A DNA stretch of 64,000 nt, taken from an uncultured Gammaproteobacteria bacterium (lineage in GTDB: Bacteria > Patescibacteriota > Microgenomatia > Levybacterales > GWA1-39-11). The stretch is taken from contig CAZVGS010000004.1 in NCBI GenBank assembly GCA_964627245.1, positions 22,806-86,805 of the forward strand. Direction: 5' to 3'. Shown here piece by piece: positions 1 through 64,000 of this stretch. The translations under genes were made by a program, and so were the position numbers. Under the pieces are notes generated by a model. It was not told where the DNA came from and searched no databases. It worked only from the letters and a program-made list of their open reading frames with translations. The number at the start of each line of letters is the position of its first letter. Positions within the stretch are counted from its first letter, which is position 1.

Positions 1-2
1 TT

Positions 3-638
3 ATGGATGAGCTGACCAAATTCTTCCGACCGGAGCTTGTTAACAGGTTTGATGGTGTAGTCATCTTCAAGCCTTTAAGAAAAGAAGATATGAAAAAAAT
101 TGCAAAAATAAATATTGGCAAAACTGCAAAGCTCCTAAAGGAGCAAGGATATATTCTTGAGATAACAGAGCCAGCGCTTGAAAAGCTTGGAGATGAGGGT
201 TTTGATCCTGTTTATGGAGCGCGGCCACTAAGGCGCCTTATCCAAAATGCAATTGAAAATCCAATAAGTATTAAAATAATCGGACAAGAATTTATTGCCG
301 GGGATACAATACGTGTGGATTATGATGTGCAAAAAGGTGAATACGCTTTTCTAAAAATTACTCCCCAGCCCCAACAAGTTCAGGGGCAAGCACCATTACC
401 TGCCGATCCCAATCAACCCTCAATTCCCCCAACAAATGGTGCAGAAAATCCAATAAGCCAGACTCAACAACTTCCCCAGCTCCAAGGGATGATAGTAGAT
501 CCCTATACTCCGGTGCAAAATCCTATGGTGCCCGAGGCATTTAATCCGTTTGATGCTGACAATTCTTCACAATCATCAGTTCAGAATAACCCCCCGACAG
601 TTAACTCTGACGGGACTCAAATGCAGCCATCAAATTAA
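3..638 (+). CDS. C-terminal part of a Clp/Hsp100-family AAA+ ATPase (5'-truncated at window edge) with P/Q-rich disordered C-terminal tail
   Basis: ELVNRFDGVVIFKPLRKEDMKKIAK and C-terminal small-domain motifs typical of ClpB/ClpC D2. Nearly the same motif recurs in the 13103-15493 paralogue. The tail is Pro/Gln-rich. The ORF is open from the window start. Confidence 0.75.
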   Translation: MDELTKFFRPELVNRFDGVVIFKPLRKEDMKKIAKINIGKTAKLLKEQGYILEITEPALEKLGDEGFDPVYGARPLRRLIQNAIENPISIKIIGQEFIAGDTIRVDYDVQKGEYAFLKITPQPQQVQGQAPLPADPNQPSIPPTNGAENPISQTQQLPQLQGMIVDPYTPVQNPMVPEAFNPFDADNSSQSSVQNNPPTVNSDGTQMQPSN

Positions 639-641
639 CTT

Positions 642-1181
642 ATGGATTCTAATGTTAACCCTCCAGTTCAGGAACAGGCACCGTTAGAGGTTATTCCGCC
701 AGCACAGCAGCAGATTGAACAAAAAACAGCGTTTGGTAAGAAAAAAATTCTAATTATTGGCATAATAGTTTTTTTTCTCACTCTTATGGCGGGTGGAGGA
801 CTCTTGTTGTTTGTTGGCAATAACGCTAAAAAAACCCCAAACAATCCATCTAATACTTCAATGACAGCTACACCATCTCCGAAGACAGCTGAAAGTATTA
901 ATGAATTAATTGCGCTAAAAGCAAATGAGAAAACTAAGGTTCCAGGTTTGGAAATATACTTAACCTACATTGAATCAAACAACCCCAGCGAGGAATGTTT
1001 TGATTGTATTGCTTCAACAGCTGTCATAATTGAAAACGGAATAGAAACACAGGAACATGAGTATACGTGCGGTGGAATTGCTGGGGATTGTGTAAACTCT
1101 TTTGAAGAGTTTGGGTACGTTGTTGAACTCGTGCAAAAAATCGATAGCCAAACTATTCAAGTTCTTATAAAAAATAAATGA
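642..1181 (+). CDS. hypothetical membrane-anchored or secreted Cys-containing protein, translationally coupled to the downstream M4 protease
   Basis: N-terminal TM segment (ILIIGIIVFFLTLMAGGGLLLFV). Five Cys in the C-terminal half. The stop overlaps the next start (ATGA at 1178-1181). Confidence 0.5.
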   Translation: MDSNVNPPVQEQAPLEVIPPAQQQIEQKTAFGKKKILIIGIIVFFLTLMAGGGLLLFVGNNAKKTPNNPSNTSMTATPSPKTAESINELIALKANEKTKVPGLEIYLTYIESNNPSEECFDCIASTAVIIENGIETQEHEYTCGGIAGDCVNSFEEFGYVVELVQKIDSQTIQVLIKNK

Positions 1182-3139
1182 GTCTTCGCGAGTACAGTTC
1201 ACATATCAGAAGATGCACGCATAAACACTGGAAGATAATAACAGGAATTATTATTACCATTTTGTTTGTATTGGTTGGAATATTACCACAGCTTTTTTAT
1301 TCAGATAAAATATTTGATGCAAGCAAACTTACTTCATATTCAAAGATAAAAACGAGCGATAATAGAAGTTACTTTAATGTAAATAGCGAAAATGGCTATC
1401 TTTATAAATCAAATAAGATACATGAAGATGCTGTAAGGGATTTTTTAAGACAAAAATTTACAGATCAAGGTAAGTATATTGTTCCCGACGATATAGTGAA
1501 TAATAGCACCGTTATTAGAAGTGAAAAAAGTTCCAGTTTAACTAGTAACGAACACTATTTTCTAGAGCAGACATTAAATGGCATTCCTATATATGGCAGT
1601 TCTATCGTTGTCCATCTAAGAAATAAAAATGAAATATACTCAACATCAGGAAATATAATTTTAACAAAGGACACAACCTTACCTGTTTTATCAAAAGAAA
1701 GTGCAAAAGAAATAGCTTTAAATGATTCACTTATTTCTGTTCCATTACAGACATTTGTGATAAGAGATGAAAATACCATTTACTATAATAAAGGTTTACT
1801 TGAAGATGGGGAGGATTTTACAAACCGGATAGCCATTTCATTTTTTGTTGATTCTAATACTAAGCCAATTTATTACTCAACATTTTATATTGTTGATCTT
1901 GAGAATGGGGAAATATTATATAAAGAAGATCAATTGAAGGAATCGCTTAATAGAACAGTTTATAATTGCAGCGGCAGCAGTTGCAGCACTGCTGCAAGAA
2001 CAGAAGGGAGCTCATCGTCAGGAATTGCCGAAGCTGATTCTGCATACAATATTTTAGGAGATGTATATAATTTTTTCCTCCAAAGTTTTAATAGGGATAG
2101 CTTTGATGGAAATGGGGCCCCATATATTGCTTATGTCAATTTTCCAGGCATTAGTTCTATGCAATGTCCAAATGCTGCATGGACAGGTGCTGAGATGATC
2201 TTTTGTGCAGGGCTTGTAACTCCAGACATCTCATGGCATGAGCTTACTCATGCGATGACTAGCCGTACCGCAGGACTTAAATATGAAAAGCAGTCAGGTG
2301 CTCTTAACGAAAGCATCTCAGACATTTTTGCCACATCATCAGATAATAATTGGACAATAGGTGAAGGGTCAGCAATCGGTATTAAAAGAAGTGTAAGCGA
2401 TCCTCCATCAATACCAAAATCTCCAAGGCAGCCAGACAGATTATTTTCCAATTATTACTACTGCGGTGGATTGACAACGGTTTGCGACAAAAATGCCAAT
2501 GATATGTGCGGTGTACATATTAATAGTGGAATTATGAACAAAACATTTTACCTTATGACAGAAGGCGGAAACTTTAACGGATGTAATATATCAGGAATTG
2601 GCAGGAAAAGAAGTAATGACATAATATATTCAGCCTTAACAAACTATCTTACAAGTACGTCTAATTTTTATGACATGTATTCCTCAATTTTGCAGTCATG
2701 CGCAGATCTTTATGGATCAGGATCAGATATATGTAAGGAAGTTCAGAAGGCAGCTCAAGCAACAGAGCTGGACCAGCAAACCACAGGTTCGCAGGCAGGT
2801 CCTAGTTGTTCAGGCGCTGTAGCAAAACCTGCAACTTGCTCGGGAGCTCCAACCTCAGAACCTTTGCCAACATTGGCCGGGCTGCCCACCTCAACTCCAA
2901 CTCCTCCATTGGGTGCGACTTCAACTCCAACATTACCGCCCGGAACCACAGCAACTCCAACACCTACCCCGGTATCTGGGTCAGCTACTTCAACTCCAAC
3001 CCCTTCAGGCGGAATATTCAAGCCGAAGGGGACCCCAACTCCTACCCCTGATCAATATTTTAGTTGTGCACCGGACCCCAAATGTATAAGTAACGGAAAA
3101 AGTATTCAGCTATGTCCGCTTATATGTACTCCAAAGTGA
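1178..3139 (+). CDS. secreted/membrane-anchored zinc metalloprotease, thermolysin (M4) family, with Pro/Thr-rich linker and Cys-rich C-terminus
   Basis: HExxH motif (WHELTHAMT) followed by GALNESISDIFA, matching the thermolysin GxxNEAISD third zinc ligand. N-terminal TM anchor. C-terminal TPTPTP low complexity. Five Cys in the last 28 aa. Confidence 0.85.
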   Translation: MSLREYSSHIRRCTHKHWKIITGIIITILFVLVGILPQLFYSDKIFDASKLTSYSKIKTSDNRSYFNVNSENGYLYKSNKIHEDAVRDFLRQKFTDQGKYIVPDDIVNNSTVIRSEKSSSLTSNEHYFLEQTLNGIPIYGSSIVVHLRNKNEIYSTSGNIILTKDTTLPVLSKESAKEIALNDSLISVPLQTFVIRDENTIYYNKGLLEDGEDFTNRIAISFFVDSNTKPIYYSTFYIVDLENGEILYKEDQLKESLNRTVYNCSGSSCSTAARTEGSSSSGIAEADSAYNILGDVYNFFLQSFNRDSFDGNGAPYIAYVNFPGISSMQCPNAAWTGAEMIFCAGLVTPDISWHELTHAMTSRTAGLKYEKQSGALNESISDIFATSSDNNWTIGEGSAIGIKRSVSDPPSIPKSPRQPDRLFSNYYYCGGLTTVCDKNANDMCGVHINSGIMNKTFYLMTEGGNFNGCNISGIGRKRSNDIIYSALTNYLTSTSNFYDMYSSILQSCADLYGSGSDICKEVQKAAQATELDQQTTGSQAGPSCSGAVAKPATCSGAPTSEPLPTLAGLPTSTPTPPLGATSTPTLPPGTTATPTPTPVSGSATSTPTPSGGIFKPKGTPTPTPDQYFSCAPDPKCISNGKSIQLCPLICTPK

Positions 3140-3271
3140 CAAGACTCTAGCAATTAATGACTATAATTGCTAAAATATGGAACGGAAAAAGATTGTTTAA
3201 TGAATAAATTGTTTCACTGTTTCATTATTAAAACTTGGTATAGTAATTGAACAATCTAGCAATAATATACT

Positions 3272-4138
3272 ATGAATACTGATTATTACAAAACATTGGG
3301 TATCTCAAAGTCTGCAACGCAAGATGAAATAAAAAGAGCATATAGAAAACTTGCAGTAGAATATCATCCTGATAAAAACAAGACAAAAGAGGCTGAGGAA
3401 AAATTCAAGGAGATCAATCAAGCTTACGAAGTGTTGGGAAATCCTCAAAAAAGACAGCAGTACGATCAATTCGGTTCCCAAGCCTTTGAAAACGGAGGCC
3501 GTGGCGGTGCGGGCGGTCCTTTTGGCGGATTTGGGGGTCAGCAAGGACCTTTTTCTTACACTTATACCTCAAATGGTCAGGGGTATGATTTCGGGGGATT
3601 TTCGGACCCTTTCGATATATTTGAGCAGTTTTTTGGAGGAGCGTCTTCCCCATTTGGGAGAAGAAAACCAACATATTCTTTAAGAATTGACTTTATGGAT
3701 GCTGTTAAAGGTACGACCAAAACTGTTTCACTTGATGGAAAGAAAAAGGATATTAAAGTTCCGGCAGGAGTAAATGAGGGCTCAAGAATTCAATTCAATG
3801 ATTTTGACATAATAATATCGGTTTCCTCACACAATAAACTTAAGCGGGAGGGTTATGATATTATTTCTGAGCTTAAAATTCCAATGACAACGGCAGCCCT
3901 AGGAGGCATAGAGTCGGTTGAGACTGTATCAGGCAATGTGAAATTAAAAATTCCACAAGGAACACAGCCGGGTACTCTTATAAGAATAAAAGACAAAGGC
4001 GTTAAGAAAATTGGAGTTTCAGGACATGGAGACCACTATGTCAGAGTTCAGGTAGAGGTGCCTTCAAAACTTTCTTCAAAACAACGCGAAATACTTGAAG
4101 ATTTCTCTAAAGAATCAAATAAGAAGCGCTGGTTCTAA
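3272..4138 (+). CDS. DnaJ-class co-chaperone (J domain + G/F region, no Zn-finger; CbpA/type II-like)
   Basis: J-domain DYYKTLGISKSATQDEIKRAYRKLAVEYHPDKN with HPD motif. Gly/Phe-rich region. C-terminal substrate-binding domains without CxxCxGxG repeats. Confidence 0.85.
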   Translation: MNTDYYKTLGISKSATQDEIKRAYRKLAVEYHPDKNKTKEAEEKFKEINQAYEVLGNPQKRQQYDQFGSQAFENGGRGGAGGPFGGFGGQQGPFSYTYTSNGQGYDFGGFSDPFDIFEQFFGGASSPFGRRKPTYSLRIDFMDAVKGTTKTVSLDGKKKDIKVPAGVNEGSRIQFNDFDIIISVSSHNKLKREGYDIISELKIPMTTAALGGIESVETVSGNVKLKIPQGTQPGTLIRIKDKGVKKIGVSGHGDHYVRVQVEVPSKLSSKQREILEDFSKESNKKRWF

Positions 4139-4164
4139 TAGCTACCAATTCTTTTTATGTAAGT

Positions 4165-4196
4165 ACAAAAAAACAGCGTAAACGCTGTTAAATTTA
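4165..4196. terminator. bidirectional rho-independent terminator between convergent dnaJ-like gene and pilin gene
   Basis: Perfect inverted repeat AACAGCGT/ACGCTGTT (4172-4179 / 4182-4189). It is flanked by an A-run upstream and a T-rich run downstream. Confidence 0.6.
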
Positions 4197-4214
4197 TTGA
4201 TACTCTAAACAACC

Positions 4215-4691
4215 TTATCTTGTAACTGAAATTACTGCGCCTCCTTCAGCATCTGGAGCTGTTACAGTTACTCTTCCTGCTGCTGTCTGAAGAATTTCAT
4301 ATTGTGTGTCATAGTCTTCGCATCCATCTCCATCACCATCAACATCCCAAGCTCCTGTTTGTGGATCTACAGGTAGTTGTGCGATATATTGAGGGGCAAT
4401 ATCCGGACATAGGTCTACATCTCCACCGACTGTATCACTTCCAATATTTGTTGCTGTTGCCGGAATTGCTAGCGGCGTTAAATCACCATTATTATCGACT
4501 GCAAATTGCCATACACCGTTGAGGATAGCATTAACATCGCTTGCCCTTTGGGTGTTATTGGCTTGTTCAAATTGTCTTGCAGGATTTATGGCGATAAGAG
4601 TAATGGCAAGAAGGACAGCTAAGATTCCAATAACAACAAGAAGCTCAATAAGTGTAAACCCTTTTTGGAATTTAGCGCGGGCAGTTTTCAT
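4215..4691 (-). CDS. type IV pilin (prepilin with N-terminal methylation motif, C-terminal disulfide loop)
   Basis: N-terminus KGFTLIELLVVIGILAVLLAI (class III signal, Glu at +5). Two Cys near the C-terminus form the D-region. Confidence 0.85.
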   Translation of the reverse strand: MKTARAKFQKGFTLIELLVVIGILAVLLAITLIAINPARQFEQANNTQRASDVNAILNGVWQFAVDNNGDLTPLAIPATATNIGSDTVGGDVDLCPDIAPQYIAQLPVDPQTGAWDVDGDGDGCEDYDTQYEILQTAAGRVTVTAPDAEGGAVISVTR

Positions 4692-4762
4692 ATCTATTTA
4701 ATGATAACCATAATTAAAAAACCTTGTCAATAGGCAAATTTTGCCTCAAATACAACTCATGA

Positions 4763-5452
4763 TCACATTCGAAGAAGCATTATTCCAAGAATAGCAAAAA
4801 GAACAATAAAAATTCCCAACATAGTATAAAGTCTAACGTTTGGTTTTTTTGATTGTGTAGCACCTTTTTTATCTGGAAAATTTTGTGTTACTGTTTTAGT
4901 TCTTTCTACTGGAATCATATTAAATTGCTTTAGGTGATCGGTGCGCTTTAGAAGTTGTGATGCATTTTCGGTCGTCAAATTTCTTATTAAGCCTTGATCT
5001 TGTCCAAGCATCTGGTAAGGAATTACCCAGTCAATTGAGAAAAAGCACTTCTCGAATCCTAGTTTTAGTTCCCTGTATACATCATAGTTGGCTGCTATCA
5101 CTTTGACGTCTTTTTCAATTGTGTACTCTTTTGATAATGCGCTCTCGAATGGGACAGTATCCAAAAATTTATCAACCTCTTCCTTCAAATCTTCCCGGCT
5201 AAGATTCATAAAATCCTTTTCAAAAGTTATGTTGGGGGAGAGAAGCATTGTTATAGATGCAGGAGCTAATTGATATTGGTCTACAAAACTTTTTATCTGA
5301 TTTATCAGTGAAGCACCATTTATGACATCCATGTCTCTGACTGAAGTTGAGAGGAATGCAAGGCTTACGACAAGAGTTAGACCTGTTTCGTAAAAATAAA
5401 ATCCATTTTTATCCAGATACAAAAATCCTGGTTGTTTTTTTACAAAATCCAT
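4763..5452 (-). CDS. hypothetical tail-anchored membrane protein inside the pilus operon (possible pilus assembly accessory protein)
   Basis: C-terminal TM segment (LYTMLGIFIVLFAILGIMLL). Sits between pilin genes on the same strand. No recognisable motif. Confidence 0.45.
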   Translation of the reverse strand: MDFVKKQPGFLYLDKNGFYFYETGLTLVVSLAFLSTSVRDMDVINGASLINQIKSFVDQYQLAPASITMLLSPNITFEKDFMNLSREDLKEEVDKFLDTVPFESALSKEYTIEKDVKVIAANYDVYRELKLGFEKCFFSIDWVIPYQMLGQDQGLIRNLTTENASQLLKRTDHLKQFNMIPVERTKTVTQNFPDKKGATQSKKPNVRLYTMLGIFIVLFAILGIMLLRM

Positions 5453-5533
5453 ATTATGAAAATTTCTAAGTACTGTAATTTCTAATTAATCTAGGTTTAT
5501 AAATCAGGTCAATTAGGTTAATTAGTAATTTAT

Positions 5534-5905
5534 TCATATCTCCTTCCATGAAGTAGCAGTTAGAGTGTTATTACTCGTATCAACTATTACTTGTATTGTT
5601 CTTGTAAAATTATTGACGGTACCTTTTGATATAACCGTTTTTGGATTAGTTCCGTTAACAGTTATGACTGCTTCTCCATTCTCAATCGTAAGAGTCTCGC
5701 CACTATAATCCGGATCTCTTAGTAATTTAATCATAGCAGTTTCTGCGCCACTTTCCGCAATGTTTAATGAGTTTGAGCCTTGATAAACTTTATCTGTTCC
5801 TGTCGAACTGTTTATAACAAGAGCTATCGACGCAGTTGTAACAACGACCGCAATGACCATATATATAAGTAAAATTACCAGTGTTTGGCCTTTTTGTTTT
5901 CTCAT
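5534..5905 (-). CDS. minor pilin-like protein (degenerate prepilin N-terminus)
   Basis: N-terminus KGQTLVILLIYMVIAVVV resembles a prepilin leader plus hydrophobic helix but lacks Glu+5. 4-nt overlap with the upstream pilin gene. Confidence 0.5.
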   Translation of the reverse strand: MRKQKGQTLVILLIYMVIAVVVTTASIALVINSSTGTDKVYQGSNSLNIAESGAETAMIKLLRDPDYSGETLTIENGEAVITVNGTNPKTVISKGTVNNFTRTIQVIVDTSNNTLTATSWKEI

Positions 5906-6417
5906 CTTAAGCCTGCTGTTGTTTGAAAATTTTGTTCGTCGGCAATTCCTTCTTTTCTGATATTTCCGGAAATCGTAAAATTTATTCTGACGGTATCTTT
6001 TGCACTATCTGTTCCTACTTTCGTAAAAACCAAATCTGAGATAGATGATCCATAGCCGTTAAGATTGAACGTGCCACTTGGATTTGATGTCACTAAGTTC
6101 CCGCTGCTTGTTGAATATGTATGATTTTCGCCATTAATAACGAGTACCAAATTCGCTGAAGAACTGCCGAATAACGCAGGTTCAATTATTGAATCGGCTC
6201 TTCCGACATCATATATAAAGCGCGAATATATATATCTTCCATCATCGGCTACATTTGATGTATTTGTAGAACTTAGCTGATTTTCTATTATTGCAATAAA
6301 TATCTGCGTGAATATTACGATAAGAATTGTTAGAAGACCCATATATATAAGAAGTTCGACTAAAGTAAATCCCGATTGACTCTTAGCGGATGGATTGGAT
6401 TTATGTTCTTTCATCAT
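5902..6417 (-). CDS. minor (pseudo)pilin with prepilin-type N-terminal cleavage/methylation motif
   Basis: SGFTLVELLIYMGLLTILIVIF motif. ATGA overlap with the giant pilin-like gene. Confidence 0.8.
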   Translation of the reverse strand: MMKEHKSNPSAKSQSGFTLVELLIYMGLLTILIVIFTQIFIAIIENQLSSTNTSNVADDGRYIYSRFIYDVGRADSIIEPALFGSSSANLVLVINGENHTYSTSSGNLVTSNPSGTFNLNGYGSSISDLVFTKVGTDSAKDTVRINFTISGNIRKEGIADEQNFQTTAGLR

Positions 6418-9383
6418 GGCGAGTAGTTAAATGAAGTATCCAGTATTGTTGGCGTAACATTATTGTCGGTTGTCGAGAAAAACGCTTTGTATTTGACGCA
6501 CTGTGCCGGATTCTGAAATCCTGAAACACCGCTTAAAGGTATGCTTCCTCCTGTTGATGGAAAGCGAGTCGTGTTGGTGCCGTCGGGTCCTACAAAAGTG
6601 TAGGTTGAATTACTGCAAGACCCGCTAACAGGCAAGGTTGCTGCAACTTGAAACTCAAGAGTAGTGTTAGCAGGAGTTGTTGAGTTAACGCTCAGTCTGT
6701 TCAAAGCAACAACTGAGCCCAAATCTTGAATTGCAGATTCGTACGTCCCGGAGCTTAGATATGTACCATCAGGACCTCCTTGTATAATTTGAAGTTCGTT
6801 ATCGGCAGTGTTTCCTATCATATAAACGAATCTGTCTCCATCCAGTTCGGAAACCGACGTAAGATCATTAAATCCCGAGTCAAATTGAACTCCACCGCAG
6901 TAAGTTGGTGTCAACTCGTTACTTGTATTCAGTACTTGGTACTCGCGTGTATTATTTGAGTCAGATGTTCCGTCTTTTCCTACAAGAACAGCACGAAGAC
7001 CTTCAAAAACTGTAAGTGATCTCCGGGGGAACAGTTGGGCATCAGCACCGCTTCCATAGTAAAAGCCGCTTGTAGGTCCCGTTGAAGGACTTCCTGATAG
7101 AAATGACGGCGAATTTTTGTTGGAAGTATTTAGAATGTAAAATTGCATGCTATCAGGATCATTGTCATTGTTTGAGTCAATGCCGCCGTTTGAGGAAATA
7201 TAAGCTCTAGTTCCATCGCCAGTTCCATAAACCGAATTTGCTGCTTCTTCAGTTCCTGAATCGGAATTAAAATCATATGAGCTTATCCTTTTCCAATTAC
7301 TATTTCCGCCCGATATCCTTCCGCAAGCGCTGTCGCTGATAGCGGGGGAGGATGATGTCGTTGGAATGTCGGTAACGTTAACGATGTTAAATTCGGGATT
7401 TGTTCCGGCACCAACCGCAACATAAACATACGTATCAGTTCCAACCCTGACAGGATAAATGTCGTTGCTTGCATAAAGCTCTATATTTCCTCCATCAGAA
7501 CAATCAAGGTGTACAGGGGAAGTTGTATCAGACCAGCTTGTCCCCGTCTGGCCTTGGCTATATTTTCTATCAGTACCTGAACCCGGATTGCAGTCATAAC
7601 CGTCAAGCTGGATTCTACAGCCTATCATATCCAGTCCTTGCGAGGTTGTTTTGCCGTCAATGTTTGACAGATCAAAAACGTAAAGATAACCCCCCGAAGT
7701 TACGTACCCGCGGTCATTTAATACCGCAAGAGAAGTGCCCCCGTATCCGAAAGGCGCTTGGTCGTTGAGATCTCCCCCGCTGTAATGTATTTTGACAGCT
7801 GCCCAGTCGAGATAGAAATCCCGGGATGTACTGCTTGCAACATTAACAACTCTGAGCCTAAAGTTGGAATTGCTTAAGTCGCTTTCAGACCAACTGTGTC
7901 CCCAGTCATCAGAAGATCCACCGAGAGTGTAGGATGCTTCCGAGGTAGAGAGAGTAGGCGTTGATTGGGCATTTGTCCAGGTGTTTCCGCCATCCCAAGA
8001 TAGTTCAACGCACATTCTCGGGGAGTTTGAGGTACTGTCTACCCGAGCGTCAAGCCTTACTTCAATTCCCTCTATTGATGCACCCGAGGGAACAGGCAAG
8101 TTGTAATTGTAGTATCTGTGCTTATCCTTATCAGTCCCCGTGCAATTTGTTCCTGTGCCGTTACCGCTATTGCTGTCTATAGCAAAAGACCCGTTATCGG
8201 TATAGCCTCTATTCGCATTTGACTGAAAGCCATCATTATCTCCGCCATTGTCGTCAGTATTAGAACTTGGATTTTGAAATCCCGTATCGTGAGATCCGGC
8301 AGTATTGAACATGTTTGTATTGAAGAAAGTCTTGTATTTATAGATTCCGTTAATATAGTCTTGGTACTCGCCGTTATTAGTAGTGTCGTTACTGCCGTTA
8401 TTATCATCCACAAGTACTGCAATTACTTCGCGGTCAGCTTTTGAAGTTGCAATGAGAGCGTACATATTTTCAGAAGATGATCTGTAATATTGAATTGCAT
8501 TCGTTTTGTAATTATTGTCAATGCCGGGGCTCGTTGGAACCAGTCCGGGGTCGCTGTACTTTGCCGGATCAAGTGTAAATATGCCTCTAAGCGAAGGTGA
8601 GGGAATTTCCGTATCCGCAGTGACAAGTATATGCGACATTTTCACGGATGTTGAATCGGTGGGAGAAGTAGCAACAAAAGTCTGATTTGGGGTAGCAATG
8701 CTTGTAGCACTTGCAGTTGCAATGACTGCGACGGGAGGACCATCGGGAAGAGAAATTGTTGCAGAGGAAAAAGCAGGGGAGCACCATTGTCCTTTAGTGT
8801 TTGTAGATAGCCTTACTTCTCCGCCGGTTGCATCAGCAACTTCGGTAGTTGCGTAAATTCCCTCGTCAAAATCCTCAACGCTTGTTTGGGTTTGCGCTTC
8901 ATTTGCAAGATAGCGTGTAACGTATATAGTTGAATCAACAGAAGAATTATAGGGCTGACCCCAGGTAACACTTATATCAACGCGTTTTGTTGACGGATCA
9001 AGGCTTCCTCCTGTTTCGACGACAACTCCATTTGAGTCCCGGTAAACATCGCTTACAGTTATGCTTCTTGTAAAATCATTTATGGTTTCATCACCTGAAG
9101 CAAGGGACCAAGACGTGCCGGAAATTTGCGGGTGATAATCTCCATTCACAGCAAATATTCCCCATCCCTGATTTCTCACATTTCTCACAACTTCCTCTGC
9201 TTCTTTCATAAGAGCGATTGCCTGAACCCTTTGTCCTTGCTGTGCCTTGCCTTGTTTTGAGGAAATGAGTCCTGTCAGCAAAGCAGGCAGCATAATTGCC
9301 GTTATTGCTATTACTAACAATATCTCAACAAGCATTTGACCCCTGCTATTTTTGATTTTATTCGAAATTGGTAACTGTGCCAT
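6414..9383 (-). CDS. giant (989 aa) prepilin-like protein, S/T/N/G/D-rich; candidate pilus-tip adhesin / PilY1-analogous minor pilin
   Basis: N-terminus RGQMLVEILLVIAITAIMLPALL has Gly, a hydrophobic helix and Glu+5. The long remainder is low in hydrophobic residues and rich in Ser/Thr/Asn/Gly/Asp. Embedded in the pilB-pilC-pilin operon. Confidence 0.7.
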   Translation of the reverse strand: MAQLPISNKIKNSRGQMLVEILLVIAITAIMLPALLTGLISSKQGKAQQGQRVQAIALMKEAEEVVRNVRNQGWGIFAVNGDYHPQISGTSWSLASGDETINDFTRSITVSDVYRDSNGVVVETGGSLDPSTKRVDISVTWGQPYNSSVDSTIYVTRYLANEAQTQTSVEDFDEGIYATTEVADATGGEVRLSTNTKGQWCSPAFSSATISLPDGPPVAVIATASATSIATPNQTFVATSPTDSTSVKMSHILVTADTEIPSPSLRGIFTLDPAKYSDPGLVPTSPGIDNNYKTNAIQYYRSSSENMYALIATSKADREVIAVLVDDNNGSNDTTNNGEYQDYINGIYKYKTFFNTNMFNTAGSHDTGFQNPSSNTDDNGGDNDGFQSNANRGYTDNGSFAIDSNSGNGTGTNCTGTDKDKHRYYNYNLPVPSGASIEGIEVRLDARVDSTSNSPRMCVELSWDGGNTWTNAQSTPTLSTSEASYTLGGSSDDWGHSWSESDLSNSNFRLRVVNVASSTSRDFYLDWAAVKIHYSGGDLNDQAPFGYGGTSLAVLNDRGYVTSGGYLYVFDLSNIDGKTTSQGLDMIGCRIQLDGYDCNPGSGTDRKYSQGQTGTSWSDTTSPVHLDCSDGGNIELYASNDIYPVRVGTDTYVYVAVGAGTNPEFNIVNVTDIPTTSSSPAISDSACGRISGGNSNWKRISSYDFNSDSGTEEAANSVYGTGDGTRAYISSNGGIDSNNDNDPDSMQFYILNTSNKNSPSFLSGSPSTGPTSGFYYGSGADAQLFPRRSLTVFEGLRAVLVGKDGTSDSNNTREYQVLNTSNELTPTYCGGVQFDSGFNDLTSVSELDGDRFVYMIGNTADNELQIIQGGPDGTYLSSGTYESAIQDLGSVVALNRLSVNSTTPANTTLEFQVAATLPVSGSCSNSTYTFVGPDGTNTTRFPSTGGSIPLSGVSGFQNPAQCVKYKAFFSTTDNNVTPTILDTSFNYSP

Positions 9384-9846
9384 ATTTGTTAAGAGTAATA
9401 GTCTCGGTTGATCCGCTTGGAATATTTGTGATGGTTATAGAATTTGAACCGTCAATAAAATTTACTACCTCACCGCTATCTGACGCGAAAAGAACCGCAT
9501 CATTTTGAAATGTGGAGGAAAGACTGTATGACTCAGGAATCGGAACTGAAAAATTCGCCGTATCCGCCGGATTGTACTCTATACCATGAAACATTATATA
9601 TTGATCTGATAGGACTTTTATGCCGTAGTTGTCAGGTTCTCCCCGTCCTTCGGTGTCTCCAACCATAGCCTTTATTTGCTGAGTTTTGAGATCCGATATA
9701 AGGACAGTTGTTGCGGAACTGCTGGTTGCCACAATTTGTATATTTGACAAACTCACAATTCCTATTCCAAAAAGAAGAGACAATATTCCTATAACGAGCA
9801 TAAGCTCGATCAGCGTAAGTCCTCTTTGTCTTTCAAGTGCTTTCAT
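9358..9846 (-). CDS. type IV pilin / pseudopilin (prepilin N-terminal motif)
   Basis: RGLTLIELMLVIGILSLLFGIGIV motif. Sits directly downstream of pilC. Confidence 0.8.
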   Translation of the reverse strand: MKALERQRGLTLIELMLVIGILSLLFGIGIVSLSNIQIVATSSSATTVLISDLKTQQIKAMVGDTEGRGEPDNYGIKVLSDQYIMFHGIEYNPADTANFSVPIPESYSLSSTFQNDAVLFASDSGEVVNFIDGSNSITITNIPSGSTETITLNKYGTVTNFE

Positions 9847-10917
9847 CTAGCGTATACCAACCTGACCTATTAGACCGTAAATAGGTGCAATGATTGAGAG
9901 CATCATCCCTCCTACAAGTACGCCAACAAAAATAAGCATAATTGGTTCAAGAAGAGTAGTTAATGTCTTTAAGGTTTTGTCAACTTGATAGTCTAAATAT
10001 TCAGCTACATCTTTCATTGACTTATCAAGAGAACCGCTTTTTTCTCCTGCTTCCGTAATTTTTATCATAATACTCGGGAATACATCCTTGGCCTGCTTAA
10101 GTCCTTCGGATAGTTCGCTTCCTGCAAGAACAACCTCTTTGCAATGGAGAATAGATTTGGCAACGTCTTTTTTTAGGACTACATCCTGGGCAAGTTCAAG
10201 AGCTGCGGCAATCGGTATTCCGGCATTGAGCAGTAAATACAGGCTTCTGGCAAATCTTGTTATATCAATTTGCGTTGCCAATGTTGAAACAAGTGGAAGC
10301 ATAAATAAGAAATGCAAAAATTCCCTTTTTTTCTCCCTATACAAAACAAAAATTAAAACTGCAGTTATGACTGTCCCTAGAGCAACAAAAAGTGTGTAGT
10401 TTGTTACTAGTTGTGACAAACCGATCAGCATCTTGGTCGGTAAAGGCAGGTCTGCGTTAAGGCGTAAAAATACGTTTGATATTTTTGGCACAACAACTAT
10501 TAGTATCATAAGAAGTACTCCGGCAAAAACAAACATGATAAGTACAGGATATGTTAGCGCGCCTTTTATTTTATCTGTGAATTCGGAATCTTTTTTTATT
10601 GAAGATTTAAGATCTTCCAGGGTTACATCTAGAGTTCCCGCTTCTTCAGAAGCTTTTATGAGATTGACAGTTATATTGTCAAAGATTCTGGGAAATTTGG
10701 CGAAAGCATCCGCGACGTGATTTCCTTGAGAGAGATCTGCTTTTAACGATTCCAAAAATCGCCTCTGGTTGCCTTTGGCGTCTTCCAAAAGTGAATCAAC
10801 TACTTCAAGAATCGGAATTCCTGCAGCAAGCATAGTTGCAAGGTTGCTGACAAGACCAAGTTTGTCTGCAGTAGATATCCTTAATTTTTTTGGATCCGAG
10901 CTATTGAATAACTGCAT
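9847..10917 (-). CDS. pilC: type IV pilus assembly platform protein PilC (GspF family)
   Basis: Polytopic membrane protein with the duplicated GspF-type cytoplasmic domains. Lies immediately after pilB with a 5-nt gap. Confidence 0.85.
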   Translation of the reverse strand: MQLFNSSDPKKLRISTADKLGLVSNLATMLAAGIPILEVVDSLLEDAKGNQRRFLESLKADLSQGNHVADAFAKFPRIFDNITVNLIKASEEAGTLDVTLEDLKSSIKKDSEFTDKIKGALTYPVLIMFVFAGVLLMILIVVVPKISNVFLRLNADLPLPTKMLIGLSQLVTNYTLFVALGTVITAVLIFVLYREKKREFLHFLFMLPLVSTLATQIDITRFARSLYLLLNAGIPIAAALELAQDVVLKKDVAKSILHCKEVVLAGSELSEGLKQAKDVFPSIMIKITEAGEKSGSLDKSMKDVAEYLDYQVDKTLKTLTTLLEPIMLIFVGVLVGGMMLSIIAPIYGLIGQVGIR

Positions 10918-10922
10918 AGATA

Positions 10923-12611
10923 TTAAAGACTTTCAACTTTTGTCACGCGAAGGACTTCTTCAAGCGTGGTTACACCGCGCGCAACTTTATCCATACCATC
11001 GGCAAGCATTGTCGTCATTCCCTCCTCAACAGCTTTTTTTGCAATAACATCTGAGTCATTTTTAGCTGTAATAAGAGCTCTTACTTCTTTAGTTACTTCC
11101 AGAACTTCAAAAAGACCAAGCCTGCCGGAATATCCTGTCGAGTGGCAAATTTTGCACCCTTTACCTCTATAGAGCTTAATGCTTTCACTTTGACCGAAGT
11201 GATGCGTGATTACCGCAGGGGGTAAATTTTTTGCAAGGTCTGATCTTAGTATGGAATAAGACATTTTACACATGTCGCAAATTTTCCTGATAAGTCTTTG
11301 TGCGACAATAACATTGACGGTTGATGCGACAAGGAAAGGTTCAACTTTCATATCTATCAGACGGGGAAGAGCAGTTGCAGCATCATTTGTATGGAGCGTT
11401 GACAATACCAAATGTCCTGTCAAAGCTGCATTAACGGCGATGCCTGCGGTTTCGCTGTCTCTTATTTCTCCCACAAAAACAACATTCGGATCCTGCCGGA
11501 GTATGGAGCGCAGGCCATTTGCGAAAGTAAGGTCTGTTTTTTGGTTTACGTTGATTTGATTGACTCCTTTAATTCTATATTCCACTGGGTCTTCGATTGT
11601 TGTAATGTTTTTTTCCCTTGTATTTAGAATTTTAAGAATAGCGTAAATTGAAGTAGTTTTTCCGCTGCCTGTCGGGCCTGTTGAGAGAACCATGCCGTAG
11701 GATTTTGTGTATGCATTCGTTACTTTTTTAAGATCGCTTTCGCTCATCCCCAAGTCAATTAAGGAAAATTGTCTGAAGTGTGATGCAAGAAGTCTTAAAA
11801 CCGCTTTTTCTCCATCGGCAATCGGTAAGACAGAAACCCTGATATCCAAATTCTCTTCTTCAAGTTTTATGCGCATCTTTCCATCCTGAGGACTTAGATG
11901 TTCATCAGTCCTTAATTTAGACAAAATTTTTATTCTTGAGATGATTCTTTCGTGAAAGTTTTTTGGAAGGTACAAAACATCATGCAGTATCCCGTCGATC
12001 CTAAATCTTACAAGCGAGTCTTTTTCTTCAGGTTCTATATGAATGTCCGAGACCTTATCTTGATAACCGAATTCAACTAGAAGGTTCACAATTTTTTCAA
12101 TCGGGGCTGCATCAGTAACCTTTGATATATCAGAAATTCCCAGCTCTCTTTGAAGCAATTGTTCGAATGATCTTTGAAGATCGCGTTTGTATATCCTTAA
12201 AATATTTTCGATATCGCGTTCGGTAGTAAGATAGGGAATAACTTTTAGACTTGATTTTTTGCTTATGCCCGTTAGTACCTCTATTTTTCTGGGATCAACT
12301 ATTGCAACCTTGAGTCCCTGTTGGGTTCTTTCAAAAGGTATAACCTTGTGTTTTCTTGCAATTTTTTCGGGAACAATTCTAAAAACGTCTTCCGGTATGG
12401 AAATCTTGGAAAGTACAACGAATGGAATATGGAGGAAATCAGCAATAAGTATTCCCAGATTCTCGTCCGAAATCACATCTTTCTCGATCAACGCGTCGGC
12501 GAGTGTTACATTGGAGTTTTTTGCAAATTCTGCCAGTTCTTGAAGATCACGCTCAGTGGCAAGACCTGTTTTTAGAATTAATGCTCTGATCTGATCATCA
12601 GCTAGAACCAT
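10923..12611 (-). CDS. pilB: type IV pilus assembly ATPase PilB (GspE family)
   Basis: GspE N-domain. Walker A LSTGPTGSGKTTS. Asp box VGEIRD. His box. Tetracysteine Zn motif CDMC...CKIC. Confidence 0.9.
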   Translation of the reverse strand: MVLADDQIRALILKTGLATERDLQELAEFAKNSNVTLADALIEKDVISDENLGILIADFLHIPFVVLSKISIPEDVFRIVPEKIARKHKVIPFERTQQGLKVAIVDPRKIEVLTGISKKSSLKVIPYLTTERDIENILRIYKRDLQRSFEQLLQRELGISDISKVTDAAPIEKIVNLLVEFGYQDKVSDIHIEPEEKDSLVRFRIDGILHDVLYLPKNFHERIISRIKILSKLRTDEHLSPQDGKMRIKLEEENLDIRVSVLPIADGEKAVLRLLASHFRQFSLIDLGMSESDLKKVTNAYTKSYGMVLSTGPTGSGKTTSIYAILKILNTREKNITTIEDPVEYRIKGVNQINVNQKTDLTFANGLRSILRQDPNVVFVGEIRDSETAGIAVNAALTGHLVLSTLHTNDAATALPRLIDMKVEPFLVASTVNVIVAQRLIRKICDMCKMSYSILRSDLAKNLPPAVITHHFGQSESIKLYRGKGCKICHSTGYSGRLGLFEVLEVTKEVRALITAKNDSDVIAKKAVEEGMTTMLADGMDKVARGVTTLEEVLRVTKVESL

Positions 12612-12735
12612 AGGCAGTAATTGTTAGTACTTAAAGCCGGTTTTTCATACAAAAACCACAGCTTTGAAAAGCACAACTATGAGGTAATCATACTATATTC
12701 GAAGAGTATGGTACAAGAACATCCATCCTTGATTT

Positions 12736-13143
12736 ATGCGGATTTCCTGCCTAAACTGGGTTAAGGGGTATTGTGCCCAAATACTTTCGATGACTGCCTT
12801 TTTATATTACCCATTATTTCTAGTTGAATTCTGGTATAAAGACGTATTATTTGGTCTTATAAATTTTTTTGTCCGCTTTAACCGCTATGTAATTTCTCTA
12901 TTATCATTAGGTCTTTTAACAAGAACTTTTTTCAAGCCCTTAAAAAATGAATACAGAGAGGGCTTGGTTGTGTTCTCGATTTTTTTCGGAATGGCAATAA
13001 AGACGGTACTTATAAGTGTTTTATTAAGTATCGTTCTCATCTTTATTCTGATTGAGTGTTTGATAGTTGTATTGATAGCCTTTATCCCGGTAGCGCTTTT
13101 GTTTGTTGTATTGGGAAGCGATTCTCATGTTTGGTATGAATAA
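12736..13143 (+). CDS. small polytopic membrane protein (hypothetical); overlaps by 41 nt, in another frame, the hydrophobic N-terminus of the ClpC-like gene
   Basis: Three to four predicted TM helices. A long ORF in an AT-rich background. Whether it is a separate gene or a frameshift/fusion with 13103-15493 cannot be decided from sequence. Confidence 0.45.
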   Translation: MRISCLNWVKGYCAQILSMTAFLYYPLFLVEFWYKDVLFGLINFFVRFNRYVISLLSLGLLTRTFFKPLKNEYREGLVVFSIFFGMAIKTVLISVLLSIVLIFILIECLIVVLIAFIPVALLFVVLGSDSHVWYE

Positions 13144-15493
13144 ATATTATTTTCTATATTACTTTTTTGACAATCCGGTTATACGCTGGGTCAGGGTAGT
13201 AATTTTTCTTGGAGTTGGTTTGTTTGTTTACTTAAATCTTGAAAATCCCTTGCTTATTCTAAAATTATTGCCTGTGTATTTTGTTCTTATTCTTCAAGAA
13301 TTATTTATTCATTTCAAATTGGAGAATGCAAAGCCTCTTATGACAATCCATGATGATATAAATCATTCAATAGATACAGTCGAGTATAGAATGCGCTCTA
13401 TCCTTGAAAGAATAGACGACACTAAAAAGGTTATTCATGAAATTTCAGGTGACAGTGAAATTAAGTATTTATTAAGACTCTTAAATATAAATCCTGAAGT
13501 AACAGAAAACATTAATGAGGAAAATCTGCTTAGAAAAGCGTACACGTTAGTTATGAAAGTGGGAGGTAAGAATATCCACCCCATTGATATATTTGTTGCT
13601 TATTTAATTCTTCAGGATCAGATAACCAAGAATCTTTACAACAATGAAATAACCGAATTCGATGTGGTCACATTGCTTTCTTGGGTAAGAAGAAAATACA
13701 GAGTCGATATGCAAAAGCACGACGGGCTGCATTTCACAGGCAGCGGTGTTTTTGATTTTTTTGTATACGGCTGGAGCGCAGAGCTCTCGCGCTATGCTTC
13801 AAATTTCACAAGAGAAGTACTTTCTGGCAGACACCCAGAGCCTATCGGAAGAAATAGGGAATATGACCTTTTAGTAACTGCCTTATCCAAAAGTTCATCC
13901 AGTAACGCCTTGATTGTTGGTGAACCTGGAGTTGGAAAAACAACGCTTATATCCCAATTGGTTTTGGATTCAAATTTAGGCAATTTGCCCAATAAATTAT
14001 CAAACAAGATAGTTTTTAAATTTTCCCCTGAAAGATTACTTTCAGGTGTTAACAATCAAGGGGAGTTAGAGGAAAGATTAGTTAGTCTGATCTCTGAGTT
14101 ATATCATGCGGGGAATATTGTCGTTTACATTCCTAATATTGAAAATATTTTTGGCGGAGGAGGGCTTAGTATGGATTTGTCAGGTGCTTTAAGTGAATAC
14201 CTAAAAAGCAGTAGGATAAAAATAATTGGCAGTACAACTGAGGCATTTTATAAAGAATATATTTATCCAAAACAGGAATTAAAGGATCTATTTGATATAG
14301 TTGCGGTTAGAGAGCCAAATGAGGATGGTGCAATATTTATGCTTCTTGAGAAAGCTAATGAGATTGAGATGGAAAGTGGTGTCAAAATAAGCTTTGATGC
14401 AATAAAAAGCACATATTCATTGTCTGACTCATATATTAACGATGGAACGGTTCTTCCCGGGCGGGCAGTAAAACTTCTTGAGGATGTTGTGTCTTATGCA
14501 TCAATTCATGGAGACAGAAAAATAACAAAGAAAAATGTACAAAGCCTTGTTGAGGAAAAAACAAAAATTCTTCTGTCAGAACCGACTCAGGAAGAAAGTG
14601 AAGAACTTCTTAATCTTGAAACCGAACTTCATAAAGATGTTGTTTCTCAAAATGAAGCAATCAGTGCAATTGCCGATGCTATGAGAAGAATCAGAAGCGG
14701 AATTAGTAATGAAAAAAAACCGATTGCATCTTTTCTTTTTTTGGGTCCAACGGGTGTGGGTAAGACCGAAGCGGCGAAATCACTTGCCAAATCGTACTTT
14801 GGTGATGAAAAAAAAATGGTAAGGCTTGACATGACAGAATTTCAAAGTCCCGATTCGGCAAAAAGGTTAATTGAAGAAGGGGAAATATTTGTCGGCAAAG
14901 TTTTGGAAAACCCATTCACCGAGATACTTTTAGATGAATTTGAGAAAGCTGATCCGGATGTGCACAACCTGTTTCTTCAAATCCTTGATGAAGGGAGTAT
15001 GACCGATAGTTTGGGAAGGAGTATTTCATTTAAGAATTCAGTAATAATTGCTACTTCAAACGCCGGCAGTGAATTTATTAGAGAAACATACAGAAATTCA
15101 GCAGACCAGTTGGCATTTAAGGACAAACTAGTTGAAAAGATACTTAAAGATGGGATTTTCAGGCCAGAGCTTATTAACAGATTTGATGATGTAATTGCCT
15201 TCAAGCCACTTGAGAAAGAAGATGTCACAAAGGTTTCAAAGCTTTTCTTGGATGAGTTAGGCAGTAGGCTTTCTGAAAAACAAATAAACCTCTCTTATGA
15301 CGAAGCGGTGTGCGTATATATAGCTGAAAATGCTTACAGCATAGAATTTGGAGCAAGAAATATAAGAAGGTTTATCCAGCAATCCATAGAAAATCAAATT
15401 TCAAAGCTTATCCTTTCAAATGAGCTGAATAGTCAAGATACCGTGAAAATTTCAGTAGAGAATAACAGTCTTGTTATTGGTAAGCAAATTTAA
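13103..15493 (+). CDS. ClpC/ClpB-like double-ring AAA+ ATPase with hydrophobic (membrane-embedded?) N-terminal extension and degenerate D1 Walker B
   Basis: D1 Walker A IVGEPGVGKTTLISQL. D2 Walker A LFLGPTGVGKTEAAKSLA and Walker B ILLDEFEKADPDVHNLFLQILDEG. C-terminal ELINRFDDVIAFKPLEKEDV. The first ~75 codons are hydrophobic (2-3 TM) and the true start may be internal. The D1 region lacks an obvious hhhhDE Walker B. Confidence 0.8.
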   Translation: MLYWEAILMFGMNKYYFLYYFFDNPVIRWVRVVIFLGVGLFVYLNLENPLLILKLLPVYFVLILQELFIHFKLENAKPLMTIHDDINHSIDTVEYRMRSILERIDDTKKVIHEISGDSEIKYLLRLLNINPEVTENINEENLLRKAYTLVMKVGGKNIHPIDIFVAYLILQDQITKNLYNNEITEFDVVTLLSWVRRKYRVDMQKHDGLHFTGSGVFDFFVYGWSAELSRYASNFTREVLSGRHPEPIGRNREYDLLVTALSKSSSSNALIVGEPGVGKTTLISQLVLDSNLGNLPNKLSNKIVFKFSPERLLSGVNNQGELEERLVSLISELYHAGNIVVYIPNIENIFGGGGLSMDLSGALSEYLKSSRIKIIGSTTEAFYKEYIYPKQELKDLFDIVAVREPNEDGAIFMLLEKANEIEMESGVKISFDAIKSTYSLSDSYINDGTVLPGRAVKLLEDVVSYASIHGDRKITKKNVQSLVEEKTKILLSEPTQEESEELLNLETELHKDVVSQNEAISAIADAMRRIRSGISNEKKPIASFLFLGPTGVGKTEAAKSLAKSYFGDEKKMVRLDMTEFQSPDSAKRLIEEGEIFVGKVLENPFTEILLDEFEKADPDVHNLFLQILDEGSMTDSLGRSISFKNSVIIATSNAGSEFIRETYRNSADQLAFKDKLVEKILKDGIFRPELINRFDDVIAFKPLEKEDVTKVSKLFLDELGSRLSEKQINLSYDEAVCVYIAENAYSIEFGARNIRRFIQQSIENQISKLILSNELNSQDTVKISVENNSLVIGKQI

Positions 15494-15547
15494 GTATACT
15501 TAAATTTGCCTGTCTCGTAGAATGCATTTGTTACGGTCAGGTTACCT

Positions 15548-16543
15548 ATGAAATACGCATTTTTCGAACTAGAGACTTGGGAGAAAGAGTACTTTCAAAA
15601 AGAAATAAAAGATCATGAAATACTTTTCTTTGACGAGCCGTTATCCGAAAATACTCCTGGTATAGATACTTTTGAGGCAGTAGTTATTTTTATCCATTCC
15701 CAGATGAATAAAGAGTTTTTGGATAAAATGCCAAATCTCAAGCTCATCTCAACGATGTCTACCGGATTTGATCATATAGACATGGAAGAGTGTAGGAGAA
15801 GAGGAATTACAGTCTGCAATGTTCCCACGTACGGTGAAACGGTTGTTGCCGAGCACACTTTTGCATTACTCCTAAGCATCGCAAGAAAACTTCCCGAATC
15901 GATAGAAAGGGTTAAGAAAGGAAATTTTATGCCCGGAGGGCTTACAGGTTTTGAACTTCGAGGCAAAACAATAGGTGTTATTGGCGTAGGGAGTATCGGA
16001 ACGAATGTGATAAAAATTGCGAAGGGCTTTGGTATGAATGTTATTGTCTATAAAAGAACTCCCGATTATGCTTTAGAGAAGGACTTGGGGTGTAAATTTG
16101 TTGAATTGTCGGTTTTGTATCAGCAGTCGGATATTGTTTCGTTGCACATTCCGTATTCGAAAGAAACCCATCATTATTTAAATGATGAAGCTTTTTCACA
16201 AATGAAAGACGGAGTAGTAATTTTAAATACAGCAAGGGGCGGACTTATTGATACGGATGCTCTATTAAGATCTCTTGATAGCGGAAAAGTAAAAGCGGCA
16301 GGGTTGGACGTATTGGAAGAGGAACCTTTACTTGAAGAGGAGAAAGATCTGTTAACGAAAGACTTTGATAAAGACAAGCTTCTTACAGTTTTACAGGATC
16401 ACATGCTGGTCAATTACCCGAATGTGGTTATAACTCCGCACAATGCTTTTAACAGTCAGGAGGCTTTGAAAAAAATTATTGAAACAACTCACGAGAATAT
16501 TTCTTCTTTTGCAAGCGGGGTTCCTGCAAACGTTGTTTCCTAA
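15548..16543 (+). CDS. D-isomer-specific 2-hydroxyacid dehydrogenase family (NAD-dependent; D-lactate/glycerate/phosphoglycerate dehydrogenase-like)
   Basis: Rossmann fingerprint GKTIGVIGVGSIGTNVIKIAKGFGMNVIVY. A catalytic-domain His/Glu/Arg pattern is plausible. Confidence 0.8.
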   Translation: MKYAFFELETWEKEYFQKEIKDHEILFFDEPLSENTPGIDTFEAVVIFIHSQMNKEFLDKMPNLKLISTMSTGFDHIDMEECRRRGITVCNVPTYGETVVAEHTFALLLSIARKLPESIERVKKGNFMPGGLTGFELRGKTIGVIGVGSIGTNVIKIAKGFGMNVIVYKRTPDYALEKDLGCKFVELSVLYQQSDIVSLHIPYSKETHHYLNDEAFSQMKDGVVILNTARGGLIDTDALLRSLDSGKVKAAGLDVLEEEPLLEEEKDLLTKDFDKDKLLTVLQDHMLVNYPNVVITPHNAFNSQEALKKIIETTHENISSFASGVPANVVS

Positions 16544-16572
16544 GACATATCCCCTTATAATCCATACTAAAT

Positions 16573-17631
16573 ATGGATTTTGAAAAATATTTACAGCTTA
16601 CGCAAAATAAAATTAAGCTACACTTAAGAGAATTTATTGAAATTAAAAAGACAGAGAAAGCTCCAAAACTTTTTTCTGACCGGAAATACTTTGAGTCACT
16701 TGAAGAGTTTGTGTCACGCGGAAAACTTTTGCGCGGATCTCTTTTTATCCTAATGACCGAAGGATTTGGCGGCAAAGTTGATAAAAAAACACTTGATATT
16801 GCGTGTGCTATTGAGTTAACCCATTCCGCGCTTCTTATCCAGGACGATATTATTGATAAAGATAATTTAAGAAGGGGAGAAAAAACAATCCATGTAAAGT
16901 ACAAGGATATTGGTGAAGATGAAAAAGCATCTGATCCGTATCATTATGGAATGTCCTCTGCAGTAGTAATTTCAGATCTGGCATTTTTTCTTGCTTTTGA
17001 ATTGTTGGCAAATTGTGGCGGAGAAATTGTAATAAAAATTGTTAAATATTATTCAAAGGAAATCCAAAATGTCATTTTGGCCGAGGGAGTGGATTCCGCG
17101 TTTGGTCTAACAGACAAAAAAGCGAGCTTACAAGATATCGAGGATGTATATCTTTATAAGACTGCAAGATATACTTTTTCACTTCCATTTGAGTTGGCGG
17201 TCATTTTCACAAAAGGACCGGATGATGCCAGAAAGCTGATGGGCAAATTAGGGGAGTTGATGGGTATGGTTTTTCAAATAAAAGATGATGAGATGGGATT
17301 TCATGGAGATGAAAAAGAAATTGGCAAGCCGGTAGGGAGTGATATTCGCGAGGATAAAAAAACCATTATAAGACACTATTTATTTGAAAGTTCAACTATA
17401 AAAATAAAAGAAGAATTAGAAGGCATATTTGGTAATCAACAAATAGGACTTGAAGAAGTCTTGAGAGTTAGAGATATATATAAGGAATTATTAGTACAAG
17501 AATCAATTGATAAAGAGATAAAAAAATATATGGATCAGGCGTGGGAGATATACGAAGAAATCAAGCTGAAAAATGGATATAAAAAAATACTAAAAGAATT
17601 TTTAGAGTTTAATGTTAATAGATCTTCTTAA
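16573..17631 (+). CDS. polyprenyl (isoprenyl) diphosphate synthase, trans-type
   Basis: First Asp-rich motif LIQDDIIDKDNLRRG (DDxxD). Second Asp-rich motif FQIKDDEMG. Confidence 0.8.
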   Translation: MDFEKYLQLTQNKIKLHLREFIEIKKTEKAPKLFSDRKYFESLEEFVSRGKLLRGSLFILMTEGFGGKVDKKTLDIACAIELTHSALLIQDDIIDKDNLRRGEKTIHVKYKDIGEDEKASDPYHYGMSSAVVISDLAFFLAFELLANCGGEIVIKIVKYYSKEIQNVILAEGVDSAFGLTDKKASLQDIEDVYLYKTARYTFSLPFELAVIFTKGPDDARKLMGKLGELMGMVFQIKDDEMGFHGDEKEIGKPVGSDIREDKKTIIRHYLFESSTIKIKEELEGIFGNQQIGLEEVLRVRDIYKELLVQESIDKEIKKYMDQAWEIYEEIKLKNGYKKILKEFLEFNVNRSS

Positions 17632-17666
17632 TTTGAAATAAAAAATAGCTTCTATATAATATAGTT

Positions 17667-17999
17667 ATGGCAATTGTCATAAAATTATTCATCCTGGCAA
17701 TAGCAGTTTTTGTTGCATCTTATATTATTCCCGGTGTAACAATTGATTCAGTGACATCGCTTATTGTTATATCAATTGTCTTGGGCATTGTTAATGCTTT
17801 TATCAAGCCTATTCTTGTTTTTCTGACACTCCCATTGACTGTTTTAACTCTTGGTATTTTTCTTTTGCTGCTTAACGGTATATTAGTTTTACTGGTAAGC
17901 TCAATTGTTCCGGGATTTTATGTTGCGACTTTTTTCTCGGCAATACTATTTAGTATTGTTGTATCACTGGTTTCCTCGCTTCTATCCAAAGTTTCTTAG
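17667..17999 (+). CDS. small 4-TM membrane protein of the phage-holin-4/DUF360-like family
   Basis: Pattern ...NAFIKPILVFLTLPLTVLTLGIFLLLLNGILVLLVSSIVPGF is typical of PF04020-type proteins. Assignment is from memory of the motif. Confidence 0.55.
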   Translation: MAIVIKLFILAIAVFVASYIIPGVTIDSVTSLIVISIVLGIVNAFIKPILVFLTLPLTVLTLGIFLLLLNGILVLLVSSIVPGFYVATFFSAILFSIVVSLVSSLLSKVS

Positions 18000-18002
18000 T
18001 GT

Positions 18003-18440
18003 TTAGAGGTTTTTAATTTCCGCTTCAAGTGAGGCTTCAAGATCGGAAGAATCATCCAGCGGTTCTTCTTCCAATATTTCTTCATCAGTCGGCGCTAATG
18101 TAGGTGTTGGTGCGGTCTTGGTTGGTGTTGCGATTTGCGGTTGGGGAGTCTGTGACTCCTGACCTGTAGATGATTCCTGCACTATTTTATAAAAGAGGAA
18201 CCCAAGAATGACTATTAAAATTATCAAAATTACGGCAACTATCATAAGCCCGTTACCCTTCTTTTTTTCACCCGCAGGGGGCATTGTTGGTGCTGCAACC
18301 GGATTTTGCGGAGGAGGTGTTGGCATTATCGGAGATGGTGTCGCTGCTTGAGGTTGTGTTGGAGTTTGAACAGGTTGTGTTTGAGGAGCCTCTGGTACTG
18401 CTGAATTTGATTGTATTGGGTTTTGACTTTGGTTATCCAT
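18003..18440 (-). CDS. hypothetical single-pass membrane protein with Pro/Gln/Thr-rich flanks
   Basis: Central TM segment LMIVAVILIILIVILGFLFY flanked by PTQPQ-type low complexity. Confidence 0.45.
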   Translation of the reverse strand: MDNQSQNPIQSNSAVPEAPQTQPVQTPTQPQAATPSPIMPTPPPQNPVAAPTMPPAGEKKKGNGLMIVAVILIILIVILGFLFYKIVQESSTGQESQTPQPQIATPTKTAPTPTLAPTDEEILEEEPLDDSSDLEASLEAEIKNL

Positions 18441-18449
18441 ATAATTTAA

Positions 18450-19178
18450 TTATTCATCTGTTGCACTGGGTGTGGGTGTTGTATCTCTTCCCTCAAGTAT
18501 TTTTGCGCTTGAGAATGCTTTAACGACCGCTCTGTGTGCTGATAGGATTTTGTTAAATACTTCTTTAATATCAGTTATGTATTGCTTTATTGTTTCTCTA
18601 GCATCTGTCTTGAGGTTTGTTTCGTCTGTTATATCTAATGTGTAGTCTTTTTCAGCTTGTTCTGAAACGGCTGTTTTGGCACTTTCTATTGCTGTATTCG
18701 CATCAGTTATTAAAGAATTAAGAGCAGTAACATCCTTGTCATCCGCTTGAAGAGCTGTGGCCATTTCAGAAACTTTAGCAAGAATTGCTGTAAGTCTTTC
18801 AAGTCTTTCGCTCATTTGACTTGTTCTTTTAGCGTTGCTTTCATTAATCCTGGTATCTAAATTTTCAAGAATATTCTGCTTTCTTGTGTCTTTTATTCCT
18901 TGCAGTTTTTCCTTAAATGCGCTTCTTTCATCTGTCTTTTTGTTTTTCATAACATCCTTAGCCTGCATTGCTTTGTCTGTAGCGTTTGTTTTTAGGACTG
19001 CCGGCCTTACGGAGGATTTGTCAGCTGTTGTGACTGCTGTTTCCGTTTCGGTTGATGTGTCATCTACTGCAAATGAATTTGCCGGAAGTAGAGCAATCAC
19101 AAAAAAAGATAGTAGGACTAAAAAAATCTTACTCATATATTTATGATAGGTAAAAAAGAGAGTAGTTGTCAACCCCAT
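18450..19178 (-). CDS. hypothetical secreted alpha-helical/coiled-coil protein
   Basis: Signal peptide MSKIFLVLLSFFVIALLPANSFA. Charged helical repeats follow. Confidence 0.45.
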   Translation of the reverse strand: MGLTTTLFFTYHKYMSKIFLVLLSFFVIALLPANSFAVDDTSTETETAVTTADKSSVRPAVLKTNATDKAMQAKDVMKNKKTDERSAFKEKLQGIKDTRKQNILENLDTRINESNAKRTSQMSERLERLTAILAKVSEMATALQADDKDVTALNSLITDANTAIESAKTAVSEQAEKDYTLDITDETNLKTDARETIKQYITDIKEVFNKILSAHRAVVKAFSSAKILEGRDTTPTPSATDE

Positions 19179-19187
19179 GAGGTAAAT

Positions 19188-20324
19188 CTAAAGCTTGCCT
19201 GCTTTTATTTCACTTCTTAATTCCTCAACATACTTATTGAAATAGAAAAGATTATGAAATGTTAAAAGCTTTAGCGCAGTGATTTCTCCAGCTCTAAGAA
19301 GGTGGGTAATGTAATCTCTTTTGTAATTTGTACAGCTCAAGCATTCACACTTTTCATCAAGAGGCTTATTATCCTCAAGAAAAATAGATTTTCTCATGTC
19401 CAATCTTCCTTTTGAGGTAAATGCAATTCCGTGTCTTGCATAGTGGGTCGGTACTATGCAGTCAAAAGTATCAACGCCCGACTTCATGATTTCGGGGATG
19501 TCCTCCAAGTGTCCTATGCCCAGTAAGTGTCTGGGCTTATTCTCCGGTAAATGTGGAAGGGTGAATTCAAGCATATCACTCATTGTCCTTTTTTCATCCC
19601 CAAATTCTCCACCGATCCCAAACCCATCAAAGGGTAGAGAGCCAATAAACTTCGCACTTTCTGTCCTTAGTTCTTCAAATTTTCCTCCCTGGATAATGCC
19701 GTATAGTGCTTGGTTAGTTTTTTTAGAGTCCAAACAGACTTGTGCCCATCTATGGGTTTTTTCTAAGGATTTTTTAGTGTAATAATAGTCGGCAACAGGG
19801 CTTGTGCATTCATCAAAGGCAAATATTATATCCGCTCCGATTGCTTCCTGTATTTTTATTGATTCACGCGGACCTATAAATAACTTTTGTCCGTCTTTAG
19901 GACTTCTAAAAAAGACACCGTCTTCGGTTATTTTTACGTTTCTTGGCTTTTTATTGGAAGTAATTTTAAGATCCGATCTTTCTTTCAGGATTTTTCCAAC
20001 CCCGTGATCTCTTCCGAATCCGAGTGAGAAAACCTGAAACCCTCCGCTGTCTGTCATAAGAGGTCTGTCCCAATGCATGAATTTGTGAATTCCGCCCGCT
20101 TTTTTAAGAAATTTTTCGCCAGGCTTTAGGTGCAGATGGAAAGTATTTGAAATTAGAATTTGAGAGCCTGTAAGCTTGACTTCCTCGGATGTTAAAGTTT
20201 TGACAACCGCCTGCGTTGCAACGCCTACGAATGACGGCGTTTCAACCTCTCCGTGAGGAGTTTTTAAGATACCAATTCTGGCATTTGATTTTTTGGACTT
20301 GTAAGTAATATTAAAATCAATCAC
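19188..20324 (-). CDS. tgt: queuine tRNA-ribosyltransferase (tRNA-guanine transglycosylase)
   Basis: TIM-barrel Tgt motifs. Zn site CxCxxC...H (CECLSCTNYKRDYITHL). FDCIVPT motif. Confidence 0.85.
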   Translation of the reverse strand: MIDFNITYKSKKSNARIGILKTPHGEVETPSFVGVATQAVVKTLTSEEVKLTGSQILISNTFHLHLKPGEKFLKKAGGIHKFMHWDRPLMTDSGGFQVFSLGFGRDHGVGKILKERSDLKITSNKKPRNVKITEDGVFFRSPKDGQKLFIGPRESIKIQEAIGADIIFAFDECTSPVADYYYTKKSLEKTHRWAQVCLDSKKTNQALYGIIQGGKFEELRTESAKFIGSLPFDGFGIGGEFGDEKRTMSDMLEFTLPHLPENKPRHLLGIGHLEDIPEIMKSGVDTFDCIVPTHYARHGIAFTSKGRLDMRKSIFLEDNKPLDEKCECLSCTNYKRDYITHLLRAGEITALKLLTFHNLFYFNKYVEELRSEIKAGKL

Positions 20325-20366
20325 GAAGCGTATTGTATCAAACTTGAGGTGAAAAAACTTTCCTGC

Positions 20367-21155
20367 CTATCTTTTCTCAAAATAAAGAGTAACTGTTGAG
20401 GTGATGGTTTGGCTCCCGGGTTGTAAATCAGGAGTTATGCCGACATTCCCGCCGGCTCTTGTATCAAGTGACATTGCTGCTTCTTTACCGTAAAACATCG
20501 GTACGGGTCCAACACCAGACGAGGATTCGACAATGTTTACTATCTTGCCAAGCTTTATTCCAAGCTGTCCTGCAAGTCTTTGTGCCTCGGCTTTTGCATT
20601 TTCTATGGCCAGATCTCTGGCTTCCCTTTGATATTTCTCAGGTTCTTCAATTGAATAATTTGTTCCCATAACTTCATTTGCCCCGCCTTCGGTTCCTGCC
20701 TGTATTATCTCCGGCAGTTTTGATATATCATCAACTTTTACACTTACGGTTGCATTGCCGTTGTAACCGGATATTTCACCAGTTCCTCTCTCTGAATAAT
20801 CATAATTTGGATTTATTGAGTAATTAGAAGTTTTGATATCATCTTTGTTAATTCCGATTGCTGTCAGCCCACTCACAATATCATTATTAACAGTATTTAT
20901 TTTCTCCTGTGCTTCATTTATGGTGGATGCGTTATTTACGACGATACCAAGACTTACGGATGCATTATCAGGAGATGCATCGACTCTTCCTACACCGATA
21001 ACCGAGAGCTCTCCCGAAACAGATCTGTTAGCTACAGAAAGAGGGTATGAAATATTGAAATAGTTAACAAGCCAGAGAAAAAGAAAAGTCAAAATAAGAA
21101 TGCCTAAAAAATTAGCCAGAATTTTATTTTCTCTCAAAAAAGTTTTGTAATCCAC
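20367..21155 (-). CDS. SIMPL/BP26-family (DUF541) secreted or membrane-anchored protein
   Basis: N-terminal TM or signal sequence. Length and internal motifs are consistent with SIMPL proteins. Moderate, from memory. Confidence 0.55.
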   Translation of the reverse strand: MDYKTFLRENKILANFLGILILTFLFLWLVNYFNISYPLSVANRSVSGELSVIGVGRVDASPDNASVSLGIVVNNASTINEAQEKINTVNNDIVSGLTAIGINKDDIKTSNYSINPNYDYSERGTGEISGYNGNATVSVKVDDISKLPEIIQAGTEGGANEVMGTNYSIEEPEKYQREARDLAIENAKAEAQRLAGQLGIKLGKIVNIVESSSGVGPVPMFYGKEAAMSLDTRAGGNVGITPDLQPGSQTITSTVTLYFEKR

Positions 21156-21202
21156 GGGAATAGTTTACATTTAGTGGTAAAAAAAAGTCAATCATGAAAT
21201 TA

Positions 21203-24200
21203 CTAAAGTTCGTCTGTGTGGTATCTGGAATATATCATGTAGTAGACAACCGGGATGAAGAAAAGCATTATTGTTCCTGAGAAGAATAGTCCTGCAATTA
21301 TTGCACCTCCCAGGCCCTGCCATAAGGGATTGGTCAATGTAATAGGAAGCAGTCCAACCATAGTTGCAATTGAAGTAAGAGCTATCGGCTCAAGCCTTGA
21401 GGTTGACGCTTCAATAATCGCCTCAGTGAATTTCATACCCACTTCCTGATTTTTGACTATTTTATCAACAACTAAAATAGAATTCTTAACAACTATTCCG
21501 AATAATGCAAGTACACCAATAAGTGCCGGGAATGAAAGAGGGGTGTTAGTTAGAGCAAAAATTATAAGCACTCCTGTAATGGATAGTGGTATAACAAGCA
21601 TAACAATTAGAGCTCTTCTAAATGATCGAAATTGTAAAACCATTGTCGCAATGATAAGCAAGAATGAAAAAATCATGGCTTGCAGTATAGAGTTGACGGA
21701 ATTTTGGTTTTCTTCATTTACTCCTCCGGTTGCCCAGCCGTATCCTTCGGGAAGATTTAGAGAATCAGCATAATCTTCAAGGTTGCTATTTAGATCTGCA
21801 ATATTATTTCCTGCGACCACTCCAGCAGTAACCGATAATGTCCTATTTCCGTCCTCACGTGTTATGAGTGTCGGATTTGCTTTGAGCTCTAATTTTCCAA
21901 GAGAAAGAAGAGGAACAGACCCATTATCTGTTGGTATTGATATTCTTGAAATATCTTCAACGCTTTGAGTAGACTCGCTAAGTCTTATAGAAATATCTTC
22001 AGTAAGGTCAATTTCTCCGGGGATATTTATGGTATCTACTTCAAAACCGCTTGCAAAGATTCTTAGCCAAATGCCTAATTGATCAACGGTAATTCTATTT
22101 GCTGCTAACTTTGAATAGTCAGGCACAAACACTAATTTTGATGTCCCTGATTTTATGGATTTATCTATATTTGTTGTTCCTTGTAATGTAACCAGATAAT
22201 CCTGGATCTTGTCGGCATAACTATTCAGTACAGAAAGATCAGGACCAAATAACTTTATCTGCAGGTCTGCTCCGGCAGGCGGTCCGCCTGACACCTCATT
22301 TACGGAGATTTTCCCTTTATCGTAATTCACAAAGTCATTCCTTAGTTTTGCCGCAATTTCAGATGAACTTTTTGATCTATCTGAATTAAGAAGTATAGAA
22401 TATAAAACACTGTTCCCACCGCTTCCTCCGGGGCCCATTTCAGAAGAAAATCCCTGACCTGTCTCAAGAGTTAAAAACTCGGCTTCTTTTAATTTTTTGA
22501 GATTTTCCATAAAGACGAGTCCTTCTTCATGAACTGTCTTGAAGTTAGTTCCGGTTGGGAATTCTATAGAAACATATAAATTGTCTTCGTCTGTTTTCGG
22601 AAAAAATTCATTTTTAACAATTCCAAGCGGAACCAGTAAAAAGGAAAATATTAAAAATACAGAAACAAAAATAACAGTATTTTTTCTGCCCCGCTTAGAA
22701 TGAAGAATTCCTTCCAATACTTTTTGATAACGCCTCTCAATAATATTAAAGTGAATAAGACCATTGTCTAGAGCGCGTCGGTAGTCAAATTTTATGTCAA
22801 TCCTTTCTTTTATTCCTGGAAGCATTTTTCCCCATAATTTTGAGACAACAAATAGAAAGGCGATTACAGCCAGTATTTCAATAAGTACAATATTGGATTG
22901 AGGCAAAATAAAGACGAATAGAGAATAAAGAAGGGTCGTAAATAGCAGGATAATTAAGAGCACCTTTACTCTAAAAGGAACAATAGGCTTAAGTAAAAAG
23001 ACCATTAAAGGGACAGTAATAAAAATTGCAACAAAAAGTGAGCCCAAAAGTGTTGATGATACAACTATCGGAATCGGCTTGATAAATTCACCGATAATGC
23101 CGGTACCTAAAATAAGCGGTATAAATGCCCAGACAGTCGTAATGGTAGTTGTTAGTATCGCGACCTTAAAATCACGAAAAACGAGAAGTGCTGTTTCAAG
23201 CGGTGTAAATTTATGAGTTCTGTAGTAAGCGGTCATTGCGCTTATTACAACTATAGTGTCATCAACCAAAAGTCCAAGAGATAGAATCAATGAGAATGTT
23301 GCCAAGAAAGAAAACTCAATGTTTGTTGCCTGCATGACGAAAAATGTAATAAGAAAAGAAAAGGGCACTGACAGCATTGATATAAATGCTTGTCTTATTC
23401 CAAGAAAAATTAAAAGAACTACAAAAACCAGGGTTATGGTTATGAGAACGTCTCTTATTAGATGACCGAATTCCTCGTTCAATAATTCTGAAGAGTTGAT
23501 AATGGTTTTAACCTCAAAATCTGAGCCTTCACTTTTCAATTTTTCATCGATCAGCTCTTCAGCCTGATGTGTTGCCTCCTCTATGTTAATTGAAGTAACA
23601 CGGAAAACATTAAAACTTACCGATGGTCTGATGTCTCCATCCGACAAAACGTATGATTGATTTTGGTCCGGTTTTGAGATCTCTTTAACTTCAGATATAT
23701 CCCCAAGGGATACTATTTGACCTGCTACTGAAAGTTTTAAGTCGCGGATATCCCCGATATCAATCAATCCGGGATCAATCGTTAAAGAAAACTCAGAGGA
23801 GCTGGTTTTGACAATTCCTGCCGGAAAAGAACTGAGACTGCCTTTTATTACAGAGCTTAATTGAAGAGGATTGATTTCGTATGTTGAGATAGCTTCAGGC
23901 TTAAGTATGATTTGTATTTCTTGCTCATCAATTCCCGTAATGCTTACATTGTCAATTGTTGATAAATCCTCTAAATCATTCTTAAGGCTCCGTGCAAATC
24001 GGATAAGACTTGCCCTGTCATTATTTTCAGACACTAAATTAAATGTCCAAATCGGCTGGTTTTCGAAATCAAGTTTTATTACATTTGGATCTAGCGCGTC
24101 TTCTGGAAGATCATTTATTGATGTAACTGCCGAATTGACGTCGTCTCTTGCCTTATCGGGGTCTGTTCCTGATTCGAATTCAATTTGTATGACAGAAACA

Positions 24201-24511
24201 GAATCTCTTGAAGTAGATGTCACCTGCTTTACCTTATCAAGTCCTTCAATCGCATCTTCGATAGGTATCGTAATTAGCGACTCGATATCAGACGGACTGC
24301 CCCCCGGCAGAACCGTTGAAACTATAACTAGAGGTATATTTATCGTCGGATTTAATTTTCTCGGAAGGGATACGTAAGCAGAGACCCCAAGGGCTATTAC
24401 GGTCAGAACAACGATAACAACAAGTCTAAAGTTAGTTAGATATTTTGCAAAAAAAGACTTTAAGAGACTATTGTCAAATTTTAATTGTTGTAGATATTTG
24501 GAAGTACTCAT
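21203..24511 (-). CDS. RND-superfamily efflux transporter permease (AcrB/HAE-like, 1102 aa)
   Basis: 12-TM topology with two large extracytoplasmic loops. Conserved TM4 motif LVDDTIVVISAM (AcrB LVDDAIVVVEN). Confidence 0.85.
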   Translation of the reverse strand: MSTSKYLQQLKFDNSLLKSFFAKYLTNFRLVVIVVLTVIALGVSAYVSLPRKLNPTINIPLVIVSTVLPGGSPSDIESLITIPIEDAIEGLDKVKQVTSTSRDSVSVIQIEFESGTDPDKARDDVNSAVTSINDLPEDALDPNVIKLDFENQPIWTFNLVSENNDRASLIRFARSLKNDLEDLSTIDNVSITGIDEQEIQIILKPEAISTYEINPLQLSSVIKGSLSSFPAGIVKTSSSEFSLTIDPGLIDIGDIRDLKLSVAGQIVSLGDISEVKEISKPDQNQSYVLSDGDIRPSVSFNVFRVTSINIEEATHQAEELIDEKLKSEGSDFEVKTIINSSELLNEEFGHLIRDVLITITLVFVVLLIFLGIRQAFISMLSVPFSFLITFFVMQATNIEFSFLATFSLILSLGLLVDDTIVVISAMTAYYRTHKFTPLETALLVFRDFKVAILTTTITTVWAFIPLILGTGIIGEFIKPIPIVVSSTLLGSLFVAIFITVPLMVFLLKPIVPFRVKVLLIILLFTTLLYSLFVFILPQSNIVLIEILAVIAFLFVVSKLWGKMLPGIKERIDIKFDYRRALDNGLIHFNIIERRYQKVLEGILHSKRGRKNTVIFVSVFLIFSFLLVPLGIVKNEFFPKTDEDNLYVSIEFPTGTNFKTVHEEGLVFMENLKKLKEAEFLTLETGQGFSSEMGPGGSGGNSVLYSILLNSDRSKSSSEIAAKLRNDFVNYDKGKISVNEVSGGPPAGADLQIKLFGPDLSVLNSYADKIQDYLVTLQGTTNIDKSIKSGTSKLVFVPDYSKLAANRITVDQLGIWLRIFASGFEVDTINIPGEIDLTEDISIRLSESTQSVEDISRISIPTDNGSVPLLSLGKLELKANPTLITREDGNRTLSVTAGVVAGNNIADLNSNLEDYADSLNLPEGYGWATGGVNEENQNSVNSILQAMIFSFLLIIATMVLQFRSFRRALIVMLVIPLSITGVLIIFALTNTPLSFPALIGVLALFGIVVKNSILVVDKIVKNQEVGMKFTEAIIEASTSRLEPIALTSIATMVGLLPITLTNPLWQGLGGAIIAGLFFSGTIMLFFIPVVYYMIYSRYHTDEL

Positions 24512-24517
24512 GCATTG

Positions 24518-26020
24518 CTATTTGTTAATTTTTACAATTTCTCCTTCGATGACATTTCTCGAGAGAATTACCTGGTCTTTCTTGGAAAGACCTTTGATAA
24601 CCGTTACGTATCCGCCGGTTACACTTCCCAATTCCACCTTTTTGGACGAAGCTTTTCCATTTTCAGCAACATATACATAGGCTTCGTCTTGTGTTTGGAA
24701 AACACTGTCTACCGGAATAAAGGGGTAAGGACTTTCCAAATTTTGACTTATCGGCAAAGTTACAGAAATAAATGAATTGTCGGTGAAATAACTTTTGTAA
24801 TTCTCATCGATAGCAAAAAGTACAGAATAGAGTTGACCGTCTGTTGCTTCGGATGAAATATATGAGGGAGTTGCATCAATAACTTTCCCGTTTACAAAAA
24901 GTTTTGACTTAGAAATTACTGAGACTTTGTCTGCTGTTTCTTTCGAAACCTTAGCATCAACTACAACTTCCCCAGTCGAGCCTGAGAACGTAACCAGAGT
25001 CATTCCCGGTGTGACATTGTCTCCAACCTTAACATGAATTTTTTGAACTGTACCGGCAAATGGGGACGATGGGTACATGTTGGCTTCTTGTATCTTTGCA
25101 AGCTGTAGAGATATGCCAGACGTTTTAAGACTCATCTCAAGACCTTTTTGCTGAAGATCAAGCTGGGCAAGCGCAATATCTTTGCTAATTCTTCCAAGAT
25201 CAACGGCCGCATCATCTTCATTCGTCTGATATTCATTTGCTCTGAGTGAGGCTTGAAGCTGATTGTTCCCTGCCTGCAGCTGAGCTTGAATTTGCTGAAG
25301 GCTTAATATTTGTGCAGGATCCCCATTTGACTGTTCTAGGGATTGTATGTTTGATTTGACAGTATTCAAAATCTCAGAATTCAAATTTATCAAGGTTCTT
25401 GTTTCATCAATGGATACACTTGTTATGTCGCGAAGCGTGTCTGAATTCTCACTTTGTCTATTTGCAAGATCCCTTTGCCTTTCAATAAGTCCTTTTTGAA
25501 TATCGTATGTCTCTTTAGTATTTTGATAAGTGAGGGCTGCAAGCTGTCTCTGAAGCGATGCTGCATTTCCACCCTGATAATTTGATGAAAGGCTGATGAT
25601 TGTTTTGCCTTTTGCAAGTTCTTGTCCCTCTAAAGCATTGATTGATGAGATAATTCCAGGACTTTGGGCAACAATTTTTATGACTCCGCCTTTTTTGACT
25701 TTTCCCTGTACGGTTATTTTTGCATTTTCTCCTATATTAAAAACGTCTACATTTTTAGCTTCGGTTCTCGTTTCAATTTTGGGAGCTTTTACACTAAAAA
25801 TTGTGCTTCCAAGAAAAATAATTATAAACAATGTTATTAGTGCTATAAAAAATGAAGTGAAAGGCTTTTTCTGTGCAAAGACTATCGTCTTTTGATAGCG
25901 ATTTTTTGCTTCAAATTTTTTAATTCTTGAGTCTACTGTTTTTTTGATATCACCAAACTTTGAGAAGCGGTTGACCGGGGCAGATCTTTTTGAGCTTGGC
26001 AACCTTTTTGGTGTTGCCAT
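24518..26020 (-). CDS. efflux periplasmic adaptor (membrane fusion protein, HlyD family) paired with the RND pump
   Basis: N-terminal TM. Biotinyl/lipoyl-like hairpin (GVIKIVAQSPGIISSINALEGQELAKGKTIISL). Long coiled coil. Beta-barrel C-terminus. Confidence 0.75.
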   Translation of the reverse strand: MATPKRLPSSKRSAPVNRFSKFGDIKKTVDSRIKKFEAKNRYQKTIVFAQKKPFTSFFIALITLFIIIFLGSTIFSVKAPKIETRTEAKNVDVFNIGENAKITVQGKVKKGGVIKIVAQSPGIISSINALEGQELAKGKTIISLSSNYQGGNAASLQRQLAALTYQNTKETYDIQKGLIERQRDLANRQSENSDTLRDITSVSIDETRTLINLNSEILNTVKSNIQSLEQSNGDPAQILSLQQIQAQLQAGNNQLQASLRANEYQTNEDDAAVDLGRISKDIALAQLDLQQKGLEMSLKTSGISLQLAKIQEANMYPSSPFAGTVQKIHVKVGDNVTPGMTLVTFSGSTGEVVVDAKVSKETADKVSVISKSKLFVNGKVIDATPSYISSEATDGQLYSVLFAIDENYKSYFTDNSFISVTLPISQNLESPYPFIPVDSVFQTQDEAYVYVAENGKASSKKVELGSVTGGYVTVIKGLSKKDQVILSRNVIEGEIVKINK

Positions 26021-26068
26021 ATTAAGTATCAGATTGTAGCAGTTGCAAGCCTCAAAAACAAGAGATAT

Positions 26069-27280
26069 TTACTCGTATCTAAGTGCATCTATTGGCGACA
26101 ATCTTGCGGCGCGACGGGCGGGGTAAAGTCCAAAAACAATTCCAACAAGCGTTGATACACCAACAGCAATTAGGATGGCAGGTACACTCACGACGAATGG
26201 GATTCCTGCAATTAAAGACACGAGCCATGCTCCGCCAATTCCTATTGAAATTCCAATAAGTCCGCCTATAAGAGTCATGACTACTGATTCCATCAAAAAT
26301 TGGGTTAAGATGTCTTTTTGTTTTGCGCCGATTGCCTTTAAGAGTCCTATTTCTTTTGTTCGCTCTGTAACTGATACAAGCATTATATTCATGACTCCAA
26401 CTCCTCCAACTACGAGTGAAATTCCTGAGATACCTGCTATCATGGCTGTTAATAGTCCGGTAATTGTTTGGACAGTTGATAATATATCCTGAGCGCTTGA
26501 TATTTGAAAATCGTTCTCATCATCTTCATCTAAATTGTGTTGTTCGCGGAGCAGTGCTTCAACATCTTCAATTGTTTGGTTGATGCTATCCTGATCATAG
26601 ACACTAATATCAATTTCCTGGAGTCTTTCTTCACCAAGTATCTCATTTGTTACAATATCAATTGGAATAAAAAGAGATTTGTTTAGAAAGCTTCCCGCAA
26701 GAGCGCTTGAAGAATTAAGAACACCTGTTACTCTAAATATACGTCCGCCAATTCTAAGGGTTTCACCAACCGGATTCGTATCTTCTCCGAAAAAGTTCTC
26801 TGATACATCTGTTCCAATAACAGCAATTCTTTCAGATGATAGAACTTGTTCTTCCGTAATAAATTCTCCATAAATCATATCGGGCCGAAAAATTTCTAAC
26901 GCCTCATGGGTTGATCCATAAACAAGATACTCATCTTCTTGTCCATTTGCCTGCACTTTTGTGGAAGCCATGGCGAAAGGAGCGATATTCCTGATATTGG
27001 TTAATGAAGTGTTGTTTCTTATAATTTCAAGATCATCAAAAGTAAGAGATGTGGATCCGGCAATTGCACTTATTTGACTTGTCCCGGGATTTATTTGAAA
27101 ATAGTCCGTTCCAAATTGTGCAAGTTCATTAGTTATAAATTTAACAGCACCTTGACCGATGGAATAAATGAGAATAACCGAAGTTATTCCAATAATAATT
27201 CCAAGCATAGTCAAGGAAGTTCTCATTTTGTTGACTCTTAAAGCTTGAATTGCGCTTATGAAGATTTCTCTATATTCCAT
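26069..27280 (-). CDS. ABC transporter permease, MacB/FtsX family (MacB periplasmic core domain + 3 C-terminal TMs)
   Basis: N-terminal TM, ~220-aa extracytoplasmic domain, then the FtsX-type TM bundle. Adjacent to its ATPase. Confidence 0.8.
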   Translation of the reverse strand: MEYREIFISAIQALRVNKMRTSLTMLGIIIGITSVILIYSIGQGAVKFITNELAQFGTDYFQINPGTSQISAIAGSTSLTFDDLEIIRNNTSLTNIRNIAPFAMASTKVQANGQEDEYLVYGSTHEALEIFRPDMIYGEFITEEQVLSSERIAVIGTDVSENFFGEDTNPVGETLRIGGRIFRVTGVLNSSSALAGSFLNKSLFIPIDIVTNEILGEERLQEIDISVYDQDSINQTIEDVEALLREQHNLDEDDENDFQISSAQDILSTVQTITGLLTAMIAGISGISLVVGGVGVMNIMLVSVTERTKEIGLLKAIGAKQKDILTQFLMESVVMTLIGGLIGISIGIGGAWLVSLIAGIPFVVSVPAILIAVGVSTLVGIVFGLYPARRAARLSPIDALRYE

Positions 27281-27288
27281 ATGACTTT

Positions 27289-27996
27289 TTAAATCTTTCT
27301 GCCATTTTGTATGTCGCTTACAATTTTCCCGTCGACCAGTTTTATAACTCTTTTTGCGAAGGCTGCAATATCATGCTCGTGAGTAATTATTATTATTGTT
27401 TTTCCATCTTCGTTCAGTTTTTTCATAAAGCTCATTATTTCATGTGATGTTTTGCTGTCCAGGTTTCCCGTCGGCTCATCGGCAAGGATTATGGATGGAT
27501 TCATGACAAGTGCACGGGCAATTGCTACTCTCTGAATTTGACCACCTGAAATACGGTTGGATAAATTATTGGCTTTATCTGCAATTCCAACTCTCTCTAA
27601 AGACTGCATAGCTCTTAAGTTTCTCTCCTTTTCGTCAATTCCTGCATACATCATGGGTTTTTCTACATTCTTAATAACTGTTGTTCTTGAGAGAAGGTTA
27701 AATGATTGGAAAACAAATCCAATCTCCCGGTTTCTTATTTCAGCCAGTTGGTCCTCTGTGTAGCTTGAAATGTTTTTTCCTTTAAGGCGATATTTACCAT
27801 CAGTTGGTACATCTAGAGCTCCCAGAATATGCATGAGAGTGGATTTTCCACTACCCGATGGTCCCATTATGGCGACGAATTCACCTTCATAAATCTTAAG
27901 GCTAATGCCATTAATTGCCCGATAAACTTCATCCTCACCAATCGGATATTCTTTAATTATTTTTTCAAGTTCAATTAAAAGAGGTTCTTTTGGCAT
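27289..27996 (-). CDS. ABC transporter ATP-binding protein (MacB/LolD-type)
   Basis: Walker A GPSGSGKSTL. Signature LSGGQIQRVAIARAL. Walker B ILADEPTGNLD. H-loop. Confidence 0.9.
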   Translation of the reverse strand: MPKEPLLIELEKIIKEYPIGEDEVYRAINGISLKIYEGEFVAIMGPSGSGKSTLMHILGALDVPTDGKYRLKGKNISSYTEDQLAEIRNREIGFVFQSFNLLSRTTVIKNVEKPMMYAGIDEKERNLRAMQSLERVGIADKANNLSNRISGGQIQRVAIARALVMNPSIILADEPTGNLDSKTSHEIMSFMKKLNEDGKTIIIITHEHDIAAFAKRVIKLVDGKIVSDIQNGRKI

Positions 27997-28004
27997 TTCA
28001 TTTG

Positions 28005-29270
28005 TTAGCTTCCGAATAATCCCGGTCTTTGAATATTTTCGTTGGAAAGAGTAGATATTACTTCTTGTCCTTCGGATAAGCCTTTTAGTATTTGTGTTTT
28101 TTCTGTACCACGCACGCCGGTAACAACAGGAATATATTTGAATTTTTCAGGTCTTGAGTTGTCCGGCACTCTTACTGCCCGTCCTCCTTGGTATGGTTTA
28201 ACAGAAGCATTACTGACACTCAAAACATTCTCAAGCTTTTGAGTCGTAATCTCAACATCTGTCGTCATCCCTTGCTTGATTTTATTATCTGAGTCAAGAA
28301 TTGTGATAAATGTTTTGTATGACACAACGCCTTGGTTGTCTGTTCCGACAGCATCAACTCTATCCACCATCCCTTTGTATTTTTTATTTGATATGGCATT
28401 TATTTCAATCTCTGCATTTTGTCCCGGCTGGACTTTCGTTATGTCAGTTTCTGATAGTTCTAATAATATTTCATTCTTGTAGTGAGACATAAGAATTAAT
28501 GACGGAGCAGTTGAGGTGCCTGTAAGAGAAATACTCTTAATAGATACTGAGCTCCCTGTTGTTATAGCAAGGTTTACAATTGTTCCATTGACTGGTGCTG
28601 TAACAGTTGCATCTTGTGTAGCCATATATAGTGCATGGGTTGATGCAACCGAGGATTGTGCTTGTGCAATTGCAGTCTGTTGATCTTTGTATTCTTTTTC
28701 GGCGGCTAACCATGTATCTTGAGCGATTTGAAATTCGGCAGCTTCCCTATTTTTTTCGTCAGGAGTATCATCACTTTTTTCGTATGTTGAATTTGTAGCA
28801 AGATTTCTGAAAGAATCCCATTGGGCATACATGGATGCTCTTAAAGAATTAGCAGCTGTTTGAACCGTATTTAGTGAATTTACGGCAGCCAAGTAATTTG
28901 CTTGTGCCTGGCGCTTTTCCTGTTCTGTTGCACTGCTTTTTACTACAAATAATTTTTCACCTTCTTCTACATACATCCCGTTCTTGACATAGGTTTCAGT
29001 TATGATTCCGTTTGATGGAGAGTAGACATCAATCCTTCCACTTGAGACGACATTTCCCGATTCTGTAACAGTTTCGACAATATCACTTTTTGCTACTTTT
29101 TCTAATGTGTATGGGGGAGGTTTGGTTGCATTTCCTATGATACTTGCGACAAAGGAAAATCCGATTGTGATAATAATTATAATAAGAATTTTTTTCTTTA
29201 GAGATCTTTTTTTGAACCATTCCCATGGTTTTGAGAGAAGAGTCTTAAGACCATTTATTTTTTTTCTCAT
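28005..29270 (-). CDS. efflux periplasmic adaptor (HlyD/MacA-like) of the ABC-type exporter
   Basis: N-terminal TM ILIIIIITIGFSFVASIIG. Coiled-coil hairpin. Barrel-sandwich architecture. Confidence 0.75.
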   Translation of the reverse strand: MRKKINGLKTLLSKPWEWFKKRSLKKKILIIIIITIGFSFVASIIGNATKPPPYTLEKVAKSDIVETVTESGNVVSSGRIDVYSPSNGIITETYVKNGMYVEEGEKLFVVKSSATEQEKRQAQANYLAAVNSLNTVQTAANSLRASMYAQWDSFRNLATNSTYEKSDDTPDEKNREAAEFQIAQDTWLAAEKEYKDQQTAIAQAQSSVASTHALYMATQDATVTAPVNGTIVNLAITTGSSVSIKSISLTGTSTAPSLILMSHYKNEILLELSETDITKVQPGQNAEIEINAISNKKYKGMVDRVDAVGTDNQGVVSYKTFITILDSDNKIKQGMTTDVEITTQKLENVLSVSNASVKPYQGGRAVRVPDNSRPEKFKYIPVVTGVRGTEKTQILKGLSEGQEVISTLSNENIQRPGLFGS

Positions 29271-29359
29271 ACATATATATTAACATTTAATATTAACATT
29301 GAAGGACACTTCTTAAAACTCTATTTTTCAAATAATGCTATAACGCCTCTTGACACAGT

Positions 29360-30202
29360 TTGATGCGTTTGCTAATATCCACAATTACAACTGCCCCGTT
29401 ACTCGGGGCATTTTTTGTAAATATGACAACACAAAATCAAATAACAGCGTCAAAAAAAGTTGCGCTAACTCTCACCCTTCCGACAATAAATTTTTCGGCA
29501 CTTGCTGTAAAAACCAAAGTTCTTTTATCAAATATTTACAGACCGCTTTCCCAGAATGCCTCAAAAACCGTAAGTGAAGCTTCCTCAAAAGCAAGAAGTT
29601 TTAAGCTTCCAAATCTTAAGGACAAATTCAAATTTAACAAAAGGAGTATCAAATTTATTTTTCCTGCTGTAATTGGGATAGTTATAATTATTTCAATTGT
29701 TTCAATAGTAAGATCGTTTCCTGATGCTCAAAGCAGACCGGTTAATGATAGCAAAGACGTATCCCAAAATGCATTGACAACAATAAATTTGGATAGAAAA
29801 TTCGCTTTTCCATTAAAAGATGAAAACGGTAAAGAGGTAGGGAAATTTGATTATATTATCCAGACATCACAGCTTCAGAGCCAAATTATTGTAAAAGGAC
29901 AAAGAGCAACCGCAATTGACGGAAAGGTTTTTCTAATCCTAAATCTTAAAATAACAAATAATTTAGAACAAACAATACAGCTTAATACTCGAGACTATCT
30001 AAGGTTTATTGTTAAAAGCAATGAAAATGAGCAGTTAGCGCCTGATATTCACAATGATCCTGTCGAAGTTCAGGCAATTTCGACAAAATACACAAGAGTC
30101 GGTATTACAATAGATGAGGTAGATGCTAAAAAACTAATTCAACTTAAGGTTGGTGAAATTGGAGGAGAAAAGCAGAATATTGATCTTAATTTTAAGTACT
30201 AA
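29360..30202 (+). CDS. hypothetical single-pass membrane protein with extracytoplasmic beta-rich domain (DUF4352-like?)
   Basis: TM FIFPAVIGIVIIISIVSIV. C-terminal domain loosely resembles DUF4352. The start codon is uncertain (29360 or 29423). Confidence 0.45.
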   Translation: MMRLLISTITTAPLLGAFFVNMTTQNQITASKKVALTLTLPTINFSALAVKTKVLLSNIYRPLSQNASKTVSEASSKARSFKLPNLKDKFKFNKRSIKFIFPAVIGIVIIISIVSIVRSFPDAQSRPVNDSKDVSQNALTTINLDRKFAFPLKDENGKEVGKFDYIIQTSQLQSQIIVKGQRATAIDGKVFLILNLKITNNLEQTIQLNTRDYLRFIVKSNENEQLAPDIHNDPVEVQAISTKYTRVGITIDEVDAKKLIQLKVGEIGGEKQNIDLNFKY

Positions 30203-30238
30203 TAAGACAGTCTAAGTTTTGATTTTTTCAAAAACACA

Positions 30239-30439
30239 ATGGCACAAAGTACGCAAAAAAAAATTCCGCAACACCTGCTTTCCGAAATTAAAGATGCGTT
30301 GGAAAGTGTCAAATTTGGAAGTATCGAAATCTTCGTTCAAAATAGTGTTGTTACGCAAATTACAGTTAGAAATATCCACAAGACAAGCGTTGAAATAGAA
30401 AAAAGCTCAAATATAGAAAATACAATTAAAGCAATATAG
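30239..30439 (+). CDS. small YezD/DUF2292-like protein
   Basis: LSEIKDALESVKFGSIEIFVQNSVVTQITVRNIHKTS matches the YGSVxIxIQDGxVVQIE-type signature of DUF2292. Assignment is from memory. Confidence 0.5.
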   Translation: MAQSTQKKIPQHLLSEIKDALESVKFGSIEIFVQNSVVTQITVRNIHKTSVEIEKSSNIENTIKAI

Positions 30440-30467
30440 CAATATTGTAATAAGTTCCAAATAGGGC

Positions 30468-30496
30468 TTGACAGTAATCTATATATATTATATAAG
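30468..30496 (+). promoter_or_regulatory. sigma70-type promoter (TTGACA-N17-TATAAG) upstream of the first repeat-protein gene
   Basis: TTGACA at 30468-30473. 17-nt spacer. TATAAG at 30491-30496. Confidence 0.5.
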
Positions 30497-30522
30497 TTAG
30501 ACAAATCGAAAGAGCTGACCGC

Positions 30523-30578
30523 AAACGGAGGCTTCTTCACACAATTTAGTTTTGTGTGCGGAAGTCTCCGTTTTTTTG
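30523..30578 (+). promoter_or_regulatory. long leader hairpin followed by U-tract (intrinsic-terminator/attenuator-like) between the promoter and the start codon of repeat-protein gene 1
   Basis: AACGGAGGCTTC (30524-30535) pairs with GAAGTCTCCGTT (30561-30572), with one G-U wobble. The loop contains an inner CACACAA/TTGTGTG stem. TTTTTTT follows. Confidence 0.55.
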
Positions 30579-30666
30579 TTTCTTGGGGCTACCGGAAATA
30601 AAAATAGGCGGGAGAGATGAAGTGCTCTTGAAAAAGAAATCTTATACAAAAGGAGGTGAAATAAAT

Positions 30667-31887
30667 ATGACAAATTTCAAAAAACAAATCGTTTCAGCAG
30701 CAGCAGCAGGAGCTATGCTTCTTAATGTAGCAGTTCCAGCGTTCGCTTCTACTGAAATCGTAATTTCAGGAAATGGTGCAGATTCTTCTAACTGGTCAAC
30801 AGTTAGCCAATCAAACACCAATTCCGTTACACAAAATAACTCAGCAAACGTTACCAATAATGTAGACGCAGATGCATCAACTGGTGGCAATGACGCTAAC
30901 TTCAATACTGGAGGAGACGTTAATGTTGACACTGGAGATGCGACAACTGACGTTAAGGTTGCCAATGCTCTTAATAGCAATTCTGCAGATGTAGATTGCT
31001 GTGGAGCAGGTAATACTGACGTTGAAATTTCCGGAAACGGAGCAGATTCTGTAAATGGAGTTTCCGTTGGATCTTCCAACACAACTTCTGTTTCTCAGAA
31101 CAATAAAGCAAACGTCAAAAACAATATTGATACGGATGCTAAGACTGGTTACAACGATGCAAATTCCAATACTGGAGGAGACGTTACTGTCAATACCGGA
31201 ATTGCAAAAGCTAGCGCTACTGTTGCTACAATAGCTAACGTTAACTCAGCAAAAGTTGGAGGAGGACTTGGTTTATCTAACCCTTCTGCAAAATTTGTAA
31301 TCTCAGGAAATGGAGCAAATTCAAATAACTCCATTCAAGCAGGACTCACAAATGTTACCGCCGTAGAGCAAGATAACAGTGCTCATGTTAAGAATAACGT
31401 TGATGCAGATGCATCAACTGGTGGTAATGACGCTAACTTTAACACCGGAGGAGAAGTAACTATCGACACCGGAGATGCGACAACTGATGTTGACGTTGCT
31501 AACGCCGTTAACTTCAACCACGCAGATGTTGATTGCGGGTGTCTTATGGATGTCCTTGCAAAAGTCGCCGGAAACGGAGCTGATACAAAAAACATCATTA
31601 CTTTAGGTCTTGCTAATGTGCAATCAATGGCACAGGACAACGGAGCTTGCCTATACAACGATGTAGATGGAGAAGCAAAGACCGGTGATAATGACGCGAA
31701 CTCCAACACTGGAGAAGCTGATACTGATCCAACTGTTAACACCGGAAACGCTACATCAAATACTGATGTAGAAAATGAAGGTAATGTTAATAATGTTGGT
31801 GGACTTTTCAGCATGCCTGAAATGCCTGATGTCGATTTCGACTTCAGTTTTGCATTTCTTTGGGCTTGGTTTGGAATGTCAGTTTAA
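30667..31887 (+). CDS. secreted tandem-repeat protein, paralogue 1 (four ~90-aa N/T/G/D-rich repeats with Cys pairs; hydrophobic C-terminus)
   Basis: SD AAAGGAGGTGA 8 nt upstream of the ATG at 30667. Signal peptide MTNFKKQIVSAAAAGAMLLNVAVPAFA. Repeats share ISGNGADS...NVTNNVDADASTGGNDANFNTGGDV..DTGDATTDV...DCC/DCGC. The ORF-track start at 30556 is an upstream extension. Confidence 0.75.
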   Translation: MTNFKKQIVSAAAAGAMLLNVAVPAFASTEIVISGNGADSSNWSTVSQSNTNSVTQNNSANVTNNVDADASTGGNDANFNTGGDVNVDTGDATTDVKVANALNSNSADVDCCGAGNTDVEISGNGADSVNGVSVGSSNTTSVSQNNKANVKNNIDTDAKTGYNDANSNTGGDVTVNTGIAKASATVATIANVNSAKVGGGLGLSNPSAKFVISGNGANSNNSIQAGLTNVTAVEQDNSAHVKNNVDADASTGGNDANFNTGGEVTIDTGDATTDVDVANAVNFNHADVDCGCLMDVLAKVAGNGADTKNIITLGLANVQSMAQDNGACLYNDVDGEAKTGDNDANSNTGEADTDPTVNTGNATSNTDVENEGNVNNVGGLFSMPEMPDVDFDFSFAFLWAWFGMSV

Positions 31888-32012
31888 TTTGGTTAATGTA
31901 GGGTGAATTGCTAGCACTTCGGCAGGACACCCTACAACCAAAATAGGAATAGATAGAAGATAAAAAATATAGAAAACAATTTAATAATAGGACAATTAAA
32001 AAATAAATAATT

Positions 32013-34229
32013 ATGAATATTGGACAACTCAAAAAATTAATAGCTTCATTTTTGATATTGGTACTATTAACTGGAAAATTGGTTTTAATCCCAGTTGCGG
32101 TATATGCGGAGGATGCGCCAACGCCTCCTGAAAATACAATGGTTGCGCCAACCGCGCCAACCGCGCCAACGCCTCCTGAAAATACAATGGTTGCGCCAAC
32201 CGCGCCAACCGCGCCAACGCCTCCTGAAAATACAATGGTTGCGCCAAACGCGCCAACCGCGCCGGAAGCACCAACTGGGCCAAACTCTTCCGAAGAACAG
32301 GCAATCCAATCAGCAGTAAATGAGCAGCCTCAAGAGGGAGGTAGTGGATCAGGAAATGTTGGAGATACAGCTATTAATACTGGAGATGGTAACAATAGCG
32401 GTTACATTAACAACACTGGAAACAACAATTTAGCAACCGGTTTTTGCCCAACATGCGCCGGAAGTGCAACTGTTGCAAATACAGGTAACGGAGCAGGATC
32501 AACAAATAATGGTTCAGCAACCACAACTACAAACAATAATCTTGGGCAGGGAAACAGCGCAGTTGTTGCAAACGACCTTAATCAAGCAACAGTAACAGGT
32601 GGAAATAACGCTTCATATAATGTAGGCAACTCATCTATAACAACCGGGGATGCAAATGTAACAGGAACAATCATTAACTCTATTAATACCAACGTTGATG
32701 GTGTAATGGTCAGTGAATTTAACATCGCAGATGATCATACTGGGGATATAATTTTAGACTTTGCTGCAAATTGTGTACAAGGCTGTAACGGACAAAGCAT
32801 TGCTAATAACACTGGAAATGGAGATGGATCAACAAATACTGCAGCAACCGACACAACGACTAATAACACTACAAATCAAACAAATGATGCTAATGTTTCA
32901 AATGGCATGACACTTGTTGCTAACTCCGGAGATAATGACTCAAGCTTTAATACAGGTGGCAACTCATCTATAACAACCGGGGATGCTAATGTGTCAGCAA
33001 ATGCTGTTACTCTTGCAAATAACAACTTTGCCGGAGACGTAATATACGGAGTAGTAAATATATTTGGAGATTTAATTGGAGACATAATACTTACTCAAGA
33101 GATGATGGATACTATCTGCGGAGGAACATGCACAGGATCAACAACTGCTATCAACTCTGATAATGGTGCAAATTCCACAAATACTGCTAACGCAACGAAT
33201 ACTACAAACAATAACACTTTCCAATCAAATGATGCGGATATCAGTAACCTTTTGACAGTTGATGCAACAACCGGAGGTAATAACACAAGCTATAACACAG
33301 GTGGAAACTCAAGCATGACGACTGGTGATGCAAATGTGGATGTAAATGTACTTAATATTGCCAATATGAACCTTGCAGGCGGCACATACTGGTTAGTACT
33401 TGTGAATGAGGCAGGAAACTGGATCGGGAAGATAATGGGTGGGCAAGAAGGTTCAAATGTCGCAGGATCTTCTCTAATGGAATTTCTTATCGACCCAATA
33501 ACCGGTGCAGTAACTGCTATGACAAGCGGAAACGGCAACAATTCAACCAATACTTCAACAGCAAACAACACTACCAATAACACAATTAACCAAACAAATA
33601 ACGCAGTTATCAACAACAACTTGAATCTCACAGCAAATACAGGTGGAAATGATGCAAATTACAATACGGGTGGTAACTCAAACATCGTAACAGGGGATGC
33701 TAACATAGTTGCAAATATAGTTAATTTTGTTAACAACAATATAGTAGGTGACGGAAAATTGGTTGTCACGGTTATCAATGTATTCGGAAGCTGGTTTGGG
33801 GACTTTATTGGACCGGGACAGACGAAGACTGCTTCGACTGCACATGAGTCAAATAACCAACAGCAAGTTGCCGTAAATACTAATAACTCTAATAGCAATC
33901 CAAACAATTCTTTCTCAACTGTTGCAGGAGCAGCAGGGTCAGCACAAGTAGAGAGTCAGGTCAGCGGTACGGTTGGGGCTGCAAAAAGCAAAGCTTTTGC
34001 ATTTGGTAATGTTCAAGGATCAAATACATCTAATAAGACCAATTCTGAAGCTACTGTTGCAAAAAGCGTAGGGCAAGACGGTTCTGCGGCAGTAGCTGAT
34101 AAAAAACTGACTATAAATCTAGCATGGTTATTACTTGCACTTCCTTTAACAGGGTTTGCACTTCTGATTAAAAAATCATTTGTACCTGTCCAAAGACTCG
34201 CGATTCGGGGAATAAATATCTTCTTATGA
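32013..34229 (+). CDS. secreted tandem-repeat protein, paralogue 2 (738 aa; N-terminal Pro-rich 16-aa x3 repeats then 6+ N/T/G-rich repeats; C-terminal LPLTG-containing hydrophobic tail)
   Basis: Signal peptide. APTPPENTMVAPTAPT x3. Repeated skeleton NTGNG.GSTNT...NQ.N.A.V.N...A.TGGN...NTGGNSSITTGDANV. Cys pairs GFCPTCAG, CVQGCNG, CGGTCTG. C-terminus ...LAWLLLALPLTGFALLIKKS. Confidence 0.75.
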   Translation: MNIGQLKKLIASFLILVLLTGKLVLIPVAVYAEDAPTPPENTMVAPTAPTAPTPPENTMVAPTAPTAPTPPENTMVAPNAPTAPEAPTGPNSSEEQAIQSAVNEQPQEGGSGSGNVGDTAINTGDGNNSGYINNTGNNNLATGFCPTCAGSATVANTGNGAGSTNNGSATTTTNNNLGQGNSAVVANDLNQATVTGGNNASYNVGNSSITTGDANVTGTIINSINTNVDGVMVSEFNIADDHTGDIILDFAANCVQGCNGQSIANNTGNGDGSTNTAATDTTTNNTTNQTNDANVSNGMTLVANSGDNDSSFNTGGNSSITTGDANVSANAVTLANNNFAGDVIYGVVNIFGDLIGDIILTQEMMDTICGGTCTGSTTAINSDNGANSTNTANATNTTNNNTFQSNDADISNLLTVDATTGGNNTSYNTGGNSSMTTGDANVDVNVLNIANMNLAGGTYWLVLVNEAGNWIGKIMGGQEGSNVAGSSLMEFLIDPITGAVTAMTSGNGNNSTNTSTANNTTNNTINQTNNAVINNNLNLTANTGGNDANYNTGGNSNIVTGDANIVANIVNFVNNNIVGDGKLVVTVINVFGSWFGDFIGPGQTKTASTAHESNNQQQVAVNTNNSNSNPNNSFSTVAGAAGSAQVESQVSGTVGAAKSKAFAFGNVQGSNTSNKTNSEATVAKSVGQDGSAAVADKKLTINLAWLLLALPLTGFALLIKKSFVPVQRLAIRGINIFL
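32115..32270 (+). repeat. three tandem copies of a 48-nt coding repeat (encodes APTPPENTMVAPTAPT) inside paralogue 2
   Basis: Unit GCGCCAACGCCTCCTGAAAATACAATGGTTGCGCCAACCGCGCCAACC repeats at 32115, 32163 and 32211. The third copy is slightly diverged. Confidence 0.85.
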
Positions 34230-35341
34230 TGAAAAAGGCTGCACTTTTTGTGGCCTGCCTAATCCTAAATTTAGCATTTGTTTCAAAGGCGCAAGCAGAA
34301 CAGATAGTTATAGAAGTAACCAACAACGGGGGCAGTTCTTCTAATGAAGTTAATACAGTTCAGCAATCAACAACTCAAGTTAACCAAAGCAATGAGGAAA
34401 ATATAGAAAATAACGTTGATAATAACGCAAATACAGGTAATAACGACGCCTCTTCGAATATGGGTGGGAACGCAAATATCAATACCGGAGACATTAATTT
34501 AACAACAAATGTTAGTAATGAGAATATTAACTCAAATAGCGTTACTATTGACACCTGCTGCAATCAAGGGAGTCAGATAAGGGTGAGTGGAAATGGGGAA
34601 AATTCAACTAATGTTATTTCTGCTAATAATTACAACACAGCATCATCATTCCAAAAAAATTCGACAAATATCTCAAATAACATAAATATTTATGCTAATA
34701 CTGGATACAATAAAGCTTCGTATAACGGTGGAGATACATCTATTGTAACGGGAAATATAAAGGCTAATACGGCTGTCATCAACAAAAATATTAATAATAG
34801 TTTTGCATCAATCGATAGTTTTGTGGGTAGCGCAATTATCAAAATATCCGGGAATGGAGCAGGTTCTGAGAATGTTGTCTATCTTGGTCAAAGTAACTCG
34901 GCAAATTCTGAAGTAGTAAATATTGCAAACATCATAAATAACATTGATCAAATTCTAAATACTGGAGGAAATGAAGCACTAAAAAATATAGGCGACGTTG
35001 CAGTTATTACAGGAGATATTGAAAGCAATATAACTGTCGAAAATGAAAATATCAACAGCAGTATTGCTGATATAGATTGTGCCTGTGATGACCCGGAGGA
35101 TCCACCTACGCCTCCAACTCCGCCGGTTTTGCCAACAAATCCATCGATAACACCTGATGTATCTTACGTTCAACCATCTTCAGGGAATTCTGATGGGGGA
35201 TCCTCAGCCGGCAGTACGCTTCCTGCCACTGGAACCACAATTCCATACACTTTGATTGCAACACTTATTCTATTTTTTCTTCTCCTTTCAGGACTGTATC
35301 TGCGCTTCCATTTAGCAAATGCACCACCTGCACGAGTTTAG
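34226..35341 (+). CDS. secreted tandem-repeat protein, paralogue 3, with C-terminal LPATG sortase sorting signal
   Basis: Signal peptide MMKKAALFVACLILNLAFVSKAQA. N/T/G-rich repeats carry the TGNNDASSNMGGNANINTGDINL pattern and CC / CAC Cys pairs. C-terminus is PTPPTPP linker, LPATG, hydrophobic TLIATLILFFLLLSGLYL, then RFH. ATGA overlap with paralogue 2. Confidence 0.8.
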   Translation: MMKKAALFVACLILNLAFVSKAQAEQIVIEVTNNGGSSSNEVNTVQQSTTQVNQSNEENIENNVDNNANTGNNDASSNMGGNANINTGDINLTTNVSNENINSNSVTIDTCCNQGSQIRVSGNGENSTNVISANNYNTASSFQKNSTNISNNINIYANTGYNKASYNGGDTSIVTGNIKANTAVINKNINNSFASIDSFVGSAIIKISGNGAGSENVVYLGQSNSANSEVVNIANIINNIDQILNTGGNEALKNIGDVAVITGDIESNITVENENINSSIADIDCACDDPEDPPTPPTPPVLPTNPSITPDVSYVQPSSGNSDGGSSAGSTLPATGTTIPYTLIATLILFFLLLSGLYLRFHLANAPPARV

Positions 35342-35353
35342 TTTTCAAACCGC

Positions 35354-35376
35354 AAAAACCCCGAAAGGGGTTTTTT
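35354..35376 (+). terminator. rho-independent terminator after the LPATG protein gene
   Basis: AAAAACCCC GAAA GGGGTTTTTT hairpin with a U-tract. Confidence 0.75.
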
Positions 35377-35447
35377 GATGGTTTGGATAACTTATCCTGA
35401 GCATGCCGAAGGGTTGATTTATCCACATTTTTTGGTAGTATCGCAAC

Positions 35448-36005
35448 ATGAGTAAAAAAATACAAAAAAGAATTGGGGAAGCAATGATAACAACTGCCAT
35501 TTTAGGCTTAACTTCTATTTATTATCCATATGTAAAAGAATTATTATTTCCAGCAGTCTATACCGTTGAAGAAAAGAGAAGCGTTGAGTTTTCCATAGAA
35601 ATCCCGTCATTAAATGTTTTCTCGAAAGTTATTGAGAGGGTTGATGCATTTAATAAAGATATTTATATAGAGGAACTCAAGAAAGGTGTTGCGCATGCAA
35701 AGAATTCAAAGCTTCCTGGGGAGGGTGGAACTGTGTACCTTTTTGCACATTCATCAGATGTTCCATGGAGAATAACGCGCTACAATACTGCCTTTTTCAA
35801 GCTTGAGAATGTAAAAAATGGGGATAAAATTTTGATAAACAGAAATGGAGAAAAGTTTGAGTACGAAGTGTTTGATAAAAAAGTTGTCTGGCCTAATGAA
35901 GTAGAGTATCTAAAAGAGGATCAGGGGGATATTTTGATACTTCAGACCTGTACGCCTATTGGAACGGACCTGCAGAGGCTTTTGGTTATTGCAAAACCCA
36001 CCTAA
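35448..36005 (+). CDS. sortase (transpeptidase) family protein
   Basis: N-terminal TM anchor. His in LFAHSSD. Active-site Cys in ILQTCTP (TLxTC motif). Downstream Arg in DLQRLLV. Adjacent to the LPATG substrate. Confidence 0.8.
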   Translation: MSKKIQKRIGEAMITTAILGLTSIYYPYVKELLFPAVYTVEEKRSVEFSIEIPSLNVFSKVIERVDAFNKDIYIEELKKGVAHAKNSKLPGEGGTVYLFAHSSDVPWRITRYNTAFFKLENVKNGDKILINRNGEKFEYEVFDKKVVWPNEVEYLKEDQGDILILQTCTPIGTDLQRLLVIAKPT

Positions 36006-36088
36006 GAATTAAGTATTAAGAATTTATTTCTTATATACTAACTTTTAAAACCTTTAGTGGTGGTTGTAATCAATACTATGGATTACAA

Positions 36089-36116
36089 TAACCCCCCTCG
36101 GGCAAGGAGGGGGTTA
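36089..36116. terminator. GC-rich hairpin between convergent sortase gene and paralogue 4 (bidirectional terminator)
   Basis: CCCCCCTC ... GAGGGGG stem (36093-36099 / 36107-36113) with a 7-nt loop. Flanked by AT-rich sequence. Confidence 0.6.
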
Positions 36117-36140
36117 TGCGTTTCAATCGAATTGAAACAT

Positions 36141-36734
36141 TTAGTTAGTGTTAGTAGATCCACCAACTTCTACTCCAACTGCATTACTTGCGTCTCCAGT
36201 TGTTATGGAGTTGTTTCCGCCTGAATTGAAGCTAGAGCTGTTTCCTCCGGTACTTGAGCTTGTACTTACCCAAGTGTTGACCACGCTGGTGTTATTTTGA
36301 GTTACGGAATTTGAATTCCACTCAAAAATTCCAACATGATTGGAGCTTCCTGGTCCATTTCCGGAAATAGTCACGTCGTTTGAAGAGCCGGATTCACAAC
36401 CGCAATCATTTGAATTGGTGTTGGTTCCTCCGGTTACAGATACGCCGACTACATTTGAAGCACTGCCGGTCATGATGGTATTTGTGCCACCCATGTTAAA
36501 GCTTGACGAATTGTATCCGGTTTTAGCCTTTGCATTTACTCCGGTATTTACAACAGTTGTATTATTTTGAGTAACACTTTTTTTGGCCACAGTTGTTACA
36601 TGTGCTTTATTCCAGGACCATGCGCTGTTATTTTTTATTGTTACAGTGTTTGCAGCAAATGATGCCGGTGCTACCACTGACGCCATCATCGCTCCGATTG
36701 CAAGACCTGATGTTATTTTTTGCTTTATATTCAT
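36141..36734 (-). CDS. secreted tandem-repeat protein, paralogue 4 (197 aa, two repeats, CGC Cys cluster)
   Basis: SD GGGGGTGA before the ATG. Signal peptide MNIKQKITSGLAIGAMMASVVAPASFA is homologous to that of paralogue 1. Repeats carry VTQNNT.VVNT...TGGNSSSFN.GG...TGDASNAVGV. Confidence 0.75.
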   Translation of the reverse strand: MNIKQKITSGLAIGAMMASVVAPASFAANTVTIKNNSAWSWNKAHVTTVAKKSVTQNNTTVVNTGVNAKAKTGYNSSSFNMGGTNTIMTGSASNVVGVSVTGGTNTNSNDCGCESGSSNDVTISGNGPGSSNHVGIFEWNSNSVTQNNTSVVNTWVSTSSSTGGNSSSFNSGGNNSITTGDASNAVGVEVGGSTNTN

Positions 36735-36798
36735 TTATTTCACCCCCTTTCAATTGAAATCTGCCTGCCAAATTTCTTTTGGAATTAGTATCACCGCA

Positions 36799-36828
36799 CA
36801 AAAAAACCCTTCGACAAGCTCAGGGTTT
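36799..36828 (-). promoter_or_regulatory. hairpin + U-tract in the 5' leader (minus strand) of paralogue 4; attenuator/terminator-like
   Basis: On the minus strand AAACCCT-N11-AGGGTTT is followed by TTTTTTT. It lies ~70 nt upstream of the start codon at 36734. Confidence 0.45.
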
Positions 36829-37059
36829 ATAAGTGTTTGTAAGTTGTTACTAACATAGGCAGTTCAAAAGTATTTATTGCCTCATCTGGCTTACGCTCAT
36901 AATCGGCAGTTCAAAAAAACAACGGAATTAATTCTGTGGGGGCAAGAAACCATGTTCATTATATGATTTGCATTGCCAGACCTGTCAAGACTAACAATCT
37001 ATATACAATTGTTTGTTAAGATATCATACGAAAGAAGTAAGAGATTTAGCCTATATTCC

Positions 37060-37089
37060 TTGACTTCTAAGGCTAATTTCTGCTAAAAT
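37060..37089 (+). promoter_or_regulatory. sigma70-type promoter (TTGACT-N18-TAAAAT) ending 8 nt before the nusA ATG (leaderless or near-leaderless mRNA)
   Basis: TTGACT at 37060-37065. TAAAAT at 37084-37089. ATG at 37098. Confidence 0.45.
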
Positions 37090-37097
37090 AGATAGCA

Positions 37098-38171
37098 ATG
37101 GTGGAAGCAAGACTTGCCACCATTTTTTGTACAATGCCGGCAATACAAAGAAGCGAGTTTGCTCTCGCACTTAACCAAATAGCTCAGGAAAGGGCTGTTG
37201 ATCCCGAAATTATTCTTGAGAGTATAAAGTCTGCGATTTTAGCAGCTTATAAAAAAGACCATGTCGCACCTCATGTAGAGGAAGTAAGTGAGGAAGAGGC
37301 TGAAAAAGAAGCCGAAAAATATGGCGCAGAGATAAATCCGAATACCGGTGAGACAAAGATTGTATACGACGGGAAAGATGTAACTCCTCCCGGGTTTGGC
37401 CGGATAGCAACCCAAACAGCCAAGCAGGTATTACTCCAAAAAATACGGGAACGCGAAAAAGATGCGATCATGGCCGAATACACCAAAAGAATAGGGACGG
37501 TTGTAAATGGTATGATACTGCGTTTTGCAGGGAGTGCAATAGTAGTTGATATTGGAAAAGCTGAAGCAATTATTCCCCAAAATCATAGAATTCAGAATGA
37601 AAATTATTATCTGAATAAAAAAATCGCTGTCTACATTGTTGAAATTGCAGATGATGAAAAGCGTGGCCGGGAAATAATTGTATCAAGAACCCACAATGGA
37701 CTTTTAGAAGGACTTTTCAGAAGGGAAGTACCGGAAGTTGCATCTGGCAGTGTTGTTATTAAGGAAATAATGCGTGAGCCGGGGTCAAGAGCAAAGATTG
37801 CTGTTACCTCTGATCAGTCAGGCATAGATCCTGTCGGTTCATGTGTAGGACAAAAAGGAGTAAGGATCCAGGCAGTAATTGATGCTGTAGACGGACTTGA
37901 AAAAATTGATGTAATCCAATGGAGCGGAGACCCGGTCCGTTATATAACAAACGCTTTGTCTCCGGCAAAAAATCTTACTATCGAAATAAAAGAAAAGGAC
38001 AAGGTGGCTGTAGTCAAAGCCCCTAAGGAAGAACTACCGTTAATAATTGGAAAAGAAGGACAAAATGTAAGGCTTGCGTCAAAGCTTACTGGATACAGTA
38101 TAGATGTTGAAGGAATTGAAACGCCTGTCGAGGAGGCAAAAGCTTCACCTGACAAAAAAAATGAAGCTTAA
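37098..38171 (+). CDS. nusA: transcription termination/antitermination factor NusA
   Basis: N-terminal NusA domain (IAQERAVDPEIILESIKSAILAAYKK), S1 domain, two KH domains. No C-terminal acidic repeats. Confidence 0.85.
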   Translation: MVEARLATIFCTMPAIQRSEFALALNQIAQERAVDPEIILESIKSAILAAYKKDHVAPHVEEVSEEEAEKEAEKYGAEINPNTGETKIVYDGKDVTPPGFGRIATQTAKQVLLQKIREREKDAIMAEYTKRIGTVVNGMILRFAGSAIVVDIGKAEAIIPQNHRIQNENYYLNKKIAVYIVEIADDEKRGREIIVSRTHNGLLEGLFRREVPEVASGSVVIKEIMREPGSRAKIAVTSDQSGIDPVGSCVGQKGVRIQAVIDAVDGLEKIDVIQWSGDPVRYITNALSPAKNLTIEIKEKDKVAVVKAPKEELPLIIGKEGQNVRLASKLTGYSIDVEGIETPVEEAKASPDKKNEA

Positions 38172-38258
38172 ATTTTTAATTTTTAATTTTGAATTTTTAT
38201 TGAAAATTACAAATTTTGAATTTGACATTAGTAGAATGTTAAGCACCAAACAAAATAT

Positions 38259-39734
38259 ATGGAATTACAAAATGACGTTTCTGAAAAACAAAACCAATCA
38301 AAATTATACCCCCCTGTTGTATCTGTCCTAGGACATGTAGATCACGGCAAAACAACACTCCTTGATACTATCAGAAAAAGTAATGTCGCAACGGGTGAAG
38401 CCGGGGGAATAACACAGGCTATCGGAGCTTCAAAAATAGAAATAACCCACGAAGGTAAAAAAAGATTTATCACTTTCATAGATACTCCGGGTCATGAAGC
38501 ATTTTCCAACATGCGTTCTCATGGGGTGAGCGCCTCAGATATAGTATTGCTTGTTGTGGCGGCTGACGACGGGATCAAGCCTCAAACCAAAGAATCGATA
38601 GACATGATACTAAAGTCAGAAAGCCCTTATATTGTAGTAATAACCAAAACGGACGCTCCCGGTGCAAATATTGAGAAAGTTAAGCAAGAGCTGGCAAAAG
38701 CAGGCGTTCTGCTTGAGGGACTAGGCGGAAATGTTCCATTTGTTGCAGTAAGTGCCAAAACAGGAGACAAAATTGCGGACCTTTTGGATCTTATTGTTAT
38801 TGTTTATGATTTTTCAGAAATTAAGAAGGATGCAAAAGACGCTTTCAGCGGGGTCGTAATTGAGGCAAAACTTGATAAGAGAAGGGGAATACTTGCCTCT
38901 CTTATCGTTAAAAAAGGCAAAATATCCATAGGTGACAAAGTATTCACCGATAGAAAAGAGGTTGGAAAAATTAGAGCACTGGTCGATACGGTTGGAGTAT
39001 CGGTTAAGGAAGCATATCCGGGGGATGCGGTTGAAGTTATGGGTCTTTCCGAGGTTTTGTCAGCAGGGGAAGTTATCAATACCATAACTGCAGGACATGT
39101 TAAGCAAGAAACTGCGGTTGGCACTCATACAACGGCAGATCTTATGAAGATACTTGCAACCAAAGCAAATGAAAAACTTCCGGTCATCATAAAAACACAG
39201 ACAAGCGGAGAATTTGAAGCAATATTAGCTTCCCTCCCTCAAAATGTTGAGGTTGTTTTTGAGGGAAGAGGTGAGATTTCCGCTTCCGACGTCTTAATGG
39301 CAAAGGATTTCGGGGCTATAATTGTCGGATTTAACGTAAAGATTGAAAAGCAGGCAGCGACATTAGCAGAATCCAACAAAACCTTTTTTAGAACCTACAA
39401 CATTATTTACAATCTCTTAGACGAGTTGGAGGATGCTGCTCAGCTGTTGATCGAAAGAGCGAGCAGGAAAATATTGGGAAAAGCGCAAATATTGGCTTCA
39501 TTTGAGGGAAATGAAGGCAAAATTATAGGTGCCCGTATAACAGAAGGTAGACTTTCGGTAGGGGATAAGGTAGTAATCGTGCATGGAGATAATGAAAGTC
39601 CTGAATGTAAAATAACTTCACTCAAGCAAGGCAAAAAAGACATTAAAGAGCTTGGAAAGGGAAATGAGTGCGGATTTATGATAGACACCGAAGTTGACTT
39701 TACTATAGGTGATATGGTATTATCCTGCGGATAG
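38259..39734 (+). CDS. infB: translation initiation factor IF-2 (short form: G domain + domains II-IV, no long N-terminal region)
   Basis: G1 VSVLGHVDHGKTTLLD. G3 DTPGHEAF. G4 TKTD. C-terminal beta-barrel domains. Confidence 0.85.
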   Translation: MELQNDVSEKQNQSKLYPPVVSVLGHVDHGKTTLLDTIRKSNVATGEAGGITQAIGASKIEITHEGKKRFITFIDTPGHEAFSNMRSHGVSASDIVLLVVAADDGIKPQTKESIDMILKSESPYIVVITKTDAPGANIEKVKQELAKAGVLLEGLGGNVPFVAVSAKTGDKIADLLDLIVIVYDFSEIKKDAKDAFSGVVIEAKLDKRRGILASLIVKKGKISIGDKVFTDRKEVGKIRALVDTVGVSVKEAYPGDAVEVMGLSEVLSAGEVINTITAGHVKQETAVGTHTTADLMKILATKANEKLPVIIKTQTSGEFEAILASLPQNVEVVFEGRGEISASDVLMAKDFGAIIVGFNVKIEKQAATLAESNKTFFRTYNIIYNLLDELEDAAQLLIERASRKILGKAQILASFEGNEGKIIGARITEGRLSVGDKVVIVHGDNESPECKITSLKQGKKDIKELGKGNECGFMIDTEVDFTIGDMVLSCG

Positions 39735-39824
39735 CCTTTGTAATTGAGCAGGACAAGCAAAGCTTGGCCTCAAGTTGAATAGAACGATCTAAGTTTGAAA
39801 TAATATAGGCTTATTCATAAAAAT

Positions 39825-41165
39825 ATGAATCCGAACATTACGCAGGAAATAAATCTTTTAAGAGAACTTCTAAATAGCCAAGGAGATCTTGGTATAGTTA
39901 TAGGATCACATCAAAATCTCGATACTTATGCCGCAGGACTTTCTTTGTACGCTTCTTTAAAAGCTTCCGGTAAAAAAGTACAGATCATCTCAAAAAAGGC
40001 TCCGACAGTTGAGGTAAGTAATCTTGTCGGAATAGACAAGGTTAGGGATAGTTTTGTTTCTGGAAATAATTCAAAACTCGTTATTTCCCTTCCTTATATT
40101 AAGGGTGAGGTTGAAAAAGTATTATTTACTGAATTCCCAAATCCTCAAAATCCTACAAATATTAATTTTCATTTGACCGCTGCTGAGGGAAAAAGTATAA
40201 CTCCATTTTCACTTTCAGATGTCAAGCTTCTATGGGAGGGAGGCGCCCCCGGAGCAGTTATCACAATTGGTGTTTCTTACATCGATGAATTGGCAGGAAT
40301 AGCTGATGATCCTCAAATAAAAATTGTTAATATTGATAATTTTTCTGGTAGCTCGCGGTTTGGTGATGTTGTTCTTGTTGATGAGTCTTTTTCTTCACTC
40401 TCTGAAGTATCTGCAAAAATCATAAAAGACTTGGCTTTGCCGGTTGATATCGATTCTGCACAAAATGTTTTGGACGGAGTACTTTTTGCAACAAGAAATT
40501 TCACAAAACCAAATACTTCTCCTTTAGCTTTTGAAGCAGCTTCGACTGCAATGTATAACGGTGCGCGGAGAAATGATGAAAAAGTGGATGTAAGACAGGA
40601 GCAAAGGCAAAATCCAAGACCCCAAAGGTACCAAGATAGGCAAGACGATCAAAGAGGAACTGTTCAGCAAAAGCAGCGAGTGGGAGATACTGATTTTCCT
40701 GCAATGCACATGCAGGGTTCAAGGAACCAGGGAGATGATAGAAGACAAAGAAATCAGCAGAGGGGACAGGAAGAAAGGGGCAGAAGACCTCAAAATCAGC
40801 CTCAAACTAGACAATTTCAAGACAGAAGCCAAAGACCCCAGCAGGCTTTTGGGCAAAACCCTAAAGATATCGAGGAATTGATGAGAAAGATAAATGAGGA
40901 AAATATGAAGAAACAACAACCAAGAAGAGATGATAGACAGCAACCTGTAAGAGTGCAAGAGGATGTAAGGGAAGATGAATTTGAGGAAAAGCAAAATGAA
41001 TTTACAAATCCTCAGATCCAAGATGCTCAAATTGTGGATGACAGAAGACAGGTCCAAGATGACTTTGAGCCTGAGCAAGCACCCTACACTCCTCCGGATC
41101 CGTCAGAAGTGCCTGATGACTGGTTGACCCCAAAAGTCTTCAAAAGCTCCAAAAGGAATAATTAG
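39825..41165 (+). CDS. DHH-family (NrnA-like) phosphoesterase homologue with degenerate DHH motifs and ~190-aa Arg/Gln/Asp-rich disordered tail
   Basis: IVIGSHQNLDTYAAGLSLYASL aligns to the NrnA HxNPDGDAxGS motif, but the Asp residues are replaced. Positioned where rbfA-neighbouring nrnA sits in other bacteria. Tail RQEQRQNPRPQRYQDRQDDQRG... Confidence 0.5.
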   Translation: MNPNITQEINLLRELLNSQGDLGIVIGSHQNLDTYAAGLSLYASLKASGKKVQIISKKAPTVEVSNLVGIDKVRDSFVSGNNSKLVISLPYIKGEVEKVLFTEFPNPQNPTNINFHLTAAEGKSITPFSLSDVKLLWEGGAPGAVITIGVSYIDELAGIADDPQIKIVNIDNFSGSSRFGDVVLVDESFSSLSEVSAKIIKDLALPVDIDSAQNVLDGVLFATRNFTKPNTSPLAFEAASTAMYNGARRNDEKVDVRQEQRQNPRPQRYQDRQDDQRGTVQQKQRVGDTDFPAMHMQGSRNQGDDRRQRNQQRGQEERGRRPQNQPQTRQFQDRSQRPQQAFGQNPKDIEELMRKINEENMKKQQPRRDDRQQPVRVQEDVREDEFEEKQNEFTNPQIQDAQIVDDRRQVQDDFEPEQAPYTPPDPSEVPDDWLTPKVFKSSKRNN

Positions 41166-41300
41166 GTTTTGTATGTCTAAAAATGGTGAGAATTCCTGGG
41201 GGATCTTTTGATAGATATGGAAAGTTACATATTTCTAACGGTTTGATCCCTTTAGTTAGCCGGCCAAATTTGGGGGGCAGATCTTCTCAGAGGATAGACA

Positions 41301-41329
41301 TTGCATTGCAGGCTCAGATTTTGTATAAT
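41301..41329 (+). promoter_or_regulatory. sigma70-type promoter TTGCAT-N17-TATAAT ending 7 nt before the rpsO ATG (leaderless mRNA predicted)
   Basis: TTGCAT 41301-41306. Extended -10 TGTATAAT 41322-41329. ATG at 41337. Confidence 0.55.
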
Positions 41330-41336
41330 ATCGGCT

Positions 41337-41606
41337 ATGCCATTAACGACTGACGAAAAAACAAACATAATTAAAGATAATGCAGTAATAGACGGAGACA
41401 CAGGATCTCCGGAAGTGCAGATTGCTCTTCTTACTCATAAGATCACAAAATTAACGGATCACCTTAAAATCCATCAAAAAGACTTTCATAGTAGACGCGG
41501 GTTACTAAATATGTTATCAAAGAGAAGAAGGCTATTTAACTTTTTAGTTAAAGTTGACACTAACCGTGCCGAAGGTATCGGGAAAAAAGTCGGTCTTGCA
41601 AAGTAA
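41337..41606 (+). CDS. rpsO: 30S ribosomal protein S15
   Basis: MPLTTDEKTNII..GDTGSPEVQIALLTHKITKLTDHLKIHQKDFHSRRGLLNMLSKRRRLFNFL is the canonical S15. The ORF-track start at 41301 is an upstream extension. Confidence 0.85.
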   Translation: MPLTTDEKTNIIKDNAVIDGDTGSPEVQIALLTHKITKLTDHLKIHQKDFHSRRGLLNMLSKRRRLFNFLVKVDTNRAEGIGKKVGLAK

Positions 41607-41658
41607 CTAAATAATCCACAAATTCTTGTTGGTTGTTGGGGTGTAAAAATATAAATTA

Positions 41659-44049
41659 ATGAAAAAAGTTTCAAAATCTTTTGAATTGAGAGGAAAGAAT
41701 ATTTCTTTCGAGACAGGAACGCTTGCGTCCTTGTCTACATCCAGTGTTTTGGCACGGATGGGAGATACTGTAGTTCTTGCAACTGTTACCATGGGCAGGA
41801 ATGATACTACATTGGACTACTTCCCTCTTTCAGTTGAGTATGTGGAGCATCTGTATGCCGGCGGAAAAATAAAAGGATCCCGTTGGGTTAAGCGTGAAGG
41901 AAGACCGTCCGATGACTCAATTCTAACCGGAAGACTTATCGACCGCTCAATACGCCCTCTATTTCCCAAAGAACTTAAAAAAGACATTCAAGTGATAGTT
42001 AACGTTTTATCTTCAGACGGGGTGAATGATGCGGATATTCTGTCAATTAATGCAGTAAGCGCAGCCCTTGCCGCTTCAAAAATTCCATGGAACGGACCTG
42101 TTGGAGCTTCAAGAATTGGTCTTAACCGCGAAACACAAGAATTGGCTGTAAATCCTGAAATGGCAACGGAGATAGACTTGGATTTTGTTTTGACAGCATC
42201 TGCTAATGGAAATACCGTTATGGTTGAGGCAGGAGCAAACCAGGTTGGAGAAGACATTGCCCTGCAAGCAGTGAAAATGGCAAAAGAGGCAAATTCGGAG
42301 ATGATTGAATTTATTAACGCTTTTGCAAAAGAAGTAGGAGAGAAAAAAGATGAAGTTGTAAAAGACGAGGAAAAATCCAAATACGTTGCTCTGGTAGATA
42401 AATCTTACAAGAAAAACATAGTAGATGTTTTGGAAGGTGAATTGGGAGAAAATGTGTCAGGTGATCTTCAAAAAATTGCCGATCTAATTGCAGAAGAAGA
42501 AAGCAAAAAGGCAAAACAAGGAGAAACAGTCGACAAGAAAAAGATATTTGAAGCAGTTGACTATGTATTCAAAAGAATAATCCGCGAGAATATTGTTGAC
42601 AAAGAAAAAAGATTTGACGGGCGAAAAATTGATGAGATAAGACCTCTTTCTTCTCAGGTTAGTTTTATTCCAAGAGTTCATGGATCGGCACTTTTCCAAC
42701 GCGGACAAACACAAGTTTTATCCATTGCAACTCTTGCGTCTAGTTCATTCGGACAGCTCATTGAGACGCTTGAAGGCGAGGAAACAAAGCGTTACATGCA
42801 TCACTACACTTTTCCTCCTTTCTCAGTAGGTGAGACGGGAAGAATAGGCAGTCCTTCAAGACGCGAAATCGGACACGGAGCGCTAGCTGAAAGGGCTATT
42901 GAAGCAGTACTTCCTACAGCCGAGGAATTCCCTTACGCAATAAGAGTAGTGAGTGAGGTTTTGTCTTCAAACGGCTCAACTTCAATGGCTTCAACCTGCG
43001 GATCAACTTTGGCACTTATGGATGCCGGAGTTCCGATAAAAGCACCTGTTGCAGGAATTGCAATCGGGCTCATGACTTTGGACAAAAAGTACAAGATTTT
43101 GACAGACATTATTGGTCTTGAAGACTTTGCAGGAGATATGGACTTTAAGGTTGCTGGAACAGAAAAAGGCATTACGGCCATTCAATTAGACGTTAAGGTT
43201 GATGCTTTGACTGATGAGATGATTGCTGAAGTTTTTGACCGCGCTCGCAAGGCAAGAATGGAAATTCTAAAAGTCATGCTAAAAGCACTTCCTGAGTCAA
43301 GAGCCGAAGTAAGCAGTTTTGCTCCAAAGATAAAGATGATAAAGATTGATCCTGAAAAAATAGGCGGAGTTATTGGATCAGGCGGAAAAGTTATTAAAAA
43401 TATTATTGCTATGACAGGTGCTCAGGTTGATGTTGAGGACGACGGATCTGTAAGTATATCGGCAGTTGATGATGAAGCTGTTAAGAAAGCTGTTGAATGG
43501 GTTGAGGGATTGACTCATGATGTTGAGCCCGGTGAAGTTTATGACGGAACGGTTAAGAGAATGATGAATTTTGGAGCATTTGTTGAGATATTACCAGGAA
43601 AAGAAGGACTTGTTCATGTATCCGAGATGTCAACTGACTATGTCCAGTCACCTGAGGATGTTGTTGAGATAGGACAAAAAGTAAAAGTAAGGGTTAAGGA
43701 AATTGATGATATGGGAAGAATTAATTTATCTATGAAATTTGGAGAGGATGCAGACAAACCATCTAAAAGACCGGAAGGGTCTGAGGGCGGAAATGGAGAT
43801 AGAGGAGGACGCGGAGGAGACAGAGGTCCAAGAGGCGGCGGCGGAAGACCCGGCGGAGGGTTTTCGCGGGGAGGACCCCCAAGAAGCGGTGGAGGCGGAT
43901 TTTCCAGAGGCGGAGGGCCTAGGCGTGATTTTGGTGGAGGACAGAGACCTTCAAGCGTTGGAAGAAGTTTTGGCGGAGGAAGAAGAAGCAGCGGAATTGA
44001 TAAAAAACCAACCTACGAAGGCGGACGGCGCGACGACTGGAGAGGTTAG
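41659..44049 (+). CDS. pnp: polynucleotide phosphorylase (PNPase) with ~90-aa C-terminal Arg/Gly-rich (RGG/FSRGG) tail
   Basis: Two RNase PH domains, KH and S1 domains. After the S1 domain comes GNGDRGGRGGDRGPRGGGGRPGGGFSRGGPPRSGGGGFSRGGGPRRDFGGG... Confidence 0.9.
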   Translation: MKKVSKSFELRGKNISFETGTLASLSTSSVLARMGDTVVLATVTMGRNDTTLDYFPLSVEYVEHLYAGGKIKGSRWVKREGRPSDDSILTGRLIDRSIRPLFPKELKKDIQVIVNVLSSDGVNDADILSINAVSAALAASKIPWNGPVGASRIGLNRETQELAVNPEMATEIDLDFVLTASANGNTVMVEAGANQVGEDIALQAVKMAKEANSEMIEFINAFAKEVGEKKDEVVKDEEKSKYVALVDKSYKKNIVDVLEGELGENVSGDLQKIADLIAEEESKKAKQGETVDKKKIFEAVDYVFKRIIRENIVDKEKRFDGRKIDEIRPLSSQVSFIPRVHGSALFQRGQTQVLSIATLASSSFGQLIETLEGEETKRYMHHYTFPPFSVGETGRIGSPSRREIGHGALAERAIEAVLPTAEEFPYAIRVVSEVLSSNGSTSMASTCGSTLALMDAGVPIKAPVAGIAIGLMTLDKKYKILTDIIGLEDFAGDMDFKVAGTEKGITAIQLDVKVDALTDEMIAEVFDRARKARMEILKVMLKALPESRAEVSSFAPKIKMIKIDPEKIGGVIGSGGKVIKNIIAMTGAQVDVEDDGSVSISAVDDEAVKKAVEWVEGLTHDVEPGEVYDGTVKRMMNFGAFVEILPGKEGLVHVSEMSTDYVQSPEDVVEIGQKVKVRVKEIDDMGRINLSMKFGEDADKPSKRPEGSEGGNGDRGGRGGDRGPRGGGGRPGGGFSRGGPPRSGGGGFSRGGGPRRDFGGGQRPSSVGRSFGGGRRSSGIDKKPTYEGGRRDDWRG

Positions 44050-44085
44050 AGGAAGCGTTTAGTTGTTAGGGTTTAGCGTTTAGTT

Positions 44086-44916
44086 TTAAGAATTCCCAAG
44101 TAGATAGCAAGCACTCTCCATTACTCTGTTAAATTTTCCATTGAATTCCTTAATAGTATCCCAATATGGCTTTCGGGTTGCCTGATCCATTATTAGTCCC
44201 CTGTTATATTCAATTTGAATTCCGACGACTTCGTTTCCGAAGTTGTTTTTAGGATTTGTATAATTTTGCATTATAAACCCTCCTTTATATGATGTGTTGA
44301 TTTCGACTTCATCAAGCTCTAGACTGAATTCTTTTGCGATATTTGATCTTACATTTTGAATAAATTCTGCAGAGCACGAGGCATATCCATTTGCAGGATC
44401 AACTCCTCCTGTTATTGACTTACCAAAGTTTGAAAGAATAAATTTCGGCATGGTTCTATTCTCCCCTGGTAATTTTCTATCCCTTTTGCCTGTTTTTAAG
44501 TTAAAATCTCCCGTATCGTGCTGATCCCAAAGAATGACCTTGTCAAAACCCTTCTCCTTTGAACTTTTTATCAAGCGTCTTATCTCATCATGATAAGGAT
44601 CCCAGTATGTCTTAAAACAGTATTCTTTCTCATCATCTGTTAATTCCTGACCTTTTTTCCATATAGCATTTCCATGGAAATCATTGAGCTTGAATAAAGA
44701 AGAATCCCTTGGCTGGTTGAGACTGCCAAGCCCTCGGATTGCTAGAGACTTTAAGTTGCCCAAAGCTTCGGGATGATATGAGGTATCAGCGGTATACATA
44801 TCCGTAAATTCACCAATATACCATGGATCCAAAATTATCCGGTCTGCAAAATTATGAAAGTCATCGCTATTGTGAGGCGCAGAAGTAATAAGAGGTAAAA
44901 CCATAATTGGCTTCAT
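44086..44916 (-). CDS. N-formylglutamate amidohydrolase-like (FGase family) zinc hydrolase, putative
   Basis: The N-terminal LPLITSAPHNS segment resembles the FGase hExxH-containing metal-binding start. Weak, from memory. Confidence 0.35.
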   Translation of the reverse strand: MKPIMVLPLITSAPHNSDDFHNFADRIILDPWYIGEFTDMYTADTSYHPEALGNLKSLAIRGLGSLNQPRDSSLFKLNDFHGNAIWKKGQELTDDEKEYCFKTYWDPYHDEIRRLIKSSKEKGFDKVILWDQHDTGDFNLKTGKRDRKLPGENRTMPKFILSNFGKSITGGVDPANGYASCSAEFIQNVRSNIAKEFSLELDEVEINTSYKGGFIMQNYTNPKNNFGNEVVGIQIEYNRGLIMDQATRKPYWDTIKEFNGKFNRVMESACYLLGNS

Positions 44917-44976
44917 TATATAATAAGTTTGCTTAATACTTAATTCTAATGCCTTAATTCTTGCTATAATTGATGT

Positions 44977-46113
44977 ATGGATTCTGCCCAGAAAACAGTA
45001 GATGGTAGTCAGGAGTTAGGAGCTGGAAACAATAACTCTCAAAACCCGGATTCTAATTCCCAAATTTCAAAACTTGAGACTTTGATAGTCAACGCAAAGT
45101 TACCTGAGGATTTAAATCAATCTGCAAAAGCGATGGTAGCTCGCCTCAAGATTGTAAAAGATCAACCCTCTTTTTATACAGAATATGACACTATTTCAAG
45201 ATATGTCACTTGGATAACAGCGCTTCCCTGGGGAAAAAAGTCCGAAGATATTTTAGATCTTTCACATGCCAAGCAGGTTTTGGATCACAATCACTACGGC
45301 CTTGAGGTTGTAAAAGAGCAGATTTTAGAATTCTTATCAATTATGATTTTGACAAAAGCCCGCGCCGGTCAGCAGGGAAGTGATATCATTGCAAGGGCTC
45401 CGATACTGTCTCTTGTGGGTCTTGCGGGGGTCGGTAAAACAACGATTGCATATTCAATTGCTGAGGCTTTGGGCAGGAAAATTGAAAGAATCCCATTTGG
45501 TGGAATGGGTAGCGCAAGCCAACTAAGAGGCAAATCCAGACTTTATTCAGATAGCGAACCCGGTTATGTGATAAAAGCCCTAAGACGAGCAGGTACTTCA
45601 AATCCGGTTATATTACTCGATGAAATAGATAGAGTTAGTGAGGAAGCAAGAGCAGATATTATGGGTGTGTTGGTAGAACTTCTGGATCCTTTGCAGAATA
45701 AAGCATTCACAGACCACTTCATAGACTATCCGGTAGATCTTTCACAAGTACTTTTTATTGCTACTTCAAATAATACCAAAGACATTTCAACCGCTGTTGT
45801 TGATAGGCTGGAGATAATCCAAATGCCATCATATACCGATGATGAAAAAACGGTTATTGGTAAGACTTATGTACTGCCAAAGGTAATGAAAGAGTCAGGT
45901 TTGACGCCCAACGAATTTGCTATAGCTGATGATGTTTGGCCTGAAGCAATAGTTAGGCCTTTGGGATACGACCCGGGAATAAGAGGTTTGCAGCGCGTTT
46001 TGCAGGGGATTGTTAGAAAAACCGTATACTACATGATGATCGGTAAAATTCCCCAAGGACAGAGATTTGTTGTGACCAATGAGAATGTAAAGAATTTTGT
46101 TTCGGCGTGGTAG
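44977..46113 (+). CDS. Lon-like AAA+ ATPase module without N-terminal LAN domain and without S16 peptidase domain
   Basis: Colinear with Lon: LVGLAGVGKTTIAYSIAEALGRK..RIPFGGMG..QLRGKSRLYSDSEPGYVIKALRRAGTSNPVILLDEIDRV...LDPLQNKAFTDHFIDYPVDLSQVLFIATSNN...VDRLEIIQMPSYTDDEK. The ORF ends after the alpha-helical lid. Confidence 0.75.
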   Translation: MDSAQKTVDGSQELGAGNNNSQNPDSNSQISKLETLIVNAKLPEDLNQSAKAMVARLKIVKDQPSFYTEYDTISRYVTWITALPWGKKSEDILDLSHAKQVLDHNHYGLEVVKEQILEFLSIMILTKARAGQQGSDIIARAPILSLVGLAGVGKTTIAYSIAEALGRKIERIPFGGMGSASQLRGKSRLYSDSEPGYVIKALRRAGTSNPVILLDEIDRVSEEARADIMGVLVELLDPLQNKAFTDHFIDYPVDLSQVLFIATSNNTKDISTAVVDRLEIIQMPSYTDDEKTVIGKTYVLPKVMKESGLTPNEFAIADDVWPEAIVRPLGYDPGIRGLQRVLQGIVRKTVYYMMIGKIPQGQRFVVTNENVKNFVSAW

Positions 46114-46240
46114 GTGGCGGGTCCTGTCTCAGCCCGTCCCATTTGCGCGCCGTCTCGCCCGCTCTGCTTACAAAAAAATATTGTTCGTTTGCTCGAGATG
46201 TTCAATGGGACCCTGGACTGAGCCACCCGCATTGGTTTTG
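46114..46240 (+). ncRNA. GC-rich structured element (candidate small RNA, rnj leader element or strong terminator) between Lon-like gene and rnj
   Basis: About 65% GC in a ~37% GC genome. 5' GGTGGCGGGTCC pairs with 3' GGGACCC...GCCACC. The interior is AT-rich. No convincing ORF. Confidence 0.35.
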
Positions 46241-46280
46241 AGATTTGAGTTGTGAGTTTTATGCAATATAATTAAGTCAA

Positions 46281-47960
46281 ATGGAAAGTAATAATAATGC
46301 AAGTCCGCTTAACTCCGTAACGGTTCTGCCGTTAGGAGGTATAGGGTCGGTTACCAAGAATATGTATTTATATATTTTTGGCAACGAAATACTAATCGTC
46401 GATTGTGGAATGGGTTTTCCCGATGCCAATACACCCGGTGTAGACTTTCTAATTCCTGACATAACGCATCTTAAGAAATTGGTTACGCAAGGCAAAAAAA
46501 TTGTGGGTCTTTTACTTACTCACGGGCACGAAGATCATATAGGAGGCGTTCCTTTCGTTCTTGACCAGCTCCCAAGTTTTCCTATATATGCAACCCCCCT
46601 GACAGCGGCATTTACAAATGAAAAATTGAAAGATTTTGGGCTTAATCAGCGGGTTGTTGAGGTTAAATTCAAGAAGGATTTTAGGCTTGGTGCATTTATG
46701 GTCCGATTTTTGCATATCACGCATAGTGTCATGGATACTTCAAATATTTTTATAAAAACCCCTGTTGGTAACTTTTATCACGGCAGTGACTATAAATTTG
46801 ACCTAACACCTCCCGATGATAAGCCGACAGATATGCATGGGATAGCAGAAACAGCACGAGAGGGAGTAATGTGCATGATGTCTGACTGCCTGGGAGCAGA
46901 ACGCGAAGGGCATAGTAAATCCGAGCGAAAAATTACCGATAAATTTGAAGAAGAGATGAGAAGGTCTAAGGGAAAGGTTTTTATAAGTACCTATTCTTCA
47001 AATATTTCACGCATGAACCAAGCCATCGAGGCCGCAATAAAATTTAATAGAAAAGTGTGCTTTATGGGAAGATCTTTTGCAAAGGCGAGGGATATCGGTA
47101 GGCAATTGGGGTATATGAAACTGCCTCAAAATATGGAAATAAAGTCCCAGCAGGCAGGATCAATGGATCCGTCAAAAGTAATGATCTTAATTCCCGGGAG
47201 TCAGGCACAAGAAGAGTCTGCTCTTGTCAGAGTTGCAAATGATAATGACCGGGATCTTAGAATTGAGAAAAACGACACTGTTATTTTTTCAGCGGATCCA
47301 ATACCCGGGAATGAAGTAAATATTTATAGTCTGATTGATACTATTTCAAAAAAAGGCGCCCGTGTTATACATTCCGACATGTCAGATGAATTTCATGTGT
47401 CAGGTCATGGATCTCAAAATGACATAAAACTTCTTGCAACTTTGACAAGACCAAGATACGCATTTCCAATAGGCGGAAATTACCGTCACATGCTGGCGTT
47501 CAAAGGATTGATGAGGGACCTTGGAATGCGTGAGCAGGATATAGTTCTTCCTGAATACGGACAGGAAGTCGTTTTTTTCAAAGGCTCTTTCCGCTATGGA
47601 GCAAAAATTCCTTTGGCAACTGTTTATGTAGATGAGATAACAGGCGAGGAGATGGAAAAATTTGTGCTTTTGGACCGCCAAAAGATAGTAAAAGAAGGAA
47701 TAATGATAATTATGGTTGAGGTAGAGGCTGATAGTGGAAAGATTGTTGAGAAGCCTGATGTTATTGTCAGAGGCGTTGCTTTTCCCGAGAAGGATGGGTT
47801 TGTTGAAAAGTTGGGTAGTGAGTTGAGCCGAAGCATGTCTCAAAAGAGTGGTAGGGCCAATTCTGCTCTTTACAGAAAGACTATCCAAAGAACGGCAGAA
47901 AATCTTTTGTACAAAATGAAGCGCGAACCCCTAGTTATCCCTGTTGTTATTGAAGTGTAG
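46281..47960 (+). CDS. rnj: ribonuclease J (metallo-beta-lactamase / beta-CASP RNase)
   Basis: LLTHGHEDHIGGVPF motif. Beta-CASP motifs. C-terminal domain. 559 aa. Confidence 0.9.
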   Translation: MESNNNASPLNSVTVLPLGGIGSVTKNMYLYIFGNEILIVDCGMGFPDANTPGVDFLIPDITHLKKLVTQGKKIVGLLLTHGHEDHIGGVPFVLDQLPSFPIYATPLTAAFTNEKLKDFGLNQRVVEVKFKKDFRLGAFMVRFLHITHSVMDTSNIFIKTPVGNFYHGSDYKFDLTPPDDKPTDMHGIAETAREGVMCMMSDCLGAEREGHSKSERKITDKFEEEMRRSKGKVFISTYSSNISRMNQAIEAAIKFNRKVCFMGRSFAKARDIGRQLGYMKLPQNMEIKSQQAGSMDPSKVMILIPGSQAQEESALVRVANDNDRDLRIEKNDTVIFSADPIPGNEVNIYSLIDTISKKGARVIHSDMSDEFHVSGHGSQNDIKLLATLTRPRYAFPIGGNYRHMLAFKGLMRDLGMREQDIVLPEYGQEVVFFKGSFRYGAKIPLATVYVDEITGEEMEKFVLLDRQKIVKEGIMIIMVEVEADSGKIVEKPDVIVRGVAFPEKDGFVEKLGSELSRSMSQKSGRANSALYRKTIQRTAENLLYKMKREPLVIPVVIEV

Positions 47961-49317
47961 GCTTTTGGTGCTACAATTTCTCAAAGTGGTAGAAATTGAA
48001 GTCGAAAACATGAGGCATTCGGATGCACTTTCCGCGGAATACCTCTCCTCTAGAAGAATCCGAGTTTCTCTTAATGTTTTTGGAGCATTGCATGCGGGAA
48101 TTCCAGGTCCCGACCTGAAAGAAACTGTTGGAAATTCTACTTCAGTCTCTTTTGAATTACCATCAATTGTTGTTGCCTCTTTTCAAGAAGGAGAGATGAC
48201 TCAGGCGGATAACAATCCCTTTTGGAGAGATCTTTTGTCACTTAATGAAAACGCTGTTGGAGTAAATGATAATAGACCAGCAACTATCGGTATTCGAGTT
48301 GTGGATGATAGAGTCAAAAAAGAACACACTGTGCCGAGAAATTTTCCGGATACTGTTGTAAGCAGTAGGGCCTTAGCAGCCAGAGACATCGCAAGGGGAA
48401 CAATTACATCTAGTGAGTTTATAGATCAACTTAGGGTTCAGGATAAAGGGTTTGGGCAAGCATACCCTTCGAGAGCCTATCTTATGGAAGATGGAAAGGA
48501 ATTTTATGTCAATGTTAACCGTCCAATTGAAAATGATTTATTGTCAGCCCTTTATGTAAGCGGGAGATATATGCTACCTGTTGAATATTATTTGACTCGC
48601 GGCGAGGAAATTTTTGGAAGTAATATCGGTGGTTTGCATGGCATAGAGATTGCGCAAATTGCGATGAGTCATCTGATACGAACCCAGGTAGATAGGGTAC
48701 AAATAAAATCTATGCTTAAGAATCTTCGAAGGGTTGTACGAGACACGCAGGATGGAGGTCATGTAGTGCATACACATGTAGGAGGAGCGACTCACAATCT
48801 CAACCTCTTATCCATTTTAGAAAACGTGGTTGGAGAAAACGCGCAAATACAAATTCATGACCTGCGAGATAGTAGAATGCCAGATCTGGTGCCTGATAGA
48901 CTTACCATTTTTGAAAGGTACGCAAAGGCAAAAGACGTATTGGATGCAGTAAAAATAATTGACGGTCAGGTTCTTGTTGATGTTGAAAGCACCGACAGAA
49001 TCTTAAAACAGGTTGTGTCTGATAATTTTGATGTATTGATGGCTTTTGGTGAAAGGGAATTAGCTGCCAGAGATTATGAAACAGCAGTCCCAAAGTCTGA
49101 TAACAGCGCCGAGATCGAGTATTTTGTAATACGCTCACTTTTATGGATGATAGATCCGGAAGACATTCGATTAATTGGAAAAGTAGACAGAGAATATCCG
49201 GAAAAACTAGCAGCATTTATTTTAAGAAAACATCCGGATAAAAAAGAAAAAGTCATTGAAACCATGACGAAATATGTATCAAGACAAAGCAATTTTCCAC
49301 TAGATGATAGTGAGTAG
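47944..49317 (+). CDS. hypothetical protein (compositionally atypical, Arg/Val/Asp/Gly-rich); probable start at 48010
   Basis: Long ORF with visibly higher GC and different amino-acid usage than its neighbours. No motif recognised. Confidence 0.5.
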   Translation: MLLKCRLLVLQFLKVVEIEVENMRHSDALSAEYLSSRRIRVSLNVFGALHAGIPGPDLKETVGNSTSVSFELPSIVVASFQEGEMTQADNNPFWRDLLSLNENAVGVNDNRPATIGIRVVDDRVKKEHTVPRNFPDTVVSSRALAARDIARGTITSSEFIDQLRVQDKGFGQAYPSRAYLMEDGKEFYVNVNRPIENDLLSALYVSGRYMLPVEYYLTRGEEIFGSNIGGLHGIEIAQIAMSHLIRTQVDRVQIKSMLKNLRRVVRDTQDGGHVVHTHVGGATHNLNLLSILENVVGENAQIQIHDLRDSRMPDLVPDRLTIFERYAKAKDVLDAVKIIDGQVLVDVESTDRILKQVVSDNFDVLMAFGERELAARDYETAVPKSDNSAEIEYFVIRSLLWMIDPEDIRLIGKVDREYPEKLAAFILRKHPDKKEKVIETMTKYVSRQSNFPLDDSE

Positions 49318-49340
49318 TTGTAGTATAGGTGGGGCAAGTT

Positions 49341-49691
49341 TTAACCTCTGAATTTGGATCTAATTCCTTGAATGACCGCATCTGCTTTTGCCTTAAATCT
49401 CGCGTTAGAAAAAGAACCGTTTACCTCACTCATCATCTCTCGCCATAGTGCACTTCCTCCCGCATCTTGCGGACGTGCTATTTTTTCTTTTAAAAAATTA
49501 AGGTCCTCTTGGGAAAGCTCGAGAACAGGATTGTCAGGAAGATTTTCGTGATCTTCAAATTGGTCAAGCATGGCGCCCATGAGTTTTCCAATTCTTGAAG
49601 AGCTGTGAAATTTTGAAAGTCCTTTGAAGGATCCATCTTGTCTTAGTGCATCCAATTCTGCTTGGTACGAAGGCCGTAGGCCTTCTGCCAA
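49341..49691 (-). CDS. hypothetical protein (116 aa), convergent partner in the same atypical-composition island
   Basis: ORF with elevated GC. No recognisable domain. Confidence 0.4.
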   Translation of the reverse strand: MAEGLRPSYQAELDALRQDGSFKGLSKFHSSSRIGKLMGAMLDQFEDHENLPDNPVLELSQEDLNFLKEKIARPQDAGGSALWREMMSEVNGSFSNARFKAKADAVIQGIRSKFRG

Positions 49692-49878
49692 ATAAGAAAA
49701 AACAGGCGTCTTAAGCCTACAGGATAAGTGGTTTCTTGCACAGGTTCTATATCAGGCGAATTCTCCGGTCCATCCATAAGTTAATAATATACCTTTTTAA
49801 AATGAGTAAACAATGAGAAAAACTAGCGTATCCCTCCTTGTTTCATCAGCTCTAAATACATTACAATGAAATAAGTTT

Positions 49879-51585
49879 ATGGATACTGCTCGTCCATCTC
49901 TTTCTTGTGCCTACTTCTCCATGGAATTTATGCTGGAGTCGGATATCCCGACATATGCGGGAGGCCTTGGGGTATTGGCAGGGGATCTGATGCGCTCATG
50001 TGCTGACCTGCGCGAGCCAGTTGTTGGAGTTTCGTTAGTATATTCAGACACTATTTACAGGCAAGTAATTACTTCGGAGGGAGAGCAGGACTATGAGGCG
50101 CTTCTTTGGCATAAAAATGACCAGCTAACTAAATTGCCGAATAGAATAGAACTTACTATCCGCGGAGAGAAAGTAATAGTCGGGTTGTGGCGCTATGATA
50201 TTACGGGAATTGACGGATTTGTAGTCCCTGTTTATTTACTTGATACTGATTTTTTAGATAATTCTTTCTATGCACGAAGTCTTACTCAAAATTTATATTC
50301 TGGTGACTTGAGGCTTGATCAGGAAGTTTTGCTGGGTATTGGCGGAGTCAAGATGTTACGAGCACTTGGGTATCACGATGTAAAAACTTTCCATATGAAT
50401 GAGGGTCACGCATCTTTTGTGCCTTTAGGCTTGCTTCCTGAAAAGAATTTTTCTGATGAGGATGTAAAAAAACTTTGCGTTTTTACTACGCATACTCCAA
50501 TTCCTGAGGGACATGATAAATTTTCATATGATCATGCGCATAAAGTTGCGGGAGACATCCTTCCATGGCACATTCAGGATTTGGCTTCAAAAGAGGAGCT
50601 TCATATGACCAAATTAGGCATGAGTCTATCAAAATATATTTTTGGAGTAAGTCAAAAGCACGGAAAGGTATCTCAGCAAATGTTTCCTCAATACAAAATC
50701 GGCTCTATAACAAATGGGGTTCATCACAGGACTTGGATAGGGACCGAGCTTGCAAATTTATATGATAAATATTTACCCGAATGGATTCATGATCCAAATG
50801 TTTTGAAAGATACAATAGGGGTAATTCCGGATGAGGAATTATGGAAAGCTCATCAGGAAGAAAAAGCAATACTTCTTGACCACGTCAACAACCACCTAAC
50901 TTCAATTTTAAGTGATGAGGAGAAAGACAATCCTCCGGAACACATACAATTTGAGCAGGATACTTTGACCATTTCACTTGCTCGCCGCCTCGTGCCATAC
51001 AAAAGGCCATTGTTGATTTACTCAGACATTGAGAGATTACTTAAAATCGGTGAGGGCAAATTGCAGATCATCCAGTGCGGCAGGGCAGCCCCTGGGGACG
51101 AGTCGGCAAAGGGAATTGTCGGACAAATTATAGACATATCAAAAAAATTACGCGGGAAAATCCACGTGTGTTATTTGGAGAATTATTCACCTCTTTTAGC
51201 AAGGCAGTTAGTGCGCGGGTCTGATCTATGGCTAAATACTCCAACAAGACCCTTAGAGGCGTCTGGAACGTCTGGCATGAAAGCTGCCATGAATGGAGTT
51301 TTGAATTTTTCTGTACTTGATGGATGGTGGATTGAAGGATATCAGATGGACAGTGAGGCGGGATTTTCGATAGGACCAAATGATGAGAGTTTGCATCCGC
51401 AAAATGATGATAAGCAGGATATTGATGATATGTACAATAAGCTTGAGAACGAGATAATTCCTCTTTACTACAATAATAAAAAAGATTGGATATTACGCAT
51501 GAAGCACGCAATAACCCTCGGCGCCTACTTTAATACACATAGGTGCATTAAAGAATACAAAGAAAAAGCGTGGAATAAAAATTAA
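49879..51585 (+). CDS. glgP: alpha-glucan (glycogen/maltodextrin) phosphorylase, short GT35 form
   Basis: N-terminal SCAYFSMEFMLESDIPTYAGGLGVLAGD. EASGTSGMKAAMNGVLNFSVLDGWW pyridoxal-phosphate region. Confidence 0.85.
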   Translation: MDTARPSLSCAYFSMEFMLESDIPTYAGGLGVLAGDLMRSCADLREPVVGVSLVYSDTIYRQVITSEGEQDYEALLWHKNDQLTKLPNRIELTIRGEKVIVGLWRYDITGIDGFVVPVYLLDTDFLDNSFYARSLTQNLYSGDLRLDQEVLLGIGGVKMLRALGYHDVKTFHMNEGHASFVPLGLLPEKNFSDEDVKKLCVFTTHTPIPEGHDKFSYDHAHKVAGDILPWHIQDLASKEELHMTKLGMSLSKYIFGVSQKHGKVSQQMFPQYKIGSITNGVHHRTWIGTELANLYDKYLPEWIHDPNVLKDTIGVIPDEELWKAHQEEKAILLDHVNNHLTSILSDEEKDNPPEHIQFEQDTLTISLARRLVPYKRPLLIYSDIERLLKIGEGKLQIIQCGRAAPGDESAKGIVGQIIDISKKLRGKIHVCYLENYSPLLARQLVRGSDLWLNTPTRPLEASGTSGMKAAMNGVLNFSVLDGWWIEGYQMDSEAGFSIGPNDESLHPQNDDKQDIDDMYNKLENEIIPLYYNNKKDWILRMKHAITLGAYFNTHRCIKEYKEKAWNKN

Positions 51586-51697
51586 CAGTTGGGAGTCAGG
51601 AGTTGGTATTCATGCCTTTCCGCGTAACTTGATAATCGCCTCAAATTTAACTATTATAGTAGAATGATAATTGCCTTAAAATAGGGTTATTTTTAAT

Positions 51698-53875
51698 ATG
51701 GCAAAGAAAAGAAAAACTAAAAAAAGAGGCTCTTACAAAAGAAGAAGCTCGGGATTTAAGCTCAAGAAGGGTACTGTCTATACACTATCGGCAGTAAGTC
51801 TTGTTTTTACTGCAATTGCCTGTGCTTTGTCATACACAAGAAGCGGGAGCGCTTTTATCTCAGTTAACGATTTGTTGATAAATTTCTTCGGCTTTTTCTC
51901 ATTTTTGATACCGATTGTCTGTGTGTTGGTGGCATTATTTATACTTCAAATGAAAAACAGCCTTTCCCGCCCGAATATTTCGATCGGATTTATTGTCTTT
52001 ACAATTTCTGTTCTTGGGCTTTTTCAAAGCGGGATGGTTGGTCATGACCTTTTCTTTTACATGTCGTCCTTAACGGGAACTCTTTTATCAGTTATGATTT
52101 TTGCGTTGGGTATTTTTATTGGATTTGTAATATGTATGAATTTGTCATTTACCGAGATAGGAATGTTTTTATTTGATAGCATTAAAAATGCCAGCGGAGG
52201 TTTGGGTAAGGCAACCGTACCACTGCTTAAGACAAAAGATAAATTTGCAACTGAGATGAGGGAAATGAAAATTAAGGGTATTGATGACGATGTCAAAATT
52301 TCGGAAGCAAAAATTGAAACAGCTGCACCCGCAAAATCTGCGGCTCCATCTACTCCTCTTTCTAAAAAAGGCGTATTACCTGAGGAGATGATATTGAATA
52401 AACCTTTGGAAATGGGGATGTGGGAGTACCCTCCTTTTTCACTTTTGACAGAAAATAAAGACAGGAAAAGAGATACAGGGGATGTTAAGAGGATTGCTGC
52501 AGAAATTGAAAAAACACTTCACGATTTCAATGTCAAAGCACAGGTTGCTGAAATAAATGTTGGCCCTTCAGTTACACAATACGCAATAAGAATTCCTTCA
52601 GGGACCAAATTAAGCAGAATTACATCACTTTCCAATGACCTGGCTTTGGCAACCGAGGCTCCCGGTGGACAGATAAGAATTGAGGCGCCAATTCCCGGAA
52701 GAAACTTGGTGGGTATAGAGATTCCGAATAAGTCACTCGAATTTGTAGCTTTAAGAACCATGCTTGAGTCAAAAAGGATGCAGGAAGCAAAATCAAAACT
52801 CGTTGTGCCGTTGGGGCTTAATGTGTCCGGAGATCCTGTCGTTGCGGATATTTCAAAGATGCCTCACGTATTAATTGCGGGTACAACAGGTTCGGGAAAA
52901 TCCGTTATGGTTAATGCTTTTATTACGTCAATTTTGTTCCGTGCATCTCCCTCCGAAGTGAAATTTATCATGATCGATCCTAAAAGGGTTGAGCTGACAG
53001 GTTATAATGATATTCCACACCTTTTGTCCCCTGTTATAGTTGAGGCTGATCAGTCTGTGAGCGCTTTGAAATGGGCTCTTAAGGAAATGGATAAAAGGTA
53101 TACGAAATTTGCTGAGGCCGGGGTTAAGAATATTGATGGGTACAATGAATTGGCAGGCTTTCAGGCGATTCCATATATCGTGATAGTCATGGATGAGCTG
53201 GCTGACCTTATGGCTCTGGCTCCAGTTGAGGTTGAGGACAGCATCGCGCGTCTTGCTCAAATGGCAAGAGCCACAGGAATTCATCTTGTTTTGGCAACGC
53301 AAAGGCCTTCGGTAGATGTTATAACCGGACTTATCAAAGCTAATATTCCATGTAGAATTGCTTTCAATGTTTCATCAGGAATTGACTCAAAAGTTATAAT
53401 CGACGGTCCCGGAGCGGAAAAGCTTTTGGGAAAAGGAGATATGCTCTACGTTCCTCCGGATCAGGCAAAACCTACAAGAATTCAAGGAACATTTGTTAGT
53501 GACCAGGACGTAAAAAGACTAACAAACTTCATTAAGTCAAAGGGAATACCTGTAGAGTACACACAAGAAGTTGTTCAGCAGGCGGTCAATATCAAAGGCA
53601 GAGGCGGAGTATTATCCACTGATGGAGGGGGGGATGGAGGACGCGATGATTTGTTTGAGAGTACCGTCAGAATGATTTCTCAGCACGACAGGGCATCGGC
53701 CTCTCTTATTCAAAGAAGACTTCAAGTTGGTTTCAACAGAGCTGCCAGGCTATTAGAGCAGCTCGAAGAAGCGGGCGTTGTCGGACCTGCCGATGGATCA
53801 AAACCTAGGGATGTATTGGTTAGAAATGCGGATGAGTTTCTTAACGGCCCCACAACAATCGAATCCGTTGAATAA
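51698..53875 (+). CDS. ftsK: DNA translocase FtsK/SpoIIIE
   Basis: Four N-terminal TMs and a linker. Motor with Walker A AGTTGSGKSV and Walker B. C-terminal winged-helix gamma domain RASASLIQRRLQVGFNRAARLLEQLEEAGVVGP. Confidence 0.9.
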   Translation: MAKKRKTKKRGSYKRRSSGFKLKKGTVYTLSAVSLVFTAIACALSYTRSGSAFISVNDLLINFFGFFSFLIPIVCVLVALFILQMKNSLSRPNISIGFIVFTISVLGLFQSGMVGHDLFFYMSSLTGTLLSVMIFALGIFIGFVICMNLSFTEIGMFLFDSIKNASGGLGKATVPLLKTKDKFATEMREMKIKGIDDDVKISEAKIETAAPAKSAAPSTPLSKKGVLPEEMILNKPLEMGMWEYPPFSLLTENKDRKRDTGDVKRIAAEIEKTLHDFNVKAQVAEINVGPSVTQYAIRIPSGTKLSRITSLSNDLALATEAPGGQIRIEAPIPGRNLVGIEIPNKSLEFVALRTMLESKRMQEAKSKLVVPLGLNVSGDPVVADISKMPHVLIAGTTGSGKSVMVNAFITSILFRASPSEVKFIMIDPKRVELTGYNDIPHLLSPVIVEADQSVSALKWALKEMDKRYTKFAEAGVKNIDGYNELAGFQAIPYIVIVMDELADLMALAPVEVEDSIARLAQMARATGIHLVLATQRPSVDVITGLIKANIPCRIAFNVSSGIDSKVIIDGPGAEKLLGKGDMLYVPPDQAKPTRIQGTFVSDQDVKRLTNFIKSKGIPVEYTQEVVQQAVNIKGRGGVLSTDGGGDGGRDDLFESTVRMISQHDRASASLIQRRLQVGFNRAARLLEQLEEAGVVGPADGSKPRDVLVRNADEFLNGPTTIESVE

Positions 53876-53895
53876 ATATTTTACTTTTCAATCTT

Positions 53896-54522
53896 ATGCG
53901 CAGGATCTCGGAAATTTTACAGGATAAGAGACTAGAGTTAGGGTATTCTCTGGAGCATGTTGTGAAGGTTACAAAAATAAGAAAAGAATACTTGATTGCA
54001 ATTGAAGACGGTAGATATAATGCGCTTCCGTCGGAAAGTTATGCATTGGGTTTTATTAAAAATTACGCATCATATCTTGGGATCGACAAAAATAAAGCCT
54101 CAGCTCTTTTTAGAAGGGAGTATGAAGGGTCAAAAGGGAAAGTCATTCCATCATTTGCTGCGAAAGGTAAGAATATTAGAAAAGTAGTTCTTCTTACACC
54201 CAGAAATATCATAATTTCTTTGGTAATTTTTGTGGTTCTTGGATATATCGCATTTCAATACAATTCATTCTTTTTTGGTCCAAGACTTGAGGTTATTTCT
54301 CCCAAAGAAAATGTTGTTGTCAAAAATAATATTCTTGATGTTGAGGGAAAGACCGATCCTTACGCGACAGTTCTTATCAATAGCGAAGAGTCTTATGTAG
54401 CGCTTGACGGAACTTTCAAAAAAACGATTTATTTATTTGAAGGTGAGAGACAAATCATAATAGATGCCAAAAACCGGTATGGTAAAAACACCCGAAAAAC
54501 TGTGAATGTTAAAGTGCGTTGA
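53896..54522 (+). CDS. rodZ: RodZ-like cytoskeleton protein (XRE-type HTH + TM + C-terminal domain)
   Basis: HTH LGYSLEHVVKVTKIRKEYLIAIEDGRYNALPSESYALGFIKNYASYLGID. A single TM follows. Confidence 0.65.
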   Translation: MRRISEILQDKRLELGYSLEHVVKVTKIRKEYLIAIEDGRYNALPSESYALGFIKNYASYLGIDKNKASALFRREYEGSKGKVIPSFAAKGKNIRKVVLLTPRNIIISLVIFVVLGYIAFQYNSFFFGPRLEVISPKENVVVKNNILDVEGKTDPYATVLINSEESYVALDGTFKKTIYLFEGERQIIIDAKNRYGKNTRKTVNVKVR

Positions 54523-54633
54523 TGGTTAAGGTTTGTACTGATTTGAGCAGGTATGAATATCTTGATTTTGAATTTTTCACATGTTAGGCTGATAAACTAC
54601 CAGGATTAATAAAAAGATTTTGGCAGGATTAAT

Positions 54634-54897
54634 ATGATAGATACTGTCCAAGCTGTTCTTCTTTTCGTAATTGTTCTGCTTACTATTCTTTTCGTTGTTC
54701 TTGGGGTTCAGGTTTTCTATATTCTACGGGATTTGCGCCAGACAATCAGGCGCACAAATAACATTTTAGAAGATGTCGAAAATCTTTCAGAAGGGATGTC
54801 GAATTCATTTGAATCGGTTTCGGGAATTTTTGGCGGTGCATCAACATTTAAGTCTGTGGTGAATCTAATTTCTATGTTTCGAAAAAAGAAGGAGTAG
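54634..54897 (+). CDS. small DUF948-like membrane protein
   Basis: N-terminal TM plus coiled-coil LRDLRQTIRRTNNILEDVENL. From memory of the family. Confidence 0.45.
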   Translation: MIDTVQAVLLFVIVLLTILFVVLGVQVFYILRDLRQTIRRTNNILEDVENLSEGMSNSFESVSGIFGGASTFKSVVNLISMFRKKKE

Positions 54898-54899
54898 GT

Positions 54900-55199
54900 A
54901 TGAATGAAAAAAAAGGACCGAACGGATTTTTGATAGGGCTTTTAATTGGAGGTGCTGTTGGCGCACTTATTAGCACAAAAAAAGGAAGAAAAATACTTAA
55001 AGATATTGCTGATTACGGGCTTGATTATGTGGGAAATACAATTTCAATGGATGATATTGAATCTATATTGAATGAGGAGGAAGAGGAGGAAGTGATGAAA
55101 GGCGAGGTAGAGGCTGAGGAAAATACTGAGACAAAATCACAAAATCATGAAGAACCGTCGCGAAGAAAAAGACTTTTTAAGGGAATTAATCGCAAATAA
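54900..55199 (+). CDS. YtxH-like small protein
   Basis: GFLIGLLIGGAVGALISTKKGRKILKDI matches the YtxH signature. Acidic C-terminus. Confidence 0.5.
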   Translation: MNEKKGPNGFLIGLLIGGAVGALISTKKGRKILKDIADYGLDYVGNTISMDDIESILNEEEEEEVMKGEVEAEENTETKSQNHEEPSRRKRLFKGINRK

Positions 55200-55271
55200 T
55201 TGCAGGTTGAAGAATTTTATTACATGAATTATAGTTATTAAAACTGCTTTGAGCAGTTTTTTTGTATAAAA

Positions 55272-56066
55272 ATGAATTTCACCGATAAGCTGAAAAAAAA
55301 GTGGGATCAAAAGAAATTTGTAAGTATAGGTCTTGATCCGGTTGTTGAAAAACTTCCAAAAGGTGTAAAGAGTTTTTTTGAATTCAATAAAGAAATAATT
55401 GACGCAACATATGACCAGGTTGCGGTCTACAAGCCAAATTCGGCATTTTATGAAGCTGAGGGGGCAAAGGGAATTGAAGAACTAAAAAAAACTACGGACT
55501 ACATAAATAAAAAATATCCCGATAATTTTATACTTTTGGATGCAAAAAGGGCAGATATTGGAAACACAAATAAAGGTTATGTTAAGTATGCATTTGAATA
55601 TTTAGGAGCTGATGCTATAACAGTCCATCCGTATTTAGGACAAGATGCAATAGAGCCCTTTACTCTAAACAAAAATAAAGGTATTTTTGTATTGTGCAGA
55701 ACCTCAAATCCGGGAGCTTCTGAATTCCAGGACTTAGAAGTAAGGGGCGTAACTCTTTATGAGAAAGTAGCTTTTCAATCTGTCAGAAAATGGAATACAA
55801 ATGATAACGTAGGTTTGGTGGTCGGAGCAACATATCCAATAGAATTATCTAAAATCAGAAAGATAGCAAAAGACATACCAATTTTAATTCCAGGCATAGG
55901 AGCTCAGGGCGGAGATTTGGAGGAGTCAGTTAAGGCTGTTGAGAAGAACTTTATAATTAGTGCTTCAAGAAGTATAATTTTCGCGTCGGGTGGTCCCGAT
56001 TTTGCGCAAGCGGCAAGAGCAGAAGTTATCAGGCTTTCTGATGAGATAATCAAACATATTAAATGA
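55272..56066 (+). CDS. pyrF: orotidine 5'-phosphate decarboxylase (type 2)
   Basis: LDAKRADIGNT signature. Confidence 0.85.
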   Translation: MNFTDKLKKKWDQKKFVSIGLDPVVEKLPKGVKSFFEFNKEIIDATYDQVAVYKPNSAFYEAEGAKGIEELKKTTDYINKKYPDNFILLDAKRADIGNTNKGYVKYAFEYLGADAITVHPYLGQDAIEPFTLNKNKGIFVLCRTSNPGASEFQDLEVRGVTLYEKVAFQSVRKWNTNDNVGLVVGATYPIELSKIRKIAKDIPILIPGIGAQGGDLEESVKAVEKNFIISASRSIIFASGGPDFAQAARAEVIRLSDEIIKHIK

Positions 56067-56731
56067 ATGTAAAAAAAGAGCTTGAAAAAGTAGGGTGTCT
56101 TTATAGCGGGCATTTTGTCGGAGTAAGCGGAAAGCATTTGGCCGGATATTGCAATATAGATCCTCTGCTTCCTCATGTTAACTTAGTAAGTAAGATGATC
56201 AGAATGCTCGTTTCAAATTTTAGGGATCTAAATGTAGAGACTGTTGTTTCTCCCGCTGTTGGAGCGATTCCTTTTTCACACTGGGGAGCATATCATTTAT
56301 CAAAAATGACCAAAAAAGAAGTGAAAGGAGTTTGGGCGGACAAAGTCAAAAGCGCTGAAAAAAAAGCTTTTGTATTTGAAAGACAAGGATTTATTGAGGC
56401 CGTTAGGGGAAAAAGAGTTTTAATTTTAGAAGACATAATAAATCAAATGTTTTCAATCAAAGCAACAATTGAGACGGTCGAAAAAGCTGGCGGAAAAATT
56501 GTAGGAGTTGGTTGTGTAGCCGCAAATAGGGGAGTAACAAAAGATGCTATGAAAGTAGCAAAATTCGTAAATCTAGTAGATATTTTTTATGATGTTTGGA
56601 CACCAGAGGAATGTAAAAAAACGGGACTTTGTAGTAAGAAAATGCCTATTGTTGCAGATGTTGGACATGGGGATGAATATAAAGAAAAAAACCCAAAATA
56701 TGAAGGGGGTTACATCAGGCTCCTAAAGTAA
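56063..56731 (+). CDS. pyrE: phosphoribosyltransferase, probable orotate phosphoribosyltransferase (divergent PRPP motif)
   Basis: Type I PRT fold with PRPP-binding-like VLILEDIINQMFSIKAT. 4-nt overlap with pyrF. Confidence 0.55.
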   Translation: MNVKKELEKVGCLYSGHFVGVSGKHLAGYCNIDPLLPHVNLVSKMIRMLVSNFRDLNVETVVSPAVGAIPFSHWGAYHLSKMTKKEVKGVWADKVKSAEKKAFVFERQGFIEAVRGKRVLILEDIINQMFSIKATIETVEKAGGKIVGVGCVAANRGVTKDAMKVAKFVNLVDIFYDVWTPEECKKTGLCSKKMPIVADVGHGDEYKEKNPKYEGGYIRLLK

Positions 56732-56745
56732 AAAGCTCACAAATC

Positions 56746-57735
56746 ATGAAAAAAGTTGCGGTACTCGGTGGCGGAACAGGAACTTTCACAGTGCTTTCAT
56801 CTTTAGTAAATAAAAACTATGATCTTTCGGCACTGCTTACTATGGTTGATGATGGGGGGTCGAATAAAGTGCTAAGGGATGAATTTGGGCTACTGCCAAC
56901 ATCAGGGATAAGACTTGCTATGGTAGCTCTTTCTTCAGAGCCTTCACTTCTGCGAGAGTTATTCACTTACCGTTTTAACAAAGGAACAGGCATTAGTGGC
57001 ATGACTTTTGGAAATCTTTTCCTAGCAGCGGTTACTGACATTGTCGGTTCTCAGGAAAAGGCTATTGAGACAACCAGTAAATTATTATCAGTCAAGGGAA
57101 AAATAGTCCCTGTTTCATATGAAGATGTGAAATTGGTTGCCGAATTTGAGAATGGGTTAAAAGTAGTTGGAGAGCATGCAATTGATGAGCCGAAGCACGA
57201 CGGAAAATTAAGAATTACCAATCTTACAACTCAGCCTAGGGCAGTTATTAGTGAGCAGGCAAAAGAAGAAATTCTTAATGCAGACGCAATAATAATTGGA
57301 CCGGGGGATTTTTACACTAATACTATCTCAGATCTGATAATTGAGGGAGTCGTTGAATCAATTCAAAATTCTCATGCAAAAGTAATTTTTGTTACAAATC
57401 TAATGACGAAATATGGAGAAGCTTACAACTACAAAGTTTCGGACTACTTAAATGACCTGGCTAGATATATGCCAATTGAAAGAATAGATACTATTCTTAT
57501 CAACAATGACATCAGTTATCCAAAAAAAGTAATGGAAAAATATGAGAAGGAGCATTCAATTCCTGTTGAGGATGATTTAGATAAATCAAACTTGCAAATT
57601 AAGGCAGAAATTGTAAGATCTCCATTGCTTCTTAAGAAAGAAATAAAGGCTCAGGATGGGGACATCTTAAAAAGAAGTATGATAAGACATAGCCAAAAAA
57701 AGTTGGGAGTGGCATTGGCAAAAATTATCGGATGA
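56746..57735 (+). CDS. yvcK: YvcK/CofD-family (UPF0052) gluconeogenesis-factor-like protein
   Basis: VAVLGGGTGTFTVLSSL...LLTMVDDGGS motif. Confidence 0.8.
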   Translation: MKKVAVLGGGTGTFTVLSSLVNKNYDLSALLTMVDDGGSNKVLRDEFGLLPTSGIRLAMVALSSEPSLLRELFTYRFNKGTGISGMTFGNLFLAAVTDIVGSQEKAIETTSKLLSVKGKIVPVSYEDVKLVAEFENGLKVVGEHAIDEPKHDGKLRITNLTTQPRAVISEQAKEEILNADAIIIGPGDFYTNTISDLIIEGVVESIQNSHAKVIFVTNLMTKYGEAYNYKVSDYLNDLARYMPIERIDTILINNDISYPKKVMEKYEKEHSIPVEDDLDKSNLQIKAEIVRSPLLLKKEIKAQDGDILKRSMIRHSQKKLGVALAKIIG

Positions 57736-57736
57736 T

Positions 57737-58354
57737 ATGACCAAAGACGAGAAAGTAAAAAAAATTGTTTCGGTTCTAAAAAAACTATATCCCAATCCCA
57801 AGACACCACTCAACCATAGTAACCCTTGGGAGCTTTACGTTGTTGTCGCGCTTTCCGCCCAGCAGACTGATGTCGGAGTTAATAAAGTGACGGAAACACT
57901 TTTTCAAAAGTACAAAAAACTAGATGACTATAAAAAAGCGAGTCTTGAGGAGTTTGAATCTGATATTCGGTCAATAAATTTTTACAAAGGAAAGGCAAAG
58001 GCCATTAAAAAAGCTGCCGACATCGTTTCGGAAAAATATGGAGGAAAACTTCCTGAAACAATGGATGAGCTACTAGCATTACCATTTATAGGACGAAAGA
58101 CAGCAAATGTAATTTTGCAGGAGGCTTTTGGAAAAACGGAAGGCATTGTTGTTGACACCCATGTAAAGCGGTTGAGTAATTTGTTTGGTTTAACTTCCCA
58201 AAAAGAACCTGTAAAAATTGAAAAAGATCTTATAGAAATAGTTGATAAATCTCACTGGCGGGAATTTGGGTTAGGTTTAATTTACTATGGACGGGAGCAC
58301 TGTAAAGCAGCTTGTCTTCATCAGAAATGCCCTTTGAATCTCTACATGAATTAA
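57737..58354 (+). CDS. nth: endonuclease III (HhH-GPD base-excision glycosylase)
   Basis: HhH-GPD LPFIGRKTANVILQEAFG. C-terminal Cys cluster HCKAACLHQKC. Confidence 0.8.
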   Translation: MTKDEKVKKIVSVLKKLYPNPKTPLNHSNPWELYVVVALSAQQTDVGVNKVTETLFQKYKKLDDYKKASLEEFESDIRSINFYKGKAKAIKKAADIVSEKYGGKLPETMDELLALPFIGRKTANVILQEAFGKTEGIVVDTHVKRLSNLFGLTSQKEPVKIEKDLIEIVDKSHWREFGLGLIYYGREHCKAACLHQKCPLNLYMN

Positions 58355-58356
58355 TT

Positions 58357-58635
58357 ATGGAAAATGAAAAGAGACAAGAAACAAGAAGAGAATTTGTAGC
58401 TTCTGTAAAAGATCTATTATCACAAGGTGATGTTTTTGGATTAGATCCGATTATCTTAAGAGTGGGTTCGAGGGATTTGTCAGTTTCGGTCACTGATAAA
58501 GAAAAAAAAATAGTCAGAACAGCTTTTTATGAGAAAAGTGATGAAGGATACGTTTTTCTTGAAGCAGACCACGTGTATCATCCATTTGAAAACGGGATAT
58601 TGAAGCACGATGCGCTTCATACTTTTCATAAATAA
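58357..58635 (+). CDS. hypothetical protein (93 aa)
   Basis: ATG lies 2 nt after the nth stop. No motif recognised. Confidence 0.4.
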   Translation: MENEKRQETRREFVASVKDLLSQGDVFGLDPIILRVGSRDLSVSVTDKEKKIVRTAFYEKSDEGYVFLEADHVYHPFENGILKHDALHTFHK

Positions 58636-58641
58636 ACAATC

Positions 58642-59127
58642 ATGATTTATTGGTTTTTTGGATATCCTGGGGTGGGAAAAGACTATTGTGCGATGAAGCT
58701 TGCGCAAATTTGCAATATTTCCCACATTGATGCGGATGAATATTTGACTGATAGAGAAAAAAAGAAACTAGTTGAGGGTAAATTTACAACAAAAGATAGA
58801 TTGATAAAACTTAAGCGGATAGTTATAGATCTTCAAAGCATCAACAGTTTCAATTCGTTTACAATCGGAGATTCTTTACCAGACAATGCTTCCAGAGAAT
58901 TTGTTCTTAATTCTCTTGGGGAAAACGTAAAACTTATTCATGTTACTTCTCCAAGTTATCTTCATAAAAAGAGAATGAAAAGAAGAAAAAAACATTTTTT
59001 TACTTTGGATTTGTTGGATTCTTATATAAGTAATAATTGGGAAGATATAGAGGTTAGACATTTAGAATTTAATAATATTCCGTCAAAAGACTGGGAGGAG
59101 AGATTGTTTGCTCTAGTCAGTATATAG
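58642..59127 (+). CDS. P-loop nucleotide/nucleoside kinase-like protein
   Basis: Walker A FFGYPGVGKDYCAMKL at the N-terminus. AAA_33/gluconokinase-like size. Confidence 0.55.
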   Translation: MIYWFFGYPGVGKDYCAMKLAQICNISHIDADEYLTDREKKKLVEGKFTTKDRLIKLKRIVIDLQSINSFNSFTIGDSLPDNASREFVLNSLGENVKLIHVTSPSYLHKKRMKRRKKHFFTLDLLDSYISNNWEDIEVRHLEFNNIPSKDWEERLFALVSI

Positions 59128-59201
59128 CCTCAAAGTTTTTGCTTCAACCTGGCACAGCGGCCAAAAACAAAAGGTTCTGTGTCAAGTTCAGGATGATTTA
59201 A

Positions 59202-59357
59202 ATTTTAGATGGGAGAAGAAAGAAAAAAATAATTGCAGCCTTAAAAAACTATTTTCCAAGCGAAAACACCACAAAATTATCCAAATCTTTGGGAGTTTTA
59301 TGGTTGCATGCATTCTCTGCTCAATAGACTTATGTTGGAGTAAATAAAATTATCAAT
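59202..59357 (+). pseudogene. decayed duplicate fragment of the N-terminus of endonuclease III (nth)
   Basis: Translation KKIIAALKNYFPSENTTKLSKSLGVLWLHAFSAQ*TYVGVNKIIN aligns to Nth residues 7-52 (KKIVSVLKKLYPNPKTPL...WELYVVVALSAQQTDVGVNKV). It has an in-frame stop and no start codon. Confidence 0.65.
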
Positions 59358-59468
59358 TAGTGTTTAGGTATAAGAATTTGAAAGGCTAACGAAATGTTAA
59401 ATTTGAGGGCTTTGAAAAGGAGTTAGTATTAATAATCCCTATAAAGGAGAAGTTAAGGTTATAAAAAG

Positions 59469-59903
59469 CTAACTACTCTGCCTAGTCTTCTGTTCTTTAC
59501 CATTCTCTATTGCTCCGACAACTCCGCATGCACCAATCAATACAGTGGGTAATCCGAATAATAGGGCTATATTAGCGTTGTCTTGATAATTCTCATAACT
59601 CGCATCTAGGCTTGGAAGAAGTACAACCTGATTTTCTGATAACCGGATTGATCTTGAGTTAACGAGTTTATGCTTAACTTGGAATATTAAATTTATGTAT
59701 GTTTCTCTTTGTTCATCTGTTAATTCAACCAATTCTCCTTTATTTTCACTGTTAAATCTTGAAAATTCTGATTTTATCTTTCCATAGCTTTGGTGAGTTT
59801 CATAGCTTTGGTAGACAGTGCCTCCCAGACAAGCCATTCCTAATAGGTAGACGGTGCTCATTGCAACATCTCTTTTTGTGGTTTTGTATCTCTCCAAATT
59901 CAT
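59469..59903 (-). CDS. hypothetical membrane protein (144 aa)
   Basis: Two predicted TM segments. No homology recognised. Confidence 0.4.
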   Translation of the reverse strand: MNLERYKTTKRDVAMSTVYLLGMACLGGTVYQSYETHQSYGKIKSEFSRFNSENKGELVELTDEQRETYINLIFQVKHKLVNSRSIRLSENQVVLLPSLDASYENYQDNANIALLFGLPTVLIGACGVVGAIENGKEQKTRQSS

Positions 59904-60006
59904 ACCAGCATTTTATCATATATACAAATTTGGGTGATTTAGTTTATAAATTGTCTAGGTCGCGATACATCCCATAACGCTTTATAGATTTTGAAGGGAC
60001 GATACA

Positions 60007-60202
60007 ATGACAAATATAAAAGATCTTTTTAAATCAGCAAACATTGTACTTAAAGTGTCTCCTGATGATGTTATAGGATCAGCGCTTGAAAATGCAAAAA
60101 AGCAGTCACGACCTTGTTTTTGTATATGACGGAAAAGTTTTTTTGGGATTTATTTCTGAGTCGATACAAAAGTTAATGGAAGAAATATTATTCCAATTTT
60201 AA
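60007..60202 (+). pseudogene. frameshifted small CBS-domain gene
   Basis: Frame 1 gives MTNIKDLFKSANIVLKVSPDDVIGSALENAKKQS and stops at 60127. The +1 frame continues LVFVYDGKVFLGFISESIQKLMEE, a typical CBS C-terminal half, up to 60202. The shift lies next to a T8 homopolymer. Confidence 0.5.
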
Positions 60203-60329
60203 GGGAGGCTTCTGAGAAAATCGGCAATCAAATAAAATTAAATCACAAAAAAGTACCGCTAGATTTAGAATAAGAAAAAACCTCATTGGTCTCGAGTTTG
60301 TTGCCTCAATCTGATACAATAGGCGCTAC

Positions 60330-62219
60330 ATGAAAGCTTCAGAAATACTTAATAAATATATTGCTTTCTTTGAAAAAAGAGGACACACAAGGATTGAGAA
60401 TTCTTCACTCGTCCCCTTAAATGATCCGACAACTTTATTTACCTCTTCTGGTATGCAGCCGTTAGTACCTTTTCTTTTGGGTGAAACCCATCCTCAAGGA
60501 GTAAGACTTGTTAATGCCCAAAATTGTTTTCGCGCGCAAGACATTGATGAAATAGGAGACAACAGACATACGACTTTTTTCAGGATGCTAGGCAACTGGT
60601 CGTTGGGTGATTATTTTAAAAAAGAACAAATTCCATGGTTTTTCGAATTTTTGACTAATAAAGTAGAAGGGATTGGTCTTGACCCCAACAGGCTATACGT
60701 GACAGTATTTGCAGGTTCTAAATCCATTGAAAAAGACACAGAAAGCTATGAAATTTGGAAAGGTTTGTTTGAGAAAAAGGGAGTAAATATGGATGGAAGA
60801 ATTTCAGAATATGGTGTTGAAAAAAATTGGTGGTCTAGGGCTGGTATTCCTGAAAATATGCCTGTTGGTGAACCTGGAGGACCTGACTCTGAGGTTTTTT
60901 ATGATTTTGGATCGGACGAGCGAAGCGAAGGAGATCGCCCGCGCGGCGAAGCCGAAGACCGGCGTGGCGGCTTGGGGATTCACGAACTCTCCCCATATGC
61001 ATCTGAAAAGTGTCACGTAAATTGTGATTGCGGAAGATACCTAGAAATAGGCAATTCAGTATTCATGCAGTACATAAAAACAGAAAATGGGTTTGAAAAT
61101 TTACCAAAACAAAATGTTGATTTTGGAGGAGGTCTCGAGCGTCTTGTTGCCGCATCCGAGAACAAACAGGACGTTTTTGAAACATCTTTGTTTGCACCTA
61201 TTATTCAAACAATCATAAATACTACTGCAAAGGATTATCAAAAAAATTCTTCCGAAATGAGGATAATTTTGGATCACATGACAGCTTCATGTTTTATGAT
61301 TTCAAATAGCATTAAGCCTTCCAATAAAGAACAGGGTTATGTCTTAAGACGTCTAATCCGACGGGGACTGGATAATTTTTATCTTCTGAACGGCGATACG
61401 ATAGTGTCTGTGGTTGAGAAGATTGTTGAGCAGTACTCGGACACAGATATTGTTTTAAGAGAAAAGTTTGAAGAAATTAAAAATACAATTCTTGAGGAAG
61501 AAGCATCTTATCAAAAGGCTTTGTCCGGCGGGAAAAAACTGATAGAGAAAGAGGTCGCAAAGTTGAAGGATGAAGTAAAAGTGGGAGACGAACTGAAAGG
61601 ATTAACACTAATTTCTGCAGACACTGCTTTTAAGGCAATTACATCCTACGGACTTGGACCAACTCAGCTTGAAAGTTTGGGATACACTTTTGATAGAAAA
61701 GAATTAGCTGAAAAAATAAAAGAACATCAAGATCTTTCGAGAAAAGGAGCAAGTCAAAAATTTGCCGGAGGCCTTGCGGATCATTCAGAATTGACTGTCA
61801 AAGGTCATACCGCAACTCACCTAATGCACCAAGCAATAAGGGATATATTAGGAGACAAGGTTCATCAATCGGGGAGCAATATAACCTCAGAAAGGGTCAG
61901 GTTTGATTTTAACTGTGATGAAAAATTGTCTGAGGAGCAAATAAGACAAGTTGAGGAAACAGTAAGAAAAAAGATTGAGGAGGATTTGCCTGTTCATTTT
62001 GAGATAATGACCCTTTCAAAAGCGAAGTCTTTGGGAGCAATTGGATTATTTGACGAAAAATATACTGAGAATGTAAAGATATATTTTATAGGGGATTATT
62101 CAAAAGAGTTTTGTGGAGGCCCACATGTTGAGCACACCAACCAGATAAAATCTTTTGATATACTAAAGGAAGAAAGCGCATCACGTGGTGTGAGGCGTAT
62201 CTATGCTAAAGTAACATGA
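60330..62219 (+). CDS. alaS: alanine--tRNA ligase, short form (catalytic + tRNA-recognition + editing domains, no C-Ala domain) with a GC-rich Arg/Gly/Glu-rich in-frame insertion
   Basis: N-terminal motifs HTRIENSSLVP..DPTTLFTSSGMQP and FRMLGNWSLGDYFK. CDCGRYLEIGNSVFMQY region. Editing-domain HxxxH...CGGPHV. Insertion SDERSEGDRPRGEAEDRRGGLG encoded by 60905-60990. Confidence 0.85.
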   Translation: MKASEILNKYIAFFEKRGHTRIENSSLVPLNDPTTLFTSSGMQPLVPFLLGETHPQGVRLVNAQNCFRAQDIDEIGDNRHTTFFRMLGNWSLGDYFKKEQIPWFFEFLTNKVEGIGLDPNRLYVTVFAGSKSIEKDTESYEIWKGLFEKKGVNMDGRISEYGVEKNWWSRAGIPENMPVGEPGGPDSEVFYDFGSDERSEGDRPRGEAEDRRGGLGIHELSPYASEKCHVNCDCGRYLEIGNSVFMQYIKTENGFENLPKQNVDFGGGLERLVAASENKQDVFETSLFAPIIQTIINTTAKDYQKNSSEMRIILDHMTASCFMISNSIKPSNKEQGYVLRRLIRRGLDNFYLLNGDTIVSVVEKIVEQYSDTDIVLREKFEEIKNTILEEEASYQKALSGGKKLIEKEVAKLKDEVKVGDELKGLTLISADTAFKAITSYGLGPTQLESLGYTFDRKELAEKIKEHQDLSRKGASQKFAGGLADHSELTVKGHTATHLMHQAIRDILGDKVHQSGSNITSERVRFDFNCDEKLSEEQIRQVEETVRKKIEEDLPVHFEIMTLSKAKSLGAIGLFDEKYTENVKIYFIGDYSKEFCGGPHVEHTNQIKSFDILKEESASRGVRRIYAKVT

Positions 62220-62291
62220 CAGTTTGTAGTTGATGGTTGGTAGATTTAACTCTTCTAGCTATTAACTGCAAACTACTAACTACAAACTAAT

Positions 62292-64000
62292 ATGCGACTG
62301 CCTGCCATACCATTTTTAACCAGATCTGTACAAACAGAATTTTTCTTAGCTTTAATATTTGAATCTGATAAGGTAAGCTCGATTCTTTTTAAGGAGCAGG
62401 AGAAAAAACTTCTTATTCTTGGCTCGGTCGAGGCACCCATTGACCTTGAAAGCGCATCTGCCGAAGAATTAATAGTTGCCTGTGACAAAGTAATATCAAA
62501 AATTGAAGATAATTTACCCGAGAATGCAAATTTGGAAAAAACAATATTTGCGACTCCATATTCTTGGGTCGAGGAGGGAAAAATAAAGCCGGATAGACTG
62601 GCAATACTTAAAAAATTAAGCGAAGAACTTGCTTTAACGCCGATGGGATTTATTATATCGGTTGAGGCAATAATTGCATTTCATCAAAAAAAAGAAGGAG
62701 CTCCTGTAAATGGAATTTTTGTAGAAATTTCAGAAAAATATTTAAGTGCATATATCGTTAGATCCGATAACATTATTGATGTTCAGACGGGTTCGATTGA
62801 CGGATCTGTTGAGTCAACTGTTGAAAGATTGCTTGCGCAAGTTACAAAACTTGACGTTTTGCCTTCAAAGATTGTTCTTCTTTACAATAAAGAAGCTGAA
62901 GAAATTTCACAAAGATTTTTATCGCACCACTGGACCAAAGATTTGCCTTTCATGCATTTGCCTCAAGTTTCAATTCTCGAGAAAGGATTTGAGAGTGAGG
63001 CAATTATTAGCGGGGTTGCTTCACAGTTGAATGCTGATGTTGGCGGTGATATTTCAACCGAAACCGAAGCAATGCAGTATGAAGAGTCAGGTCTTGTAGA
63101 AGTATCATCGGATGATTTTGGATTTGCGGCTGATGAGGACATCGCGTTTAAGAAGGAAGAGTCGGAGAGTAAAGTAGATGAAAACATTGCCATGGCTGAC
63201 GATTTTGAATTTAGTAAAGAAGAAGTACCGGTCAAGCCAATCTTAAGACACCACGATGATAACCCTTCGGCAAGTCCGGACGAATCGGAATTTGAGGAGG
63301 ATATTCCTGAAAAATTCGGTGGTTCTACAGGTTTTTTTGCAGGTAAAATTGGATCTTACTTTTCGGCTTTTTTAACTCCTAAATCAATTTTTGGAATTGT
63401 AAATAACTTTAAGAATTTCCGAAAATTCATAATTCCCTTCTGCGCGCTTATTGTTGTAGTTGTTCTCTTGATTTCATACTACTCATTTATAGTGCAGGCA
63501 AAGGTAATCGTTTTTACCGATCAAAAGGCATTTTCCGAAAATGCAATGAATATAACTCTTACATCCTCTGGTGAGTCCTCATTTGAGGATAAAGTGTTGA
63601 AAATACAAACAATTGAGCAGAGCGCTTCGGGAGAGCAATCTCAGGAAACAACAGGTGTCAAAGACACGGGCGAAAAGGCAACAGGCAGTCTAACTATTTT
63701 TAACAAGACCGAAAAACCAAAACAGCTTGATAGAGGAACGACGGTAGTATCATCCAACAATCTTGAATTTACATTGGATGATTCGGTAAATATAGCATCA
63801 ACAAGCTCTTTTTCAACTTCATTTTCAAGTGCTCAAGCAAAAGTTACCGCTTCACGATTCGGGAAGGAATACAACCTACCGTCCCAAACCAATTTTACTG
63901 TTGAAGGAGAATCCTCATCCGATATATTCGGAAAAAATGACCAAGCATTTTCGGGAGGATCGAAAGAACAGATACAGGTAGTTTCAAAGAAAGATCTTCA
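62292..64000 (+). CDS. hypothetical large membrane-anchored protein (3'-truncated at window edge; not in supplied ORF track)
   Basis: I translated 62292 to 64000 codon by codon in this frame and found no stop. One TM helix (IIPFCALIVVVVLLISYYSFIV) around 63430-63500. Acidic linker before it. Confidence 0.6.
   Translation, partial: MRLPAIPFLTRSVQTEFFLALIFESDKVSSILFKEQEKKLLILGSVEAPIDLESASAEELIVACDKVISKIEDNLPENANLEKTIFATPYSWVEEGKIKPDRLAILKKLSEELALTPMGFIISVEAIIAFHQKKEGAPVNGIFVEISEKYLSAYIVRSDNIIDVQTGSIDGSVESTVERLLAQVTKLDVLPSKIVLLYNKEAEEISQRFLSHHWTKDLPFMHLPQVSILEKGFESEAIISGVASQLNADVGGDISTETEAMQYEESGLVEVSSDDFGFAADEDIAFKKEESESKVDENIAMADDFEFSKEEVPVKPILRHHDDNPSASPDESEFEEDIPEKFGGSTGFFAGKIGSYFSAFLTPKSIFGIVNNFKNFRKFIIPFCALIVVVVLLISYYSFIVQAKVIVFTDQKAFSENAMNITLTSSGESSFEDKVLKIQTIEQSASGEQSQETTGVKDTGEKATGSLTIFNKTEKPKQLDRGTTVVSSNNLEFTLDDSVNIASTSSFSTSFSSAQAKVTASRFGKEYNLPSQTNFTVEGESSSDIFGKNDQAFSGGSKEQIQVVSKKDL

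Follow-up and report, generated by a model that had tools for sequence, protein, structure and literature searches.

Introduction

In riboswitch and T-box platforms, and in the conditional 5′-UTR terminators mapped by term-seq, an intrinsic terminator located between the promoter and the start codon serves as the decision point for expression of the downstream genes. In RAT leaders, which are the targets of BglG/SacY/LicT-type antiterminators, the 5′ arm of the terminator is overlapped by a short, conserved hairpin that is imperfect and contains an internal loop. Stabilisers of the STAB-SD or 5′ stem-loop type are found on crystal-protein and S-layer mRNAs. Passage of a NusA-dependent terminator in the leader of the Bacillus velezensis dfn operon, which is subject to antitermination by the NusG paralogue LoaP, depends on a small hairpin (PMC12691694). 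The hbs mRNA of B. subtilis features pairing between its 5′ and 3′ UTRs, which modulates cleavage by RNase Y (PMC5737220).

Here we compare these systems with the leader of a surface-protein operon of Microgenomates, which is contained in a 64-kb stretch of DNA (hereafter referred to as the window). In the literature that we searched, neither this leader nor regulatory RNA in Microgenomates was described.

Results

A promoter-proximal hairpin and U-tract in the gene-1 leader

The operon is preceded on the plus strand by p280, encoding a single-pass membrane protein whose true start, as judged from homologue comparison, is probably ATG 29423, and by a gene for a DUF2292 (yezD-like) protein of 66 amino acids (30239–30439, plus strand). 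Gene 1 encodes a protein of 406 amino acids with a signal peptide and SGNG...TGGN repeats, and is followed by gene 2 (738 amino acids), gene 3 (371 amino acids), a sortase gene, the convergent paralogue 4 and nusA-infB. Sequence searches of genes 1–3, p280 and paralogue 4 against Pfam, NCBIfam and PDB gave no significant family apart from that of the sortase, for which class C/D is the nearest. Gene 3 had a weak, sub-threshold NCBIfam match to the EF0750_LPXTG family (E = 0.0011, below the cut-off), and the AF2 model of paralogue 4 (pLDDT 46) was unusable. The interval between the DUF2292 gene and gene 1 contains the following features, all on the plus strand.

30468–30496, plus strand: sigma-70-type promoter, with the −35 element TTGACA (30468–30473), a 17-nt spacer and the −10 element TATAAG (30491–30496)
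30513–30533, plus strand: conserved 5′ box AGCUGACCGCAAACGGAGGCU, which overlaps the 5′ arm of the terminator and occurs once in the window
30523–30573, plus strand: terminator hairpin P2, 21 bp with one U·C mismatch, −32 kcal/mol
30571–30577, plus strand: U-tract, T7, followed by GTTTC
30574–30603, plus strand: hairpin P3, in which the U-tract extension UUUUGUUUCUUGG pairs with CCGGAAAUAAAA
30607–30612, plus strand: purine-rich motif GGCGGG (family consensus RGGCRG), downstream of the terminator and, by eye, recurring in most leaders
30619–30626, plus strand: motif GAAGUGCU, present as RAGUGY in 26 of 28 leaders
30626–30637, plus strand: small hairpin P4, directly 3′ of GAAGUG, weak here (4 bp) and 5–10 bp long elsewhere
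30650–30669, plus strand: strong Shine-Dalgarno sequence AAGGAGGTGA / AAGGAGGUGA (30650–30659) and the gene-1 ATG (30667–30669)

The first-pass annotation of this DNA had described a promoter of the form TTGACA-N17-TATAAG, a 12-bp stem with one G-U pair, an inner stem and a T7 run, and every one of these elements is present in the sequence. The outer stem of P2, AACGGAGGCUUC / GAAGUCUCCGUU, has 12 bp including the G-U pair; the inner stem, CACACAA/UUGUGUG, has 7 bp, and three A-U pairs extend the hairpin to 30523–30573. Its base, CGGAGGC/GUCUCCG, is directly followed by U7, so that the element combines the stable GC-rich stem and the U-tract of an intrinsic terminator. The hairpin is located about 90 nt upstream of the gene-1 ATG and 84 nt downstream of the DUF2292 stop codon, on the same strand. 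The 176-nt leader has a predicted folding energy of −53.4 kcal/mol, as compared with −35.7 ± 3.6 kcal/mol for dinucleotide shuffles (z = −4.9; 0 of 200 shuffles as low), and a scan of all T-runs identified the gene-1 leader hairpin as the strongest intergenic hairpin-plus-U-tract of the 64-kb window. The Shine-Dalgarno/ATG span reported earlier (30655–30669) correctly ends on the G of the ATG, and the full Shine-Dalgarno sequence extends over 30650–30659. Rfam 15 gave no match in the window at the gathering score, and only noise for the segment 30200–30800 at E ≤ 10.

Inspection by eye revealed no second sigma-70-like promoter (a TTGACA/TATAAT-like pair) between the U-tract and the ATG at any locus. 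The gene-1 mRNA must therefore come from polymerases that pass the hairpin.

Conservation of the leader and covariation of the terminator helix

Homologous loci were collected from several sources. A scan of the genome collection with the gene-1 protein gave 18 loci from Patescibacteria/Microgenomates MAGs (42–61% identity); 14 further loci, including Levybacteria, came from contigs encoding homologues of p280, a protein with roughly 1,300 homologue loci. A search of 18 related loci against Rfam gave no match. A metagenome pattern scan with GCTGRCCGNNNACGGAGG returned 120 stretches, two of which (L079 and L124) were true leaders, the rest being chance matches in high-GC contigs. The comparative set consisted of 29 homologous leaders, each belonging to one conserved gene cluster. 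The gene order p280, DUF2292, intergenic leader, gene 1, gene 2 and gene 3 is common to the homologous loci.

The comparison agrees with the earlier proposal of a hairpin located within a leader that has a promoter of its own. The leader element is clearly conserved: it is carried by 29 of 29 loci, always in the DUF2292-to-gene-1 interval and with one copy per locus. In 28 of the 29, a perfect TTGACA, a 16–18-nt spacer and a TATAAT-like −10 element are found 13–79 nt upstream of the box. A promoter score of at least 10.5 out of 12 was reached by 79% of these, as against 1.4% of random 136-nt stretches. From 5′ to 3′, the common layout comprises the promoter, the box GCUGACCGYNNACGGAGGC, the long hairpin, GCCUCCG with U4–8, a variable hairpin segment, RGGCRG, RAGUGY with a hairpin, GGAGGUGA and the ATG. 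The U4–U8 run directly follows the stem in all leaders, and the Shine-Dalgarno form GGAGGUGA or GGGGGUGA is likewise kept in all of them, while the apical part of the long hairpin varies with lineage. Conservation covers the box and 150 nt of the leader downstream of it, but not the flanking intergenic DNA.

The terminator helix covaries in the related genomes. In alignment A1, 91.8% of the P2 cells were paired and compensatory changes were found in 8 of the 22 pairs; double-change cells numbered 36, as compared with 10.1 ± 2.6 in shuffles (0/500). On 25 leaders aligned with the covariance model, 93.1% of the cells were paired and 45 double-change cells were counted, against 11.5 in shuffles (0/500). 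As a control, sliding of the P2 partner in the same 25 leaders lowered the pairing to 37–58%. The covariance model, R1, found exactly one copy per locus with scores of 49–89 bits, or 20–34 bits in the two-terminator loci L007 and L010, and a single copy (30508–30582) in the 64-kb window. Two tandem terminators follow one box in three loci.

The read-through part of the leader

P3 should form in read-through RNA only, because the U-tract extension is one of its strands. RNAalifold on nine leaders of the main subfamily gave three pairs with compensatory changes between the U-tract and a downstream A-rich segment; in other subfamilies, this position is occupied by a different hairpin. Further downstream, in most of the 26 leaders with RAGUGY, P4 begins 5–8 nt from the first base of this motif (mean z = −1.5 against shuffles), and its stem sequences are mutually unrelated.

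Two other readings of this region were considered and rejected. A leader peptide encoded by AUG AAG UGC UCU UGA was discarded, as the start codon is not conserved, being ACG or UAG elsewhere. A boxA-like reading of GUGCUCUUGAAAAA was also discarded, as GAAGUG alone is conserved.

The 5′ box and its potential hairpin

The 19-nt box is near-invariant across loci whose gene-1 proteins are 42–81% identical. In the form GCUGACCGYNNACGGAGG, it is kept in all leaders except the divergent L001, L012, L016 and L148, with L010 being one base off. Its 3′ half forms the 5′ arm of the long covarying hairpin, whereas its 5′ half, GCUGACCG, stays single-stranded when the terminator forms. L007, L010 and L018, in which the first terminator is built from arms other than CCUCCG and a second terminator-like hairpin follows, retain the entire box. 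Since the 5′ half is unpaired and the box survives in these three loci, the pattern of conservation argues that more than pairing within the terminator stem constrains the box.

The box can also fold alone, as a 21-nt hairpin AGCU-GA-CCG-CAAA-CGG-A-GGCU with a predicted energy of −7.1 kcal/mol, which would take up 11 nt of the terminator 5′ arm. Such a mini-hairpin is possible in all leaders (98% of the cells are compatible), with the loops CAAA, CCAA, UAAA, UACA, AGAA and CUCA, and is much weaker than the terminator (−7 versus −32 kcal/mol). No covariation of the mini-hairpin was seen in A1 (16 sequences), a result that is uninformative because the stem is invariant; its outer pair is changed from A-U to U-A in L010, which constitutes one compensatory change. 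Neither the operon nor the window contained a conserved site complementary to the box. The helix P1, by which RNAalifold joined the box to the GGCRG motif further downstream, was rejected, its duplex energies being close to those of shuffles (mean z = −0.1).

A stem-loop after gene 1 complementary to the leader

A second structured element follows the gene-1 coding region.

31888–31942, plus strand: stem-loop right after the gene-1 stop codon, −25.5 kcal/mol, without a U-tract; apical loop AGCACUUC at 31913–31920

This stem-loop is present in 25 of the 25 loci that include the gene-1 end, and 9 of its 14 pairs show compensatory changes. The loop sequence CACUUC is invariant in the 19 aligned loci and is found in 24 of those 25. 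In the window, the loop AGCACUUC is the exact complement, over 8 nt, of the leader motif GAAGUGCU (30619–30626). Of all positions in the leader, it is the RAGUGY motif that gives the loop its best duplex in 23 of the 25 loci (−8 to −13 kcal/mol), and the loop-leader duplex had p ≤ 0.05 against shuffled loops in 17 of the 25. The pairing of GAAGUGCU with AGCACUUC holds in 83% of the cells, as compared with 27–40% when the partner is slid and 80.9% in shuffles, the latter control being not significant because the core is invariant. L150 has UACACUUC opposite GAAGUGUA, representing two compensatory changes; where only one side of the 7-bp core has changed, wobble pairs are retained, L004 and L009 being the exceptions; and L148 has neither the leader motif nor the loop motif. 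We put at about even the chance that this complementarity, identified by sequence comparison, represents a real 5′-3′ contact in the mRNA.

The candidate contact resembles that of hbs in that a highly expressed gene with a strong Shine-Dalgarno sequence and a structured 5′ UTR features long-range pairing between the 5′ UTR and a 3′ region (PMC5737220). As in an hbs-like arrangement, complementary segments in the 5′ UTR and after the stop codon are kept across species. It differs from the 14-bp hbs pairing in having 8 nt, contributed by a single-stranded motif and a hairpin loop, and in the position of the 3′ partner between two cistrons, ahead of gene 2 (PMC5737220).

Leaders of paralogue 4 and other genes

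Paralogue 4, encoded on the minus strand, has a leader with a hairpin of its own.

36800–36988, minus strand: paralogue-4 leader, with the −35 element TTGACA (36988–36983), CATATAAT (36965–36958), two CUGCC boxes, a hairpin and U7
36764–36769, minus strand: GGCAGG, downstream of the hairpin and invariant in four of four leaders

The hairpin AAACCCU/AGGGUUU (36828–36804) and the U7 run (36806–36800, minus strand) lie 66 nt before the ATG at 36734. On its own the hairpin is weak (−8.2 kcal/mol, z = −0.8), and its fold energies across the leaders range from −8.2 to −16 kcal/mol. The promoter, the hairpin position and TTTTTTTGT are kept in three orthologous paralogue-4 loci (L153–L155), and the stem shows compensatory changes (AAACCCU/AGGGUUU, GCCCUAC/GUAGGGU and AACAGCC/GGCUGUU). 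These orthologues also keep the nusA-divergent promoter (TCTTGAC...CATATAAT, invariant), the two CUGCC boxes, U7-GU and the Shine-Dalgarno sequence. The earlier suggestion that two members of the gene family carry terminator-like leaders thus stands as far as the conserved promoter, hairpin and U7 of paralogue 4 are concerned, but the two leaders are separate motifs: R1 did not match the paralogue-4 leader, which we therefore regard as analogous to that of gene 1 rather than as a member of the same family. A sigma-54-like reading of TGGCAG-N5-TTTCA in the paralogue-4 leader was rejected, as the −12 GC is not conserved. So was a 5′-3′ contact between GGCAGG and the loop of the 3′ terminator of this gene; the loops are not conserved and none is complementary.

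A conserved promoter-hairpin-U-run arrangement is also found in the leader of p280 (29350–29416, CUGCCCCG...CGGGGCA), 6 nt before the AUG and without a Shine-Dalgarno sequence. The nusA leader has the same layout, also conserved, with a hairpin (37099–37122) and U6 located 5 nt before ATG 37134, the true start, again without a Shine-Dalgarno sequence. We also observed a similar hairpin-plus-U-run element before pyrF (55272), a short distance of a few nucleotides from its AUG. In this lineage, hairpin-plus-U-run elements may serve a broader purpose that is not regulatory.

Ordinary genes in the window have −10 boxes 8–12 nt from the ATG and no hairpin, and canonical 3′ terminators occur as well, one example being AAAAACCCC-GAAA-GGGGUUUUUU (35354–35376), which follows gene 3. 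Because 3′ terminators exist here and ordinary genes lack the hairpin, the gene-1 leader hairpin appears to be special to the operon and should be recognised as a terminator.

DUF2292 and other potential trans-acting factors

The gene for the DUF2292 protein always adjoins the leader, and the protein is unusually conserved. L016 alone lacks it and L148 has its most divergent form, and the 5′ half of the box is altered in precisely these two loci, a weak correlation that has n = 2 and is confounded by phylogeny. Its AF2 model (pLDDT 71.6) consists of a helix, a β-hairpin and a helix; Foldseek against PDB returned nothing informative (best E = 0.69, TM < 0.42), and a literature search on DUF2292, OscA and CPR structured RNAs found nothing relevant. 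Among the window ORFs that were scanned, Pfam identified neither a NusG paralogue (NusG_N/KOW) nor a CAT-PRD protein. On the basis of its genomic position and co-variation with the box, DUF2292 could be considered a weak candidate for a trans-acting factor of the leader.

Discussion

The leader is best described, on present sequence comparisons, as an RNA motif that is absent from Rfam but of a known functional kind, namely attenuator-like. Our preferred reading, to which we give an even chance, is that it acts in cis, as a conserved 5′ leader RNA of the Microgenomates surface-protein operon made up of genes 1–3, and that its first module would be a promoter-proximal intrinsic terminator, that is, an attenuator. 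According to this model, the strong sigma-70-type promoter, about 20 nt upstream of the near-invariant box GCUGACCGCAAACGGAGGC, would start the leader. The polymerase would then meet the long hairpin and the U-tract, where it is predicted to stop, and the gene-1 mRNA would arise from read-through. A trans-acting factor, through recognition of the box, would determine what fraction of polymerases reads through; factor-dependent attenuation is favoured because there is no room for a metabolite aptamer. The box probably acts as the 21-nt hairpin, whose formation would exclude the bottom 11 bp of the terminator, in a mode resembling that of RAT and its antiterminator proteins or that of the small leader hairpin needed by LoaP. 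The read-through leader would contain the U-tract-absorbing hairpin, GAAGUGCU with its hairpin and the 8–10-nt Shine-Dalgarno sequence, and the contact between GAAGUGCU and the loop would most likely stabilise or process the gene-1 cistron, as in hbs. We infer the transcription start site, the termination efficiency and any conditionality from the sequence.

The box hairpin and the terminator resemble the RAT arrangement in being mutually exclusive through an overlapping 5′ arm. Unlike RAT systems, the window has no CAT-PRD protein among the ORFs scanned, and the tandem second terminators have no box. We know of no similarity between the RAT consensus and the box. The second terminators without a box, in the two-terminator loci, argue against a simple, RAT-type, non-processive mechanism. 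With riboswitch and T-box platforms, the leader shares the placement of the terminator between promoter and start codon; in contrast to them, it lacks both an aptamer and a specifier domain and matches no Rfam family, and its sensor would have to be an element of 19–21 nt. Like the STAB-SD type of stabiliser, it places a GGAGG and a stable hairpin well ahead of the start codon of a gene for an abundant, secreted structural protein, but here the GGAGG is buried in the stem, a conserved U-tract comes after the hairpin, and the hairpin lies inward of the 5′ terminus. The leader resembles the LoaP-dependent dfn leader in that a small hairpin precedes an intrinsic terminator in front of a long operon, that further terminators have to be passed in three loci, and that nusA lies next to the cluster (PMC12691694). 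The box sequence is, however, unrelated to that leader, the hairpin overlaps the terminator arm, the terminator is strong, canonical and not obviously NusA-dependent, and no NusG paralogue is present among the window ORFs scanned (PMC12691694).

We consider it possible, though on balance unlikely, that the element is constitutive and structural. The hairpin would then insulate the gene-1 promoter from p280-DUF2292 transcripts and, together with the downstream hairpins and the 3′ stem-loop, shape a very stable, processed mRNA, with any partial termination being fixed. Since no other terminator follows the DUF2292 gene, the hairpin may indeed stop upstream transcripts as well. Gene 1 shows features typical of strongly expressed structural genes, including a consensus −35 element and an 8–10-nt Shine-Dalgarno sequence, and the conserved hairpins and 5′-3′ complementarity fit a role in stability or processing (PMC5737220). 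This explanation retains its weight because hairpin-plus-U-run elements recur in other leaders of this genome (p280, nusA and pyrF). An insulator would, however, work equally well and more cheaply upstream of the promoter, yet the order of promoter and then terminator is kept in 28 of the 29 loci. A purely structural role also leaves the invariant single-stranded half of the box, GCUGACCG, unexplained, and the hairpin, 20–90 nt from the predicted 5′ end, is too far away for a classical 5′-terminal stabiliser.

A distinctly less probable explanation is that the promoter, box, hairpin and U-tract constitute a small-RNA gene of about 75 nt, in which the box is a trans-acting seed and the gene-1 mRNA arises by leaky read-through of a dual-function locus. 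A conserved promoter of its own, a conserved unpaired 5′ segment and a strong terminator are the standard anatomy of such genes, and the tandem terminators of three loci could be viewed as a back-up stop. Against it, the element always lies directly upstream of gene 1, for which no separate promoter was seen; the sequence past the U-tract is conserved, with P3 pairing with the U-tract itself; and the box has no conserved complementary target in the operon or the window.

The attenuator reading can be extended to a self-contained module, in which DUF2292 would bind the box and decide whether the terminator forms, and the read-through mRNA would be looped by GAAGUGCU:AGCACUUC; we regard this combination as improbable.

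The first-pass annotation had included a riboswitch or an RNA thermometer among the ways in which the operon might be controlled, and our results make either very improbable. The terminator does lie in the leader, but only a variable and unconserved 13–79 nt and the 19-nt box precede it, which leaves no room for an aptamer; the terminator is the only covarying helix before the read-through part in the A1 test, and no Rfam family was detected even at E ≤ 10. As to a thermometer, RNAalifold gave, in one subfamily, five invariant pairs CUC..UU : AA..GAG, joining the CUC after GAAGUG to the GAG of the Shine-Dalgarno sequence, whereas the Shine-Dalgarno sequence is mostly open in both the MFE and the centroid folds. 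Finally, the notion that the hairpin only terminates the upstream yezD-like DUF2292 gene and that the promoter match is spurious, although in keeping with the location of the hairpin 84 nt after that stop codon on the same strand, is almost certainly wrong, given the perfect and correctly spaced TTGACA between the stop codon and the hairpin in 28 of the 29 loci, the TATAAT-like variants that other loci have at the place of the TATAAG of the window, which lacks the usual final T, and the confinement of conservation to the box and the 150 nt downstream.

Patescibacteria (CPR) make up a large and mostly uncultured share of bacterial diversity. The operon resembles a major sortase-linked surface-protein operon, and proteins of this type are plausible mediators of cell-surface and host contact. 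The leader offers a defined and testable candidate attenuator with a putative 19-nt recognition box, and the 5′-3′ mRNA contact would be a candidate bacterial example conserved across MAGs labelled as Roizman-, Woese- and Levybacteria. The promoter-proximal hairpin-plus-U-tract arrangement, seen also for p280, nusA, pyrF and paralogue 4, hints at a recurrent theme. If the DUF2292 module were true, it would provide the first function for DUF2292 (the YezD/OscA family), which is a widespread family, and would be the first described riboregulatory circuit in CPR bacteria.

Variation among the gene-1 leaders

Some of the homologous loci, each numbered in its own coordinates, depart from the common form of the leader of gene 1, the surface-protein gene:

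L007 657-835, L010 2770-2900, L018 594-770: two tandem terminator-like hairpins with a single 5′ box
L002 2900-2960, L017 2900-2950: duplication of the CUAGGCGGG motif
L016 2519-3000, L148 3578-3799: leader box changed in its 5′ half

In the three leaders of the first kind, one 5′ box is followed by both hairpins; the CCUCCG arm is no longer used by the first hairpin, and the box is unchanged. The insertion in L002 and L017 is a GC-rich hairpin placed between the two copies of CUAGGCGGG. Alteration of the 5′ half of the box is confined to L016 (CCUACCGAG) and L148 (GACCGACCGC). These two loci also stand apart in their DUF2292 gene, which is missing only from L016 and most divergent in L148 (hhalign probability 96%).

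The title 'uncultured Gammaproteobacteria bacterium' is carried by many TPA MAGs that bear this Patescibacteria-type cluster (L002, L003, L006-L008 and L010-L018), and looks like an artefact of record labelling.

Conserved stem-loop 3′ of gene 1

Window 31888-31942 (loop 31913-31920): conserved, covarying stem-loop

This stem-loop directly follows the gene-1 stop codon and lacks a U-tract. Its invariant loop, AGCACUUC, is the complement of the leader motif GAAGUGCU (30619-30626), which lies ~1.3 kb upstream.

Hairpins associated with other genes

Window 29350-29425: promoter-then-hairpin layout of p280, the single-pass membrane protein gene
Window 35354-35376: canonical terminator after gene 3
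Window 37060-37136: nusA leader
Window 55232-55274: pyrF leader element

The p280 gene has its own promoter, TTGACA-N17-(TG)TAATAT, upstream of a hairpin (UGCCCCG-UUACU-CGGGGCA, 29392-29410) and U6; the AUG comes 6 nt later, without a Shine-Dalgarno sequence. This layout is kept in L139, L140, L142, L145, L146 and L151. The ORF is listed as beginning at TTG 29360, probably in error; ATG 29423 agrees with the homologues.

At nusA, a promoter-like TTGACT-N18-TAAAAT precedes a hairpin (37099-37122) and U6, with 5 nt separating them from ATG 37134. This ATG is the true start and yields a protein beginning MPAIQRSEF, like those of L154 and L155. In the orthologues the hairpin is retained despite changed sequence, and it may be a NusA autoregulatory attenuator. 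The element AAACUGCU-UUGA-GCAGUUU with its U-run, 8 nt upstream of the AUG of pyrF (OMP decarboxylase; a phosphoribosyltransferase gene is next downstream), resembles a pyrimidine-type attenuator.

Between the gene-3 terminator, AAAAACCCC-GAAA-GGGGUUUUUU, and the sortase gene there is a weak promoter-like site, so the sortase gene may be a separate transcription unit.

Gene starts and a probable second surface system

Window 4692-4762, 46114-46283 and others: near-leaderless gene starts
Window 4215-12611, minus strand: type IV pilin-type gene cluster with the N-terminal methylation motif

Many genes in the window have a -10 box just 8-12 nt before the ATG and no Shine-Dalgarno sequence, and are therefore nearly leaderless; gene 1 and paralogue 4, its convergent family member, carry Shine-Dalgarno sequences of 8-10 nt.

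The methylation motif, found in genes 4215-4691, 5902-6417 and 9358-9846, indicates that the cluster encodes a second surface-appendage system within the window.

Follow-up and report, generated by a model that had tools for sequence, protein, structure and literature searches.

A Patescibacteria family of LonA-derived AAA+ ATPases that has lost both the LAN and the S16 domain

Lon enzymes and related AAA+ machines

Lon proteases have been described as single chains in which an ATPase domain is always followed by a protease domain (PMC9569914). LonA (TIGR00763; MEROPS S16), as characterized from Meiothermus taiwanensis and E. coli, shares with the family reported here a colinear helical bundle, AAA+ domain and lid at about 36-43% identity, and the Walker A, Walker B, sensor 1, Arg finger and sensor 2 elements of LonA are all kept. 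The family differs from LonA in that the LAN N domain, the long coiled-coil and the S16 Ser-Lys protease domain are missing. We follow PMC6722904 in the nomenclature of the LonA HI(CC) domain, a helical domain that resembles the H1/M region of ClpB according to the same source. The fragment EcLon(235-584) (6n2i), whose crystal packing is an open helical hexamer (PMC6722904), has the same domain content as the family, namely the C-terminal three-helix bundle of HI(CC) followed by the NB and H domains. However, EcLon(235-584) is a laboratory-made truncation of a protease, whereas the family gene occurs in nature, evolves independently, and encodes rebuilt pore loops plus an additional disordered N-terminal tail.

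Several other systems separate the activities of Lon or perform comparable work. LonC (MtaLonC; MEROPS S16.007), for which a chaperone function has been reported (PMC13069640, PMC9569914), is likewise a Lon derivative in which one of the original two activities is gone. The present family inverts this arrangement: LonC retains the protease and has a dead ATPase, while the family has lost the protease and has an apparently live ATPase. PMC8368198 describes an anti-aggregation, chaperone-like activity of LONP1 that requires the ATPase but not the protease, and both PMC8368198 and PMC7801493 present the Lon AAA+ ring as preventing aggregation or assisting folding by ATP hydrolysis rather than by proteolysis. 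LONP1 nonetheless retains the full-length N-A-P chain and canonical pore loops, and its chaperoning is one activity of a protease and not the task of a separate protein. ATP-driven protein remodelling without any protease attached or docked is also the work of the AAA+ rings ClpB/Hsp104 and further HCLR-clade remodellers, although ClpB differs from the family in its two AAA+ modules and its conserved pore-loop tyrosines. The literature searched holds no description of the present family or of any natural Lon homologue without both the N and the P domain, and a paper on a complete Microgenomates genome does not mention Lon.

Architecture, ATPase site and pore loops of the stand-alone module

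The gene under study lies at 44977 to 46113 on the plus strand of the window, by which we mean the whole 64-kb stretch of DNA analysed. It starts with ATG and encodes a 378-residue LonA-type AAA+ ATPase followed by a stop codon (46111-46113); the identical protein is present in the public collection (P0001). The NCBIfam profile TIGR00763 'endopeptidase La' matched the protein at profile positions 248-565 of 795 with an E value of 7e-93, and the score of 312.5 bits falls so far under the 608-bit full-length cutoff that the protein does not classify as a LonA equivalog. Residues 240-561 of the 793 residues of Meiothermus LonA aligned with the Lon-like protein, as did chain residues 8-324 of 6n2i with query residues 24-358 (E about 1e-68 to 1e-72). 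Pfam returned AAA (PF00004) at residues 146-282 (E 4e-18) and a sub-threshold match to the lid (PF22667, Lon_lid) at residues 305-357, with no match to LON_substr_bdg (PF02190) or Lon_C (PF05362) anywhere in the 378 residues. The best Foldseek structural matches of the predicted model were all LonA or LONP1. A first-pass annotation of this DNA had proposed a colinear match to Lon running from Walker A to the lid; the lid boundary stands, while the start has to be moved about 110 residues earlier, to around residue 24. The helical bundle located ahead of the LonA AAA+ core is thus part of the colinear match.

The protein can be divided into five parts, all encoded on the plus strand. Residues 1-23 (44977 to 45045) form a low-complexity N-terminal tail, predicted to be disordered (pLDDT below 50), that opens with a conserved M-D-x-A-Q. 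Residues 26-130 (45052 to 45366) form a helical bundle, delimited by the alignment to MtaLonA 240-561 and by predicted helices at residues 26-39, 44-59, 66-82, 95-105 and 110-130 (pLDDT about 79-95). This bundle is homologous to the C-terminal part of the HI(CC)/three-helix-bundle region of LonA, at about LonA residues 245-345, and the protein accordingly displays the LonA-type arrangement of an AAA+ module preceded by the HI(CC) three-helix bundle. The AAA+ alpha/beta (nucleotide-binding) domain spans residues 143-282 (45403 to 45822), as delimited by PF00004, the model and the structural matches. The alpha-helical lid (H domain) covers residues 285-357 (45829 to 46047) and is supported by the weak PF22667 match and by matches of the isolated Lon alpha-domains 1qzm and 1x37. 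The protein ends about 20 residues past the lid with a C-terminal tail of residues 358-378 (46048 to 46110) that reads ...N-V-K-N-F-V-S-A-W and corresponds to the start of the LonA A-P linker.

To look for the missing domains, 10 full-length LonA proteins were split into their N, A and P parts, which served as tblastn queries against the 64-kb window. The A part alone was recovered; in no frame did a P-domain query match at E<0.8 or an N-domain query at E<0.1. The 167 nt between the gene and the start of the following gene at 46281 are included in this result, in keeping with the annotation's observation that this spacer encodes no peptidase motif in any frame. HMMs of the N and P domains were then built from 56 LonA proteins. 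These models detected both domains in 27 of 27 canonical Lon loci used as controls, and detected neither in the window nor within 10 kb in any of 62 short-form loci; an intact Lon at this locus in relatives, which the annotation had considered, was thus not encountered. No S16 domain occurs in a total of about 1 Mb of flanking sequence, which, with carrier genomes of roughly 0.8 Mb each, speaks only weakly against such a domain in other parts of these genomes. The long coiled-coil of LonA was not found in the Lon-like protein. LonB/LonBA enzymes are defined by a membrane anchor in the AAA+ module or at the N-terminus together with an S16 domain (PMC9569914), and the Lon-like protein has neither a hydrophobic insertion in the model or the alignments nor an S16 domain. 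Taken together, the profile, tblastn and HMM searches bear out the initial description of a Lon ATPase module without LAN and S16.

The ATPase site of the module is complete. Walker A (G148-L-A-G-V-G-K154-T155; 45418 to 45441, codons read from the sequence) carries GL[AVQ]G in the family where LonA has GPPG (G-P-P-G-V-G-K-T), and G148, G151, G153, K154 and T155 do not vary among 23 diverse members of the family. Walker B (V211-I-L-L-D215-E216-I-D218; 45607 to 45630) has invariant D215 and E216, and sensor 1 (N265; 45769 to 45771) is invariant both in the family and in LonA. The Arg finger acting in trans (R277; 45805 to 45807) and sensor 2 in the lid (R336; 45982-45984) are invariant and align with MtaLonA Arg484 and Arg541, respectively; the roles of the MtaLonA residues (the Arg484 mapping and Trp431) are taken from PMC8503904. 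The protein therefore shows all the hallmarks of the AAA+ superfamily (PF00004), i.e. Walker A and B, sensor 1, a trans Arg finger and sensor 2, and every residue predicted to be needed for ATP binding and hydrolysis is invariant in the family.

The pore loops present a different picture. Pore loop 1 (R184-G-K-S-R-L-Y190-S-D192-S-E194-P-G196; 45526 to 45564) retains Y190 at the position of MtaLonA Tyr397, and the LonA sequence GHRRTY[VI]GAMPG, in which the tyrosine is present in 98%, has become G-x-S-R-x-x-[PS]-[DE]-[AS]-E-P-G in the family, TY[VI]GAM being replaced by x-x-[PS]-[DE]-[AS]-E. Among 133 family sequences the tyrosine position is occupied by F (53), Y (40), S (15), M (7), T (7) and others, and GTDB representatives add H, R, Q, K and N. 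The net charge of the segment is +0.6 in the family versus +3.8 in LonA, and the new positions are well conserved (D192 86%, E194 86%, P195 95%, G196 95%). The acidic RDEAE cluster that precedes pore loop 1 in LonA is lost. Pore loop 2 (R219-V-S-E-E-A224-R-A-D-I-M-G-V231; 45631 to 45669) contains a one-residue insertion in the family and places A224 at the position of MtaLonA Trp431; this position is A, S or L (52, 17 and 17%) in the family versus F, Y or H in LonA (W in Mta). Of the residues by which LonA grips its substrates, the window protein thus keeps Y190, at a position that varies in the family, and lacks the aromatic of pore loop 2. As judged from the alignments, the Lon pore loops have been replaced by a new, conserved, acidic motif that is rebuilt but constrained. 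Because the aromatic of pore loop 1 is variable and that of pore loop 2 absent, classical unfolding by threading is doubtful. The annotation had suggested a proteolytically dead unfoldase or chaperone; the lack of a protease domain is upheld, while the word 'unfoldase' is insecure because the substrate-gripping loops have been rebuilt.

Conservation and ancestry of the short form

The short form is widely kept in relatives, a point which the annotation had left for comparison. At least 120 clusters at 64-100% identity, 324-477 residues long, occur among the matches listed, and the form is present in 54 GTDB species-representative loci that are mostly titled as Patescibacteria or Microgenomates lineages. 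The short forms of the GTDB representatives are all 341-472 residues long, neither a Lon N nor a Lon P domain lies within 10 kb of them, and divergence within the family reaches down to about 40-41% identity. We define the family as proteins of 340-510 residues that contain only the helical bundle, AAA+ domain and lid, with the signatures RIPFGG, [DE]-[AS]-E-P-G, ADIMGVL and RPLG[YF]D.G[IV]R; the window protein carries every one of these signatures and falls inside the family clade. In neighbour-joining analysis the stand-alone modules form one clade with no canonical LonA inside. This clade holds 23 of 24 stand-alone modules in one tree (bootstrap 90 out of 100) and 75 of 76 in another (bootstrap 79 out of 100), and the topology is the same in the larger tree of 253 modules. 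The lone outlier, P0175, has canonical LonA motifs followed by non-Lon sequence and is a true degraded Lon fragment. Nonsynonymous divergence (pN 0.10-0.26) is far below synonymous divergence (pS 0.76-0.85, with synonymous sites saturated), and the gene is under strong purifying selection. These results establish a Patescibacteria family of LonA-derived AAA+ ATPases, mainly of Microgenomates type, that has lost both LAN and S16. The conserved architecture, separate clade, purifying selection and invariant ATPase residues favor the domesticated stand-alone module of the annotation over simple 3' decay.

The termini of the family proteins also carry conserved residues. The N-terminus starts with 'MD' in 103 of 118 family proteins, the conserved LPW motif lies 30 to 380 residues from the N-terminus across the family, and the last residue is W in 106 of 118 close family members and W or Y in 36 of 63 locus ORFs. 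The C-terminal Trp was considered as a protease-docking motif of the kind seen in HbYX or the HslU tail and was not taken up, on account of its match to the A-P linker and the lack of conservation in deeper branches. Database labels do little to describe the family: the JGI label 'ATP-dependent Lon protease' is misleading and the NCBI label 'AAA family ATPase' uninformative.

Genomic neighbourhood and candidate functions

In the window the Lon-like gene is preceded by a PNPase gene (pnp, 41659 to 44049, plus strand) and followed by an RNase J gene (rnj, 46281 to 47960, plus strand; Pfam RNase_J_b_CASP and RNase_J_C), the usual neighbours of the family, with an FGase-like gene (44086-44916, minus strand) inserted between pnp and the Lon-like gene. 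The order belongs to a conserved housekeeping block, nusA-infB-x-rpsO-pnp-[Lon-like gene]-rnj-ftsK. In other lineages the gene adjoins groESL, PfkB or UDG genes or lies in other places; divergent groES-groEL is adjacent in 6-7 loci. A ClpB/ClpC-like protein is encoded in the window at 13103-15493. Rfam gave no match in the whole window at the gathering threshold or in the GC-rich spacer at 46050-46330 at E<=10. A hairpin in this spacer was dropped as a meaningful element and is read as a lineage-specific insertion, since its folding is near that of shuffled sequence (z 0.13 on the plus strand and a marginal -1.98 on the minus strand) and it is absent from the closest relatives and unique within the window. 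A role in a defence system, for example as BREX BrxL, was likewise discarded; the PADLOC matches are weak and generic to AAA proteins, and the context consists of nusA, infB, rpsO, pnp, rnj and ftsK.

The conserved short form, the intact ATPase site and the rebuilt pore suggest that the Lon-like protein probably remodels proteins instead of degrading them. With a probability of about 0.55, we favor a Lon-derived remodeller or chaperone that would be driven by ATP, form a ring and work without proteolysis. We infer ATP hydrolysis, ring assembly and client remodelling solely from the invariant catalytic residues and the trans Arg finger, the latter being the reason to expect a ring. Counting against this reading, the P-domain ring of canonical Lon also props up the hexamer. 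ATP hydrolysis would serve to bind, hold or remodel clients in a chaperone-like manner, and clients would be contacted in a way unlike the threading by the Tyr/Trp 'paddle' of Lon. The disordered N-terminal tail with its MDxAQ tip may substitute for LAN as a tethering or recognition element. The adjacency of groES-groEL in some lineages was counted in favor of a chaperone, while the commonest neighbours, pnp and rnj, are RNA-decay genes rather than chaperone genes and count against it.

These neighbours raise the alternative, unlikely in our view, of an accessory ATPase serving the RNA-decay machinery: co-transcribed with pnp and rnj, the protein would remodel or regulate PNPase and/or RNase J or act on ribonucleoprotein substrates. 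In 28 of 60 loci the gene directly upstream, on the same strand, encodes PNPase, and RNase J is the first or second gene downstream in 31 of 60; the spacers in linked loci are often just 2-100 bp, and the pnp-[family gene]-rnj order is kept to about 45% identity (L053, L055). Moreover, nearly all family-linked PNPases carry a basic C-terminal tail rich in Arg and Gly (40-110 residues, net charge +5 to +13), which the acidic pore loop 1 of the family could engage. However, because the gene sits within the long housekeeping block, its adjacency to pnp and rnj may be plain inherited synteny, and the other lineages mentioned place the gene elsewhere. The minus-strand FGase gene breaks the link to pnp in the window, rnj has a promoter-like site of its own, and Pfam found no RNA-binding domain in the Lon-like protein. 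An extended version, that in Microgenomates-type Patescibacteria a protease-less Lon motor replaced canonical Lon and that its acidic pore engages Arg/Gly-rich tails, such as that of the upstream PNPase, as an ATP-dependent regulator or assembly factor of RNA decay instead of a quality-control protease, must be called a long shot. If true, it would represent a new functional class derived from Lon.

It is rather improbable that the protein supplies the ATPase to a two-component protease, a 'split Lon' comparable to HslU-HslV or ClpX-ClpP. In that case it would dock on a separately encoded peptidase, for example one of the ClpP/SppA class, an M16 enzyme or an S16-only protein, and deliver substrates to it. 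Separate peptidases do serve many AAA+ unfoldases (PMC6722904), and the conserved, mostly aromatic C-terminus as well as peptidase genes at isolated loci (two M16 and one M23 in L006; SDH_protease/NfeD in L001-L003) would fit such an arrangement. Nevertheless, the two genes to either side of the family gene show no recurrent peptidase family in 60 loci, and the S16 count within 10 kb stands at zero of 62 loci. The C-terminal motif may be a mere remnant, as its counterpart in LonA is the beginning of the A-P linker, and the degenerate pore-loop aromatics oppose processive translocation into a chamber.

Two further explanations can be set aside. A recent 3' and 5' truncation of lon, whether as a pseudogene or as an assembly artefact, agrees with the bare architecture of a Lon AAA+ module without flanking domains but is refuted by over 170 independent sequences, drawn from NCBI, JGI, ENA and Logan assemblies, that share the same boundaries, by the purifying selection, invariant motifs and distinct clade, and by the position of the genuine fragment P0175 outside that clade. 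Membership in another family with Lon-like domains (RadA/Sms, ComM/Mg-chelatase, BREX BrxL, LonB or LonC) has in its favor generic AAA+ similarity only, the PADLOC matches (DolB, TRIP13 and others) being confined to the P-loop core at E 2e-8 or weaker, and is refuted by best profile and structure matches that are all LonA or LONP1 (E 1e-60 to 1e-93 across the whole module, the LonA-specific helical bundle included), by the absence of the LonB-type membrane-anchor insertion and by the lack of any RadA, ComM or ChlI match in Pfam or NCBIfam at E<=1, which also removes the RadA/Sms and ComM alternatives named in the first-pass annotation.

The family indicates that the LonA motor alone has been kept for a long time across many candidate phyla of ultra-small bacteria. 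As a natural separation-of-function experiment, it could reveal the role of the Lon AAA+ ring minus proteolysis, which is under debate both for LONP1 and for bacterial Lon. Further, it could show how much change the pore loops tolerate in a protein that keeps its ATPase site, and could inform how proteostasis or RNA decay is organised in the reduced genomes of CPR bacteria.

Identity and domain architecture of the Lon-like protein

The 378-aa protein encoded at 44977-46113 (+) finds its best NCBIfam match in TIGR00763 ('endopeptidase La', E 7e-93), although the match spans only profile positions 248-565 of 795 and its score of 312 bits falls well under the 608 bits required of a full Lon. The protein is colinear (E-values 1e-58 to 1e-72) with the solved structures of Meiothermus LonA (residues 240-561 of 793), B. 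subtilis Lon (3m6a), human LONP1 and the engineered E. coli fragment EcLon(235-584) (6n2i), and the best 50 PDB fold matches listed are all LonA or LONP1. The first-pass annotation had aligned it to the Lon core from Walker A to the lid; the lid end was correct, but the structure alignments place the start about 110 residues ahead of Walker A and thereby include a helical bundle. The matching bundle of LonA forms the C-terminal portion of its HI(CC) region (PMC6722904). Pfam analysis returned an AAA core and a weak Lon_lid with no match to the LAN domain or Lon_C, which, together with the partial TIGR00763 coverage, bears out the claimed absence of the N-terminal substrate and S16 peptidase domains. 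From an alignment of 50 sequences, AlphaFold2 modelled residues 1-23 as a disordered tail, 26-130 as a five-helix bundle, 143-282 as an alpha/beta domain and 288-354 as a lid, with a short strand at the C-terminal end (mean pLDDT 79, pTM 0.73). The identity of the protein as a LonA-derived module is solid, and the profile and structure matches rule out another Lon-domain family.

Three defining features of LonA were tested and are absent (LAN domain, S16 domain and the TIGR00763 cutoff); therefore the protein should not be classed among the Lon proteases. In the current classification all Lons possess both ATPase and peptidase domains (PMC9569914), and no description of a stand-alone Lon-AAA family was found in the full-text literature searched. 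Family members are labelled 'AAA family ATPase' or 'ATP-dependent Lon protease' in their source records, and the latter label is misleading.

The N and P domains were also sought nearby. When ten full-length LonA proteins were split into their N, A and P parts and these were run by tblastn against the 64-kb window, only the A part produced matches. HMMs of the N and P domains, built from 56 LonA sequences, gave no match in the window and none in 62 related loci, while the same scan detected both domains in 27/27 canonical lon loci used as positive controls. No peptidase coding signal was found in the 167-nt spacer ahead of the RNase J gene, in agreement with the earlier statement that no peptidase motif follows the gene.

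A separate group of Lon-like proteins from outside the window (P0121-P0170, 900-3,800 aa; P0121 from Candidatus Dependentiae, P0142 from Elusimicrobiota) has two or three Lon-type AAA+ modules in tandem ahead of an S16 domain, with the order AAA-P-AAA-P in two of them. This tandem layout is an unusual Lon architecture.

Conservation of the stand-alone form

The short form is kept in relatives. Among the best 120 homologues listed (64-100% identity) every protein is 324-477 aa long, and precomputed annotation shows a Lon N or C domain in none of them; their named hosts are Candidatus Levybacteria or Patescibacteria group. More distant stand-alone forms (40-53% identity), two of them from Dojkabacteria, were present in a 50%-identity representative library. 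A scan of GTDB species representatives, with ORFs of fetched loci called mechanically, placed the short form in 54 loci (complete genes 341-472 aa), whose informative titles name Levy-, Shapiro-, Ames-, Roizman-, Davies-, Gottesman-, Woese-, Pace- and Nomurabacteria or 'Patescibacteria group'. Matches from other phyla, at no more than 42% identity, were all full N-A-P Lons of 770-860 aa except for one 614-aa ORF without an N domain (L065). Many GTDB or TPA_asm record titles ('uncultured Gammaproteobacteria', 'Pseudomonadales', 'Candidatus Methanoperedens sp.') conflict with a Patescibacteria-type gene and the synteny nusA-infB-rpsO-pnp-X-rnj-ftsK (L009, L011, L014, L018-L022, L037 and others). 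These TPA_asm and GTDB titles look unreliable, and because of this conflict the TPA_asm titles were left out of the taxonomy.

In simple neighbour-joining trees of AAA+ modules, with distances derived from p-distance, the stand-alone forms group in a single clade that contains no canonical Lon (23/24 modules, bootstrap 90/100, in one tree; 75/76 modules, 79/100, in the other). The only stand-alone module outside the clade, P0175, carries canonical LonA motifs and then runs into unrelated sequence, consistent with a frameshifted fragment. Comparison of the gene with five relatives gave pN of 0.10-0.26 against a saturated pS of 0.76-0.85. A recent truncation leaving a pseudogene, as the first-pass annotation had alternatively proposed, is ruled out by this conservation; the domesticated stand-alone module that it favoured is upheld by the separate, conserved clade.

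Family-wide features extend to both termini. An 'MD' start, typically M-D-x-A-Q (window 44977-45069), occurs in 103/118 family proteins and is followed by a low-complexity linker of very variable length (about 0 to >300 residues), with a conserved LPW motif 30-380 residues from the N-terminus. This arrangement suggests a putative tethered short linear motif. The C-terminal motif N-[VIL]-K-x-[FY]-[VIL]-P-x-[WY], which ends most members on an aromatic residue, lines up with the beginning of the linker that joins the A and P domains in LonA.

ATPase site and pore loops

Catalytic residues were compared across 23 family members spanning 36-88% identity. Walker A (G148, G151, G153, K154, T155), Walker B (D215, E216), sensor 1 (N265), the trans-acting Arg finger (R277, aligned with Arg484 of Meiothermus taiwanensis LonA, MtaLonA) and sensor 2 (R336, aligned with MtaLonA Arg541) are invariant. 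Pore-loop residues Tyr397 (loop 1) and Trp431 (loop 2) of MtaLonA grip substrate and are needed for degradation (PMC8503904). Pore loop 1 reads G-H-R-R-T-Y-[VI]-G-A-[ML]-P-G in 72 LonA sequences (Tyr 98%) and G-x-[ST]-[RK]-x-x-[PSA]-[DE]-[AS]-E-P-G in the stand-alone family, with the segment's net charge changing from +3.8 to +0.6. At the Tyr397 position, the 133 members in which the motif was found have F (53), Y (40), S (15), M (7), T (7), N (4), H (2), R (2) and single E, Q and D, and GTDB representatives often have H, R, Q, K or L here. The window protein does have a tyrosine here (Y190), but in the setting Y-S-D-S-E, and Ala224 occupies the Trp431 position. The rebuilt motif is strongly conserved (D192 86%, E194 86%, P195 95%, G196 95%), and the loop is therefore still under constraint, probably for a different contact. 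RIPFGGMG, ADIMGVL, QMPSY, W321 and RPLGYDxGIR are further family signatures. As shown by these comparisons, the Lon-like protein is a predicted ATPase-competent Lon AAA+ module, encoded by a separate conserved gene and with its pore loops rebuilt.

Genomic context and proposed function

Neighbours were counted in 60 non-redundant loci. The PNPase gene lies directly upstream on the same strand in 28/60 (within two genes in 33/60), with rpsO ahead of it in 24/60, and the RNase J gene is the first gene downstream in 23/60 and the second in 9/60. Downstream genes also include ftsK (10/60) and a gene of about 200 aa (15/60), UDG-family in the one member scanned. The block nusA-infB-x-rpsO-pnp-[Lon-AAA]-rnj-ftsK is kept down to about 45% identity, often with spacers of only 2-100 bp. 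A divergently transcribed, Pfam-confirmed groES-groEL pair is a second recurrent context (6-7 loci), and in Dojkabacteria and other deep members the gene is located elsewhere.

In the window an FGase-like gene (N-formylglutamate-amidohydrolase-like, PF05013; 44086-44916, minus strand) separates pnp from the Lon-like gene. The slot is empty in relatives or holds an acyltransferase-3 gene (L001) or both genes (L089), and is therefore variable. A promoter-like site (46245-46272) precedes rnj. The spacer before rnj also contains a long, imperfect, GC-rich hairpin of about 120 nt (46117-46236; genome about 39% GC) with no Rfam match and fold z-scores of -1.98 (minus strand) and 0.13 (plus strand). 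It occurs only once in the window, the closest relatives (L091, L089) lack it in the corresponding spacer, and it looks like a lineage-specific insertion. A 446-aa ORF at 39825-41165 (+), which most of the related loci conserve in its place between infB and rpsO, has a long, low-complexity, R/Q/D/E-rich C-terminal half and no Pfam match at E<=0.001. Neither a TTG-initiated 457-aa ORF overlapping the end of rnj (47944-49317, +) nor a 116-aa ORF (49341-49691, -) matched Pfam; in relatives L001-L003 this position is taken by an SDH_protease/NfeD-like gene. A 796-aa ClpB/ClpC-type AAA+ protein (AAA_2 and ClpB_D2-small domains) is encoded at 13103-15493 (+); at least one further unfoldase of the HCLR clade is therefore present in the genome.

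Almost all PNPases of loci L001-L062 end in an Arg/Gly-rich (RGG-like), basic, disordered tail of 40-110 aa with a net charge of +5 to +13; in the window it is the C-terminal ~104 aa (about 43732-44046) of gene 41659-44049. Such a tail is unusual for a bacterial PNPase, and its gene lies directly upstream of an AAA+ protein with an acidic pore. The possible pairing of basic tail and acidic pore is an attractive lead. Both this match and the synteny favour an accessory ATPase of RNA decay, a role that we nevertheless consider improbable. Docking on a separately encoded peptidase is somewhat less probable again, as no peptidase family recurs among the two neighbours on each side at the 60 loci.

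The protein derives from LonA and would work like it; functional statements on the family are inferred from sequence. In our preferred reading it would assemble into a ring, since an Arg finger that acts in trans is of use to an oligomer only, and EcLon(235-584), the matching fragment, packs as an open helical hexamer (PMC6722904). Because the aromatic paddles are not conserved, we make no commitment to processive unfolding. LonC, whose protease is live and whose ATPase is dead, mirrors this protein, and the engineered Lon fragment has in this protein a natural counterpart. In the same reading the Lon-like protein would spend ATP on binding or remodelling clients that it does not degrade, resembling the ATPase-dependent, protease-independent chaperone activity reported for LONP1 (PMC8368198, PMC7801493).

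Follow-up and report, generated by a model that had tools for sequence, protein, structure and literature searches.

The GC-rich segment between the gene for a Lon-like ATPase and rnj, the gene for RNase J, is best explained as a solitary copy of a dispersed, GC-rich and imperfectly palindromic DNA repeat that is REP-like, probably mobile and has a putative link to a transposase. We hold this reading with moderate confidence. Of the possibilities raised in the initial annotation of this stretch of DNA (64,000 nt, referred to here as the window), a tiny GC-rich mobile insertion is the one that fits best, as the segment belongs to a dispersed multi-copy repeat family that is found in unrelated contexts in several phyla and occurs sporadically among relatives of the window.

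The element core comprises 114 nt (46117-46230) inside the 167-nt spacer between the two genes and lies 3 nt downstream of the TAG stop codon of the Lon-like gene (46111-46113). The features of the region, with the basis of each assignment, are as follows.

44977-46113, plus strand: Lon-like AAA+ ATPase of 378 aa (Pfam AAA and Lon_lid; without a peptidase domain)
46117-46230, no strand assigned: element core with clamp, asymmetric loop and hairpin (covariance model R1; both termini fit the family pattern exactly)
46117-46122, plus strand: 5' strand of P1, GCGGGT, pairing with 46225-46230 (MFE structures)
46123-46128, plus strand: CCTGTC, conserved 5' half of the asymmetric loop (the same in the window, in locus L008 and in all pattern matches)
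46128-46134, plus strand: 5' strand of P2, CTCAGCC, pairing with 46215-46222 (GGACTGAG, with one bulge; MFE structures)
46136-46143, plus strand: 5' strand of P3, GTCCCATT, pairing with 46204-46211 (AATGGGAC; MFE structures)
46144-46203, no strand assigned: variable interior, largely AT-rich (sequence and composition)
46221-46230, plus strand: conserved 3' motif AGCCACCCGC (family pattern)
46245-46272, plus strand: promoter-like site of rnj, TTGAGT, a 16-nt spacer and TATAAT (promoter scan; ends 8 nt before the ATG)
46281-47960, plus strand: RNase J, rnj (Pfam RNase_J_b_CASP, RNase_J_C and Lactamase_B)

A GC content of about 65% had been claimed for 46114-46240, but the measured value is 55.9%. 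The two arms (46114-46170 and 46211-46232) have 68% GC against a window mean of 38.6%, and the AT-rich interior that had been described was borne out, with 35% GC in the middle part (46171-46210). Three 60-nt windows reach 73% GC, and the element, the sole non-coding one among them, is the only non-coding GC island of the window. The two coding ones lie within ORFs, one in the RGG-rich tail of PNPase and the other in an insertion in a 629-aa ORF. The other GC islands, at 43766-43964, 60898-61010 and 2743-3562, were set aside as low-complexity protein segments inside long ORFs, unrelated to the element. The absence of a convincing ORF from the segment was likewise confirmed, in that the ORFs of 44-67 aa in the window copy are not kept in the copy of the related locus L008. 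Nothing is missing, on the other hand, from the Lon-like gene, whose peptidase domain had been thought lost: the AAA-only protein, of roughly 360-390 aa, represents a conserved family.

Within the segment the complementary ends GGTGGC/GCCACC and GGGTCC/GGACCC were both verified. The hairpin is real, and the register conserved in the family (P1, P2 and P3) differs from the pairing of the initial annotation. In the window copy P2 has 7 pairs with 57% GC and is closed by the P1 clamp, and the counterpart of P3 in L008 is CCCTCATC/GATGAGGG. The interior includes TGCTCGAG at 46190-46197, whose TGCTCG motif recurs in many, though not all, members of the family. The minimum free energy of the element ranks second lowest among all 120-nt windows taken in 10-nt steps, with a GC-corrected z of -3.4 on the minus strand. 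Against dinucleotide shuffles, a 146-nt slice (-48.4 kcal/mol) gave a z of -2.73 on the minus strand and 0.09 on the plus strand, and a 124-nt slice gave -3.60 and -1.85, respectively. The predicted fold of the window copy beats chance mainly on the minus strand. Read on this strand, the whole element has the form GCGG-GTGG-C-(P2 hairpin)-GACAGG-ACCCGC, with the layout GCGGGTGGC-(hairpin)-GACAGGACCCGC around the hairpin. The 3' motif AGCCACCCGC here becomes GCGG-GTGG-C-T, and its GTGG tag (46226 to 46223) stands 1 nt from the foot of P2. This tag is common to nearly all family members, and its first two bases lie within the P1 clamp.

The family was retrieved by scanning metagenome contigs with the pattern GCGGGTCCTGTC-N(64-94)-AGCCACCCG, made up of the termini common to the window and L008. 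The scan returned 72 loci, where a rough estimate of the chance expectation is ~7, possibly up to a few tens. Thirteen deduplicated matches were GC-rich and coding-like, folded no better than shuffles (mean z about 0) and look like chance. In contrast, 50 distinct sequences had a mean fold z of -4.3 on the pattern strand and -4.6 on the opposite strand, and these ~50 distinct sequences form one family. A covariance model (R1) was built from 24 metagenomic members, whose alignment comprised 26 consensus pairs according to RNAalifold, 16 of them with compensatory changes. The window contains one match to this model, which covers 46109-46238 (34.6 bits, E 2e-5). For the covariation test, 68 distinct rows were aligned to the model. 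Paired cells amounted to 90.4%, compared with 69% in shuffles, and double-sided changes to 310, compared with 105; the covariation score was 0.35, while shuffles gave 0.096 and sliding of the partners gave no more than 0.07. As evidenced by the individual columns, P1 is nearly invariant in the family, covarying to AGGGGT/ACCCCT in the second copy of L123, and P2 shows 23-30 double-sided changes per pair.

The members share an architecture of a 6-bp clamp, GCGGGT/ACCCGC, an asymmetric loop with CCTGTC on the 5' side and GCC on the 3' side, and a covarying P2. This basal module closes a hairpin that is free in sequence and length, strongly covarying, and variable from 40 to about 235 nt. The extremes of the interior are a 3-nt loop in the minimal, 40-nt copy of L126 and about 200 nt in L149. 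Often the clamp is prolonged by flanking bases that pair with each other and differ from copy to copy. Note that the exact-pattern search itself demanded the 21-nt core, so that conservation of this core across phyla is overstated. Among the matches obtained with the model we found the loop variants GCCTGTC and CCTGCC and the core variants GCGGGGCCTGTC, AGGGGT...ACCCCT, CCTGCC and GTGCCACCC; as the pattern imposed the core and the model matches show variants, the list of hits makes the core look more conserved than it is.

Searches for a known counterpart were consistently negative. An Rfam check had been recommended, and no family of Rfam 15 gave a relevant match in the window, L008 or L003, either at the gathering threshold or at E up to 10; the same held for 16 and a further 7 canonical loci of the family. 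On the elements themselves there were only weak chance matches, to snoRNA, miRNA and leader models (E about 0.1-6). Four Rfam matches above the gathering score lay elsewhere in the loci, one of them an FMN riboswitch and three tRNAs. ARAGORN reported no tRNA or tmRNA gene in the window. SRP RNA, 6S RNA, Y RNA, RNase P, the K-turn and the tetraloop receptor were each considered and dropped for lack of defining motifs or Rfam matches. A 16-mer scan of viral contigs gave 11 matches, none with the 3' motif and so attributable to chance, and blastn of two family members against a plasmid collection gave none. In the literature on structured RNAs and repeats of CPR or Omnitrophota we found nothing specific. 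The family is not in Rfam and appears to be undescribed.

Because its covariation is very strong, the family is easily mistaken for a structured RNA. An RNA gene, encoding one of a multi-copy family of small structured RNAs whose clamp and loop serve as a protein-binding site, would be in line with this covariation and with the conserved internal loop, with the minus-strand fold of the window copy (z -2.7 to -3.6) and with the position of the element independent of neighbouring genes; GC-rich islands in AT-rich genomes, moreover, are often RNA genes. A helix selected as RNA would, however, tolerate G-U on the transcribed strand, while a DNA palindrome is Watson-Crick-only and strand-symmetric. 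Of the mismatched cells in paired columns, 33 were G-T, 28 were A-C and 113 belonged to the remaining eight types, or ~14-16 per type throughout, and G-U was no commoner than other mismatches on either strand. This lack of a G-U excess speaks for a palindrome at the DNA level and against selection as an RNA, and the flat mismatch spectrum is a useful warning for RNA-structure scans. The fold z-scores of the family are alike on both strands (about -4.3 to -4.6), and the fold does not assign a strand. Also against an RNA gene are the length of 40 to about 235 nt with a freely replaced interior, the sporadic occurrence among close relatives and the lack of a fitting Rfam family. With no G-U excess, no promoter or terminator at a fixed distance in the flanks of the family and one orthologous copy that is decaying, the small RNA proposed in the initial annotation is disfavoured, and we rate it as unlikely.

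The contexts of the copies are those of a dispersed repeat. In L123, L086/L090, L126, L078, L100, L067, L108 and L102 a second copy was found in the same locus of 2-15 kb, and a 21-kb stretch of L149, from Omnitrophota, holds three. Despite core identities of 94-98%, L070, L104, L129 and L133 have flanks without DNA or protein similarity, and no neighbour gene is conserved across the family. Copies occur in both orientations, mostly 0-40 nt from the 3' end of a gene. The neighbouring proteins that were inspected look, judged by eye from their sequences, like ordinary housekeeping enzymes, for instance the putative products of argH, lysA, aroE, pgi, dusB and fumC. The flanks of the family contain no conserved target tetranucleotide; homopolymeric flanks, with T-runs 5' and A-runs 3' of the clamp, merely extend the clamp. 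The copy between argH and lysA is present in L102 and L125, mutated in the orthologous spacer of L149 (GATAGGATTCGC for GACAGGACCCGC) and absent in L150 and L151; the L149 copy is decaying. When filled and empty sites were compared (L008 with L004, and L102/L125/L149 with L150/L151), no target-site duplication or insertion boundary was definable, the spacers being too diverged. As for the hosts, the window is assigned to Candidatus Levybacteria (Patescibacteria/CPR) by the names of the closest homologues of its Lon-like protein, the low-GC 'type A' loci belong to Candidatus Omnitrophota by their ArgH homologues, and the GC-rich member L069 is an Acidobacteriota/Thermoanaerobaculia contig by its fumarase homologues. 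Judged from such sequence comparisons, the hosts span at least three phyla, Omnitrophota, Acidobacteriota and Levybacteria.

For the Lon-like/rnj junction we compared 47 Levybacteria loci found via the Lon-like protein and 16 found via exact-protein look-ups. The order of the two genes is kept in every locus whose contig extends far enough, and the spacer in the relatives is usually 0-120 nt long, AT-rich and unrelated in sequence. In L063 an entire gene is inserted at this junction. Conservation of the element in related genomes proved to be sporadic when checked, with one carrier (L008) among about 60 related loci that keep the gene order, and blastn of the element against 49 related loci gave no match except L008. 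The closest relatives of the window, L050, L051, L064, L065 and L001, are all without the element, including L050 with 90% protein identity to the window and the same FGase neighbour. Additional copies were also sought in the 64-kb window itself, and none was found with a 30-mer allowing 3 mismatches, with a repeat finder or with the covariance model; in 456 kb of Levybacteria loci the model detected the L008 copy (32.9 bits) and no other. The L008 copy sits at the same site as that of the window and shares with it the 5' GGTKGCGGGTCCTGTC and the 3' AGCCACCCG; its interior is of another sequence and length, unalignable with that of the window, and again self-complementary.

In a neighbour-joining tree of the two flanking proteins the window groups with L050/L051 and L008 with L004/L005, and those four are without the element. 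In the flanking coding DNA L008 and L004 share 88-93% identity, and L004 has a 30-nt spacer without the element; the spacer is replaced completely even between genomes that are ~90% identical. As the carriers are non-sister and their nearest relatives are without the element, there were either two insertions at one site or many losses of an old insertion. An old insertion that was inherited vertically in Levybacteria, kept for a local function, possibly as a DNA- or RNA-binding site, and lost in most lineages would be consistent with the fact that the only two copies in Levybacteria share the exact site, the 64-kb window and the 456 kb of relatives being otherwise free of copies, and that their cores are identical and their interiors unalignable yet paired. 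This course of events would, however, have needed many independent losses among the nearest relatives of each carrier, and the spacer turns over fully even at about 90% genome identity. In addition, L002 and L003/L012, again non-sister lineages, carry a distinct conserved structured element of ~190 nt at this site, which suggests that the junction is an insertion hot spot. We consider vertical retention for a local function to be distinctly unlikely.

A cis-regulatory leader of rnj had been proposed, and the element does lie upstream of rnj and on the same strand. In the window, however, the TATAAT of the promoter-like site (46267-46272) is downstream of the element and upstream of the rnj ATG, and in most close relatives TATAAT is found 7-9 nt before the ATG, where it leaves no room for a leader; the rnj mRNA is therefore probably leaderless. 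As this TATAAT lies downstream of the element, and as only one of ~60 relatives has the element before rnj and the close ones lack it, the leader reading is rejected. The copies of the family elsewhere adjoin unrelated genes, and the probability that we assign to a leader is negligible.

The same spacer might instead hold an intrinsic terminator or a 3' stabilising stem-loop of the Lon-like gene that evolved locally, and a strong terminator was among the first suggestions. In part this agrees with the data. The hairpin abuts the stop codon of the Lon-like gene, beginning 3 nt past it, the ACCCG of the L008 copy is directly followed by TTTTTT, and rnj appears to have a promoter of its own. In the relatives, about half of those Lon-rnj spacers that reach 45 nt or more fold far better than shuffles, with unrelated sequences. 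The ACCCGC of the window copy is followed by ATTGGTTTTG, however, which is not a clean U-tract, and the intrinsic terminator scan reported nothing at the element. In most family members A-runs, and not T-runs, lie 3' of the clamp. Moreover, three phyla carry the same 21-nt core, in contexts unrelated to each other and in either orientation relative to the upstream gene, and local evolution does not explain this. A terminator that evolved in place is thus quite improbable in our judgement, and terminator activity may be a side effect.

Returning to the REP-like repeat that we favour, the comparison with known systems reveals both likenesses and differences. REP-type elements are regarded as lineage-specific and are best known in Proteobacteria and Cyanobacteria, and in canonical REPs the tag is single-stranded. 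By rule a REP carries a GT[AG]G tetranucleotide 0-2 nt 5' of the foot of a GC-rich hairpin (PMC6006769), and on the minus strand the element has GTGG 1 nt 5' of the hairpin foot. Like REPs and REPINs, it is an extragenic GC-rich imperfect palindrome in a short spacer, often just after a gene and in either orientation, and its family is dispersed and, in Omnitrophota, multi-copy, with hairpins that vary in sequence and keep their pairing. REPs of the form GGTGG-C-hairpin are listed for Planctomyces limnophilus and Desulfatibacillum, where they adjoin Y1 genes (PMC6006769, Table S1). The element differs from REPs in that its tag is half buried in the conserved 6-bp clamp GCGGGT/ACCCGC, that it has a conserved 6/3-nt asymmetric loop, and that the hairpins of the family, at up to about 235 nt, are much longer. 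REPs are furthermore described as species-specific in sequence (PMC6006769), whereas the 21-nt core is common to Levybacteria, Omnitrophota and Acidobacteriota, bearing in mind that the search pattern imposed this core. In copy number, the family reaches 2-3 copies per 2-21 kb in Omnitrophota and other loci, and the 64-kb window contains 1 copy.

The subterminal hairpins of IS200/IS605 ends and of their miniature derivatives (PATEs) are read as single-stranded DNA, and there, as in the element, bases 5' of the foot can pair with sequence a few nt 3' of the hairpin (PMC6006769). From this we infer that the GGGT/ACCC arrangement of the element may follow a logic analogous to that of the IS200/IS605 guide and cleavage site. 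The element differs from these systems in having one hairpin per unit, with no left and right ends, and in being without an adjacent tnpA or tnpB and without a conserved flanking target tetranucleotide. With MITEs it has in common that it is small, non-coding, foldable and sporadic in spacers. It differs from them in that its flanks contain neither a target-site duplication nor direct repeats, its terminal inverted repeat is confined to the 6-bp clamp, and its interior covaries and is not a conserved copy of a parent IS. A MITE was thus discarded on the evidence of the flanks, which have no direct repeats and in many copies are inverted repeats extending P1. In integron attC sites, which are read as folded single strands, an unpaired spacer separates the conserved outer stem from an inner stem that carries a variable terminal structure. 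The element shares this architecture and the very variable length, but its neighbours are housekeeping-like, in either orientation, and do not form cassette arrays. An attC site was rejected, as RYYYAAC and GTTRRRY boxes are absent and the termini are GCGGGTCCTGTC ... AGCCACCCGC.

On the basis of these likenesses, the copies would spread as folded single-stranded DNA through a trans-acting enzyme that reads the basal module, and the likeliest enzyme would be a putative Y1 HUH (RAYT/IS200-like) transposase. On the minus strand GTGG would be presented 1 nt from the foot, and GGGT 5' of the foot could pair with ACCC 6 nt 3' of the hairpin, a layout that, by analogy, may correspond to the guide/cleavage-site arrangement of Y1 HUH enzymes. 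The copy in this genome is probably a passenger that is not selected for anything, lying in a spacer where insertions are tolerated. Co-transcription with the Lon-like mRNA would give a very stable 3' stem-loop of ~114 nt (-43 to -48 kcal/mol) 3 nt after the stop codon. Such a stem-loop could hinder 3' exonucleases or weakly terminate transcription, which would be a by-product and not the reason for the element. Other findings run counter to the REP-like reading. The flanks of many copies pair mutually and prolong P1, which is unexpected for a simple cut-and-paste process, and the one copy in the 64-kb window and the one in 456 kb of relatives are both at the same site; this rarity in Levybacteria, together with the shared site, could reflect an old, vertically kept and selected element.

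More tentatively, the family could be an undescribed class of REP-like mobile hairpins in which the module GCGGGT-CCTGTC ... GCC-ACCCGC, shared across the distant phyla Omnitrophota, Acidobacteriota and CPR Levybacteria, is recognised and cleaved by a single conserved enzyme that acts on single-stranded DNA, a possibility that we consider less likely than not. If true, it would imply that the element system has spread horizontally, including into ultra-small CPR genomes, and that some spacers, the Lon-like/rnj junction among them, are preferred for insertion. In streamlined CPR genomes this junction appears to be a spacer where structured insertions arrive repeatedly. A conserved basal module in Omnitrophota, Acidobacteriota and CPR, outside Rfam, would extend the present picture of REPs, and for annotation the GC island should be labelled as a repeat element and not as an sRNA gene or an RNase J regulator.

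The family also provides a defined DNA substrate for finding the enzyme that moves it. REPs and REPINs are mobilised by RAYT (TnpA-REP) transposases, and a cognate single-copy Y1 (RAYT) gene with the repeat on its flanks would be the defining mark of the class. No Y1-like ORF was detected in the window and the retrieved loci, either by tblastn with an IS200 TnpA sequence or with a regular expression for the HUH and Y motifs. As a separate observation, a Y1_Tnp gene of 196 aa was seen in one genome of Omnitrophota, where it lies between truA and rplM and is separated from its two neighbours by 133 and 87 nt.

In the window (46245-46283) and in ten related Levybacteria loci (L001, L004, L006, L007, L009, L011, L013, L050, L064 and L065), the ATG of rnj, the gene for RNase J, is preceded at a distance of 7-9 nt by a TATAAT box, and a Shine-Dalgarno sequence is absent at the rnj starts of the window and of these ten relatives. 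A box so close to the start codon, together with the lack of a Shine-Dalgarno sequence, suggests that the RNase J mRNA is leaderless and that this property is conserved in this clade of Levybacteria.

The junction between rnj and the upstream Lon-like gene, an AAA+ ATPase without a peptidase domain, carries a second structured and conserved element, approximately 190 nt long, in Levybacteria that are not sisters, and this element is different from the palindromic repeat found in the window.

L003 3803-3990 (likewise in L012): structured element at the Lon-like/rnj junction
L002 5086-5290: structured element at the Lon-like/rnj junction

The versions in L003/L012 and in L002 share approximately 70% identity, with compensatory changes in the hairpins. 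On the reverse strand the element contains GTGAGGAAAGTCCGG, resembling CR-I of RNase P, and Rfam gives no match. Downstream of it, the 1255-nt spacer of L002 also holds an ORF of 294 aa (5435-6319).

Many other spacers between the Lon-like gene and rnj contain long AT-rich hairpins (L005, L020, L024-L026, L030, L036, L046 and L050). These consist of short words, among them GATAC, AAGCT and CCAAT, that occur repeatedly; the hairpins fold with z-scores of -3.5 to -6.7 and have no sequence relation to one another. The same style is common to Levybacteria and Omnitrophota, as seen in the Omnitrophota locus L149.

L149 14412-14558: AT-rich hairpin of similar style
L149 18503-18622: AT-rich hairpin of similar style

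In one relative, L063, the Lon-like gene and rnj are separated by an inserted gene (1277-1654) for a 125-aa protein of the 23S_rRNA_IVP family (PF05635). Some accessory proteins of diversity-generating retroelements belong to this family.

Among the metagenomic loci with the palindromic repeat, L067 and L124 contain a partial second copy of its termini beside the full copy. In L067 an additional AGCCACCCGC follows the full copy at a distance of about 20 nt, and in L124 an additional GCGGGTCCTGCC precedes it by about 25 nt; these may be footprints or nested events. In L102 (6470-6475) and L125, both from Omnitrophota, the first G of the repeat completes the TAG stop codon of argH, and the C-terminus of ArgH is 1-3 residues longer than in L149 and L151. 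A candidate RAYT-like enzyme is encoded in this phylum, which is rich in the repeat family, by the Omnitrophota genome that encodes protein P0123.

1504-2094 (locus coordinates): Y1_Tnp gene (PF01797), 196 aa

Its neighbours are truA and rplM, and the two flanking spacers measure 133 and 87 nt.

Several further features were noted within the window. The PNPase ORF continues for about 100 aa past the S1 domain, and this C-terminal tail (43740-44049) is rich in Arg and Gly, with a GC content of up to 73%. Inside a 629-aa ORF (60330-62219), a stretch of 73% GC at 60898-61010 resembles a charged insertion of low complexity. The end of this ORF (stop at 62219) is overlapped by an AT-rich inverted repeat with 34-nt arms (62210-62299), which may be a terminator-like hairpin; the 120 nt from 62161 fold at -42.2 kcal/mol with 38% GC. 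Finally, the region 30700-34600 holds diverged direct repeats that fall into several families, whose periods are about 264-370 nt, as well as a 48-nt tandem repeat (32115-32263), and is probably a gene for a large repetitive protein.
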